Assembly: GCA_038087875.1 (NCBI GenBank) | Contig: CM075992.1 | Location: 560,001 to 624,000 of the forward strand | DNA length: 64,000 nt | DNA from: Malacoraja senta | Lineage: Eukaryota | Reading direction: 5' to 3' | Part shown: positions 1 through 64,000 of the stretch, in pieces | Layout of the letters: every line of letters begins with the position of its first letter | Numbering within the stretch: position 1 is the stretch's first letter | Translations under genes and position numbers: made by a program | Notes under the pieces: generated by a model | What the model saw: the letters and a program-made list of their open reading frames with translations, nothing else | Told to the model about the DNA's origin: nothing | Database searches by the model: none

Positions 1-330
1 CCGAATGGTGGATACATCCACTAGTGGGAGAGTCTAGGACCAGAGGTCTCAGTCTCAGAATTAAAGGACCTTCCTTTAGGAAGATGAGGAGGTGTTTCTT
101 TCATCAGAGGGTGGTGAATCTGCGGAATTCATCGCCACAGAAGGCTTTGGAGGTCGTCATTAGGTATTTTCTAAAGAGGAGATAGATAGATTCTTGATTA
201 GTACGGGTGTCAGGGGTTATGGGGAGAAGGCAGGAGAATGGGGTTGAGAGGGAAAGATAATTGCATGGCGGAGTAGACTTGATGGGCCGAATGGCCTAAT
301 TCTGCTCCTATCACTTATGGCCTTATGATC
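1..330 (+). mobile_element. Decayed CR1 LINE 3' fragment
   Basis: Similar to the other CR1 3' ends in the window. Confidence 0.8.
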
Positions 331-433
331 TAATGCTAAATCCCAGACATTTGGATAAATCCAAGGGGATTGCATGTTTGAATGTTGGGCCAAATCCCCG
401 TGGGGAAGGCGCAGGTGAGGGAGTTGGCCTTAC

Positions 434-510
434 CTGAGCTGGGTCTTCCTGGGGAGGTTTGCTGCACAACAGGCAGGAATGGCTGCTTGAGGAGGAAGGC
501 AGGAAAATGG
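434..510 (-). CDS. CAMSAP3: CAMSAP3-like exon (S)HFPAFLLKQPFLPVVQQTSPGRPSS (77 nt, phase 2/1); gene continues past the left edge
   Basis: tgtttatttcag| acceptor and CAG|gtaagg donor; open in the expected frame. Confidence 0.78.
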
Positions 511-651
511 CTGAAATAAACAGAGTTTACAATCAATCCGAGTGATTACCATCTGTCACCTGGAGCGGGCAAGCTGGGGAGAGAGAGAGAGAGAGAGAGA
601 GAGATGGACATGATGGGAGCGCGCTCGCTCTGTGTCTGGGCCAGGGACACA

Positions 652-940
652 GGTTTAGAGATACAGCGCGGAAACGGCCCTTCGGCCCACCGAGTCCGTG
701 CCGACCAGCGATCCCCGCACACCAACACTATCCTACACACACTAGGGACAATTTACAAATATACCAAAGCCAATTAACCAACAAAACTGCACGTCTTTGG
801 AATGTGGGAGGAAACTGGAGCACCCGGAGAAAACCCACGCAGGTCACGGGGAGAACGTACAGACTCCACACAGACAGCGCCCGTGGTCAGGATCGAACCC
901 CGGGTCTCCGGCGCTGAGAGGCTGCAACTCTACCGCTGCT
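652..940 (-). mobile_element. HE1-like tRNA-derived SINE
   Basis: B-box GGTTCGATCC, conserved body, 3' tail GGGCCGAAGGGCC; about 25 related copies in the window. Confidence 0.8.
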
Positions 941-1379
941 GGTTTAGAGTTATAGCCACATGCAGACAGAGGAGATCAGTTTAAGTGGGCATCATGTACC
1001 ACACAGTGGGCCGAAGGGCCTCTTCCTGTTCTGCTTATTCCATGTTCTATTTTTACAATTCACAAAGAAAGACTCTGATCTGGTTCCAAGGCAGGCATTG
1101 TACATAGTTCCAGGTTCAAGACGTCAGAATCAAACTTACACGCAATGTTGAGCTCCGCTCAGTAACGCAGGAACGGGGGTGGTGGGGGGGGGGGGTAAGG
1201 GGGCATGTGGGGTGACGGGCTGTGTCTGTCTCAGTGACGAGGCTCTCCACAGCCCCCCATCTACTGTACAACTCCTCACACAGCTGCGTCCACAATAACA
1301 TTGACACAAGGTGTGGACGGGGCCCAGGGAACCCTTAGGAATTTCCCAAAACCAAACATGCTGGCAGAACGAGGACAAG

Positions 1380-1570
1380 AACTCCCCTCCCCCTCCCCTC
1401 CCCCACACACCACCGTATCTTCCCCTCCCCTCACCTTCACAACACCCCCCCCCCCCCCTCTCCCTCCCCACACCCCACCGCTCCTCTCCCCATCCCCCTC
1501 CCTACAAACCTCTCCTCTCCCTTCCCCCTCATCCTCCCTCTCCCGCCACCCCTCCCCACACCCCTCCCCA
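1380..1570. repeat. C-rich low-complexity tract
   Basis: Poly-C and CCCT runs. Confidence 0.85.
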
Positions 1571-1675
1571 GTCAACAACATCTGCGCCCTCTCCCCGGGA
1601 AGCATCCCAGCAGAATTCCCTGCATGTCGGGCCACAACTCAACTCCACTCAAGAACCCAGCGACTGAAGGCTCAC

Positions 1676-1724
1676 CTGCTGCTCTCAGCACCGGTGGGAG
1701 TGTTAGGTCCACTTCCTGGTAGAT
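1676..1724 (-). CDS. CAMSAP3: CAMSAP3-like short exon (D)LPGSGPNTPTGAESS (49 nt, phase 1/2)
   Basis: tctcccttcacag| acceptor and CAG|gtgagc donor; its phases exactly bridge the flanking exons; the peptide itself is poorly conserved. Confidence 0.75.
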
Positions 1725-1750
1725 CTGTGAAGGGAGACAAAGAAAATAGA

Positions 1751-1950
1751 CACAGAGTGCTGGAGTAACTCAGCAGGGTCAGGCAGCATCTGTGGAGAAC
1801 ATGGATAGGTGACGTTTCACAGAGTGCTGGAGTAACTCAGCGGGTCAGGCAGCATCTGTGGAGAACATGGATAGGTGACGTTTCACAGAGTGCTGGAGTA
1901 ACTCAGCGGGTCAGGCAGCATCTGTGGAGAACATGGATAGGCGACGTTTC
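1751..1950. repeat. Three copies of a 66-bp tandem unit from the Penelope-associated element
   Basis: Unit CACAGAGTGCTGGAGTAACTCAGCGGGTCAGGCAGCATCTGTGGAGAACATGGATAGGTGACGTTT. Confidence 0.9.
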
Positions 1951-2255
1951 AGGTCTGGATAGAGTGGATGTGGAGAGGATGTTTCTACTAGTGGGAGAGT
2001 CTAAGACCAGAGGCCACAGCCTCAGAATTGAAGGACTTTCCTTTAGGACGGAGATGAGGAGGAATTCCTTGAGTCAGAGGGTGGTGAATCTGGAATTCAT
2101 CACCACGGAAGGCTGTGGAGGCCAAGTCAATGGATATTTTCTATCAGCCTGTAATCCCTACTGGACCACTTCACCTCCGTACATCTCCTCCTTGCCCTGA
2201 AGCTGGGCTGGAATTCCAACCGGTTACCAGGACAACCATCTACACCATCACCTAC

Positions 2256-2349
2256 CTTCCAGATTGGGACCTTCTCTCGGACGCACAAACTCGGGCTTCA
2301 GAATTTCAAACCACCAGAAGAGCTCAGCCACAAACACCAAGATGTTAAT
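2256..2349 (-). CDS. CAMSAP3: CAMSAP3-like exon INILVFVAELFWWFEILKPEFVRPREGPNLE (94 nt, phase 0/1), end of CH domain
   Basis: cttccacag| acceptor and AAG|gtaggt donor; carries the AELFWWFE.KP.FV motif. Confidence 0.93.
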
Positions 2350-2939
2350 CTGTGGAAGAAGAGAGATACATGCAGGCATCAGTCCAAGCCTACTGATTGA
2401 ATCACAGCACCAGTTCATGGGTTCCAGGAGCTTCCCCAAACAACAATCATCCATTCTACATTTCCTTTGGACTTTGGCCCTTTGATCTCTCGTTTTTCAC
2501 ACCTTACCCTTCCATATCTCTATGTCTCCCTGACTCTCAGTCTGAAGAGGGTCTCGACCCAAAACGTCACCCATTACTTCTCACCAGAGATGCTGCCTGT
2601 CCCGCTGAGTTACTCCCAGCACTTTGTGTCTATCTTTAAAAAGTATGTCTGAGAGGCATAGAGGTCAGAGAGAGAGTTTCAAGCCCAATTAAAGACAATC
2701 TGTATAAACAACCTGGTCCACGTTGTAAATTATCTAAACCTAACCCACTGTTATTTAAAACATTTTGTGAGACTTGAGGTGATAAAATGATTACATGAGC
2801 AGCTGGTCCACGTTTTGTGTCAGTAAGTTTACAGCTCTCTCTCACATTACAAAGAGGCAGGAAGTGAAGAGAATTATCAGGCTGCAAGTTAGGTGAGAAC
2901 AAAGCCCGCTGAGCCTCCCCGTGCTAGGGCAAGCCGACA

Positions 2940-3055
2940 AGCAGTGTACATCAATGTGGACTATTGACTGGTCCAGGTACGCTGAGGCCCTGTACAAGAA
3001 GGGGCAGAGCCGCCAGTACTTTTTGAGAAGGTTCCGCTCCATCCACGTCTGCACT
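2940..3055 (+). mobile_element. Short LINE RT fragment (Rex-type)
   Basis: DWSRYAEALYKKGQSRQYFLRRFRS. Confidence 0.6.
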
Positions 3056-3086
3056 CGTCACTTTAACTTCATGTTAAAGTGACGAG

Positions 3087-3447
3087 TGGGGTTGGACAGG
3101 CTAGATGCAGGAAGATTGTTCCCGATGTTGGGGAAGTCCAGGACAAGGGTCACAGCTTAAGGATAAGGGGGAAATCCTTTAAGACCGAGATGAGGAAAAA
3201 CGTTTTCACACAGAGAGTGGTGAATCTCTGGAACTCTCTGCCACAGAGGGTAGTTGAGGCCAGTTCATTGGCTATATTTAAGAGGGAGTTAGATGTGGCC
3301 CTTGTGGCTAAAGGGATCAGGGGGTATGGAGAGAAGGCAGGTACGGGATACTGAGTTGGATGATCAGCCATGATCATATTCAATGGCGGTGCAGGCTCGA
3401 AGGGCCGAATGGCCTACTCCTGCACCTATTTTCTATGTTTCTATGTT
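3087..3447 (+). mobile_element. CR1 LINE 3' fragment
   Basis: Near-identical to the 3' part of the 55825 copy. Confidence 0.9.
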
Positions 3448-3967
3448 TCATGTATTTTGTGTTTCATGACCGTTGGCTGATCAATTTCCCTCCTGGGATC
3501 AATAAGGTTCTATCGTATCGTGTCGTATCGTATCGACTAGACGCCTCAAGGAGAGGGTGTCTCAGGACAAATGTTTATAGACAGCAAAGATTTAGAGATA
3601 TATGAGCCAATTCGACCAGCTGAGGTGGGATATCTTGGTCACATGGACTTGGTCGAATGGCCCCATTTTAGATTGGTTTAGAGATACAGTGCTGAGACAG
3701 GCCCTTCGGCCCATCGAGTACAAGCCGACCAGCGATCCCCACACACTAACAATATCCTACATTAGGATCAGCCATGATGGAATAGCAGAGTAGAATCGAC
3801 AAGACCATTAGACATAAGAGCTGAATGAGGCCATTCGGCCCATTGAGTCTATCCCTCCATTCAACCATGGCTGAACTATTTTTTTCCCTCTAAACCCCAT
3901 TCTCCTGCCTTCTCCCCATAACCATTGACAACCTTACTAATCAAGAACCTATCAATCTCTGCTATAA

Positions 3968-4152
3968 AAAGTACCCAATGACTTGGCCAAAATACCCAAT
4001 GACAAAGAAAATACTCAATGACTTAATGAAAATACTCAACGCCGATGAAAATACTCAATGACTTGATGAAAATACTCAATGATGAAAATACTCAATTGCT
4101 TGATGAAAATACTCAATGATCTTGGCAAAAATACTCAAAGATTTGGCCAAAT
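3968..4152. repeat. 18-21-bp minisatellite AAAATACTCAATGACTTGATG
   Basis: About 9 degenerate units, grown from the end of a CR1 fragment. Confidence 0.85.
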
Positions 4153-4243
4153 GACCTAATCTTGCCCCTGTATGTTACAATCCTATGACCAAGCTCCATG
4201 CGTCACCAATGGCTATGCTGCCCTGTGTAAAATCAGCCTTTAC

Positions 4244-4383
4244 CTTTAGGAGGGGCGGGGTGTAGAGCATGTCTTCCAGCCCCAGGTGGCAGCAACTGCC
4301 CAGATACTCCTGGCTGAAGTCCACAACCAGCTGCAGGTTGTAGAGGCTGTCTGCCACCGACATGGTCTCCTTCAGACAGATAT
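4244..4383 (-). CDS. CAMSAP3: CAMSAP3-like exon (D)ICLKETMSVADSLYNLQLV...EDMLYTPPLLK (140 nt, phase 1/0), CH domain
   Basis: tctccag| acceptor and AAG|gtaaag donor; carries the CAMSAP motif MSxADSLYNLQL. Confidence 0.95.
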
Positions 4384-5297
4384 CTGGAGAAAGAGTGGAG
4401 AGAATGAGAAAGGGGAAAGGAGAGGACAAACTGAAAGAACAGTCATCACGAACACCAACCCGGCCCACAGTGAACGGACGCCCATCTGAGACACAACTTG
4501 GAGATGAATAGTAGAATCAAGGAACCGCAGATGGTGGTTAATACACAAAAAGGACACAGAGTGCTGGAGTAACTCAGCGGGTCAGGCAGCATCTGTGGAG
4601 AACATGGATAGGTGACGTTTCAGGCTGCTCTCCACGCATGGGATCGGAGCAGAACGCAGCTTACACCATGCCATGAATTCTTGGCCCCCTGTCACACTGA
4701 GATACTGGCCATTGGAGTTCTCCTGAGAGATGATCCACACACTCACTATTCGTTACTTTCCTCACCCAATGTGAAAACCTCACCCCATTTAGTTTGCTTT
4801 GCTTTGGTTAGGTTTGGTTTAGTTTAGAGATACAGCATGGAAACAGGCCCTTCGGCCCCACCAGGTCGGCAGCGACCATCGATCACCCATTCACACTAGT
4901 TCCACGTTATCCCACTTTCTCATCCACTCCCTACACACTAGGGGCAATTTACAGAGGGCTGATTAACCTACAAACCCGCACGTCTTTGGGAAGTGGGTGG
5001 AAACCGGAAACCCATGCAGTCACTCATGGCTAAGGGGATCAGGGGATATGGAGAGAAGGCAGGTACGGGATACTGAGTTGGATGATCAGCCATGATCATA
5101 TTGAATGGTGGTGCAGGCTCGAAGGGCCGAATGGCCTACTCCTGCACCTATTTTCTATGTATCTATGTATCTATGTCACGTTTAGTTTTGTTTATTGTCA
5201 CAGCGAAAAGCTTCTGTTACTGCTAGCCAGCGGAAAGGCAATACATGCCCAAGCGAAATATGAGATGCTGTTCCTCCAATTTGTGTTATGAATATGC

Positions 5298-5609
5298 TGC
5301 TGGCCTTGCCGAGGCAGCATGAGGTGTAGATGGAGTGGATGGAAGGGAGGTTGGTTTGTGCGATGGCCTTGCCGAGGCAACATGAGGTGTAGATGGAGTG
5401 GATGGAAGGGAGGTTGGTTTGTGCGATGGCCTTGCCGAGGCAGCATGAGGTGTAGATGGAGTGGATGGAAGGGAGGTTGGTTTGTGCGATGGCCTTGCCG
5501 AGGCAACATGAGGTGTAGATGGAGTGGATGGAAGGGAGGTTGGTCTGGGCTGCTGGCCTTGCCGAGGCAGCATGAGGTGTAGATGGAGTGGATGGAAGGG
5601 AGGTTGGTC
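5298..5609. repeat. Five copies of a 63-bp minisatellite
   Basis: Units start at 5301, 5364, 5427, 5490 and 5554. Confidence 0.92.
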
Positions 5610-5630
5610 AGTAACGTCAGAGTCACTCAC

Positions 5631-5769
5631 CTTGCAGCCGAAGCACCTCTGGGCAGTAGTGGTGGATCAGGGCTGCCACAGCACAACCATTGGCTAGGTC
5701 CTTCAGCTGTGTCACCGAGGGGAAGCAGGGAGTCTGCTTGCTCAGCACTTTATCCTTCCTGTAACGAAT
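5631..5769 (-). CDS. CAMSAP3: CAMSAP3-like exon IRYRKDKVLSKQTPCFPSVT...HHYCPEVLRLQ (139 nt, phase 0/1), start of CH domain
   Basis: ctaaccag| acceptor and G|gtgagt donor; the RYRKD..PCFP.VT...YCP..LRL pattern is CAMSAP3-type. Confidence 0.93.
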
Positions 5770-6274
5770 CTGGTTAGAAGGGAGACACAATCTCAGCTTT
5801 GGAAACAGACTGGGTGAGTTTGAGTGTGGTGGTGGGGCTCGAGAGGGATTGATATAACCACTAGTACTGTTTAACTTCACAAGTAACCAACCCAACTAGC
5901 ACTACTTTGACAAGCTGAAGACCAAGTGCCCAATAATTACCACTCTGGTACAAATGTGCCTGAATTAAATGGGCCCACCACATATTCTGTCCTAATCTAT
6001 TAATTCACTGCAGAGATCAACTCCTCGTCAAAGCCCACGGACACCCTGGTTAATTTTGTCCCAGGCATTCTCCCAGGTCCATCAATCACTGGGAGTTGGC
6101 CTCTCTAACAAAGATCTGTAACACGAGCCACACAACTGGCTTCCTGCTTAAGTTAGAAATTGCCATTGGAGCAACTTAACACCTGCTGGTGAAGCCAAGA
6201 GATTCTACTGCACAAGGGGGCCCGCTACATAACCTGAAGGTGGTGGTACGGTGAGCGCACGCCACCGCGCGCTG

Positions 6275-6474
6275 NNNNNNNNNNNNNNNNNNNNNNNNNN
6301 NNNNNNNNNNNNNNNNNNNNNNNNNNNNNNNNNNNNNNNNNNNNNNNNNNNNNNNNNNNNNNNNNNNNNNNNNNNNNNNNNNNNNNNNNNNNNNNNNNNN
6401 NNNNNNNNNNNNNNNNNNNNNNNNNNNNNNNNNNNNNNNNNNNNNNNNNNNNNNNNNNNNNNNNNNNNNNNNNN
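6275..6474. other. Assembly gap (200 N)
   Basis: Run of N. Confidence 0.99.
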
Positions 6475-7067
6475 TGTTGCATATCCTTTGCATGCAATGA
6501 CTGCTTGAAGTCTGCGATTCATGGACATCACCAGTTGCTGGGTGTCTTCTCTGTGATGCTCTGCCAGGCCTGTATTGCAGGCATCTTTAGCTTATGCTTG
6601 TTTTTGGGGCTAGTCCTCTTCAGTTTTCTCCAGCATATAAAAGGCATGCCAGGTGGGTTCAGATCGGGTGATTGACTTGGCCACTCAAGAATTGATCTTT
6701 TTTTAGCTTTGAATAACTCCTTTGTTGCTTTAGCAGTATGTTTGAAGATTGGAAAGACTGGAGGAAAGACTAGGTGCTGAGAGCTCTCTTATACCTGCAT
6801 TAAGGAGGCATTTAAACACACCTGGGAAATTACAAACACCTGTGAAGCCATGTGTCCCAAACATTATGGTGCTTGGCTGAAATGGGGGGACTATGTATAA
6901 ACACAGCTGTAATTTCTACATGGTGAAACCAAAATGTATGAAAAAGATATTTATTATAATCTGACAATGTGCACTTTAACCACATGTGATTTTTTCTATT
7001 ACAAATCTCAAATTGAGGCAAATAAATAAATGATGGGTCTTTGTCCCAAACATTATGGAGGGCACTG
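6475..7067 (-). mobile_element. Internally deleted Tc1-family DNA transposon (IR/DR type), cut off by the gap
   Basis: Decayed transposase C-terminus on the minus strand (KHTAKATKE, WPSQSPDLNP, MNRRLQAVIACKGYAT); terminus TA|CAGTGCCCTCCATAATGTTTGGGAC; inner direct repeat GTCCCAAACATTATGG at 6854 and 7043. Confidence 0.88.
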
Positions 7068-7201
7068 TACATCGGCTCAATACAATTCAGTTCGTCAAAA
7101 CTGGCTCCTTTCTCAAAACAAAAAGGTAAAAGGGGCAGGAATTTAGGGGGGGAGAGGATTGAAGGGGTTAGATGCAGTAAATGTTTAGAGGAAGAACTCA
7201 C

Positions 7202-7234
7202 AGGAACTAGCTTCCAATACCACTTGGTGGGGCA
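7202..7234 (-). CDS. CAMSAP3: 33-nt cassette microexon CPTKWYWKLVP
   Basis: Long polypyrimidine tract then catcag| acceptor; CCT|gtgagt donor; frame-preserving; WYWKLVP is the alternatively spliced CAMSAP insert. Confidence 0.88.
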
Positions 7235-7838
7235 CTGATGAGGTCAGTGTGTCACAGGGCAGAGAGAGACCAAAGGGCAAGGGGGCAAAGAGGGAAGAAA
7301 AAAGGGGGAAGAAAGAGAAGAATGTGAATTCACAAGTGCTTCAGACTTGCACGAATACAAGAAATATTGAATACATGTTAAATATTTCTGACAAATTCAA
7401 AGCTTAAAAAAAAACACAAGGTAGGCAGAAGATTCAGATTTCAATGCACAAACTTTCCTGTGTCCCCTTAAAGTTATGAAAAAATGCTGTAATTTTGCCC
7501 CTCAGAAATAAAAGTCCAAGTCAGAGATACACAAGTTAATGGCAACACAGGTTAAGAGGATACTGTGGCATTTCTGCCAACTTTACTGGCATACATAGCA
7601 TTCACATTCCTGGACTATTGACGGAGCTGTGGGCTTGTATTCAAAGTGAAGTGATAAAAATGTAGAATAAAATATAACAAAATTAGTCTCAGTGAGGGCA
7701 GCAAATGAATCTGCAATATTGAACAGGCCCTTTGACTCACAATGTCCATGCCGAACATGATGCATATCTTTCCATTCCCTGTGTATCCATGCACCTATCT
7801 AAAAGCCTCTTAAACACCACTATCATATCCGCATCTAG

Positions 7839-8150
7839 CTTTTTTTTAAATTTCAAAATAGACTTTATTCGAGAAATAAATATATACAATACATGATCCT
7901 TACAAAACTCCATCCGACATTCTACTATACAATACAGTCTCCCCAAATCACAATTTTACCCCACACCCTTGCCTCTCATGTGGCCCACTGCCGTGGAATC
8001 CCTCCCCTTATTTTGAGGGGCGTCTCCACCACACCCTGCCCCCCATGTCCAGCAGCGGAAGGAACCTAGACTGTGGTTCTTCCCCCACCGAGCCTTGGCG
8101 TTGGGTGCACAGAGCTTCAGTGTGTCTAACACCAGCTCGGCCAGGCGCTC
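7839..8150 (-). mobile_element. L1/Tx1-like LINE 3' end inserted in a CR1 fragment
   Basis: ORF end LKLCAPNAKARWGK, then AATAAA and an A-rich tail on the minus strand. Confidence 0.5.
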
Positions 8151-9088
8151 CACCACTGTAAAAAACAACTTGTCCTACAAATCTCCTTCAACTTTGCTCC
8201 TCCCACTTTAAAGATATGCCCTCCTATCTTTGACATTTCTGCCCTGGGAAAACAATTCTGGCTATCTACCCTATCCCTCTCTTAATTTTATATATTTTTT
8301 ATCAGGTCTTCAGCCTCCGGTGCTCCATAGAAACCAATCCAACCTCTCCTTGAAGGCCCTAAACCAGGCAGCATTTTGGTAAACATCTTCTGAACCCTTT
8401 CCAAAGTCTCCACACCCTTCCCGTAATGGAGTGAGCAGAATTAATCGCAATACTCCAAATGCAACCAAACCAAAGTCTTTATAAAGCTGCATCATGGCTT
8501 CCTGACTCTTATACGCAGTGCTCTAACCGATGAAGGCAAACATACCGTACCACAAGCAGAACATTGGAAATGGTCCTTAAGTGGAAGCACTGACTGATCG
8601 GATGTTTTCTGTGTAACAATGGCAGCCACTCAGAGCCAACACATGTGGCGGACAGTGAAAGCAGTGCTGGCAAAAGGTCTCTAAAACCACCCAAGTCTCC
8701 ATGTTCCACTGGGCCAAGCCATATCCCTCCCCACGCTGACATGAAACTGCTTGCAACCTGAAGCCATCACTGAAAACCAAAACCCGACAAACTTCATTGG
8801 CCCATCCTATAAAAATTGATCAGAGAATTACTGAAGAGACAGACAATTGGGGTTCCTTGGGGGGGGGGTGGGTAGAATGGGGAAAGGATGTCACAAGTTA
8901 TCTGGAGAAAGATGGAAAGCAACTTTGATGGGAAGCGAGGTTCCTGATCCTATTCAGGTGCGATATTAAGATACAAGGACAGGTAGATACAAAAGCTGGA
9001 GTAACTTAGCGGGTCAGACAGCATCTCTGGAGAAAACAAATGCATGACCCGCTGAGTTACTCCAACTTTCTGTGTCTATCTTTGCTTT

Positions 9089-9380
9089 ACAGTGCGGAAA
9101 CAGGCCCTTCGGCCCTCTGGGTCCGTGCCGACCAGCGATCCCCGCACACTAACACTATCCGACACACACTAGGGATAATTTTACATTCATACCAAGCCAA
9201 TTAACCTACAAACCTGTACGTCTTTGGAGTGTGGGAAGAAACCAAAGATCTCGGAGAAAATGCACGCAGGTCACATGGATAACGTACAAACTCCGTACAG
9301 ACAGCACCCGTAGTCAGGATTGAACCCGGGACTCTGGCGCTGTAAAGCAGTGGCTCTACCGTTACGCCACCGTGCTACCC
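9089..9380 (-). mobile_element. HE1-like SINE
   Basis: A and B boxes plus family body. Confidence 0.8.
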
Positions 9381-10003
9381 AGAAAAGAAAAATCAGCCAT
9401 GTGCTGGCTTTGATCTGTGGCAGACCGATCTCTGCATTGTCCAAACAAGGAGCTGGGCTGATCAATCTAGTCAAAAGGTAGAGAGAGCCTACATGGACAG
9501 TGAAGAGTGTTTCTTACAAAACTCGAATGGGAAAGCATCACAAATTGCAAGTTTAATATGAGAACTTAACAGAAGGCTTGCGTGGTGCGTTACTTCACAA
9601 ATGTATCAGGTATGATATCAGTCTGTAAACATCTGCAATCTTCATTCTAACGTCTTGAACACCAAATCTCCTTGAAGTGATGATTGTAACGCTTCATTTA
9701 TCCCTCATCTCTCTTCTTCAAAGCCTTTAATTCTCCATTGGCAGAGCTACAGTAAGTTCAAGCCTCAGTCACTTCACCACACTCTGGTGACCCGGGTCAC
9801 CTGCCCCTGAATTATAGGCTCTTGCCCCACCCAACACCAAATAACAAGAGTCAAAATGTCAAACGGGAGGGAGGAGATGGAAGGAGGGGTTAAACAAAGG
9901 CAGAAAGCGGCCCGAGAAACATTACTCATAGTTCAAAGCGCTGAGTTCTAATGTCTTAAGCAGCTGGTGTCATGGTTCAACCATTCGGTACTGGAACACT
10001 CAC

Positions 10004-10087
10004 CCCTTGGCTGTTTGGACTATCCGCGCCTGGCTGCTGCCTCCGTTGGTGCAGGCGCTCGGAAACCTCCTTCAGCTTCTGGTTTAT
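10004..10087 (-). CDS. CAMSAP3: CAMSAP3-like exon INQKLKEVSERLHQRRQQPGADSPNSQG (84 nt, phase 0/0)
   Basis: Pyrimidine tract then tacag| acceptor; GGG|gtgagt donor; in frame with both neighbours; resembles the linker that follows WVDK in CAMSAPs. Confidence 0.85.
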
Positions 10088-10259
10088 CTGTAGTATGGGG
10101 GGGGAGAAGTCAAATAAGATGGGTTGGGGGGGGGGAGGGGGGGAGGGGAGGAGGGGAACAGTGGGAGAGAAATGAACAAAAAAATCTACCTTAGTTAGAT
10201 CTCATCAGATTCTCAATAACCTTCCATTCTTCAACGCACTCAAGGACCAATCTCACCAA

Positions 10260-10600
10260 CTCCCTCTTCCCCCCTCTCCCATCGGGCAAGAGGTACAGAA
10301 GTGTGAAAACGCACACCTCCAGATTCAGAGACAGTTTCTTCCCGGCTGTTATCAGGCAACTGAACCATCCTATCACCAACTAGAGAGCGGTCCTGACCTC
10401 CCATCTACCTCATTGGAGACCCTCGGACTATCTTTAATCAGACTTTATCTAGCATTGAATGTTATTCCCTTTATCCTGTATCTGTACACTGTGGATGGCT
10501 CGATTGTAATCATCTAGTCTTTTCGGTGACTGGATAACACGCAACAAAAAAGCTTTTTTCTGTACCTCGGAACAGGCGACAATGATAAACTCAACTAATC
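10260..10600 (+). mobile_element. Rex/Babar-type LINE 3' fragment
   Basis: SLFPPLPSGKRYRSVKTHTSRFRDSFFPAVIRQLN; the 3' UTR is shared with copies near 14360, 33270 and 49880. Confidence 0.75.
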
Positions 10601-10776
10601 TAATCTCTCACACCCATGAATATTTTGTCACCAAGTCAAACAGGACGGAGGCAGGTTTTTCGGCCCAACTCGTCCATGCTGAGCCAGTCCCACGTGTCTG
10701 CATTTGGCCCATTTCCCTCTTAATCTGTTCTATCCATAAACCTGCAAAATGTCTCGTAAACATTGTAATTTATTGC

Positions 10777-11228
10777 GTCACCACCTATCCATGTTCTCCA
10801 GAGATGCTGCCTGACCCGCTGAGTTACTCCAGCACTCTGTGAAACGTCACCTATCCATGTTCTCCACAGATGCTGCCTGACCCGCTGAGTTACTCCAGCA
10901 CTCTGCGAAACGTCACCTATCCATGTTCTCCACAGATGCTGCCTGACCCGCTGAGTTACTCCAGCACTCTGTGAAACGTCACCTATCCATGTTCCGGCAG
11001 CATCTATGGAGCGAAGGAAATAGGCAACGTTTCGGCCCGAACCCCTTTCGGGTTTCGGCCCGAAACGTTGCCTATTTCCTTCAGGGTTTCAGCCCGAAAG
11101 ATTGCCCATTTCCTTCGCTCCACAGATGCTGCCTGACCCGCTGAGTTACTCCAGCACTCTCTGTGAAACGTCACCTATCCATGTTCTCCACAGATGCTGC
11201 CTGACCCGCTGAGTTACTCCAGCACTCT
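10777..11228. repeat. 66-bp array with an internal inverted junction (composite copy 1)
   Basis: Reverse complement of the 66-bp unit, interrupted at about 10995-11120. Confidence 0.9.
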
Positions 11229-11356
11229 ATGTCTTTTATTACTACATCACTTTTATTACTCAAGCACTTTGTGTCCTTTTGTGCAAAACTTTTTCACTGC
11301 CCCTCGGTGGTCCACATAACACCAATAAACCCAGACGCAGCGTTGTGAGTCGTTAC

Positions 11357-11518
11357 CTTGTCTACCCAGAGAAGCAGCCTGAATTCGGCCCCGGCTGCCA
11401 CTTGCTTCGATGGGCTGAGGTTGGCCATCTCCTCCGTGGCAGCGGCCACCGCTGTGCCACTCAGCGTTTCCAACATGTAGGCAGTCATGAGGGCATCGAT
11501 AACAGACAGGTGGGCACC
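11357..11518 (-). CDS. CAMSAP3: CAMSAP3-like coding exon GAHLSVIDALMTAYMLE...RLLLWVDK (162 nt, phase 0/0); most 5' exon found
   Basis: cacag|GGT acceptor and AAG|gtaacg donor; the peptide resembles the CAMSAP 'AHLxxIDALM...LLxWVD' segment as recalled from family knowledge. Confidence 0.9.
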
Positions 11519-11819
11519 CTGTGGGCAGAAAACCCAGTCAGTCCCCTCAAATCCACTAAAGCATTGCCCTGTGTTACGGCATACATCCGTACCACCAACC
11601 AACACCTCTAAGCATTGGCACATTTTTAATGATATATCATATTAACAATATATTTACATTTTAACATGCGTTGAATTTATACTTTTTAGTTGGCTTATTG
11701 GTTGGTTTCTTGAGAAACAGACTTGGGCGTTATTAGGAAAGTTATCTATCACTTGGACAGGTACATGGATAGGAAATGTCTGCAGGGATATGGGCCAAAC
11801 ATGATGCACAGTTCACAAG

Positions 11820-12260
11820 TTATAGGAGCATAATTAGGCCATTCGGCCCATCAAATCTACCTTCTAATCCCATTTTCCAGCTTTCCATAAGCCTAGACAC
11901 CCATTCTAATCAAGTTTGTCTATCTCTGCCTTAAAAATATCCACTGACTTGGCCTCCACAGCCGTCTGTGGCAATGAGTTCCACAGATTAACTACCCTCT
12001 GACTAAAGAAGTTCCTCCTCACCTCCTTTCTAAAATAGCGCCCTTTAATTCTGAGGCTATGACCTCTGGTCCTAGACTCTCCCACCTGTGGAAACATCCA
12101 CTCTATCTATGTCTTTCATTATTCTGTAAGTTTCAATGAGGTCCCCCCTCCACCGTCTAAACTCCAGCGAGTACAGGCCCAGTGCTGACAAACGCTCATC
12201 GTATGCTAACCCACTCATTCCTGGAATCATTCTTGTAAAACCTCCTCTGGACCCTCTCCA
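11820..12260 (-). mobile_element. CR1 LINE fragment
   Basis: SRTRGHSLRIKG...FFSQRVVNLWNSLP in the ORF track. Confidence 0.85.
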
Positions 12261-13104
12261 GTAACGCAATGCTGTTGTGCTGCAATGTCAAGGGCAGGGC
12301 AAGATAACACATGCACTTGTAGACAAAACAGGCCCAATCTCTCCAGAACCAAGGAGCCACAAACTGGAGAACTGACGGGAGAAAATGCAAACCACGACTA
12401 ACGGCTGGAAGCAACGTCACTCCACACTAAATGCCAAACAGATTCAACCTCAGGCTTCACATTAAAGGTTTCTTGTACACTAATCAGTTACAACTGATTC
12501 CACAATGAAGCTGTGGTTGAAGTGGATCAAGGTCTTCGACTCTCCATATATCCATACTGTGTTACAAAGTTGTCCCTCAGGTCCCTTATAACATTTTTCT
12601 GCTTGCATCATTTAAAACTATGCCCTGACCCGCTGAGTTACCCCAGCACATTGTGTCCACACTGGAAAAATCGGCTTTTGCCAAAACTTTCCCTTCCAAC
12701 TTTTCCTTCCTCTCATGGATGGTGGGAGGGGGAGAACGTTGGCAGAATGCAACAACATTAATAGCAACAATAACAAGAAGTAATCCATGAGTGGGCTTCT
12801 CCCTGGCATTCGCAGCCGGACGGATTCCCTGTAGCTCGGTGTTGGAAGTGGGTGAGAGGTTACAAGGAATCCTGAAACTTGTGCTCAAATGCAGCGTCAA
12901 ACTGCCGCAAGTATGGTAAGTATTTCTTTGTTGCTGTTCATATCCGGCGCATGGAACAAATACACACTCTTGTACCTCAATGCAGGACACGGGGAACAAG
13001 ATACAGGCCCCTCTGGAGTCAACAAGCTTCTGTGTTGGGCGTTCACATATTAAGTGAGCAGAAGAGCGTTGATGACATAAACTGGTAACAGATTAGTTCA
13101 CGAG

Positions 13105-13380
13105 GGGCGGCACGGTGGCGCAGTGGGTAGAGCAGGTGCCTCACAGCACCAGAGACCCCGGTTCGATCCCGACCTCGGGTGCTGTCTGTGTGGAGTTTTA
13201 CGTTCTCCCTGTGACCACATGGGATTCCACCGGGTGCTTCGGTTTCCTCCCGCATCCCAAAGACGTGCGGGTTTGGCCCTCTGTAAATTGCCCCCTAGTG
13301 CGTAGGGAGTGGATGAGATAGTGGGATAGCATAGAACTAGTGTGTACGAGCGGTCGATGGTCAGCGTGGACTGGGTGAGC
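13105..13380 (+). mobile_element. HE1-like SINE
   Basis: GGCACGGTGGCGCAG A-box region and GGTTCGATCC B-box. Confidence 0.8.
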
Positions 13381-13383
13381 TGC

Positions 13384-13700
13384 AGTGAAAGGGGGGGGGG
13401 ATAAAGGGAAAATATAGGAGTCTGGGATGGGGGATGAAGGTACAGAGGAGGGGAAGGAGCAGGGTGACTGGGGCGGTGACAATGGTGAGAGAAATCTGTG
13501 CGCAATTACTTGAAATTGGAGAATTCGATGTTCATACCGTCAGGCTGTTGGGTGCCCAAGCGGAACATGAGGTGCTGTTCCTCCAGTCTGCGTGTGGCCT
13601 CTCTCCGTCAATGGAGGAGGCCCAGGACAGAAAGATCAATGTGGGAATGGGAAGGAGAGTTAAAATGGTTAGCAACCAAGAGATCCAGCCAACCTTGGCA
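13384..13700 (-). mobile_element. Penelope-like element: GIY-YIG endonuclease C-terminus plus downstream pyrimidine-rich UTR
   Basis: The minus strand reads VANHFNSPSHSHIDLSVLGLLH*RREATRRLEEQHLMFRLGTQQPDGMNIEFSNFK*, typical of the end of Penelope ORFs. Confidence 0.8.
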
Positions 13701-14554
13701 GACAAAGTGTGAAGAAAACATGTTTGGGTCCAGCCTCGCATTGGTTCATGCAACACACATTGCACCATGCACATGTTTTAGACCTCAATATATCTGATGC
13801 AAAGTGCTGGAGTAACTCAGCGGGACAGGCAACATCTCTTGAGAGAAGGAGTGGGTGACGTTTTGGATCGAGACCCTTCGTCTGAAGAAGAGTCCCCGGC
13901 CCGAAACGTCACGCATTCCTTCTCTCCAGAGATGCTGCCTGTCCCGCTGAGTGACTCCGGCACTCTGTGTCTAACAGGATAACGTTGTTACATTGGTCGG
14001 AGATAAGGATTAGGGGAAGATGCTGGCATTGAACCACCGGTAACTGAAGCCAAACGCATCGCAGGCAAGCGGAATGTGGAGCACCAGTGTGTTTCCATGG
14101 TTACTGCACTGTTGCAGAGTACACTGGAGCGCATCTCCTGACAAGAACGCAGGGACAACGTTGACCATTGCCGCTCGCTCCAAAGTTCATGTTGATAATC
14201 GGTAGGAGCAGAATTAGGCCATTCGGCCCAACAAGTCTACTCCACCATGTGGGTCAAGACCTTTTTACATACTGGATTATAATATCCACTTCTGAGGTCC
14301 ATCTTAACTGTGATACTGTTTGGGCAGGGAGGGGCACATCAGTGAGCAGTGCTGAACTACTATCTACCTCATCACTGACCCTCGGACTATCCTTGATCGG
14401 ACGTTACCTTGCACTAAACGTTATTCCCTTATCATGTATCTGTACACTGTAAATGGCTCGATTGTAATCACGTATTGTCTTTCCGCTGACTGGATAGCAG
14501 GCATCAAAAGCTTTTCACTGCACCTCGGTACACGTGACATTAAACTAAACTAGA

Positions 14555-14855
14555 ATGTCCAGAACCAGGGGCCACAGTGTAAGAATAAGGGGTAGGCCAT
14601 TTAGAACGGAGACGAGGAAACACTTTTTCACCCAGAGAGTTGTGAATGTGGAATTCTCTTCCTCAGAAGGTGGTGGAGGCCAATTCTCTGGATACTTTCA
14701 AGAGAGAGTTAGATAGAGCTCTTAAAGATAGCGGAGTCAAGGGGATATGGGGAGAAGGCAGGAACGGGGTACTGATTGTGGATGATCAGCCATGATCATA
14801 TTGAATGGCGGTGCTGGCTCGAAGGGCCGAATGGCCTACTGCACCTATTGTCTAA
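14555..14855 (+). mobile_element. CR1 LINE 3' fragment
   Basis: Carries the CR1 3' UTR GGCTCGAAGGGCCGAATGGCCTACT. Confidence 0.8.
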
Positions 14856-15805
14856 TGTGCAATGGGAGACAGGCTTAGTTAAACAACCTCACCCCTGTAA
14901 CAAGAGCCCTGTGATCACACGTTCCTGATCTTCCCGTTTAGAGTTCAAAGACTGGGACCTGGTACCTGTCGGCATGGACACCCACTGCCCGCTGAGATAA
15001 CGTGTTTGTTTACAGATTTAACTGGTGTAGACATCAAAGCAAACAGGCAACTCCAGCAGGACTTGTAGACCGATCCCCAAGGCTCAACAGGTCAGTATCC
15101 CTTGGTATCGATTCCAGGGATCGATCCAGGTCGTTCAGTGATGCAGCTCTCGAGAGGCCCCTTTGCACTGCTTGAGCTGGTGTATTAAGTGTCCTGTTAC
15201 TGGGCACGAGTCATTCAATCACGACACGTCACCAGATGCTCAGGGAGACAGCGGAGACTGATAAATGCCACTGCATCTCGCATTCTCCTGAACAAAACGA
15301 TCGATCCAACAAGATCCCGTTCACAATTCCTTCAGCCTCGAGAATCAAGACCTTCTGATTTTAGATGATCAGCCATGATCATATTGAATGGCGGTGCTGG
15401 CTCGAAGGGCCGAATGGCCTACTCCTGCACCTGTTTTCCTATGTTTCTATGTTTATGGACAAACCAGTACGTCTTTGGAGTTTGGGGGGGAAACCGGAGC
15501 ACCCGGGTAAAACCCACGCAGGTCACGGGGAGAACGTGCAAACTCCGTACAGACAGCACCCGTAGTTATGCCCTGGCGCTACGAGGCAGCAGCTCTACCA
15601 CTGCACCACCGTACCTATCTACTGTGGGCTGGATTGAGAGCCATATAATGATAAGGACCTGCTTCAAGAATATATATTTTAAAAATATCCACGATTAGCA
15701 AAACAGCTGCCATGAAGAGTAGCCAATAATGTTTAGTCTGTTCACATTGCATGACAACACCAAGCTGACGAGAATTACAATTCTGCCGATCATCTCATTA
15801 TGGGT

Positions 15806-15833
15806 CTGAAGAAGGGTCTCGACCCGAAACGTC
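15806..15833 (+). ncRNA. Minimal hammerhead-ribozyme core motif (intact copy)
   Basis: CTGAAGA-A-GGGT(CTCG)ACCC-GAAAC-GTC. Confidence 0.6.
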
Positions 15834-15919
15834 ACCTATTCCTTCGCTCCATAGATGCTGCCTGGCCCGCTGAGTTTCTCCAGCATTTTTGTCCACCTCA
15901 TTAATGGGAATTGTAATAG

Positions 15920-16230
15920 TCAAGAGAGTTTTATTGCCATATGTCCCAGATGGGACAATTAAATCCTTACTTGCTGCAGCACAACAGAATATGTGAATAT
16001 GTAAACATAGTACATACAGGGGAAGTTAAATAAATAACAAATACAGTGCAATAATAATAGTCTTTTGCAGCTCAGAGCTTGTTCGTTGTAGTGTTTAATA
16101 GCCTGAAGGCTGTAGGGAAGAAGCTGTTCCTGAACCTGGACGTTACAGTTTTCAGGCTCCTGTACCTTCTTCCTGATGGCAATGGTGCGATGAGTGTGTG
16201 GCCAGGGTGGTGTGGGTCCTTGATGATTTT
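15920..16230 (-). mobile_element. Rex/Babar-type LINE 3' fragment
   Basis: KDPHHPGHT...PSGRRYRSLKT-type remnant. Confidence 0.75.
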
Positions 16231-16464
16231 GACATCTTTTGACATCCAGAATCAAGGGAAGAGTGTGAGGGAGTGCAGGGTGGTGGATGGAGCAGAGATT
16301 AAGCTGCTGACTGACTGGAAAAGACATCTGTGCGCTGGAATGTACTTGGCCAAGATTCCTGATGGATTCTGCCAAGTCTCAAAACTGCAGGAGATACAGT
16401 CAGTTCCCCCGACCTCGAGCTGCCTCTTCTGGCAAAAGCCAGCGATTTCTTAAACTCACTTGTT

Positions 16465-16767
16465 TAGTTTAGTTTAGGGAGACAGCACGGAAACCGGCCC
16501 TTCGGCCCACCGTGTCCGCACCGACCAGCGATCCCCGCACATTAACTCTATCCGACACACACTGGGGACAATTTACACTTATACCAAGCCAATTAACCGA
16601 CAAACCTGCACGTCTTTGGAGTGTGGGAGGAAACCGAAGATCCCGGAGAAAACGCACGCGGTCACGGGGAGAACGTACAAACTCCGTGCCGTAGTCGGGA
16701 TCAAACCCGGGACTCTGGTGCTGCAAGCGCTGTAAGGCAGCAACTCTACCGCTGCACCACCGTGGCC
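16465..16767 (-). mobile_element. HE1-like SINE
   Basis: Family body and (TAAAC)n tail. Confidence 0.8.
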
Positions 16768-16809
16768 ACTTGTGTTACATTAAAGAACACATGCGTTCAA
16801 CTCATACAT

Positions 16810-17390
16810 CAAGTCAAGTCAAGTGAGTTTATTGTCATGTGTCTCAGATAGGACAATGAAATTCTTGCTTTGCTTCAGCACAACAGAACATAGTAGGCAT
16901 TGACTACAAGGCATTCTATAAATATATACACAATGGTCAATATACTGATAAAGTGCAAATAACAGTATTGGCTAATAAAGTTTAGTGTTATGTCTGAGCC
17001 AGGTTTAATAGCCTGATGGCTGTGGGGAAGTAGCTATTCCTGAACCTGGTCGTTGCAGTCTTCAGGCTCCTGTACCTTCTACCTGAAGGTAGTAGGGAGA
17101 TGAGTGTGTGGCCAGGATGGTGTGGGTCCTTGATGATACTGCCAGCCTTTTTGAGGCAGCGACTGCGATAGATCCCCTCGATGGAAGGGAGGTCAGAGCC
17201 GATGATGGACTGGGCAGTGTTTACTACTTTTTGTGGAGTTTTCCTCTCCAGGGAGCTCAAGTTGCCGAACCAAGCCACGATACAACCGGTCAGCATGCTC
17301 TCTACTGTGCACCTGTAGAAGTTAGAGAGAGTCGTCCTTGACAAACCGACTCTCCGTAATCTTCTCAGGAAGTAGAGGCGCTGATGCGCC
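16810..17390 (-). mobile_element. Rex1/Babar-type LINE 3' fragment
   Basis: NFYRCTVESMLTGCIVAWFGN...LLPSGRRYRS...FP.AIRLLN, then AATAAA and a (TTGAC)n tail. Confidence 0.85.
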
Positions 17391-17889
17391 AGGATAAAGT
17401 GAGATGTTCAGATGTGCGGTGTCTCTCGTTCATAGACCAGAGAACAGTACAGCCACAGGAACTGTGCCCACAATATCTGTGCCAAACACCAATAGTCACG
17501 AGTGTTTGATTGTCGAATGTATCCAAACCGGAACAATAAAATCTCTACTTGCAGCAGCATCACAGATCTGTAAACATAGTACTCATGGATATCACAATGA
17601 ACAAAATTAAAGTTCAATACATTCTTTAAAAGATTGATAATAGTGCAAAAGCAAAGCCCAAAGTCCCTGTTGCAAACAAGCCAGCTCAAGTTAAATTCAT
17701 GTCCCTCTGCCTGTATGTGATCTTTACCCCTCCATATCCATGTTCCTATCTAAAATACACTTAAACCTGTCTCACACCACCACCCCTGGCAGTGCGTTCA
17801 AGGCACCCACCACCCTGTGGAAATAAAAACACTTGCTCCGCACATCTCCTTAAAACGTTGCCTCTCTCACCTTACAATAATGCCCCCTA

Positions 17890-18186
17890 GTTTAGTTTAG
17901 AGATACAGCGCGGAAACTGCCTTTCGGCCCACCGAGTCCGCACCGACCAGCGATCCCCGCACATTAACACCATCCTACACACCAGGGATAATTTATACTT
18001 ATGCCAAGCCAATTAACCTACAAACCTGCACGTCTTTGGAGTGTGGGAGGAAAGCTAAGATCTCGGAGAAAACCCACGCAGGTCACGGGGAGAACGTACA
18101 AACTCCGTACAGACAGCACCCGTGGTCGGGATCGAACCCGGGTCTCCGTCGCTGCGAGGCAGTGACTCTACCGCTGCCCCACCGTG
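17890..18186 (-). mobile_element. HE1-like SINE
   Basis: Family body and tail. Confidence 0.8.
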
Positions 18187-20164
18187 TTGCACATCTTTCA
18201 AACTTTGCTTCAGATGCTTCCAGAACCAAAAATTGGGCACCTCTGCTATAGGTGTAAGTCGTAGTCAAGAGTTGTACAACACAGAAACAAGCCCTTCTGC
18301 CACCATATCCATGCCCAACCCTCTCCCCCAACGACACTAATTCCACTTGAAGAAGGGTCTCGACCCAAAACGTCACCCATTCCTTCTCTCCAGAGATGCT
18401 GCCCGTCTCACTAAGTTACTCCAGCATTTTGTGTCTATCTTCGGTGTAAACCAGCATCTGCAGTTCCTTCTTACGCAAGGAATTACACTGAAGACAGAAA
18501 CAAAATGCTGGAGTAACTCGGCGGGACAGGCAGCATCGCTGGAGAGAAGGACAGAGGTCTGACAATATGTAGGTAACATCTCATGAAAGGCTTTGGATCA
18601 GAGGGTAATGACAGACCACTCTGCCGAGGCTAATGCCTTAGCAAGTACTCACTGGCACTTCTGGTAATTATGCATGGCTGGTTGTCAGATTACTGCTGTT
18701 AAGAATCACAATATTAGTGGTTCAATAGGCAACAGTATTAATTAAGCAATCATTTTCTTTGCGGAACGCAGCGAGGAATTGCTACTACTTTGTCGAGAGA
18801 TTTTAGTTTGGAAATTCAGCATTGAAACAGGCCCTTCGGCCCAACGAGTCCATGCCAACCATCGATCAGCCATACCCACTTTCTCATCCACTCCCTACAC
18901 ACTCTGAGCAATTTACAGTCAATAAACCTATAAAACCCGCACGTCTTTGGGATGTGGGAGAAAACCGGGGCTCCTGGAGAAAATCCACGTGGTCATAATG
19001 AGAATGTGCAAACTCCAACTTATATAATGAGTATTTGACAGCACTGGGCCTGCACTCGCTGGAGTTTAGAAGAATGAGGGGGGACCTCATTGAAACGTAC
19101 AGAATAGTGAAAGGCTTGGATAGAGTGGATGTGGAGCGGATGTTTCCACTAGTGGGAGAGTCTAGGACTAGAGGGCACAGCCTCAGAATTAAAGGACGTT
19201 CTTTTAGGAAGGAGATGAGGAAGAATTTCTTTAGTCAGAGGGTGGAGCAGTGGTAGAGTTGCTGTCTCACATCGCCAGAGCCCTGTGCTCGATCCTGAAT
19301 GGAGTTTGTACGTTCTCCCCGTGACCTGCGCGGGTTTTCCCCGGGTGCTCCGGTTTCCACCCACACTCCAAAGACGTGCAGGTTTGGAGGGTAATTGGCT
19401 TGGGTAAGAATTGTAAATTGTCCCAAGTGTGTGTAGGATAGTGCTAGTGTACGAAGATTGCGGGTGGACGCAGACTTGATGGGCCGAAGGGCCTGTTTCT
19501 GCTCTGTATCGCTTAAAAAGACTAAATTGGAATAGGAGGACAATGCGGAGTATGGTATACGGGACTGATATCGATGTGTACAATGGTCGGCATGGAATTG
19601 ATGGGCCGAAGGGCCTGTTTCTGCGCATAATGAAACAAGACAGGGGGGGGGATGAAAGATAGGAGCATTATACACGTCCATGTCTGTGTCAGTTCCACGT
19701 GAGCCACTCACAACCCTGCACAAAACCATTTGGATCGGAGGGTTAATTAACTGTCCGTTGCAAGAGGCCATTAGGGTTTTGTTCCAGCTCCCTCATTAGT
19801 TTTACCGAGTTTGGAAACGCTGACTGATCCATGAAAGATATCCTTTGTAATCATATTTAACTGGGGGAAAACCTCTCACGGCTATGACTAATGCAGCTGG
19901 AACAAACAGATCAATGCCCCCAAGAGCCATCAGCATTCTTCCTCTGCTCGTGTTGTATTACTAGTGATCAGTCAGTGGGCGTATCGGGGCAAAGTGGTCA
20001 CTATCAACCTGACCATGCTCGTCACGTCAATAAACGCAGAGAGACAACTCCACATTCACAGAGTCATACAGTGTGCAAACAGGCCCTTCGGCCCAACTTG
20101 CCCACGCCGACCCACATGCCCCACGTTTGGCCCATATCCCTCTAAACCCGTCCTATCCGCTAGG

Positions 20165-20905
20165 ACAGCACGGTGGCGCAGCGGTAGAGTTGCTGCCTCA
20201 CGGCGCCAGAGACCCGGGTTCGACCCCGACTACGGACGCTTGTCTGTACGGAGTTTGTACGTTCTCCCCGTGACCTGCGTGGGTTTTCTCCGAGATCTTT
20301 GGTTTCATAGAAAAACATAGAAACATAGAAAATAGGTGCAAGAGGAGGCCATTCGGCCCTTCGAGTCAGCACCGCCATTCATTGTGATCATGGCTGATCG
20401 TCCCCAATCAATAACCTGTGCCTGCCTTCTCCCCATATCCCTTAACACCACTAGCCCCTAGAGCTCTATCTAACTCTCTCTTAAATCCATCCAGTGATTT
20501 GGCCTCCACTGCCCTCTGTGGCAGGGAATTCTACAAATTCACAACTCTCTGGGTGAAAAAGTTTTTTCTCACCTCAGTCTTAAATGGCCTCACCTTTATT
20601 CTAAGACTGTGGCCCCTGGTTCTGGATTCCAGGTTTGTAGGTTAATTGGCTTTGTTTAAATGTAAAAAGTTATCCCTAGTGTGTGTCTGAAGAAGGGTCT
20701 CGACCCGAAACGTCACCTATTCCTTCGCTCCATAGATGCTGCCTCACCCGCTGAGTTTCTCCTGCATTTTTGCCTACCTTCGATTTTTCCAGCATCTGCA
20801 GTTCTTTCTGAAACACCCAGTGTGCGTTAATGTGCGGGGATTGCTGGTCGGTGCAGACTCGGTGAGCCAAAGGGCCTGTTTCCGTGCTGTATTCCTAAAC
20901 TAAAC
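20165..20905 (+). mobile_element. HE1-like SINE split by a minus-strand CR1 (about 20306-20629) and a hammerhead-motif element (about 20686-20813)
   Basis: The SINE body resumes after each insert. Confidence 0.75.
20687..20714 (+). ncRNA. Minimal hammerhead-ribozyme core motif (intact copy)
   Basis: Same 28-nt motif. Confidence 0.55.
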
Positions 20906-21911
20906 TATCCATGCATCTTTTAAATCTTTTTTTAAATCGGCTGGTCAAGTGTAATTTCTGCATAGTCTATCGCACAAGCAGTCCCCAGGTTAGAGGGTTC
21001 CAAAACTAGAGGGCACAGCCTTAGAGGGGAGAGGTCTAAGTGGGACCTCGGGGACAACTCAGAGAGTAGTCTGTGTCTGGAACGAGCACATTCAGTCTGA
21101 AGAAGGGCCTCGACCTGAAATGTCGCCCATTCCTTCTCTCCAGTGATGCTGCCTGTCCCGCTGAGTTACTCCAGCTCTCTGTGTCGATATTCGGTTTAAA
21201 CCAGCATCTGCAGTTCCTTCCTACACTATATATAATTGTGACTTTTAACACACATTGGGACAGATATATGGATAGGATAGGTTTAAGGGGCCGGACGAGG
21301 AGAGGGACGTCGGTTCACGGGAGTTGTTCCAGTACATCGAACGCACGGGCCGACCTGATGCGGATAATGGCACCAAAACATGTTGGCGCCCGCATGTGTA
21401 ATGTAAGCAAAAATAATCTCAACGTACATTTGGATAGGCACACATGGATACGCAGGGAATGGAGGCATGACTGAACAGTGGGAACGTTGAGTCCGCTGTG
21501 TGTGGGGATGTTCATGTTAAACTCTATCGTGCATTAGATATGTCTTAATTGACAAACCAGAATTATTTACTAAAATATGGTCTCCATTTATAGATTATCT
21601 GAAGGGGTAGACTGGGCCGGTGCGGAGGCCTGACTGAAACCTGAACCCAGGACTGGATGACTAGTTACGTTTTCTGACCTATGGACCTATCTCCTAAGTT
21701 GTATTATTGATAGTTTATCTTACTTTTCTAATTTCTTCTCTTTATTTCTTTATTTTTATTGTCTATAAATATTTAATATCGTGTATTGTGTTATTTTTAT
21801 AGGTATGGCTGTACGGTGACTCAAATCCCACTGTACCAATTGGTGCATGTGGCAATAAATGTAAATTGAACTTGAACCTGTTATGGATCACGTGCTGGTC
21901 TATAAGTGTTG

Positions 21912-22957
21912 TAGGTATGTTACAAAACTTACCTTCAGCGGCGCTGCAATTCTGCCACTGGCCGTGTGCGCGATTTTGGCGCCTTTGAGGGGAGGGGGGC
22001 GGGTTTAAAACGCGGGCTTCTCCTACCTTGTCCTGGTTAATATTTCGTTGGAGTGCAAACTTTTGATGAAGAATCGTTCCGACGGGTGTTTTGTGTGTTT
22101 TTTATTTTTATTCGATCGACAAATTCAGCGCTGGAATTATTTTAAAATCAGCTTCGAAAGCCGTCAACGACGACAACGGGGACGGATTTCACGCACGGGA
22201 CAGGTAAACGAAAGCAGTTTATTTTTTTGTATAAAAGTGCTTCTTAAGAGGCCTTTAATTCACATTTTTTAATGCGAAACGGTGATTCTTTTCCCCGAAC
22301 TAACGGCAGAATTTTTCATGCCGATTCGGGGTTAAATTCACAGCAAATCAACGTTCCAAATGATCGCGTTCCAGAAAACCCCATTCGCAAGATTATTTAA
22401 ATGCCCATTAATTTACCGGTATTAAACATTAAATTCCTTCCATTTGGCCTGTAAATCCATGACAATGAGATAAAAAAATTATGTTATATTGTGAATTCTT
22501 GTGTGAATGTTATTTGGACACTTAGGCTATTTAAAAATGTTAATCTATTCTTAAGAAATTGATAGATGTTTAGATCTAGTAATTGAATTTTGTAATTAGC
22601 TACAATTAGGTAACTAACTAATTATATGCTTTAATTTCATGTCATCTAAGTAAGATTGTTTCATATTTGTTTCAGAATGCTTCAATCTATAATAACTGAA
22701 AATTTCTTTCAGTTCTCTTAATTTTTAAGAAAGTTATGGCTTTTAACTGTCCTCGATCACAGCCTTTTGTGTTAAGTCAATGGAAAAGCAATAGGGAACA
22801 AGATGCTAATTTCCGAGTATGAAAATGGCCATAACTTTTTTAATACTGAAGATATGAAAGTGAATTAGGTGTCAAATTAAACTTCTTTTTATGCTTTATC
22901 TGATGGGATAAATTACAGACTTGATTTTTAAAATCTCAAAATGTTGTAACATTGCTA
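21912..22957. mobile_element. Non-autonomous TIR DNA transposon, about 1.05 kb, superfamily uncertain
   Basis: Imperfect TIRs TAGGTATGTTACAAAA and (reverse complement) TAGCAATGTTACAACA; flanks AGTGTTG/AGTGATG; abrupt change in composition; no transposase ORF. Confidence 0.65.
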
Positions 22958-23430
22958 AGTGATGGTCTTGGCTTCATGTTCAGTACAGACATTGCGGGCC
23001 GAAGGGCCTGTTTTTGTGCCGTACTGTTCTATGGTCTATCTCTCTACAGACTGCTGCTAAGATAAAACCTTTCATCGGCCACATAAATCAAAACAAACCT
23101 CAGCTCACTGCACAGGTTGGCAGCAGAAAGATACTGGGACATGGGTCAATCATGTGAGTTACTAAGTCAGATAACCTGGTGAAACTGCTTCGAGATCTGG
23201 TAAATCTACGCTCGTGGACTGTGCATGGTGAGTCAGCCTCTTCTCAGCACTAACTACACTGTGTGAACAGTGCCTTTCATCGTGTTCCCAAGGTCCTGGC
23301 CTCATTCTCCTACTCCAGAACCCGTCCGACTGAAAGATTAAAGTGGTTACATAACTCCACAGTCCCACTAATTACACAGGATTAAATCAACAGTGGTTCT
23401 AGTGTCTGCTGTAGGTTCAACGTCTTGGAA

Positions 23431-23990
23431 ACCCTGCCCACCGCAGCAATTGGCACCCATTCTGCCCATTCACACTGTACACCCACCCACCCTGCCCACC
23501 CACCCACCCTGTACACCCACCCACCCTGCCCACCCACCCACCCTGTACACCCACCCTGTACACCCACCCACCCTGTACACCCATCCACCCACCCTGCCCA
23601 CCGCAGCAATTGGCACCCATTCTGCCCATTCACACTGTACACCCATCCACCCACCCTGCACACCCACCCACCCTGTACACCCACCTTGTACACCCACCCT
23701 GTACACCCACCCACCCACCCTGTACACCCACCTTGTACACCCACCCTGTACACCCACCCTGTACACCCACCCACCCTGTACACCCACCTTGTACACCCAC
23801 CCACCCATCCACCCACCCTGCCCACCGCCCCAGCCCACCGCAGCCGGGTTACCGCAGGGCACCCATCCTGTGCACCACCCACCCAATCAATATTGCCCAC
23901 CCACCCTGCACACTCACACTGCCCACCCACCCACCCTGCCCACCACATCAGGGTCACCATCAGGGCACCCATCCTGCCCACCCACCTTTA
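23431..23990. repeat. CA-rich (CACC)n/CTGTACA minisatellite with a larger internal duplication
   Basis: CACCCACCCTGTA units; CCGCAGCAATTGGCACCCATTCTG occurs twice. Confidence 0.9.
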
Positions 23991-25444
23991 CCAAGTCAAC
24001 TCCTCAGACAAGTCAACCACGGGCCAGTTGTCGGCACTCAGCCAATCACTCTGGTCTTGAAGAGAAACAAAGGTACGCGGACACGACATCTCTGAAGAAG
24101 AGGCTCAACCCGAAACGTCACCCATTCCTTCTCTCCAGAGATACTGCCTCTCCACCATTTTTGTGTCTACCTTCACTGTAGCCCAGCATCTGCAGATCCT
24201 TCCTACACAAGTTTAGTTTAAATCTGTGCTTTGCAATGCTTTGCAACCATCACATTGTGTCATGCTTTGGATAAACCGGTGAATGCAAGTTTGGAGGGAA
24301 CATTTTTATTGAGATGGATCAGGAAGATAGCAGATGGTAAATGCATCATCTCTAAAAGAATGAAAGAGTTTCCTCCATCAATTACACGAGCTCAGATGCA
24401 AACCATCATTAAATTAGATGGTTTATAGTCATTCAATGGTATGAAAGAAATGATGACATTTTCATTTATAAATATAGCAATGCTTCAACAGAGACAGCTA
24501 CACAATGAAAGTTTGCATATAAAAACTCTGCCACCACTGTGTAATTTAAATTGGCTCCATTTCAATCTCATCTCAGCCACAAGAGAACATCAGGAAGTCT
24601 GCAAAAGACTTCTAAAAATCTTGCTGAATATTGGAGTATAGACATTTTAACTCCCCGCATTCTGACAGCATTTTCTTAAATATTTATTTCCTCATCATCT
24701 TGCAAAGCTGACAAATTCACTTGCACTTAACTCCAACTGGCTTTACCTGAAAAACTGACTATGGTATTCAATGCCACCTACAGTGTAGACTCTGACGAGC
24801 AGATTAATTCTCGTACAGGGTGCTCCACCACTGGTGGTCTTAAAAATGGCAGCAGAGTTACTCCAGCACTTTGTGTCTTCTTTTCTAAACCAGCATCTGC
24901 AGTTTCTTGCTTCTACCCTTAGTTTAGTTTAGTTTAGTTTAGTTTAGAGATACAGCGCGGAAACAGGCCCTTCGCCCACCGAGTCCGCCCGACCAGCGAT
25001 CCCCGCACACCAACACTATCCTACACACACACACACACACTAGGGACAATTTACAATTAAACCAAGCCAATTAACCTACAAACCTGTACGTCTTTGGAGT
25101 GTGGGAGGAAACTGTGATCCCAGGGAAAACACGCGGTCACGGGGAGAACGTACAGGGGGCATCAGGCTCTTGAATACTGCAAAACTACAAACTACTGCCT
25201 TTGGTTACATAAAGGACTGAGGACAGGATCAAACCCGGTCTCTGACGCTGTGAGGCAGCGGTTCACTCTTGCCACCCACAATGCTGTGTGGTTTTGGGGT
25301 AATGGACAATCTCCAAACTCTAGATAGTCTGAGGAAGGGTCTCGACCCAAAACGTCACCCATTCCTTCTCTCCAGAGATGCCGCCTGTCCAGGTTTTTGT
25401 GTCTATCTTTGGTTTAAACCAGCATCTGCAGTTCCTTCCAACAC

Positions 25445-25875
25445 AATATGAATATTGACTCTCTAACTTCAATTAACCCTTGCATTCCCCCTCTCTCCCA
25501 TTCCTCTCCATCCCAGTTCTCCAACTAGTTTCACTTTCCTCCTGATTAAATTTAACTTTGTATGCCTCGTGGTCACCTTCCTCAACCAACATTGATCTAT
25601 TCTATCGGCCCGAAACGTTACCTATTTCCTTTGCTCCATAGATGCTGCTGCACCCGCTGAGTTTCTCCAGCATTTTTGTGTACCTATTGATCTATTCTAC
25701 ATTGTCCTTGATCGTTCCCTTTGATCTCTCGTTTCCACACCTTACCCCCTGCCATATCTCTCGTTTCCCTCTCCCCCCGACTCTCAGTCTGAAGAAGGGT
25801 CTCGACCCAAAAACATCACCCATTCCTTCTCTCCAGAGATGCTGCCTGTCCCGCTGAGTTGCTCCAGCATTCTGC
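25445..25875 (+). mobile_element. Penelope-like ORF end and terminal (pseudo-LTR) region with a decayed hammerhead motif at about 25789
   Basis: ATGAATATTGAC..TCTAACTTC (an MNID.SNF remnant) runs into the UTR shared with copies at about 2440, 51340 (minus) and 56600. Confidence 0.7.
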
Positions 25876-26639
25876 GTTTAGCTTAGGAACGTTGTGGATG
25901 GTACCACATCACAAAGTGCCCACTCCTGCTCCTTCCCACATCCAAAGCTACGGCTTCATTAAATGCAAGACGCACACCAAGATGGGTCACAGTTACAGAG
26001 CGAGACCACAAGAAAGGAAACGAAAAATTCAGCAGAGTGAAAAGGGCCTAAGGCAATCCATGCTCTAAAACAGATCTGAAGAAGGGTCTCGACCCTATTT
26101 CCTTCGCTCCATAGATGCTGCCTCACCCGCTGAGTTTCTCCAGCATTTTTGTCTAATTTTGATTTTCCAGCATCTTCAGTTCCTTCTTAAACAGATTTAA
26201 ACCAAGTGCTTTTGAAACCCTGCATAAGACCTGCAACAAACCAACTTACACACTTCAATTAAGGGACTTAAGTGAAAGACAGCAGGAGAGATATTTAACC
26301 ATCTATCAAATAAGTGCCAGCCCTCTGCTGCAGTTCATTATTAAGCCCAATCACGCAGTATGTGAGCCAGATTAAGTCAAGTTTACAGACTGGGGAAGAA
26401 TCAGTCTTTGTGTTTATTGGATGTAAATACCTTGTGGGATCAGACTGTGGGAATGTTAATTCACAAAACTGGTGGATAGATTAATGCAACGAGAAAGAGG
26501 CTTTCAAAACCGTTCCGATTCCAAGATCCAACCAAATTTGTTGTTGAGGATTAAAGGACGTTCTATGTACCCTTCCATATCGCCCGTTTCCCACTCCCCG
26601 ACTCTCAGTCTGAACAAGGATCTCGACCCGAAAAACGTC

Positions 26640-27141
26640 ACCCATTCCTTCTCTCCAGAGATGCTGCCTGACCCGCTGAGTTACTCCAGCACTCTGTGAA
26701 ACGTCACCTATCCATGTTCTCCACAGATGCTGCCTGACCCGCTGAGTTACTCCAGCACTCTGTGAAACGTCACCTATCCATGTTCTCCACAGATGCTGCC
26801 TGACCCGCTGAGTTACTCCAGCACTCTGGGAAACGTCACCTATCCATGTTCTCCACAGATGCTGCCTGACACGCTGAGTTACTCCAGCACTCTGGGAAAC
26901 GTCACCTATCCATGTTCCGGCAGCATCTATGGAGCGAAGGAAATAGGCAACGTTTCGGCCCGAAACCCTTCCGGGTTTCGGCCCGAAACGTTGCCTATTT
27001 CCTTCAGGGTTTCGGCCCGAAAGGTTGCTCATTTCCTTCGCTCCACAGATGCTGCCTGACCCGCTGAGTTACTCCAGCACTCTGTGAAACGTCACCTATC
27101 CATGTTCTCTACAGATGCTGCCTGACCTGCTGAGTTACTCC
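26640..27141. repeat. 66-bp array with the same inverted junction (composite copy 2)
   Basis: The junction at about 26918-27040 is nearly identical to that of copy 1. Confidence 0.9.
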
Positions 27142-28463
27142 ATGTGTATCTTTTTAAACAGCTCGTCCAAAGGACTGCACACGTTAGATCTTGTAGATAG
27201 ACACAAAATGCTGGAGTAACTCAGCGGGACAGGCAGCATCACTGGAGAGAAGGGATGGGTGACATTTCGGGTTGAGACCCTTCTTCAGACTGAGCATTTA
27301 AACCTCAAGGTCTGAAGAAGGATCTCGACCCAAAATGGAGGAAGATGACTGAATTTTAATGCCTTCTATCACAGTGAGGAATGTTGGTTCCACTGTGGTG
27401 GATGTTTATGTTAAATTGATTTTATGTGTGTATTGTGTACTTTTCACTTCGTATGGCTGTATGGCAACTCAAATTTCACTGTAGCTTAGTTGGTTAAGTG
27501 ACAATAAATGCAAACTTGAACTATCATCAGTGTAAACCAGCATCTGCAGTTTATTCCTACACATTAGATAGAAACATTGACATAGAAAGATAGAAAATAG
27601 GTGCAGGACCAGGCCATTCAGCCCTTCGAGCCAGCACCCCCATTCAATATGATCATGGCTGATCATCCAAAATCAGTAGGAAAGAACTGCAGATGCTGGT
27701 TTCAATCGGTTTAAAATCAGTACCAAAAAGCATCCAGAATCAGTACCCCGTTCCTGCGTTCTCCCCATATCCCTTGATTCCGTTAGCCCTAAGAGCTAAA
27801 TCTAACTCTCTTGAAAACATCCAGTGAATTGGCCTCCACTTGGTACAGGTTGGTGGGTTAGTGCAGAATATGCCATCTAGTGTGAGATGTCGATGTCAAT
27901 GGCTGCTTGTGTTACATCTACACTGCCAGATGAATGACCATGTTGGTGGCAGTTCAGTTTAGTTCCTCATGTGAAGTGAGTTCCAGTGAAAAGCACCAGG
28001 CTGCCCCAATATCGGGCATCAGCTGTGATGAAGCAGATGCGTTTCCCATTTCCCTTCACTGCTCCAGACACTTCACTGTATTTTCGTGCTGCGTTGGGTT
28101 GGTGGATTGCAGCTGGAAGTTCCCCTGTGGCCCGGAGGCAAGAAGAGAGAGGGAAGTGTACCGAGTCCCACTGTGACTGAACATGCACCAAGTACAGACC
28201 ACCCCAGGCCAGAGGCAGGACCAGTGCCCCTGCACTGCAGCTGATGCCAGGCCTTATAATCCCCAACACAGGCGGCACGATGGTGCAGCGGGTAGAACTG
28301 CTGCCTTACAGAACCAGGGACCCACGTACAATCCCGACTACTGGTGCTGTCTGTACGGAGTTTGTACGTTCTCCCCGTGACCTGCGTGGGTTTTCTCCTG
28401 GATCTTCTGTTTCCTCCCACACTCCAAAGATGTACGGGCTTGTAGGTTAATTGCCTTGGTGTA

Positions 28464-28718
28464 CAGTGCATTCAGAAAGTATTCAGACCCCTTCGCTTTT
28501 TTCACATTTTGTTACGTTACAGCCTTATTCTAAAATGGATTAAATTCATTTTTATCATCATCAATCTATACACAATACCCCAGAATAAAAAAGCAAAAAC
28601 AGGCGTTTAGCAATTTTGTGTGTAGATTGAAAATGAATATAATACATAGGAGAATAAGGCTGTAACGTAACAAGATGCGGAAAAAGTGAAGGGGTCTGAA
28701 TACTTTCTGAATGCTCTG
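28464..28718. mobile_element. Tc1-derived MITE, 255 bp
   Basis: About 68-bp TIRs beginning CAGTGCATTCAGAAAGTATTCAGACCCC; TA duplicated on both sides. Confidence 0.92.
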
Positions 28719-28720
28719 TA

Positions 28721-29587
28721 TGTGAGTGGGCAAATGTTTGGCAGATGCAGTATAATGTGGATAAATGTGAGGTTATCCACTTTGGTGGCAAAAACGGGAA
28801 GGCAGACTATTATCTAAATGGTGGCCGATTAGGAAATGGGGAGATGCAGCGAGACCTGGGTGTCATGGTACACCAGTCATTGAAAGTAGGCATGCAGGTG
28901 CAGCAGGCAGTGAAGAAAGCGAATAGTATGTTGGCCTTCATAGCAAGAGGATTTGAGTATAGGAGCAGGGAGGTTCTACTGCAGTTGTACAGGGTCTTGG
29001 TGAGACCACACCTGGAGTATTGCATACAGTTTTGGTCTCCAAATCTGAGGAAGGACATTATAGCCATAGAGGGAGTGCAGAGAAGGTTCACCAGACTGAT
29101 TCCTGGGATGTCAGGACTTTCATATGAAGAAAGACTGGATAGACTTGGCTTATACTCGCTAGAATTTAGGAGATTGAGAGGGGATCTTATAGAAACGTAC
29201 AAAATTCTTATGGGGTTGGACAGGCTAGATGCAGGAAGATTGTTCCCGATGTTGGGGAAGTCCAGGACAAGGGGTCACAGCTTAAGGATAAGGGGGAAAT
29301 CCTTTAAGACCGAGATGAGGAAAAACTTTTTCACACAGAGAGTGGTGAATCTCTGGAACTCTCTGCCACAGAGGGTAGTTGAGGCCAGTTCATTGGCTAT
29401 ATTTAAGAGGGAGTTAGATGTGGCCCTTGTGGCTAAAGGGATCAGGGGGTATGGAGAGAAGGCAGGTACGGGATACTGAGTTGGATGATCAGCCATGATC
29501 ATACTCGAAGGGCCGAATGGCGGTGCAGGCTCGAAGGGCCGAATGGCCTACTCCTGCACCTATTTTCTATGTATCTATGTATCTATG
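28721..29587 (+). mobile_element. 5'-truncated CR1 (HER1-like) LINE, young subfamily
   Basis: Uninterrupted 244-aa ORF with CR1 ORF2 C-terminal motifs (LYRVLVRPHLEYC.QFWSP, TRGH, FFTQRVVNLWNSLP) and a (TATCTATG)n tail. Confidence 0.95.
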
Positions 29588-31379
29588 TGTGTAGGATAGT
29601 GTTAGTGTGTGGGGATCGCTGGTCGGCACGGACCCGGTGTGCTGAAGGGTCTGTTTCCATGTTGTGTCTGTAAACTAAACAAGTCAGGAGCTCAGAGGTC
29701 TAGGTCCAGATGATGCATTCACCATTCATTCTTCAACACTGTTGATAATAAGATCTTCTGCCATCTAAATACCAAACCAGAAATCCTTCCCCAAATGTCC
29801 CACACCTATCCCATCTCTCCACGTTCCCCTCAGAACAACGCAAGTGCCCAACAACGCAACGCAAGGAGTTAGCGCGGTGAAGAAGGCACACGGTAGATAT
29901 GTCTTCATTGGTCAGAGCAGCGAGTATAAGAGGCAAGAAGTCCTGTTGTAGATTTGTCGGGCTTTAGTTCTGCCACATGTGGAGCATTTTGCGTGCAGTT
30001 CTGGTCGCCCCATTACAGGAAGAATGTAGAGGCTTTGGAGAGGCTACAGAAGACGTTTACTAGAATGCTGCCGGGATTATGAGGTATTAGTTACAAGGAG
30101 AAAAAAAAGACACAATGTGCTGGAGTAACTCAACGAGTCAGACAACACTTCTGGAGAACATGGACAGGCAACGTTTCGGGTCGGGACCCTTCTTCAGACT
30201 CATTGTCAAGGGGATAGGAGGAAAGTGGAAGAGAGATGGTGGTGGCTGGCTACAAGGACACTCTTGGATTATCTTCTCTGGAAGACCGGAGATTGAGGGG
30301 CGACCTGATGGAAGAACAGAACATTATGAGAGGCAGTTAGAAACCTTCTCCCCAGGGTGGAAATGTCAAAGACTGGTGGACACAGCTTCAAAGTGAATTG
30401 GGACAAAGTTTACAGGAGACGTGGACAAGTTTGGAAGTGGTGGTAGAGGCAGATACGATAGACACATTGAAGAGGCTTTAGGATAGATCTATGGACAAGC
30501 GGGAATGGAGCGATATGGATCATGTTCAGGCGGATGTCATAGTCATAGAGTGATACAACGCGGAAACAGGCCCTTCCCCTCAACTTGCCCACACCAGCCA
30601 ACATGTCCCATCTACACTGGTCCCACCTGCCCGTGTTTGGTCTTCAATCCTGTCCTATCCATGTACCTGTCTAACTGTTTCTTAAACGTTGGGATGGTCC
30701 CAGCCTCAACTACCTCCTCCGGCAGCTCGTTCCATACACCCACCACCCTCTGTGTGAAAATAGATCCCCATTAAATCTTTTCCCCTTCACCTTAAACCTA
30801 TGGTGACCCCATAAAGATGAGTTTAACTTGGCATCATGTTCGGCACCGACACAGTGGGTCAAAGCGTGGGTGTTCCAGTCCTGTACTGCTCTATGTTCTA
30901 AAGTGCCTTGGATGATGTCGTTGCTGAATAAATTCAAGTGGTAATAATGAATGCAGGATGAAAGTGTGTTATAGCCACAGCTGGGCTGCCACAGCCCTTT
31001 CATGTTCTAATGCAACACTCATTTGCACAGAGTAGGGGGTGGGGGCTGAGAATCCACCCTGAGGTCAGTGATACATCATGCAGCATTTTCCCATTGATCG
31101 GGAGCAGAGACCACACCACCATAAATCCAAGCGCAGCATCGCCCCCTCGCCCCACTCTCCTGTTTAATCACAAACTTGTGGCACTGACTGGAGGCGAGCC
31201 AAGCGGAAAATGAAACACAGACCTTTAACGCTCAGAATGCTCGTCGTTAACCCCTCATCTCCCAACACTCTCAAAGTCAAGGTCGTGCCAAGATGGCCAT
31301 CGGATGAGTACCAGGATAAACACCATGTCATAAATCTACCCACTACCCAAGGGGCCAGAATCCCACCATTTGTTTAGAT

Positions 31380-31970
31380 TAGTTTAGTTTAGTTTAGAGA
31401 TACAGCGTGTAAACAGGCCATTTGGTTCACCGAGTCTGCGCCAACTAGTCATCACCCATACACTAGTTCTATCTCACACACTCGGGATCATTTACGGAGG
31501 GCCAATTAACCTTCAAATCTGCACGTCTTTCAAATGTGGGAGGAAACCGGAGCACCCGGAGAAAACCAAACACAATTACAGGGAGATTGTGCAAACTCCA
31601 CACAGACAGCACCCGAGGTCAGGATTGAACCTGGGTCTCTGGCGTTGTAAGGCAGCAACTCTACCGCTGCGTCACACTGCCACCCTGTAAAACGGGTAGT
31701 TTGCTATGGTGAGGTCAAGGCAGCGGTAGAACAGCTGCCTCACAGCGGCAGGCACCTGGGTTTGATCCTGACTACGGGTGCTGTCTGTGTGGAGTTTGCA
31801 TGTTCTCCCTGATGTGCGGGTTGGTCGGATAATTGGCCCTCTGTAAATTGCCTCGGTTGTGTGGGGAGTGAATGAGAAAGTGGGATAACATAGAACTAGT
31901 GTGAACGGGTGATTGATGGTTGGCATGGTCTGGGTGGGCTGAAGGGCCTGTTTCCACACTGCATCTCCTA
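31380..31970. mobile_element. Head-to-head pair of HE1-like SINEs
   Basis: Minus copy about 31380-31686, plus copy about 31718-31970. Confidence 0.75.
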
Positions 31971-32351
31971 GATCACGTAGCAAAGGTAATTGTGTTAGTG
32001 GGGGAGAGGGGCTTGGGGGCCAAAGAGTTTCAGACTCGCAATAACAAAGTGTTTTTCTTCCAGAACGATTTTCAAAAATAAAGGATCATTTGTGAAATTC
32101 AAGTTGTTATGGGAAGTGGACGGGCAGAGTTTGAAAAATGGCTTAATTCCAGACTTAATAACCAAAAATTCAAAACTCAATAACCGCTCAAATATTTTCC
32201 GAATTAACTTTGACATTATTTCAGTGTGCCTGCACATTATCATGTCAGACCAGACTGGTTCTGCTAAGATTGCCAAGCCTGGATTAGTTGTAAATATGAA
32301 TGCTGAGTGTACTGGGATATTAAATGGTGGACTAACCTACCTTGTTTTATC

Positions 32352-32870
32352 GAAGATAGACACAAATGCTGGAGTAACTCAGTGCAGATAGACAAAGTGC
32401 TGGAGTAACTCAGTGAAGATAGACACAAATGCTGGAGTAACTCAGTGCAGATAGACACTAAATGCTGGAGTAATTCAGTGAAGATAGACACAAATGCTGG
32501 AGTAACTCAGTGAAGATAGACACAAAATGCTGGAGTAATTCAGTGAAGATAGACACAAAATGCTGGAGTAATTCAGTGAAGATAGACACAAAATGCTGGA
32601 GTAATTCAGTGCAGATAGACACAAAATGCTGGAGTAATTCAGTGAAGATAGACAACATGCTGGAGTAACTCAGTGAAGATAGACACAAAATGCTGGAGTA
32701 ACTCAGTGAAGATAGACACAAAATGCTGAAGCAATTCAGTGAAGATAGACAAAGTGCTGGAGTAACTCAGTGAAGACAGACACAAAATGCTGGAGTAACT
32801 CAGTGAAGATAGACAAAGTGATGGAGTAACTCAGTGAAGATAGACACAAAAAGCTGGAGTAACTCAGCGG
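32352..32870. repeat. About 16 copies of a 30-33-bp minisatellite GAAGATAGACACAAAATGCTGGAGTAACTCAGT
   Basis: The array runs directly into a full copy of the parent element (32870-32935). Confidence 0.9.
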
Positions 32871-33560
32871 AACAGGCAGCATCTCTGGAGAGAAGGGATG
32901 GGTGACGTTTTCGGTCGAGACCCTTCTTCAGACTATCTAGAGATTGTAGCTTGTCCATTACCCCAAAAACGCACAGCACAGTGGGTGGCAACAGTGACGC
33001 AGCGGGTAGAGCAGCTGCCTCACAGCGCCAGAGACCGGGTTTGATCCTGTCCTCAGGTGCTGCCTGTGCGGAGTTTGCACGTTATACGTGTAACCGCGTG
33101 GGTTTCCTGCGGGTGCTCCAGTTTCCTCTTCTCTTCCTCTTCCATCTCTGGAGAGAAGGAATGGGTGACGTTTTGGGTCGAGTGAAGAAGGGTCTCGACC
33201 CGAAACGTCACCCATTCCTTCTCTCCAGAGATGCTGCCTGTCCCGCTGAGTTACTCCAGCATTTTGTGACTATATTCCTTTATCCTGTATCTGTACACTG
33301 TAAATGGCTCGATTACAATCATGTATAGTCTTTCTGCTGACTGGTTAGCACGGGACAAAAAGCTTTTCACTGTACCTCGGTACACGTGACAATAAACTGA
33401 ACTGAGTTACTGCTGGCGGGAGTTTGGAAACCCTTCCAAGGCATTGTCTTATCTCACTAGCAGTAACTGTGGCTGGAGACTTGACGTTTGGTCTTTGAGT
33501 TTATCCCCAACCTACACCCAACCTTCAGTGTTAAAGAAGGAACTGCAGATGCTGGAAAAC

Positions 33561-33588
33561 CTGAAGAAGGGTTTCGGCCCGAAACGTT
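33561..33588 (+). ncRNA. Minimal hammerhead core, UUCG-loop variant
   Basis: CTGAAGA-A-GGGT(TTCG)GCCC-GAAAC-GTT. Confidence 0.55.
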
Positions 33589-34852
33589 GCCTATTTCCTT
33601 CGCTCCATAGATGCTGCTGCACCCGCTGAGTTTCTCCAGCATTTTTGTGTACCTCCAACCTTCAGTGTTATAACCAGTGAAACAACAAACATTGCACTTT
33701 GTGCTTTTTCATTCCACGGTTACTCATGACAACAGCCTGGAGATGATTTCATTCCTTGAGGTTTTCAAGCGATCCTGAAGTGTGGGGAATATCGCACCTT
33801 GTGTGTCAAGGCGGGCTGACGTCATCACCCCACCCTGGGGACTTCACCGGATGGTGTCAACAGCTGAGTGAAGCAAGTGGCAGCGAGCTTGGCATGGATC
33901 CTCACCGGAGACCCAGGACCATTGAAACTTAACGATGGGCATTGGCGATGAGCAGAGCCATGGAGAGGAGACTGCAAGCCATGGAGGGCGTTCACTTCAA
34001 CATCAGCCAACATTAGAGTAGACAAAAGTGCTGAAGAAACTCAGCGGGTGCAGCAGCATCTAAGGAGCGAAGGAAATAGGCAATGCTTCGGGCCCGAAAC
34101 GTTGCCTATTTCCTTCGCTCCATAGATGCTGCTGCACCCGCTGAGTTCCTCCAGCACTTTTGTCTAACTTCGATTTTCCAGCATCTGCAGTTCCTTCTTA
34201 AACAGCCAACATTAGAGTAGATGACATGTACAAAGCTACAGCCAGGGGTGGCTCCAAATACAAACAAATGCTTTACTAGCCCTGACACCAAAGGTCTCGA
34301 CCTGAAACGTCACCTATTCCTTTTCCGTCTGTCCTGCTGAGTTACTCCAGCATTTTGTGTCCATCTTCGATTTAAACCAGCATCTGCAGTTCCTTCCTAC
34401 ACCAGGATTCCCTGGATAGGTCGCTCACTAAAGGATAATAGCGGTTTATTTTTAGGTTTTGGTTCTATTGTTTCCGCGTGTACCGGGGTACAGTGAAAGG
34501 CTTTGTTTTGCATGCCATCCGAGCAGATCAGATCTACCACACAAGGACACAATCAAGTCAAACTCAAGTACAATTGATAGGGCAAAGGGGAAGATACAGA
34601 GTGCAGAATAAAGTTCTCAGCTTTGTAGCGCATCAGTTCCAGAGACAAAGTCCAATGTCCACAGTGGGGTAGAGGTGAATCGAACAGTACCCTAGACAAA
34701 AGACAATAGGTGCAGGAGTAGGCCATTCGGCTCTTCGAGCCAGCATCGCCATTCAATGTGATCATGGCTGATCATTCATTCATTCACAGGAAGACAAAAA
34801 TGCTGGAGTAACTCAGTGAGTGAGGCAGCATCTATGGAGCGAAGGAATGGGT

Positions 34853-34880
34853 GACGTTTCGGGTCGAGACCCTTCTTCAG
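34853..34880 (-). ncRNA. Minimal hammerhead core motif (intact copy)
   Basis: Reverse complement of the 28-nt motif. Confidence 0.55.
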
Positions 34881-36769
34881 ACATTCATTCATTCATTCAT
34901 TCATTCACCATCACTACCTTTTTTCCATTTAGATTTAGTGTTTAGTTTAGGAGATACAGTGCGGAAACAGACCCCTTCAGCCCACCGAGTCCGCACTGAC
35001 CAGTGATCCCCGCACACTAACACTATTCTACACACACTAGGGACAACTTACAATTATACCAGGCTGATTAACCTACAAACCTGTACATCTTTGGAGTGTG
35101 GGTAGCTTATGGAAGGACCGTTCATAAACCCAGATAATGTAGGGCAAGAGTCTGATATTGCGTGCACTTTCCCAATGTTCCAGGAATCGTGAGTGCCTGA
35201 GTACAGACGATGTAGGTAGACTGATTAAAGAACAAAAATGTACTCCTTTGGCATTGGGCAATGGGTGGAGCTGCTGTCTCATTGCACCAACGTCGTGCGT
35301 TCAATCCTGGAGTTTGCACATTCTTCCTGGGACCACATGGGTTTCCTCCAGGTGCTCTGGTTTCCTCCAACTTCCCAAAGTTGTTCAGGTTGATAGGCTG
35401 TTTATAAAATCACCCTGAGTGCGGGTGGATGGGGGAAATCGATGGGAATACAGGGAAAGGTTACCTGGAGAAATTACTGGTGGAATGAATTTGGTACGTA
35501 GATAAAAACACGGTGGTGGTGGGGCTAAGAGTGGTGGCTCTTAGAATAAAGGGGAGGTCATTTAACGCTGAGGTGAGAAAAAAAAATTCACCCAGAGAGT
35601 TGTGAATTTGTGGAATTTCCTGCCACAGAGGGCAGTGGAGGCCAAGTCACTGGATGGATTTAAGAGAGAGTTAGATAGAGCTCTAGGGGCTAGTGGAATC
35701 AAGGGATATGGGGAGAAGGCAGGCACGGGTTATTGATAGGGGACGATCCGTCATGATCACAATGAATGGCAGTGCTGGCTCGAAGGGCCGAATGGCCTCC
35801 TCCTGCACCTATTTTCTATGTTTCTATGTTTCTATGCTAGTGTGGATCAGGCACCTTGGTCAGCATTGGCAAGTTGGGCCGAAGGGCCTGTTTCCCTGCT
35901 GTGACTATGACTCTATGAACGAGGTTCCTATGTGGACCAAATGTGCCAATGGGGACCAAATGTTTTTTTCAGTCAGAAAGAAATATATAATTAAACCCTT
36001 ATTTTTCCAGTCACGTGGCAGGTTTGTTTGTTATTTGTGTGCATTGGCACCGTTCTATGTACAAAAACAAACACTGGTTAAAACCGTACCCTCTCTAAGA
36101 TCACTCCTGCCGCCTGTGGCTTTATGCTGAACATCGAGGGGGGTGGTAGTGGCGGAGAGACGGTCAACCTACACACGCCACGTCACCACAGATCTCCGTA
36201 GAACTGACCCAAGCATAAAGAGTTCCTGTCCACACCCCCGCAGCGTCCCCTTGCCCAGTGCCAAAAGCAAGCCATCCTCCCCCCACCTTCAAATAACTGG
36301 TTCTATGAGTAAAAGCAGTTCCTCGCCTCAAGGCCCAACACAGAACTATTTTGGTTTCTCTTCAATTACAATTTGGCAGAAGCAGTCTTAGGCAATTCTT
36401 AAAGCAACAACCAAACTCATAGGTACATATTTAACATAACCTACAATTCTGAACCACGGCTCAAAATTGCACCTTTAGTTGGAGATATTCCAGGAAACTT
36501 TCCTCCATTAAAGACCTGCATTGATCTTATATTTGAAGCGACCTCATACCAAACTGGAAATGCAAGGTGTAATTTTTAGTTTGCTTATCAAAGTGATGAG
36601 ATACTGTTGGCAAAGGATCAAAGGGACTTTTCGTTTTGTTCTCTCCTTCCTGACCCAAACGTAAATCAAAGCCATCAGCAAAGCCCGAAAGGTTACAAAG
36701 AAAATACTGCTAACAATTTCGGCCGTGACAACAACAATGAAAATGATTTGTTTTTCTGGCTTAGAGATT

Positions 36770-37060
36770 AGTTTAGAGATACAGTGCGGAAACAGGCCCT
36801 TCGGCCCACCGAGTCTGCGACTACTAGTGATCCCCGCACACTAACACTATCCTACACACACTGGGGACAATTTACAATTCTTACCAAAGCCAATTAGCCA
36901 ACAAACCTGCAAGTCTTTGGAGCGTGGGAGGAAACCGGTGCACCCCCGGAGAAAACTCACGGGGAGAAGGTACAAACTCCATACAGACAGCATCCGTAGT
37001 CAGGATTGAACCCGGGTCTCTGGCGCTGTGAGGCAGCAACTCTACCGCAGCGCCACCATG
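36770..37060 (-). mobile_element. HE1-like SINE
   Basis: Family body. Confidence 0.8.
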
Positions 37061-38036
37061 CAGTTACTGATCTGAATTCACACACGAGGTTTAAAGTTTT
37101 TGGAAGACAACCAAAGCTGGAGAAAAAAGTTGGTCTAATCCTTCATCGGTAAAGCCTTGCTTTCATCCAATCTCTAACAAAGTCCAAAGAACATCGAACT
37201 ATTTTACGCCCATTGACTACAATTCAAAACCAAAGTGCCAATGATTGAAAATAACCACGTCAACTTGTGCGGAGGAATCTCCTGCTGCAATAACATGGTG
37301 AGGCAAAGAGACTCCGTCAACGCTGGAATCTAAAGCAAAAAAAGCACAGAGTGCTGGAGGAACTCAGCGGGCCAGGCAGCATCTGTGGAGGGAATGGACA
37401 GATGATGTTTTGGGTCGGGACCCTTCTTTGGACACTGGATTAGGGGGGGAGGGGGGTTGGGGGGAGAGGTCAGAGGAGAGGTTTCTCCAATTTCAAGCTC
37501 TCCAATTTTTTTTCATACACCCCCCACACTTTCCCCATGCAACCCTAGTGTACACACAGCCTACTCCTTCCCCCTGTCCCCCACCCCCCCCGCTCATTTC
37601 ATATCCCCAAGTCCCCCATTCCACATTTAACCCCCTTCCTTCCCCTTCTACCCGTATCACTCCTCCGGCTTTACATTTCACTCCTCATCATCTCTTCTTA
37701 TCTGTCACCCTTCTGTTTCCTTTTCACCTCCAGCCTTTGTCACCTACTCCATCCATCTGCCAATTAAACCTGCGTGTGAGAAGGAACTGCAGATGCTGGT
37801 TTAAACCGAAGATAGACACAAAAAGCTGGAGTAACTGCAGGACAGACAGCAACTCTGGATAGAAGGAATGGGTGACATTTCGGGTTCAGTCCGAAGAAGG
37901 GTCTCAAGAGATGCTGCCTGTCCCGCAGAGTTACTCCAGCTTTTTGTGCCAAGTAAACCTCCTCCCACCTGTATCCACCTATCACTTACCAGGTTTTACC
38001 CCACCCCCACCTCTCTTTTCCAGCTTTCTCCCCCAC

Positions 38037-38236
38037 NNNNNNNNNNNNNNNNNNNNNNNNNNNNNNNNNNNNNNNNNNNNNNNNNNNNNNNNNNNNNNNN
38101 NNNNNNNNNNNNNNNNNNNNNNNNNNNNNNNNNNNNNNNNNNNNNNNNNNNNNNNNNNNNNNNNNNNNNNNNNNNNNNNNNNNNNNNNNNNNNNNNNNNN
38201 NNNNNNNNNNNNNNNNNNNNNNNNNNNNNNNNNNNN
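38037..38236. other. Assembly gap (200 N)
   Basis: Run of N. Confidence 0.99.
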
Positions 38237-40079
38237 AATCCTGTTGGCGTGCGTGGCCTTTCACTATACCACGGTGCATGTGACAATAGACTGTGTGATG
38301 GATAACTGTCATGTTGCAATGGGAGTGCAGCTCCAATAACTCTCGAGAATTTCAACATTATCTGGGACGAAGCTGCCCATTTTCTTGGTGCTTCAACCAG
38401 CACCCATAACATTCACTTCCATGGCCACAGTGGGTGCAGTGAGGACTATCTACAAAATGCACTGCAGTTACTTGCCTCGATACTCTGACATTACCTCTCA
38501 AATGCAAGACTCATGCCCCCCAGGAAGTTTAGTTTAGTTATACAGCATTGAAACAGGCCCTTCGGCCCACCAAGTCCATGCTGACCACCTGGTCTCTGGT
38601 GCTGTCAGGCAGCCACTCTTACGCTGTGCCTGGATTCACTGCAAGGAAAGTTTTCTCTGGAGCATCAGAGGGTGAAGGAATACCCGGCAGAAGTATATAC
38701 AATTATGAGAGGCATAGATATGGTAGACCTTTCCCACAGGGTGGAAATGTCAAAGACTAGAACTAAGGTGAGAGGGGGACATTTTTTTAGGAAGATGTGT
38801 GGGGCAAGTTTTTTTGCACAGAGCGTGGAGGGTTAGGAGTGGTGATGGACGTATCATTGATGAAACTTTTACATAGACACGTGGAAGTGGAGGAAAAAGA
38901 AGAATATGGATCACATGAAAGCAGAGAGGATTAGTTTAACTTTGCATCTTTTTTGGCATGGACAATGTGGGCCGAAGGGCCTGTTCCTGGGCTGTACTAT
39001 TCCATGTTCTATCACCAGGTCCACATCTTGCAAGCACATACCAAGCAGCAGTACGATTCAAGTAGGCCCACCCACCACAAACTTTGTCATTTAACCAACG
39101 GCAGTAATGGTGTAAGTGCAGGATGCACAAGGTAACGCTGAACGATTTCTGCATCATCGTCTGGATACACAAAGGAAGAGCTGAGTGGTATGACCTTCCT
39201 AGACTGAGATAAACGCACAGGCTGAGAGGGAAACGTGGCATTTCTCCCAGTCCCCGCGCAGAGAGGAGGAAGGAGGAATGGTGAGCAACAGAGGGTGATG
39301 ATGAGGGACTTGATTAGAATGGTGGAGAGTCTATCGATGAGCAACCAAGAGGTGCCATTCAATAGACAATAGACGCAGGAGTAGGCCATTCGGCCCTTCG
39401 AGCCAGCACCGTCATTTACTGTGATCATGGCTGATCATCCCCAATCAGTCCCCGTTCCTGCCTCTTGCCCTTCACATTTGTGCTATTTTTATCCTTATCT
39501 CACACTTTAGTTTAGAACAGTCCTTTCTGCCCATTGAGTCCACGGCCGACCAACTTTCTATCCTACACACACTAGGGGCAATTTTACAGAAGCTAATTAA
39601 CCTACAAACCTTGCACGTCTTGGGATGTGGGAGGAGACCGGAGCAACCGGAGAAACCCCACACGATCACAGGGAGAACGTGCAAACTCCGTACAGACAGC
39701 ACCCGTAGTCGGGATCGAACCCGGGTCTCTGGTGCTGTGAGGCAGCAGCACTACCCGCGGCGCCACCGTGTCTCCCTCTAGTGGTTTTCATCAAGATGAG
39801 CTGCCAAAAGGGCTCAGGGGCGCCCTCTGCAGTCAAAGAAGCAAGCAGCAAGTTCAATGTAGAAGGCGACAATAGCAGTGTGGATGTTTTGAGTGCTTGG
39901 AGGATTTGAGACGGTGAGCTATTTCCCCAATGAGAGAATAAGGAGGGAAACCAGGAAGCTCTCAGTAGGCAGGTGGAGATGTGGAATTTTCTTCATCAGA
40001 ATACAGTCAGTGATAGTAAATAGATACAGCTATCAAGACAAGAAAAAATTCTTAAATGAGACAGTGGACTGTTGTTCCT

Positions 40080-40585
40080 GCCTACTGAGAGCATGCTGAC
40101 CGGTTGCATCGTGGCTTGGTTCGGCAACTTGAGCGCCCTTGAGAGGAAAAGACTACAAAAAGTAGTAAACACTGCCCAGTCCATCATCGGCTCTGACCTC
40201 CCTTCCATCGAGGGGATCTACCACAGTCGCTGCCTGAAAAAGGCTGGCAGCATCATCAAGGACCCACACCATCCTGCCCACACACTCATCTCCCTACTAC
40301 CTTCAGGTAGAAGGTACAGGAGCCTGAAGACTGCAACGACCAGTTCAGGAACAGCTACTTCCCCACAGCCATCAGGCTATTAAACCTGGCTCGGACATAA
40401 CACTGAACTTACTAGCCAATACTGTTATTTGCACTTTATCAGTATATTGACCATTGTGTATATATTTATAGAATGCCTTGTAGTAAATGCCTACTATGTT
40501 CTGTTGTGCTCAAGCAAAGCAAGAATTTCATTGTCCTACCAGGGACACATGACAATAAACTCACTTGACTTGACTTGACTTGACT
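40080..40585 (+). mobile_element. Rex1/Babar-type LINE 3' fragment, close relative of the 16810 copy
   Basis: Same ORF end, 3' UTR and (TTGAC)n tail. Confidence 0.85.
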
Positions 40586-40654
40586 TCTCCTTGTCCCAAG
40601 CTGATAGCTTCAACTGTCAATTAAAATAATCCTATATTTCTACTGAAAAATATG

Positions 40655-40940
40655 CAGAGTGCTGGAGTAACTCAGCAGGTCAGGCAACATCTCTGTGGGA
40701 CATGGATAGGTGACGTTTCACAGAGTGCTGGAGTAACTCAGCGGGTCAGGCAGCATCTGTGGAGAACATGGATAGGTGACGTTTCACAGAATGCTGGAGT
40801 AACTCAGCGGGTCAGGCAGCATCTGTGGAGAACATGTATAGGTGACGTTTCACAGAGTGCTGGAGTAACTCAGCGGGTCAGGCAGCATCTCTGGAGAACA
40901 TGGGATAGGTGACGTTTCGGATTGAGATTCTTCTTCAGAC
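40655..40940. repeat. Four copies of the 66-bp unit ending in a decayed minus-strand hammerhead motif
   Basis: Direct inspection. Confidence 0.9.
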
Positions 40941-42799
40941 TGATTGTGTGTGCGTGTGTGTGTGTGTGGGGGGGGGGAGGTGGGGGGAGGGGGGAGTTAC
41001 AGCCCTGCGGGAATAAGGCAGGAGAATGTGGTAGAGAGGGGAAAATAGATCAAATGGCGGAGCAGACTTGATGAGTCGAATGGCCCTAATTCTGTTCCTA
41101 TGTCTTCAGGTCTAAAGAGCACTGAATTTGTCAATTTCAGTTAAAATTTTCAATACTGTGTAATTCCTATGTCTACGTCTTTATACAAGACAGCACGGAG
41201 AGAGACGGAATGTGTCGTTCATTCTGGACCAGTCCTCCAGGAATATACTGCCTTTTCTCAGTTACTGTCATGGACTCATACAGCACGGAAACAGGCCCCT
41301 CGGCCCAACTTGCCCACGTCGACCAAGATGCCCCATCTACCCTTGTCCATGTTTGGCCCGCATCCTTCTATCCTATCCTATCCATGTACCTGTCCAAATG
41401 TCTTTTAAACGTTGTGGTGGAACTTACATATCACATCTCTTAATTTTGGTTTTGTCTTTTTGCACTATCATTATTTGTTGTTTTTATATGTATGGACTTA
41501 TATGTATATATTTTTCTCAGCTTATAATATTGTTCACAGTGTACCATGTTTACATATTCTGCTGTGCTTCTGCAAGTAAGAATTTCATTCTTTTGATTCT
41601 ATGTCTGTGATATAGGACAATGAAACACCCTTGACTCTTGACTCAATTCGCTCTCACAATAGCACCTTCTCTTTAATGTCAATGGTATTGGTTGTTTAAG
41701 GAGCACATCCGTACCTTTGATGTGCAGGCAGTTCTGAGATAACATGATAGTTGTGTTACTAAGGAATCTCGAGTTATCAACAAATCCTTTTATAAAGGCA
41801 ATTATGTTGATGTGGAAGGGGGGTAGAGGGTTGGATAGCTGCAGATTTGCAATAACCAAGTTATTTTTCCCACAGGATTTTCATTAATAAAGATGTTTTT
41901 AATAGCTTCAAGTTCATTTCTTCATTGCAAGCTAAAAATACTAAAGGCTGTATGATAGATTGTTAATCAGGGATATGATGCATGCATTTTAATAGTCGCA
42001 ATCACTTGTCAGTCTCCAAGTTAACTATTTTAAGTGGCCTCCTGCAGTGAAACTGGTAGCCCGCGTTTAGAAGAGACAATGGTATCTGATTACTGTGAGA
42101 AGGTTACATGGAAACAGGAATTTTTGCCAAGACTTTATTTTTCCTGAGACAGCTCTTTCTGCATGTTAATTTCCAAAGTAACTCTCTTAAGTGGTTTCTC
42201 ACTGTGGAACTGACCACCTGTGATCTTCAGCGAGGAAGTTGTCTTATTACCAGGGGCCTGGCACCCGACCAAACTCACATTGTAACCATTCCAGCCCACG
42301 TAACACAAATAACGTTTTCCCAGTTCAGGATTCATGTTATATCCAATCCGATGGGTCTCGGCCCGAAACGTCACCCATTCCTTCTCTCCAGAGATGTTGC
42401 CTGTCCCGCTGAGTTACTCCAGCATTCAGTGTCCCAAGGAAACGGGTTCCCGCAGAACTATGCAGTCGCAAGGAATTGCAAGTGCTGGAATTTTGAGCAA
42501 AACACAAAGTGCTGGAGGATCTCAGTGGGTCGGGCAGCACCTGTGGAGAGAATGGTCAGATGATGTTTTGGATTGGGACTCTTCTTCACATATGCATTCT
42601 TGAGTCTGAAGAGGGGTTCCGACCCAAAATATCAACTGTCCATATCCTCCACAGATGTTGCCTGACCCGCTGAGTTCCTCCAACAGTTTGTGTTTTGATA
42701 ATAACAGAATTACCTGTACATGTTGAATGATTCTCCAGTTCAGTCATACAGACCAAGACTCCTGTATCAGGTTGATGTGGCCACGTGGTCTCATTCCTA

Positions 42800-43806
42800 T
42801 TAATTGTCCGTTTTGGGCCCCATATCTGAGGAAGGATGTGCTGGCATTGGAGAGGTCCAGAAGAGGTTTATGTGAATGATCTCAGGAATGAGTGAGTTAA
42901 CAATATGATGAGCGTTCGACGGCACTGGGCAGTACTCGCTGGAGTTTGAAGGATGAGGGGGGAACCTCATTGAAACTTACCGAATGGTGAAAGGCTTGGA
43001 TAGAGTGGATGTGGAGAGGATGCTTCCACTAGTGGGAGAGTCTAGAACCAGAGGGCACAGACTCAGAATTAAAGGACGTCTTTTAGAAAGGAGATGAGGA
43101 GGAATTTGAGGTGGAATTCGTTGCCACAGAAGGTTGTGGAGGCAGTCAATGGATATTTTAAGGCCGAGATAGATAGATTTCTTGATAGTATGGGTGTCAG
43201 GGGCTATGGGGAGAAGGCAGGAGAATGGAGTTAGGAGGGAGAGATAGATCAGCCATGATTGAACGCTGGAGTAGACTTGATGGACTGAATGGCCTAACTT
43301 CTCTCCTATAACTTATGAACTTATGGTTGCACCTGGTGCATGCATAGCCCAGTGAAAGGTCGACACACTGTCTTTGCAACCGAGCCTTGCTGCACCTCCA
43401 CAACCTCAATGCACACAGGGCTCTAGTCAAGCAAGTCGTCATCGATAAACCCATGAGAAATATCAGCTTGGTGTATCACATATATAAAACTCAATAATAT
43501 TCATGTTCATAAGTGATAGGAGCAGAAATTAGGCCATTCGGCCCATCAAGTCTACTCCCCCATTTATCATGGCTGATCTATCTTCCCCTCTCAATCCCAT
43601 TCTCCTGTCTTCTCCCCATAACCCCGTACTAATCAAGAATCTATCTATGCCTTAAAAATATCCCTGACTTCGTCTCCACAGCCTTCAGTGGCAATGAATT
43701 CCACAGATTCACCACCCTGGCTAAAGAAATTCCTCCTCATCTCCTTCCTGAAGGATCATCCTTTAATTCTGAGGCTGTGACCTCTGGTCCTAGACTCTCC
43801 CACTAA
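42800..43806. mobile_element. Two decayed CR1 fragments tail-to-tail (about 42800-43325 plus, about 43500-43806 minus)
   Basis: Sequence similarity to the other CR1 copies, with many 1-nt deletions. Confidence 0.8.
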
Positions 43807-44377
43807 TGAGTTTCAACAATCATCTTCATTGCCATTTGGTAATGTGTGCAGAATGTAAAGAGGCACAGACAATACCTACCCAGAGAGGTTTATTTACAGA
43901 ACAGCAGACATTGAGACAATTTACATGTCAACGTCTCACAGACAATGGAGCACATGGTCACCAGTTGCCCCAAACACCGGCCACCGAATGGTGAACGAGG
44001 TCTGATTGACCTGGACGATGACACGTTGGCCTGGCTCGCCTCAACGGAGCTGCAGGTCTAAAAGACCCCGACAGATGTCTTTTAAGCCTCTTAGCGGATG
44101 GAGCCAGGATGTCGGTGACATTTTTTATGATGCGGAGAAGTGGGTGCTGGGGTGACTCTGGGGTTCATCAAAAGCCCAGTGATCGACACTCATTCACAAC
44201 GAAGTAGAAACCCCTCCCAATGAGGATGTCATTACACCTTCACACCAAGAAATGATCTAATTGAAACCTGCAAATTTCATATGTACCTGGACAGGGTAGT
44301 GAATGACCAGAGGATTGAGTTCCTCGGCTCATCTTCAAACCAAATTAAGAACAAACTTGGACCCCACCCTGAAACTG

Positions 44378-44645
44378 GGACGGAACAGTGGCGCAGCGGT
44401 AGAGTTGCTGGCCTCACAGCGTCAGAGACCCGGGTTCGATCCTGACTACGGGTGCTGTCTCCACGGTCTCCCTGTGACGGGGTGGGTTTCTCCGGGTGCT
44501 CCGGTTTCCGCCCCACACTCCAAAGACTTTCAGGTTTGTAGATTAATTGGTTTTCTGTAAATTGCCCCTCGTGTCATGTGCGGGGATCGCTGGACGGCGC
44601 GGGCTCTGAGGGCCGAAGGGCCTGTTTCCATGCTGTACCTCTAAA
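44378..44645 (+). mobile_element. HE1-like SINE
   Basis: A and B boxes plus tail. Confidence 0.8.
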
Positions 44646-44726
44646 AAAAAACCAACATGCTCATTCTAGACAAGAAGAAGTAGTTTCTCTCTAATTGCTC
44701 CTGACAGCCAATGGTTAGAATCAGTG

Positions 44727-44732
44727 TTTAAT
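44727..44732 (-). terminator. Candidate polyadenylation signal ATTAAA for the Tctex1-domain gene
   Basis: ATTAAA about 55 nt downstream of the TGA at 44787-44789. Confidence 0.45.
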
Positions 44733-44786
44733 AAGGACAAGCCTGGACTATCTAACCTGCCCCTCTACCACTACTCCAGCCACTGT

Positions 44787-45134
44787 TCACTCACAGTACA
44801 GGGCAAAGACACTGGCAACACAGAACATGGTGCCGTTTTTGTAACTGTGGGACACGAAGGTGTCGGGCGTAAGCGTCCCAGAGCGCGCGGCTGGTGAGCA
44901 GGGCATCCTCCTGGCACTGCTCGCCGACGGTGACGATACACACCAGCTTGTAGCGGGGCGGCATGGCCGTCTTGGCAAACTCCTTGATCTTCTCGCTCAT
45001 CTCCTTGGCCAGCTTGCCGGCCAGATCTGGGCCGTAGGAGACTCCGCTGGTTCACCCGGCAGCAGCTCCTCCAGGAACCGCTGAACCGCGAAGGAGCAGA
45101 ACTTCTGAGGCGGCTTGGAGGAGAACGGCGGCAC
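44787..45134 (-). pseudogene. Tctex1-domain dynein light chain (DYNLT4/DYNLT5-like) main exon with two 1-nt indels; pseudogene or consensus error
   Basis: ttccaattctag| acceptor. Stitched peptide VPPFSSKPPQKF...MSEKIKEFAKTAMPPRYKLVCIVTVGE...SRALWDAYADTFVSHSYKNGTMFCVASVFALYCE* has the Tctex1 motifs PRYKL, S..LWD...D and C-terminal LY.E. The frame breaks near 45049 (-1) and 44866 (+1). Confidence 0.85.
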
Positions 45135-45299
45135 CTAGAATTGGAAAAGGGCAGCACGGCGGTAAATCCCTACTCTGTCCTCACCATTCGTGATTATAAA
45201 GAATTGGTTTGCCACAAGAAATCCTTTTTTATTCCCCCTCTCCCCAAGGATATTCGTACAAAGGTACTTCCGAGTTCAAGCAATGAAATTTTATTTATA

Positions 45300-46047
45300 G
45301 ACAATAGACAATAGGTGCAGGAGTAGGCCATTTGGCCCTTCGAGCCACCACCGCCATTCAATGTGATCATGGCTGATCATCCCCAATCAGTACCCGTTCC
45401 TGCCTTCTCCCCATATCCCCTTGACTCCGCTATCTTTAAGAGCCTTATCTAGCTCTCTCTTGAAAGCTTCCAGAGAACCCGCCTCCACCGCCCTCTGAGG
45501 CAGAGAATTCCACAGACTCACCACTCTCTGTGAGAAAAAGTGTTTCCTCGTCTCCGTTCTAAATGGCTTACTCCTTATTCTTAAACAGTGGCCCCTGGTT
45601 CTGGACTCCCCCAACATCGGGAACATGTTTCCTGCCCCTAGCATGTCCAAGCCCTTAACAATCTTATACGTTTCAATGAGATGCCCTCTCATCCTTCTAA
45701 ACTCCAGAGTGTACAAGCCCCAGCTGCTCCATTCTCTCAGCATATGACAGTCCCGCCATCCCGGGAATTAACCTTGTAAACCTACGCTGCACTCCCTCAA
45801 TAGCAAGAATGTCCTTCCTCAAATTAGGGGACCAAAACTGCACACAATACTCCAGGTGTGGTCTCACTAGGGCTCTGTACAACTGCAGAAGGACCTCTTT
45901 GCTCCTATATTCGATTCTCTTTTTATAAAGGCCAACATGCCATTCACTTTCTTCACTGCCTGCTGTACCTGCATGCTTACTTTCATAGACTGATGTACAA
46001 GGACCCCCAGATCCCGTGTACTTCCCCTTTTCCCAACTTGACGCCAT
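45300..46047 (-). mobile_element. CR1 LINE 3' fragment in the Tctex1-gene intron
   Basis: LYRALVRPHLEYCVQFWSP and FFSQRVVSLWNSLP; frameshifted. Confidence 0.9.
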
Positions 46048-47433
46048 GGATTATTGACATGGATATCAAGGAATTTGGAATTGTATTCATGAATAGTGTT
46101 ATCTGATCTGAAGCTAAAGCATCTGTAGGCGGATGATCTAAATTGGGATTAGTATAGATGGGTGCAACCATCAGCATGGACTGGGTGGCTGTTTCTGTGC
46201 TGTAGGCTCTGCAAGAATGAGCAGGAATAACTTCTGTTCTTTCGAGTTGTTCTGCCAACATTACAAACCTGTTCGTTGATGATTTTGGTGACTACCGGTT
46301 TCTTTGCTGCTAGCTTCAACGCTGTTCTCTCCTTCCAATGAAAAAAAAACACAGGATTGGTTATTTATTTCCTCGTTTTAAGATTCTAATTCTTCACTGA
46401 TGGAGCTGGGACTTTTACGCACCTTCAAATTCTTGGTCAGTCTCCGGGCCACGAGAAGTCCGCTGATGCTGAACGAGGGAGGATGTGCTTTCACTTAAAA
46501 TATTCCCCATTGAACCTCTTCCTTTCAACGCTCCAGGCTGCAAATAAAAAAGAGGGAACTGAAGAGGGGGAGCAACATTTTAAAGGACAAATATGCCCCC
46601 AAATAATAGCAGGACAAATATGGGCTTCTCGTGAGACCCCGTTCCACGTGGAAGCCTTCAGTTTCCAAGGCAGGGTCTGTAATGTCACGAGACTTTAGAT
46701 GCTGATGCTGGAAATCTGGAGTCAAACACAGACTGCTGGAGGAACTCAGTGGGTCAGGCATCATCTGTGGAGAGAAGGAATGGGTGACGTTTCGGGGTCG
46801 AGACCCTTCTTGTCCTCTGTCTATCTGAGGAAGGGTTTCGACCCAAAACATCACCCATTTCTTCTCTCCGCAGATGCTGCCTGTTCCATTGAGTCACTCC
46901 AGCATTTTGTGTGTATCTGGAGAAAATGGATGGGCGATGTTTCAGGTCAGGACCCTTCTTCATTGAAGAAGAATATCCTTCTTGAATAAAGGTCCCTACC
47001 TAAAACGTCACCCATCCTTCTTCTCCAGAGATGCTGCCTGGCCCGCTGAGCGTCTGTATATAACGTGGAATCATAAATGGTAGGAGAAGGTCAAAGGAAA
47101 CCTGGATTGGAGTAGAGGGGGTGAATCCAAGATAGAGATCCCTGAATAACTCACAGATCAAGAGAGCAGAATGAGTCAGGATTTCTGCTTCATATTATTG
47201 TGGAGGAACAGACTCTAGACCAGTGGGCTAAGCAGAGGGATAAGAAGGGCAGAGAGAGACTAGGAGGGTGGAATGGTGCTCAACAAAAACAAAGTCCAAA
47301 ACTCCTGCACGATAAATAAGAAATAGGCAGTCAAGGAGTGGCCAGGCCAATCAAAGGCCAAACTTGACGTACTGTTGAGGAAACCGGGGGGCAAAGCTGA
47401 GGGCTTTCCTCAGTGAAGAAGCTCCTGTCAAAG

Positions 47434-47740
47434 TTTAGTTTAGTTTAGAGATACAGCGCAGAACAGGCCCTTTGGCCCACGGAGTCCGCACCGACCAGCG
47501 ATCCCCACACACTACCACTACCCTACACACACGAGGGACAATTTTACATTTAAACCAAGCAATTAACCAACAAACTTTAGTCTTTGGGAGTGTGGAGGAA
47601 ACCGATGATCTCGGAGAAAACCCACGCAGGTCACCGGGAGAACGTGCAACTCGGTACAGACAGCACCCGTGGTCGGGATCGAACCCGGGTCTCTGGCTCT
47701 GTGAGGCAGCAACTTTACTGCTGCGCCACCGTGCCGCCCG
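47434..47740 (-). mobile_element. HE1-like SINE
   Basis: Full-length body. Confidence 0.8.
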
Positions 47741-48439
47741 CAACAAAGAATCAACAAAGACGAAGGTGGCAGTGAATTGAGTAGAATACAACTAACTAAA
47801 GAAAGGTTTTAAACGTCACCTGCTGAGGGGCTGTATCGTAAGATTATGAGACCATAAGACATGGGAGCAGAATTAGGCCAATCAGCCCATCGGGTCCACT
47901 CTGCCAAACGATCATGGCTGATCTATTTTTCCTTCTCAATATCGTTATCCTGCCTTCTACCCGTAGCTGTTACGAAGGGAAGGATTGGAACAGCATTGGT
48001 CTTCGTATAATGTCAGAGGTTTGACTGCAGTTCATTAGTGATAGGAGTAGAATTTGGCCATTTGGTTCATGAGTTCCACGCCATTCAATCCTAGGCTCAT
48101 CCATCTCTCCCTCTCAACCCCATTCCTCTGCCTTCTCCCCATAACCCTCAGAAGCAGTGGAGGCCAAATTCTCCGGATGCTTTCAAGAGAGAGTTAGATA
48201 GAGTTCTTAAAGCTAGTGGAGTCAAGGATATGGGGAGGGGTACTGATTGTGGATGATCAGCCATGATCACAGTGAATGGCGGTGCTGGCTCGAAGGGCCG
48301 AATGGCCTACTCCTGCACCTATTGTTTATTGTCTATAACCCCTGACACCAATTGTGGTGCCGGGGAAGGGGAGGACCATGGATTGCCAGAGAGGACCATT
48401 GTAAATGCGCCTCCTAGATGCCTTGTGGCCGCCTTGTAC

Positions 48440-48600
48440 CTGCGCTTCCGTACTTCCCCTCCGGTGCTGCTTTGCTGTTGGTTCTTGCTTTGGTGGAGAC
48501 GGGCCCTCTCTTCTCCGTGACCCTGACGGTGACCAGACTCTGCTTCCTGCTGTCCATACCGCGACGCACCGGTTGTCGGCAAAGCACTCGGCACCGGGAC
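48440..48600 (-). CDS. Probable first coding exon of the Tctex1-domain gene; ATG at 48557, MDSRKQSLVTVRVTEKRGPVSTK...
   Basis: cctctccacgagcag| acceptor, strong Kozak context ggtATGG, CAG|gtacaa donor, unique CpG-retaining sequence. It ends in phase 1 whereas the next exon needs phase 0, so one more indel or exon is required. Confidence 0.55.
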
Positions 48601-51398
48601 CTGCTCGTGGAGAGGCACGAGTCACAAAGCGTGGAAACAAGCCCTTCAGCCCAACTTGCCCACATCGGCCAACATGCCCCATTCCCACTAGTCCCAACGG
48701 CTGTCAGACCAAGTCAGTGGATATTTTTACGGCAGAGATAGATACTGAAGATTCTTGATTAGCCGGGGTATCAGGGGATTATGGGGAGAAGGCAGGAGAA
48801 TGGGGTTAGGAGGGAGAGATAGATCAGCCATGATTGAATGGAGGAGTAGACTTGATGGGCCAAATGGCCTAATTCTGCTCCTATCACTTATGACCTTATG
48901 AACCTGCCTGCATTTTGCCCATATCCCTCTAACCCCTATCTCTATCAATGTATTTATCTAAATGTTTCTTAAATGTTGTGATAGTCCCTGCAGCGGAGAA
49001 ACCTCCGCCATGATTGAATGGACTAGATGGGCTGAATGGCCTAATTCTGCTCCTACTCTTATGACCTTATGATTCAGTTTATTCATGCCTTGTACCCCCT
49101 GCCTGCTAGGCTTTGTTCGTTTGTGGATCGGAGCTAAGGTTAGAAAGTTCATTGATTTAATTTGCCTTAGATTCAAGGAAACAGGTACTTCGAAACAACA
49201 TATCCATGCTGGCCAAGTTGCCAATCCCACCTGCCTGCGTTTGGCCGTCACCCTTCTAACCCTATCCTATCCAGGTACCTGAGCAAATGCCCTTTAAACA
49301 TCGTAACTGTACTCTTCATTGCTCTGGCAATGGCATGCACCACCCTCTGTGTGAAAAAATTGCCCTTCAGATGCCTTGTTTAAGAAGGAACTGCAGATGC
49401 TGGAAAAAATCGAAGGTAGACAAAATGCTGGAGAACTCAGCGGGTGAGGCAGCATCTATGGAGAGAAGGAGTAGGTGACGTTTCGGGTCGAGTCTCTTCT
49501 TCAGACGGTCTTAAGAAGGGTCTCGACCCAAAACATCACCTATTCCTTCGCTCCATAGATGCTGCCTCACCCTCTGAGTTTCTCCAGCATTTTTGTCTAC
49601 CTTCAGATCCCTTTCTTCTTAAACTGATGTTGCCCAGTTATCAACTACTCTACCCTGGGATAATCTTGAATATTATGATATAGATTTAGCCCTTAGGGCT
49701 AACAGAATCATGGGATATGGAGAGAAAGCAGGAAATGGGGTACTGATTGGGGATGATCAGCCATGATCATATTGAATGGCGGTGCTGGCTCCAAGGGCCG
49801 AATGGCCTACTCCTGCACCTATTTTTCTATGTATACCTCTACCAGGTCATCATTCACATACCTTTGCATTACTATCTTACTATCTACCTCATTGGTGACC
49901 CTCGGACTATCCTTGATCGGACTTTACTGGCTTTACCTTGCACTGGACGTTATTCCCTTATCATGTATCTATACACTGTAAATGGCTCGATTGTAATCAT
50001 GTATTGTCTTTCCGCTGACTGGGTTAGCAAGGGACAAAAAGCTTTTCACTGTACCTCGGTACACGTGACAATAAACTAAACTGAACTGAACACATTTGAA
50101 AATAAAAGTCTCTTCAACTGCTTGATGACGATTGCAACATTTCTGCTCCATGACACCAAGTTCAAGCCTGACTCCAGGCACGCACGCACAAGACAAACGC
50201 TCCCTGTGCTCACTGACCCGTGTTAGCTCCAGTGAAATCATACTTCAAATGGGAAAAAAATCCCTTCCTTGTTTTAACCAGTGACCACGCCTTCCTCCAC
50301 CCCCACCCGTTCACACTAGTTCCATGTTATTCCACTCCCTACACACCAGGGGCAACTTACCCAACAATCCCGCATGTCTTTGGGAATCTGGGAGGAAACC
50401 TGAGCGCCGGGAGCAGAAACCTACTTGGTCACCGAGAGAACATGCAAACTCCACACAGACAGCACCCGAGGTCAGGAACGACCCGGGTCTCTGGCGCTGT
50501 GAGGCAACAACTCCACCCAGCTGCACCACCCTAAAATCTATCACTATTTCTAGCTGTACTTAAATGCTAGATTGGGCTAGATAGGACTCTTAAAGATAGT
50601 GGAGTCAGGGGATATGGGGAGAAGGCAGGAACGGGGTACTGATAGGGGATGATCAGCCATGATCACATTGAATGGCGGTGCTGGCTCGAAGGGCTGAATG
50701 GCCTACTCCTGCTCTTTTGTCCATTGTCTATTGTCTATTGCTGAGAACTATATTCTGCACTCTGATCTCTTTCTCTTTGCTCTGCCTTTTGTACAGTGTT
50801 TGCTTCACTGCATTCACTTAGAGTATTATCTGATTTAATTATGATGGCATGTGAACAAAGACATTTCACTCTACCTCTTAGATGTGACAATAATGAACCT
50901 AAACCAAAAGGGAAATTGACATGTTCTTAAAGGGTGGTGGGTGTATGGAACGATCTGCAGAGGAGGTAGTTCAGGCAGGGACTATCCCAACGTTTAAGAA
51001 ACATTTAGACAGGTACATGGATAGGACATGTTTGGAGGGATATGGACCAAATGCAGGCAGGTGGGACAAGTGTAGATGGGACATGTTGGCCAGTGTGGGC
51101 AAGTTGGGGCTGAAGGGCCTGTTTCCACGCTGTGTCACTCTAAAGGCAACAGAAGAGGTCCACAGAGTGGTTTTAAAAGGCAGAGAGAATTATTTCCTTT
51201 ACAAGACGAGGTAGAGAGTGCAAGACCAGCTTGTGATAGAATGGTCTACACTCATCAGACCACAGTTTTGGATATTGCGTACAGCTCTGGTCACCATGTT
51301 ACAGCAAAGAACTGCAGATGGTGGTTTAAACTGAAGATAGACACAATGCTGGAGTAACTCAGCGGGACAGGCAGCATCTCTGGAGAGAAGGAATAGGT

Positions 51399-51426
51399 GA
51401 CGTTTCGGGTCGAGACCCTTCTTCAG
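51399..51426 (-). ncRNA. Minimal hammerhead core motif within a Penelope terminal region
   Basis: Reverse complement of the 28-nt motif. Confidence 0.55.
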
Positions 51427-51624
51427 ACTGACAGTAAGGGGAAAGGGAACTGCGAGATATAGACGGTGATGGAGAGAGATATAGAACAAGCGAATAAAAG
51501 ATATTGCGAAAAGTATGATGATCAAGGAAAGGTGGAGCCCACAACGGTCTATTGTTGACTGTGGGCTTGGTGATAACGAGTTATACAGACAAGAACTGGA
51601 CCCTCACTCTCTGCACTGATTTAA

Positions 51625-51925
51625 ATTAGAGATACAGCGTGGAAACAGGCCCTTCGGCCCACCGAGTCCCGCACCAACCAGCGATCCCCGCACACTAACA
51701 CCGTCCTACACTAGGGCCAATTTTTACTCTTACACCAAACCAATTTTCCTAAAAAAAAAACTGTACGTCTTTGGAGTGTGGGAGGAAACCGAAGTTCTCA
51801 GAGGAAACCAACGCAGGTCACGGGAGAACGTGCAAACTCCGTACAGACAGCACCCGAAGCCAGGATCGAACCCGGGAGTCTGGTGCTGTAAGGCAGCTAC
51901 TCAACTACTGCGCCACCATGCCACC
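51625..51925 (-). mobile_element. HE1-like SINE
   Basis: Full-length body. Confidence 0.8.
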
Positions 51926-52127
51926 CGTGCTCCTTCATTGAGCCAGGTCCACTGGAGCCTAGACAGCACATGAAGAGCGGTCACCTCAGAGAAGGCAGTG
52001 GTTTGAGGAGCAGTCCCAACACCATCCTCACCAAGGCAACACCTGTGGTCAATGTTTAAACTATCGGGTTTGGACACTGATGTCCAAAGAAATTATTTAA
52101 TTTAAACTTTCACTGCACTGTTCTTAC

Positions 52128-52450
52128 CTGCCGTTCCAGACCAGGTTAAATATCTCCGGGACCTTGTCGACCACAGAACCTTCTGCACCACAAGCCCGGC
52201 TCAAACCCTCACATCACACCTTCCAGGATTTATTTGCTCCACTCCGGGCCGGCGTCACGTCGCACCAGCCAGCAACTTTTGGGGTGGAAGATTGCAACCT
52301 TCACGTGGTCCGCCCTGTTTCGACTAATGCAATCAACTTGACGTGCACAAACGGAAGATCAAATAGAACAAGTTGTCCAACAAGTTTAGGCTGTGCACGC
52401 CACACGAAAGAAGAAGCCAGCAACTTTACATTAGATCGCAGGCTGGAATG
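52128..52450 (-). promoter_or_regulatory. Candidate promoter / non-coding first exon of the Tctex1-domain gene
   Basis: Consensus donor CAG|GTAAGA at 52128/52127 at the edge of a unique, CpG-enriched block; 5' boundary unknown. Confidence 0.4.
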
Positions 52451-53136
52451 GGTATGGGTTGGGTTAGAAAGGGAGGAGGTTGGGTTAGAAAGGGAGGAGG
52501 TGAAGTGGGAGGGTCGGTGAGGTACACAAGGACACACCAGCGAGATGTGAAAGACAAATGTTTACGTTGAGTGTTGTTAACAACCGTGATACTTGGAAAG
52601 CAATTCGTCAGTGTCTGGGTTGGATGGGAGCAAAGACCTTGCTGGCATCTGTCAAGCAGTCAGGCCTCAGCTAGAAGTAAATATTTATCCTGGTGTGAAA
52701 GCGAAATCATTTGAGTTATCGCATAGATAAATGCTGAACAATTCAGAGTGAGAGCAGCCATCTCATAACTCAGCCTGACGATTGATTACAGCTCTCAGTG
52801 AGGGAGCGCTTCACCGTAAGTGTCTGACCCAAGGCTCAGAAATTACAAAAGTCCAGACTGAGTAAACACGATAGATTTAAATGGAGAGTGTTCTCCTGTG
52901 ATTCATTGGACCATTGTGGAAGGCATTTAGAGTGATCCCTGCACACTTGGTGTGGGGTAACGGACGTCACCTCAGCCCAAACCAACAATGTCAAGCACTC
53001 ACTGACTTCATAGAAACATAGAAAATACGTGCAGGAGTAGGCCATTCAGCCCTTCGAGCCTGCACCGCCATTCAATATGATCATGGCTGATCATCCAGAA
53101 TCTGTACCCAGTTCCTGCTTATATATTTACACTGAA

Positions 53137-53229
53137 CTATATATATATATATATAGATAATACTGTGTGTGTATATATATATATGTATGCATATATATAT
53201 ATATATATAAATAAAAGATACTGTGTGTA

Positions 53230-53327
<98 letters not shown>

Positions 53328-53353
53328 TGTGTATGTGTGTGTGTGTATATATA

Positions 53354-53384
<31 letters not shown>

Positions 53385-53472
53385 AAATAAAAGATGCTGT
53401 GTGTGTGTGTGTGTATTTGTATATATATATAAGATAATACTGTATAATATATATATATATAAGATAATACTG

Positions 53473-53523
<51 letters not shown>

Positions 53524-53535
53524 ATAATACTGTAC
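53137..53535. repeat. Compound (TA)n/(TG)n microsatellite with AAGATAATACTGT spacers
   Basis: Direct inspection. Confidence 0.95.
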
Positions 53536-54432
53536 TATGTTTACATATCTGTCGTGCTGTTGCAAGTAATAATTTCATTGTTCCGTTGGGACACATGACA
53601 ATATAACACTCTTTACTCTTAGTTCTGGAGTGTCCAAGGTTTGATCACTCTTCCAGCCTGTCCAATCTCCTCCCATAACCCAAATGCTCCAATTCCAGTG
53701 AACCTGCTACTCCAGCATCCTGCTGTTCCTCTGCACTCTCTCTGCCGTGCCCCTGTCACAAGCTCCAGGTCACAGCCACTGGCCTGCATCCAAGCGTCTG
53801 ACCCAACTGCCTCTCACCTACACCACTGTGTGCCCATTATTGTAACATACACTTGTCTGGTCATTCATGTATAGGAAGGAACTGCAGATGCTGGTTTAAA
53901 CCAAAGATTGACACAAAAAGCTGGAGTACCTCAACGGGATAGGCAGAACCTCTGGAGAGAAGGAATGGGTGATGTTTCGGGTCGAGGTCTGAAGAAGGGT
54001 CTTGACCCAAAACGTCACCCATTCTTCTCTCCAGAGATGCTGCCTGTCCCGCTGAGTTACTCCAGCTTTTTGTGTCTGTCTATGATCATTCATGTTGTGA
54101 CTTGGGAGGTAGTTGGATATATTCAAACTGTGCAAACAAGATTAGAGTAATCTAGATTAATTGACTTGGGCTGCGCTGTGTGTTCTTGCCTAAATTAATC
54201 TTGAAGAGGTTGCCAGGGGAAAACCTGCAACAAGTTAGCAAGCAGAGTCGTCCATCTTTAGTCCAAGTTTGTACTGAGATATTTGCCAAGCAGGTGCTTT
54301 CAATAATAAATAGAAATTAATATTCATTTATTTATTAAAATAACAGTAGCATCACTCAGCAACACCTGAGAAACATGGACCGGGTGCAGCAAAAAATTAT
54401 TTAGACAGCAGACATCAAAGCTGTTGTTAATG

Positions 54433-54867
54433 TATAGACTCCGGCTTGTACTCGCTAGAATTTAGAAGATTGAGGGGGGATCTTATAGAAACTTACAAAA
54501 TTCTTAAGGGGTTGGACAGACTAGATGCAGGAAGATTATTCCCGATGTTGGGGAAGTCCAGAACAAGGGGTCACAGTTTAAGGATAAGGGGGAAGTCTTT
54601 TAGGACCGAGATGAGAAAATCATTTTTCACACAGAGAGTGGTGAATCTCTGGAATTCTCTGCCACAGAAAGTAGTTGAGGCCAGTTCATTGGCTATATTT
54701 AAGAGGGAGTTAGATGTGGCCCTTGTGGCTAAAGGGATCAGGGGGTATGGAGAGAAGGCAGGTACAGGATACTGAGTTGGATGATCAGCCATGATCATAT
54801 TGAATGGCGATGCAGGCTTGAAGGGCCGAATGGCCTACTCCTGCACCTATTTTCTATGTTTCTATGT
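54433..54867 (+). mobile_element. CR1 LINE 3' fragment
   Basis: LYSLEFRRLRGDLIE...WNSLP ORF followed by the 3' UTR and tail. Confidence 0.9.
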
Positions 54868-55824
54868 TTTGCTAGGAATGGCCAGAGAGGTTGACTGTAA
54901 GTGTGTGCTTTCCTCCCACCTCATCCTCACCAGGTCTTCCCCTGTGTTGGACAATCTGAGGAAGGATGTGCTGGCTCTGGAGAGGGACCAGGGGAGGTTT
55001 ACAAGAATGATCCCAGGAATGAGTTGGTTAACATATATGTTATAAATATGAAACAGTAAAAGAGGTTTTGATTGGCAAAAACTCCTCTCAGTTGTATCCA
55101 CATTATCACTTGCCAGGCTTTGTCCTGCCCCCACCTCTTTTCCAGCTTTCTCCCCCCTATCTCCTGTCCCGACCCGAAACTTAATCTGTCCATTCCCTCC
55201 ACAGATGCAGCCTGACTAGCTGAGTACCTCCAGCCCTTTGTTTTCTGTTCATGATTCCAGCACCTGCAGTTCCTTGTACCTCCAGCTTAATAAAGCAGGT
55301 GTTTAAGTATTGTGGAGGAAGGAACTGCAGATGCCGGTTTAAACCAAAGATAGACACAAACAGCTGGAGTAACTCAGCGGGACAGATCCTTCTTCAGACT
55401 GAGATCTGGTGTTGTGCTTCCATCTGTTGGGAAACTGGAGCTGTCTCACTGTCTTCTGCTCAATAAGCTGCCTCAGCCACAGGAGGGCAGCGGGTGACCA
55501 CGTTATGTGGCTCTTTCATGCCTTGTGCATTACTCCTGAACTTTCCCTCGAGGTTAGTGTCCATTGACATCATTTCTCCACGCCACATGCTACTTGCTGC
55601 TGAACTACAGCCAGTGCTATTGATCCTGTTACCGGGAACCACATGTCAGTGATGTCCCTCCCCCTCCCCCGCCCGCATGTCATAAATGATAGGAACAGAA
55701 TTAGGCCATTCGGCCCACCTAATCTGTTCCGCCATTCAATCCTGGCTGATCTATCTCTCCCTCCTAACCCCATTCTCCTTCCTTCTCCCTATAACCCCTG
55801 TCACCCGTACTAATCAAGAATCTA

Positions 55825-56366
55825 TCTGAGGAAGGACATTATAGCCATAGAGGGAGTGCAGAGAAGGTTCACCAGACTGATTCCTGGGATGTCAGGACTT
55901 TCATATGAAGAAAGACTGGATAGACTTGGCTTATACTCGCTAGAATTTAGGAGATTGAGAGGGGATCTTATAGAAACGTACAAAATTCTTATGGGGTTGG
56001 ACAGGCTAGATGCAGGAAGATTGTTCCCGATGTTGGGGAAGTCCAGGACAAGGGGTCACAGCTTAAGGATAAGGGGGAAATCCTTTAAGACCGAGATGAG
56101 GAAAAACGTTTTCACACAGAGAGTGGTGAATCTCTGGAACTCTCTGCCACAGAGGGTAGTTGAGGCCAGTTCATTGGCTATATTTAAGAGGGAGTTAGAT
56201 GTGGCCCTTGTGGCTAAAGGGATCAGGGGGTATGGAGAGAAGGCAGGTACGGGATACTGAGTTGGATGATCAGCCATGATCACATTGAATGGCGGTGCAG
56301 GCTCGAAGGGCCGAATGGCCTACTCCTACACCTATTTTCTATGTATCTATGTATCTATGTATCTAT
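55825..56366 (+). mobile_element. CR1 LINE 3' fragment nested in an opposite-strand CR1 (about 55680-56600)
   Basis: Near-identical to the 28721 copy; the host element resumes after the tail. Confidence 0.9.
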
Positions 56367-56778
56367 CTCTGCATTAAAAATTTCCATTGACTTGGCCTCC
56401 ACAGCCTTCTGTGGCAATTAATTCTACAGATTCACCACCCTCTGACTAAAGAAATTCCTCTCATCTCCTTCCTAAAGGAACATCCTTTAATTATGAGGCC
56501 ATGACCTCTGTTCTGGGACTCTCCCACCAGTGGAAACATCCTCTCCACATCCACTCTATCCAAGTCTTTCACTATTGAGTAAGTTGCAATGAGGTTCCAA
56601 ATTCTCCGACTAGTTTCACTGTCCTCCTGATTAATTTCGCTGTTTGTAAGCCTCGTGGTCACCTTGCCCTCAGCCAACAGTGAACCATTCTACATTTCCT
56701 TTTTCATCGTCTGCTTTAATCTGTCGTTTCCACACCTTCCCCTCCTTATCTCTAGTCTCCCTTTCCCTGACTCTCAGT

Positions 56779-56806
56779 CTGAAGAAGGGTCTCGACCCGA
56801 AACGTC
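56779..56806 (+). ncRNA. Minimal hammerhead core motif within a Penelope terminal region
   Basis: Intact 28-nt motif preceded by the native GACTCTCAGT. Confidence 0.55.
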
Positions 56807-58228
56807 ACCCATTCCTTCTCTCCAGAGATGTTACTTGTTCCACACTACTGTGTTAGTGTGACCACTTGTCACAGTAATTTTGTTAGACTATTAATTTCCA
56901 ATTATCTGCTGCCCTGGTTGGAACAGTTCAGGTTATTCATATGGTGATGATAATAGAGGTAGATTGTCATGGAAGATAGACCAAAAGGGAAACTCCATAA
57001 AAGGCATTTTGCAAATGCTTGGACTTTCCGCCATCACCACCACTTCCCTCCAGCACGGCTGCCTTATCCATAACTTTCTTTTCTAGGCGTCTTTAAGTAG
57101 AGGAAGCTTCCTTATCAATACTGATAATCAGATGTAAAGCTACGAGGTAGCAAAAACAGACCTGACACCAGTTGACATTTGCATTTAATTGCGGTAAATG
57201 ATGGAATGGGGGGGGGGGTGGGGTTGTTCTCTGCCAGGAAGTGGAAGCAGAGCTTCAGCTTGCTTTATATAAACTCAGTGGCAAAAAAAATAATGCAACG
57301 TGAGCAAAGGAATTCAGCAAATCTACCAGGTCTATTTTAGAAAAGGTGACAAAGGTAGATTGTTTAACCCTTTAGGCGCAAAAAGCTTGAGTAACTCAGC
57401 GGGGCTGGTAACATCTCTGGAGAGAAGGAAAGGTGACGTTTCAGGTTGAGATCCTTCTTCAGACTCTTTACTTTAACCCTTTACTATGTTAGGATTTGCT
57501 TTTGACCCACTCCTCAAATTGATGGTCTCTTGATTCCAGATCAAACATAGGCAAAGAAACCTCTTCCTGAAGACCACCTTCATCCACCCTCAGCTCCAAG
57601 TTAAACAGCACTTGGAAGAGATACAGAGGTAGAGAAGGTACTCTCAGTAGGGGGACTTTAACACCCATCAGCAAGAATTACTTGGGAGCACCTCCACTGA
57701 TAAAGGAGGACAAACCGTGAAAGAAATAGCTATCAGATTAAGTTTGCAGCAGGAGGGAGCAGATCCACACAAGGGATACATTTAAGTAACCTCACCTTAG
57801 TCAACATATCTAATAGACATCAATAATATAGTAGACAAAGTTCCATCTTTACACAGAGGGAACCTTTGTACTGTGTGGTATTACCATTGTCCCAGATGGG
57901 TAACCTCAGAATAGTTCTTCAGACATATTAATCCAGCATCTGCAGTTCCTTCCTATAGCTTTGTGGGTTAATTGCCCCTCTGTAAATTGGCCCCAGTGTG
58001 TAGGGAGTGGATGAGATAATCTGTAGTTCTGTTTCTACAATGACACTCTAAACTTTGCAGTCATGTCCTGTGTTCATATATAGAAACATAGTTTAGTGAG
58101 CGAGCTTCATGTATGGTGCCAGTGGCAATGGGCAGGAGTGATGCTGAGAGTGAACCTGACCGAAGATAGACACAAACAGCTGGAGTAACTCAGCTTTAGT
58201 GTGTGAGCTCCATGCATGGTGCATGGGG

Positions 58229-59005
58229 CAATGGGCTGCACTGATGCGGCACTGGGCTTCAATGGGCTGCACTGATGCTACAATGGGCTGAACTGATGCT
58301 GCAATGGGCTGAACTGATGCAATGGGCTGCACTGATGCTACAATTGGCTGCAATGGGCTGAACTGATCCAATGGGCTGCACTGATGTTGCAGTGGGCTGC
58401 ACTGATACTGCAATGGGCTGCACTGATGCAATGGGCTGTACTGATGCAATGGGCTGCACTGATGCTGCAATGGGCTGCACCGATGCTGCAATGGGCTGCA
58501 CTGGTGCTGCACTGGCGCTGTAATGGGCTGAACTGGTGCAGTGGGCTGCACTGATGCTGCAATGGGCTGCATTGATGCTGCAATGGGCTGAACTGATGCA
58601 ATGGGCTGCACTGATGCTACAATTGGCTGCAATGGGCTGAACTGATGCAATGGGCTGCACTGATGCTGCAGTGGGCTGCACTGATGCTGCAATGGGCTGC
58701 ACTGATGCAATGGGCTGCACTGATGCAATGGGCTGCACTGATGCTGCAGTGGGCTGCACTGATGTTGCAATGGGCTGCACTGATGCAATAGGCTGCACTG
58801 ATGCAATGGGCTGCACTGATGCTGCAGTGGGCTGCACTGATGCTGCAATGGGCTGCACTGATGCTGCAATGGGCTGCACTGGTGCTGCAATGGGCTGCAC
58901 TGATGCAATGGGCTGCACTGATGCAATGGGCCTGCACTGATGCTGCAATGGGCTGCACTGATGCTGCAATGGGCTGCACTGATGCTGCAATGGGCTGCAC
59001 CGATA
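58229..59005. repeat. 18/21-bp minisatellite AATGGGCTGCACTGATGC(TGC), about 40 units
   Basis: Direct inspection. Confidence 0.95.
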
Positions 59006-59049
59006 CTGACAGTGAACCGGGATCAGTCCCAGCATCAGCACCAAACAGC

Positions 59050-59170
59050 ACCAAGGGCAGGGGGCGTGCTGACGTCACGGGGGAGGGGGGGGGGGGCAGG
59101 GGCAGGGGCAGAGGCAGGGGCGGGGCGGGACGCGCTGACGTCACGGGGTGCGCAATCCTGCCCCCTGCTG
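59050..59170 (+). promoter_or_regulatory. CpG-island promoter with two full CRE sites and GC boxes
   Basis: TGACGTCA at 59070-59077 and 59136-59143; GGGGCGGGGC at 59117-59126; high GC and CpG content relative to the rest of the window. Confidence 0.75.
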
Positions 59171-59491
59171 GCGGCGTGGGGCCGAGCGCTGGAGGCGGCG
59201 GGTGGGGAGAAGCGGGGAGAAGGAGAAGGAGGGAGAGGGAGAGGGAGAGGCCGTGGTGGCGGTGGCGGCTGAAGCTGAGGTGAGGGGAGGTGAGGGGGAG
59301 CGGGAGGAGGAGGGAGGAGGGAGGAGGAGGACAGGGAGAGGGAGGGAGAGGCGGCTGTGGTTGAGGGGAGGGGGAGACGAGGAGACGAGGAGACGGCGGT
59401 TGTTCCCGGGCCCGCGGATGGGCAGCATCTCTCTCTCGCGCTGTCCCGGTAGGGCTAGGCTTCGTGTGAGGGGCCGAGAGGCCGCAGCCCG
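59170..59491 (+). other. Probable first exon (mostly 5' UTR) of an unidentified plus-strand gene
   Basis: GC/GA-rich leader after the CRE promoter, ending in the donor CCG|GTGAGT at 59491/59492; start is approximate; there is an ATG at 59418 with no recognisable product. Confidence 0.6.
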
Positions 59492-59589
59492 GTGAGTCAG
59501 TCACTGATGGAGGGAGGGGGAGAGGTGGGAGGGACAGGGACAGGGATGGGCGGGTTAAATGGCGGCCGGGGGTGGGTGGTCCTCATCCC

Positions 59590-60000
59590 TGGCCAGGCGG
59601 AGGGAGGGAGGGATGGAGGAGGGAGGGAGTAGGGAGGGAGGGAGTAGGGAGGGAGGAGGGAGAGAGGGAGGAGGGAGGGAGGGAGGAGGGAGAGAGGGGT
59701 GGAGGAGGAGGTGGGGAGGATGGAGAGAGGGAGGGATGGAGGAGGGAGGGATGGAGGAGGGAGGGATGGAGGAGGGAGAGAGGGGTGGAGGAGGAGGTGG
59801 GGAGGATGGAGAGAGGGAGGGATGGAGGAGGGAGGGATGGAGGAGGGAGGGATGGAGGAGGGAGGGATGGAGGAGGGAGAGATGATGGAGGAGGAGGGAT
59901 GGAGGAGGAGGGAGGGAGGGAGGGATGGAGGAGGGATGGAGGAGGGAGGGATGGAGGAGGGAGAGATGATGGAGGAGGAGGTGGGGAGGATGGCACAGGA
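59590..60000. repeat. Purine-rich (GGA/GGGA)n tract; G-rich skew continues to about 60850
   Basis: GGATGGAGGAGGGAG units. Confidence 0.9.
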
Positions 60001-63000
60001 CTGCAAACATGGGATAAGGGGATATAAAGACGATAGAAAGGCTGAGACAGAGAGATGCAGAACAGACTGGCTGGGTGTCGGGGAAGAGGTGAGTGGGGCA
60101 AGGCTGGAGGGAGGGACGGAGGTGGTTGGAGGGGACAGAGGTGGTCAGAAGGAGGGAGGGGGAAGGTCAAGATGGGGCAGGAGGAATGGGATGGTTATGA
60201 GGGTGGGGGGAGATGGACAAAGTGGGTGGAGGTGGGTGGAGGTTGCAGTGGGTGGAAGGAAGGAAGGAGGGTGAAAGTTGAAGGGGTGGGGATGCCTGGA
60301 GGGGGCATTAAGAGGGAGGGGGAAGTTGAAGTGCGGGAGGGAGGTGGACAGTTGAGGGGGTCGAGGTAGGGAGGGGTACAGAGGTTATTGACGTTTGGAG
60401 GGTAACAAGGGAGGGAGGGAGGAAGGGATATGGTTGGGTAGGGCAGAGGGTGGAGGGAGGGTTGATGAGACAGTTGGAGTGGCTCGGAAGGGAAGTGAGG
60501 ATGGTTGAGGGGACTGAGGGAGGGGTGAATAGGTCCAGGGGGGGGAGGGTGTAGAGGGGTGGGGGCTGCAGCTGAGGGTGGATTAGTGGCGAGGGAGGAA
60601 TAGGAGAATGGAAGTGAGACGGCCATTGGGAGGAGAGTCAGTAGGCCAGAGGGGAGGGTTGTGGGCTGAGGGATGGGAGGAGTGTGGAGAGGAGGGATGG
60701 AGGGAGGAAAGCTGGCCAGTGGGAGACTGGACAAAGGGAGAATGTGGATTTGCATGGATGGGGGAGAGGAATGGACTGGGAGTTACATGGGGGTTTGGAG
60801 GTGGGATATGGGGGAGTGTGTACTGTCGAAAGATGAGGGGGTGGGGGTCTCTATCCCGCTTTATTCGTTGACAACCTTCCGTATCATACAAACTCTGCCA
60901 GGTTTTGCATTGTCTGCTTAACTGACTAATCAGCCCAGGAGCAGTAATCTGAACAAATGGAGTTATTAATGAGGGGTGACAGTACTACTGTTGATCAGAT
61001 CTGAATGTTTGTGGGACTTGCAGAAGGCACTGATGTTGATTGCCAGTGGCACTGGCAGATAGTTCAGTTGGAAATTAAGTGTGTTGCTAGACTTAGCTTT
61101 AGTAGCACTTATACGACTGAGTCATTTGCTTTGAACTCTCATCCTCATGAACTCCGACAGTGAGTTGCTTTTGTAAAAGGTGTGTCTTCGTGCTCTGCGT
61201 CAGTCCTTACCTGTGTGTGACATTGTCAGAGTTAAACAGTGGTTAGCCAATATGGAAATAAACATCCTCCTGTTGGACTATATTAGTCAGGTGGATGGGA
61301 CAGGAATTTTGCCTTGAGGCACTGCCAGCAGTCAGATTGCCCTTCATCGGATAAATTACTCCATTCCAAGAATTGTCTTCCCACATCCTAGGCATGGTAC
61401 TGATGGTGAGTAAATAAGGTAGAAATGGGTCGAAACACCACTAATTCCTTTTCTCCAGAGATGCTGCCTGACCCGCTGAGTTACTCCAACTGTTTGTGTC
61501 TATCCACAATGGAAACAATTGATGTGTTTTGAAATGTGTGTCGGTGTGACATCTTGGTTTAGTTTTACTGCTTAGATTAAGAGGCATGAAATTGATGACA
61601 TAGTATTGCGAGGAGAGCTAGATTATGGAGGAATGGCGTGCAATCTGACACTTGTTGTACCAGTCTGTATTTAGTGGACTGAGATTAGCTTTGACATACA
61701 ATATGTAGTTTGCAATAGATGTCGGCTTGGGAGAGGAGTACATAAGTCCTTACTGTTGGAAAGAATGAACAAGACTGTTGCTGACAGAGGGAAAATTGTT
61801 ACATAAATTACGTGGAGAAATAATATCACAAATGTCCCATTGTCAACTGAATGGCGCCTCTGTGATTTTTTTTTCCCCCCAATATCATTCGACTTTCATT
61901 TCTGTGGAGTATTCAATAGATTTGAGAGAGGAGGGACTACTTAAACTCTGGTCATTTTGTTCCATGTATGCAATATTAAAGAAACCCCCACCATTATTAA
62001 AGGCTGGAGATGCAAGAAATTGCAGATGCTGAAATCTGGAGGCTAGCAGGTCAGGCAGCATCTGTGGGGCAGTGAGGTGGGAGAATAGGAATGAATGGTT
62101 GACGTTTCAACCCTATCGTCAACCACTGATTACCTACCCCCAGCTCACATATGCTGCCTAAACTGCTGAGTTATGCCAGTAGCCCGTTTATAATGAAACA
62201 CAACAGATCGCGTTTTTAATGTTGCAACAAAATGCCAATCTGTCGTCCTGCACTAAAGCAAAATGTTGAAATGAGTCCACACATTTTGGAATCCAAACAC
62301 AAAATAATTCTCTTTATTCTTGCATCCATTCCTTGCACAAAGCATATTATGTTATTTGACCTGAAGGTTTAGAATTTAAATCAGCAGTGGGAATGCTGGC
62401 TGTTTGTTTTAAATGCTGCTAATTATGGAATGTTGGGTTCATATAGGCCATGGTGTCACCTTTCTAATGTATCTCCCATGTTAGCTGCTTACAAGCCAAC
62501 TTCCAATTTGGGATCCATGATTACTGCCTGTGTGTGTGTGTGTGTGTGTGTGTGGTTCTAAGTCAGATATTTTCCTAGGTTCAGTATTATTCTTAAATTG
62601 TCTGCAGCTTCAGAATAAAGCCAATATCCATCAGATTCCTTGGGTAAAAGTTAGAATGATTGTCACAGCCTAGTTTTGTACTGGAATGTGTGAAGTGTAT
62701 CAAATGTTGATGTTCGTTTAGCATGTGATAGACAAATGAACGTTTTAAGCATAGTTTTTAAGAAATCTAACTTGTTCCAGTGTCCTGAAATGCCGGTAGC
62801 AGGGCTGTACTTGCATTTCTGTGTTAGGAGGCGCAGTAACCTTCATTTTCTCTATGGCATTGATAAATGGTGCTGTAGGAGCACTAAACTAGTTTCTTGA
62901 ATGCGTAACTGACAGAGCTTCCTTTTGAATATTTTCCCCAAATATACAGTAAAAGGCTTGGTCAGTAGGGGGTAGGCGCAAGGAACTGCAGATGCTGATT

Positions 63001-64000
63001 TACAAAAGTCACAGAGTGCTGGAGTAACTCAGCGGGTCAGGCAGCATCCCTGGAGAACATAGATAGATGACATTGTGTGTTGGGACCCTTCAGAAGGTCA
63101 CCTATCCATGTTCTCCATGGATGCTGTCTGACCCACTGAGTTACTCCAGCACTCTGTGCCTTTTTGTGGTCAGTAACGGAGTGAGAACCCCTTTTGCAAT
63201 ACATTTTCCTAACAGTTTTTGGCGCAGCAAAATTCCCCGTATGCATGGCCACTGGTATAAATTACTCAGGATGACCATGGGCACAATATCCACAAAATAT
63301 GCCTTGTTGGTTTTAAAGTGTACGTGTGGTTTCAGCACAACTCTATTCCAGCAGCTCTGACACGGCTGGTTGCAGGTTAACACGATCAAGGGGTACATCC
63401 CATTCCAAGTATTCACTTTGTATGTCCCACGCCTCCACTTTGATGCTGCTTGATCTCTGCTGGCCAATAAATATATCTATTGCGTTCTCTGTATTTTCAA
63501 TATCCAATCTTGTTAATGTCAGCTGGGAGCTTTATTGGGCAGTAATAATGTGCTAGATTGATTATGCTTGAGGGTGCTGTTTTGCTGGGCGGCAATCATC
63601 TTACATTTTGATTCATAATTTTAAAAGCTGCATTGTAGCTGTTTACTTTATGTAAGAAGGCAAGTTTTATCTGGTCCACATTACCCTTGGTGCCTGAGCT
63701 TCATAAAGATCCTTGTCTCTGATTGACCTTCCTGATTATCCTCTTGTCCAGAAATCTGTCAATACCTGCTGTGAACCTGCTACTCAGTGGTTCAGTATCC
63801 ATTACCTCTGAAGCCTCAGAGCACCAGGGACCCAGGTTTGATCGTGACATCTCTCTGTATGAAGTGCTGGCTGTGTGAGTTTGCACATACTCCCTGTGAC
63901 CATGTGGGTTTCCTCCAGGTGCTCCCGTTTCCTCCCACATCCCAAAGACATGGGATAACTGAACCAACGTTGAAGGGTGATCGAAGGTCGGCTTGGACTC

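Follow-up and report, generated by a model that had tools for sequence, protein, structure and literature searches.

The 64,000-nucleotide stretch of skate DNA analyzed here (the window; Malacoraja senta, assembly GCA_038087875.1, contig CM075992.1, positions 560,001 to 624,000 of the forward strand) contains, at position 15806 and at many other sites, a short repeat that carries the core of a hammerhead ribozyme. The questions raised by this locus are to what larger element the repeat belongs, and how so many short copies of it came to be inserted. All coordinates below are those of the window.

Abundance and form of the repeat

The exact 28-nt core was found at 15806, 20687 and 56779 on the plus strand and at 34853 and 51399 on the minus strand, precisely the five intact cores named in the original prediction, and nowhere else in the window. 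The looser pattern CTGANGA-N13-GAAAC matched 11 times, versus 0.07 expected, and 11 matches were reached in none of 100 shuffled sequences. Both of the variants described earlier were recovered, namely GGGT TTCG GCCC followed by GTT at 33561, and GGGT CCCG ACCC, placed near 30170 and located at 30197-30171 on the minus strand. In a coverage search seeded with 14 window copies, the repeat family and its tandem derivatives comprised 64 segments and 7,682 bp, or 12% of the window, in line with the earlier description of the repeat as very common.

The focal copy (15804-15899, plus strand) is of the short form, i.e., it consists of the motif and a tail that runs to the proximal 3′ end, and it begins 2 nt 5′ of the core. 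The minimal hammerhead core itself (15806-15833, with predicted cleavage after 15833) is composed of CUGAAGA (15806-15812), an extra A (15813), helix II (15814-15817 with 15822-15825), GAAA (15826-15829), a palindromic CG (15830-15831) and UC (15832-15833). The left target-site duplication occupies 15794-15803, and its right-hand counterpart (15897-15907) has one extra A.

The other intact cores occur in diverse settings. The copy at 20685-20810 (plus strand) is of the long form, with a tail extension of 35-40 nt, and lies inside a SINE (presumably HE1-like), and that at 34788-34882 (minus strand) is of the short form and lies inside a (GAAT)n repeat. At 56596-56830 (plus strand) the core follows ∼185 nt of pseudo-LTR (type A) and the tail is shortened. 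At 51303-51600 (minus strand) a long tail is combined with a pseudo-LTR of a second type (∼174 nt), which has a TATA-like patch at -32 and TCAGT 5′ of the core. The variant core GGGT(CCCG)ACCC, with GTT, belongs to a copy at 30099-30218 (minus strand) with a pyrimidine tract upstream.

Hammerhead features of the core

Among 30 aligned copies, 13 had an intact core, with the CUGANGA and GAAA boxes and UH at the cleavage site. An extra A between positions 9 and 10.1 was present in 29 of the 30 and the closing pair G10.1-C11.1 in 26, and in 11 of the 13 intact cores a palindromic CG (15.2-16.2) took the place of helix III. Helix II had all four pairs in 8 of these 13 (paired cells, 90%). Helix I measured 2 bp in ten of the intact cores, 1 bp in two and 6 bp in one, the last being that of 15806, which owes four of its six pairs to the target duplication. 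The caveat originally attached to helix I was thus well founded, since it is 1-2 bp in 12 of the 13 intact copies and mostly target-derived at 15806. The length encoded by the element corresponds to the lower published limit (published range, ∼2-5 bp).

In the available text of Cervera and de la Pena 2014 (PMC4209133), the minimal hammerheads of Penelope-like elements (PLEs) likewise combine the boxes CUGANGA and GAAA with an additional base between 9 and 10.1, pairing of G10.1 with C11.1 and a palindrome at 15.2-16.2, and they too lack helix III. Helix I is 2 bp here, as in D. virilis, versus 4-5 bp in Schistosoma, and helix II is 4 bp here versus 6-8 bp in the published hammerheads. Judged by its sequence, the motif is a minimal type I hammerhead as defined for PLEs, short helix I excepted, and the earlier assignment to this class is supported by the presence of all four of the additional published traits.

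A comparison with hammerhead models, of the kind suggested in the original prediction, gave no match: none of 33 Rfam matches at E ≤ 10 was to a hammerhead, and miRNA matches at 26943, 34038 and 46768 proved to be inverted pairs of the repeat family. Two-sided changes in the helices were found in 5 of 178 cells; none of 500 shuffles reached 5, yet sliding the pairing by +2 gave 7. The two-sided changes come from decayed or truncated copies, and the changes in subfamily B are of the one-sided U-G kind. The 51-nt piece at 15795-15845 folds as a hammerhead, with a stability like that of shuffled sequences (z 0.33), and the folds of seven window copies were no more stable than shuffles (z 0.24 to 0.76). 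The lack of an Rfam hammerhead match, the unremarkable stability of the folds and the weak covariation would fit a chance likeness to a hammerhead in a repeat unrelated to PLEs (a MITE or SINE), a reading to be set against the linkage described below.

With the tail included, in most copies the core was predicted to pair with a pyrimidine run 3′ of the cleavage site; the predicted probability of the hammerhead shape was 1e-7 to 4e-3 in all seven folded monomers. Dimer folding energies were 3-11 kcal/mol under twice those of the monomers, a difference in total energy that is not specific to an intermolecular helix III. Dimer cleavage of hammerheads was reportedly described by Lunse et al. in 2016. 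The activity of such motifs is given, in the published text available, as nil for monomers and low for dimers. In the mini-copies the ribozyme probably has the part of a passenger.

G12 has changed to A in 13 of 29 aligned copies, and about one-third of the reads have no G at this site. Special selection against G12 was not supported as an explanation, since all four CpG sites of the core decay equally. The possibility that helix II serves as a Pol III B-box, by its consensus, was dropped, there apparently being no A-box at the right spacing.

Linkage to a Penelope-like element

Two remnants of PLE coding sequence were identified in addition to that next to the core at 25789. The larger (13509-13703, minus strand) is a GIY-YIG C-terminal remnant with one in-frame stop; it is 65% identical to the C-terminus of the protein P0001 over 60 aa (E 2e-19), and its named matches are from whale shark, little skate and bamboo shark (the 3 named species among 13). 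A Pfam search with this 65-aa remnant gave no matches. P0001 itself produced profile matches to RVT_1 (below the cut-off) and GIY-YIG (above the cut-off); there is no RT remnant in the window, and the RT and GIY-YIG of the parent are known by proxy through P0001. The second, tiny remnant (5247-5285, minus strand) matches P0004 at all of its 13 aa. A full-length element of the family was not encountered.

The motif and a coding remnant occur together at 25326-25875 (plus strand). A long-form copy with G12A (25326-25445) is joined directly, as a partial tandem, to the C-terminus and stop of a PLE ORF (25448-25476), in which one base is missing. Family reads and contigs, inspected by eye, restore the missing base and one substitution to give MNIDFSNFK-stop, an end that agrees with that of the remnant at 13509-13703, which is longer. 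The next core is separated from the ORF stop by a ∼310-bp 3′ UTR or pseudo-LTR (25477-25788), which ends in a pyrimidine tract and TCAGT, aligns with the UTRs of the copies at 56596 and 51600, and is interrupted by a nested short copy of subfamily B (25605-25685) with a perfect 14-bp target duplication. A core and short tail (25789-25875) complete this copy; the core is dead, its G12 being A. ORF end, UTR, core and tail are contiguous at 25448-25875, and the ORF-end remnant claimed to lie upstream of the motif at 25445-25875 is real, with frame and stop restored from the reads and contigs.

A scan with the core-motif pattern yielded no viral loci and two metagenome loci. In one of these (L002), the motif is immediately 5′ of a 961-aa RT/GIY-YIG ORF that is 49% identical to P0001; in the other, the fish-like L001, it is antisense and upstream of a broken RT frame. 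The stems kept in L001 and L002 do not represent independent covariation, since the search pattern fixed most of helix II. L002 and the segment at 25448-25875 together establish the predicted linkage of the motif to Penelope-like RT/GIY-YIG elements. A motif that is contiguous with a PLE ORF end in the window and heads a PLE ORF in L002 argues against a chance likeness, as do the four published traits and the inverted arms of the family, which differ in length, unlike MITE termini; that reading is exceedingly improbable.

As to clade, the available text of the literature describes a CX2-5CxxC linker between the RT and the endonuclease as a mark of Neptune and Nematis, and not of Penelope or Poseidon. 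This linker was found in P0001, in L002 and in 89 of 97 longer, full-length relatives, in which it lies within the last 260 aa. The partner element is thus probably of Neptune type rather than Penelope or Poseidon, an assignment by proxy, as the window remnant stops short of the linker. Overall, the repeat very likely combines the last few pseudo-LTR bases with the minimal hammerhead and the tail of a cartilaginous-fish PLE that has a C-terminal GIY-YIG domain and is probably Neptune-type.

Structure of the insertions

The copies are usually ribozyme-plus-tail pieces of 100-140 nt, with two alternative 3′ ends that are ∼35-40 nt apart and delimit the PLE tail. The insertion density is ∼1 per 1.8 kb (36 units in 63.6 kb), compared with the thousands per genome given in the accessible part of PMC4209133. 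Direct repeats of at least 10 bp flank 11 of the 36 units, including 6 of 11 head-to-head pairs, versus 15 of 300 random flank pairings; in the other 25 units, a clear target duplication was not seen. Six of the 11 pairs lie inside one duplication and hence represent single insertion events. In the 11 scored pairs, nine combined a long and a short arm, two had two short arms and none had two long arms, a bias that is not significant (permutation p 0.057). Four further pairs were excluded from scoring, being interrupted or internal to composites.

Pairs within target duplications include those at 34018-34203 (short and long arm, 18-21 bp), 37774-37950 (long and short, 14 bp), 49378-49608 (long and short, both arms starting at -2, 14 bp), 53869-54081 (long and short, 13 bp) and 27191-27562 (short and interrupted long arm, 11 bp). 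At 33534-33655, an inverted long-tail end is joined head-to-head to the subfamily B core at 33561 and its short tail, within an 18-bp duplication. Other pairs are an older one at 42470-42700 and one at 62980-63168 (both long and short), two that adjoin each other at 46700-47050 (the first long and short), and a pair with two short arms at 13795-13975, directly upstream of the ORF remnant at 13509-13703.

All of these features (the alternative 3′ ends, the duplicated target sites and the head-to-head arrangement) are known hallmarks of PLEs. Partial tandems, inverted 5′-truncated copies, a 30-40-bp tail that is often present at one end only, target duplications and solo pseudo-LTRs are all described, as found here, in the available sections of Craig et al. 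2021 (PMC8557442), Arkhipova et al. 2013 (PMC3846280) and Goubert et al. 2022 (PMC8969392).

Tandem arrays were also observed. A 66-bp tail unit without a core forms an array at 1742-1959 (minus strand) and follows a core at 40642-40943 (minus strand), and at 32349-32934 (minus strand) a core and tail precede a 33-bp unit, derived from the tail, that is repeated 16 times. Such arrays, and the derivation of vertebrate retrozymes from PLE pseudo-LTRs, with representation in the single chondrichthyan that was included (Li, Clavereau and Pollet 2026, bioRxiv 10.64898/2026.07.22.740005, in the part available), would accord with a non-LTR retrozyme, whose tandem transcripts are cut to monomers, circularized and reinserted. 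Like the present family, the retrozymes of the available text of Cervera and de la Pena 2020 (PMC7229834) are short, non-coding and hammerhead-bearing. They are, however, characterized there by head-to-tail arrays, a complete ribozyme in each unit and circular RNAs, whereas the core-bearing copies here are single or inverted and the arrays have no core: neither the 66-bp nor the 33-bp unit contains the CUGANGA box or helix II, and no head-to-tail array of core-bearing units was detected in the window. Moreover, the cleavage site does not mark the limit of the copies, and the second core of an inverted pair is on the opposite strand, so that no dimer forms in cis. A retrozyme origin is very improbable, and by the tandem criterion (at least two consecutive ribozyme units) the family is, within the window, not a retrozyme.

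The core-less 66-bp units also occur in composites with inverted subfamily B arms, at 10779-11243 and at 26570-27159 (both plus strand), the latter beginning with 42 nt of pseudo-LTR, to which a damaged core is attached. The two are near-identical (427 of 438 aligned bases) and have different flanks, which is indicative, at the sequence level, of some copying of the composite in trans; if composites of core-less units were so copied, the core would not be needed for mobility. In addition, the copies at 25329 and 32931 have in common a leader of ∼120 bp that is not of PLE origin.

These features bear on whether the repeat is a self-propagating non-autonomous family, likened to SINEs copied by LINEs, that is transcribed from its own internal Pol II promoter, composed of an initiator and downstream elements, or by read-through and mobilized by PLE protein in trans. 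The repeated composite with its unlike flanks, the shared leader, the fixed 5′ edge (see below) and the large excess over ORF-bearing pieces are consistent with such a family, and so, in the text available, are the internal promoter of D. virilis Penelope and the sufficiency of pseudo-LTRs in trans (PMC3846280); weakly so too is the absence of an intact chondrichthyan-labelled full-length ORF among the 97 longer relatives. Against it, several of the tail types in the window are also found with pseudo-LTR attached, a short-form master without the distal tail cannot yield long arms, no discrete transcript was seen in the RNA run, and local duplication could account for the second occurrence of the composite. 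As an account of the copies in general, a self-propagating family is unlikely, although less so than any other alternative considered here.

The 5′ edge of the copies

The 5′ starts of 48 arms were scored relative to the first core base (41 of 67 scripted rows and 7 arms scored by eye, with 9 values re-read by eye; the 26 rows left out were array units, composite-internal arms and false anchors). Starts fell at -7 to +1 in 26 arms and within the motif in 14, none fell at -8 to -19, and 8 arms carry at least 20 nt of pseudo-LTR; with unedited script values, 18 of the 41 arms start at -7 to +1. Of the 50 tails matched, no more than 1 begins at the cleavage site, and the two without a GAAAC box in front represent one internal deletion and one ambiguous case.

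The same edge was apparent in public data. In all four runs, aligned to 25300-25900, the consensus of loose ends is lost progressively 5′ of TCAGT, and the tail-to-head joints among those listed enter at -5, -3 and -2. Read or contig depth drops 90- to 800-fold within 45-90 nt upstream of the core, a drop inflated by divergent pseudo-LTRs that do not align, the ratio within the window being only ∼6:1 to 12:1; contig depths, moreover, are not copy numbers, and run X1 is possibly of the same source as the window and thus not independent. The edge is not only an artefact of homology, since a target duplication or partner arm abuts it at 15804, 20685, 26075 and 49507. No description of a fixed 5′ edge near the core was found in the papers searched, and the available text of PMC4209133 yielded no mention of one or of chondrichthyans, nor did two of its supplementary files contain shark or skate names; Fig. 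S2 of PMC11167929 may show a similar edge in the anole.

TCAGTCT occurs 5′ of the core in five of the six pseudo-LTR copies examined and in L001, where TATATA is present at -31, so that the initiator-like TCAGT lies ∼31 nt below a TATA-like patch. In the window this patch is weak (5-6 of 8 matches) and lies near -29 to -33 in three of the six pseudo-LTRs. TCAGTCT fits initiator consensus patterns that match 0.1-1% of window positions. Following a pyrimidine tract, TCAGT can also be read as a splice acceptor. TATA and initiator-like motifs are described for PLE pseudo-LTRs, including one of a rotifer, in the available sections of PMC8557442, PMC3846280 and PMC8969392. For D. virilis Penelope, the literature, as far as available, places the end of an intron at helix I and the transcript start 121 nt upstream; this and the splice-acceptor reading of TCAGT speak against a transcript start at TCAGT.

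The edge could alternatively reflect extreme 5′ truncation, in which reverse transcription from the 3′ tail stalls just 5′ of the ribozyme and fold-back self-priming gives the inverted pairs. PLE copies are generally heavily 5′-truncated, and self-priming on an antisense template has been proposed for head-to-head junctions, according to the parts of the literature available; here, 14 of the 48 arms start within the motif, several of them at palindromic junctions. On the other hand, a polymerase that has passed the motif meets no helix, and no arm starts at -8 to -19. The arms of several pairs are separated by 10-15 nt and do not form palindromes. The stall would take place at a protein-bound pyrimidine tract or a splice acceptor, for which the pyrimidine tract with CAG at -4 to -2 may be cited; among the 15 joints listed (2,268 more lie beyond these), none is a splice joint into the core. 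Truncation of this kind is distinctly unlikely.

In RNA, no pile of starts at TCAGT or of ends at the cleavage site was found in the 6% of one polyA run that was covered. That run is from another organism and has low power; the strands were equally represented, and 97% of the reads continue into unlike sequence. The repeat is present in polyA RNA on both strands, and a ribozyme folded out of its active form would there spare host transcripts. Junctions were also checked by eye for a cap-derived extra G at the 5′ side, the cases being too few to judge.

Run-off from uncleaved mRNA as a proposed source of the copies

The explanation preferred here is that the mini-copies are end pieces of the PLE, made as run-off cDNAs of its uncleaved mRNA, which as a whole has about an even chance of being correct. 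The element mRNA would begin at the initiator-like TCAGT, 3 nt 5′ of the ribozyme core, which would place the ribozyme at the very 5′ end of the message. The PLE protein would initiate reverse transcription internally, at either of two tail sites; by analogy with other PLEs, a tail copy is assumed to be present near the 5′ end of the mRNA as well, and priming there would run off the template after ∼100 or 140 nt, with insertion of the mini-copy. If both nicked target strands were to prime, one for each tail site, a long and a short arm would be placed head-to-head within one duplication. The template would be uncleaved RNA. A single copy should not cleave, any activity depending on dimerization or on the PLE protein; cores would decay after insertion, and a minority of the derivatives would be recopied in trans. 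This particular mechanism, with its start at TCAGT, internal priming at the tail, run-off and twin priming, falls just short of an even chance.

The closest parallel is the Poseidon element PAc of Anolis (Frangieh et al. 2024, PMC11167929). According to the available text, its ribozyme lies at the junction of pseudo-LTR and ORF, two internal RT starts delimit an optional tail, both target strands are extended, the template is uncleaved RNA, and no RNA-seq ends occur at the cleavage site, all of which resembles the present family. The start at the cleavage site of at most 1 in 50 tails is expected if unprocessed RNA is the template, and both-strand priming, as PAc carries out in vitro, would lead to the pairs of long and short arms. 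PAc differs in its clade and in having the start codon in stem II, whereas here the relatives carry a Neptune-type linker and the motif has no ATG. The activity of its ribozyme was shown, with protein assistance, whereas cleavage by the skate motif is a prediction. No description of run-off mini-copies was found for PAc in the text available.

The original prediction of a high-copy non-autonomous family mobilized by Penelope machinery therefore stands with respect to the PLE linkage, but probably not with respect to the bulk of the copies as a separate self-propagating family. The same core and tail end the copies that carry pseudo-LTR (8 of 48 arms), with the two 3′ ends and the inverted pairs expected of an ordinary PLE, and most copies are more simply regarded as direct short products of the autonomous element. 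They may, more tentatively, constitute a large population of “strong-stop”-like PLE cDNAs of Neptune type that are primed internally in the 5′ tail, end at the capped start and are often twin-primed. It is equally tentative that such products, with their remobilized derivatives, make up about one-tenth of the window.

If the strong-stop reading is true, the junctions would serve as a natural record of the formation of pseudo-LTRs, inverted ends and tails, and cleavage by the ribozyme would have no part in insertion in vivo. The family offers a natural test of how PLEs build these structures and of the role of the ribozyme, as its many young copies with readable junctions would allow the run-off and twin-priming models to be counted in skate and ray assemblies. 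By extrapolation from one window, it may also represent a large and possibly mislabelled fraction of the genome.

Relation to known PLE fragments

By its sequence the family belongs with the PLE minimal hammerheads and appears to work like them. Minimal hammerheads in PLE pseudo-LTRs, and fragments dispersed in mass, have been known since 2014 (PMC4209133), and the available text of that paper describes, as here, mostly dispersed single copies, ascribed to truncated PLEs, and neighbours on opposite strands. No paper on this family or on run-off PLE copies was found in the literature available, and Repbase or Dfam may list the family. The inverted and solo pieces known from other PLEs, in the accounts available, are ∼180-220 bp in length and occur beside longer copies, whereas here the insertion usually comprises the ribozyme and tail only.

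CpG decay in the ribozyme family

Among 46 copies of the family (the short ribozyme-plus-tail repeat) across the window, the decay of CpG sites was biased with respect to the strand of the element, CpA being found 32 times versus 13 for TpG (p 0.007), and the direction of the excess agreed at all four CpG sites. As a control, the SINE copies gave 28 versus 35. This bias could stem from cDNA-strand editing or from the make-up of the master copies.

Leaders, promoter-like sequence and tandem arrays

Two family copies have in common a leader of ∼120 bp that is not derived from the Penelope-like element (PLE), located at 25205-25328 (plus strand) and 32932-33055 (minus strand) and composed of an inverted SINE head and a spacer; it may have been acquired by 5' transduction, with a secondary master as the source, or the region may have been duplicated locally. 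In a fish-like PLE locus from the metagenome scan (L001:548-700, minus strand), CCAAT, TATATA (at -31) and TCAGT are followed by the hammerhead motif, the TCAGT directly preceding the same motif as in the window family; this segment is inverted and lies upstream of a broken reverse transcriptase frame.

The family tail has given rise to minisatellites with units of 66 bp (1742-1959, 10779-10994, 26692-26917 and 40642-40857) and 33 bp (32349-32867), in both of which the catalytic core is absent. A 63-bp tandem array (5301-5608; ∼5 units, 96% alike) adjoins a small PLE ORF remnant. The rarer, tail-to-tail orientation of family copies was observed twice (18319-18557 and 55166-55405).

Other repeats and possible genes

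Two other elements of LINE type, which we take to be CR1-like and L2-like, are represented by 3' fragments, the first at 28700-29479, 45387-46050, 54431-54775 and 55814-56260, and the second, which matches Pfam ALKBH8_N, at 16988-17407 and 40060-40383. One SINE, presumably HE1-like, was counted in 24 copies.

A Tctex-1 family coding stretch (44794-45110, minus strand; Pfam PF03645, E 6e-9) carries an apparent frame change near 45030, attributable to either a pseudogene or an assembly error. A 21-bp tandem array (58249-59008) is followed by a GC-rich, island-like stretch (59083-59500), possibly a gene start.
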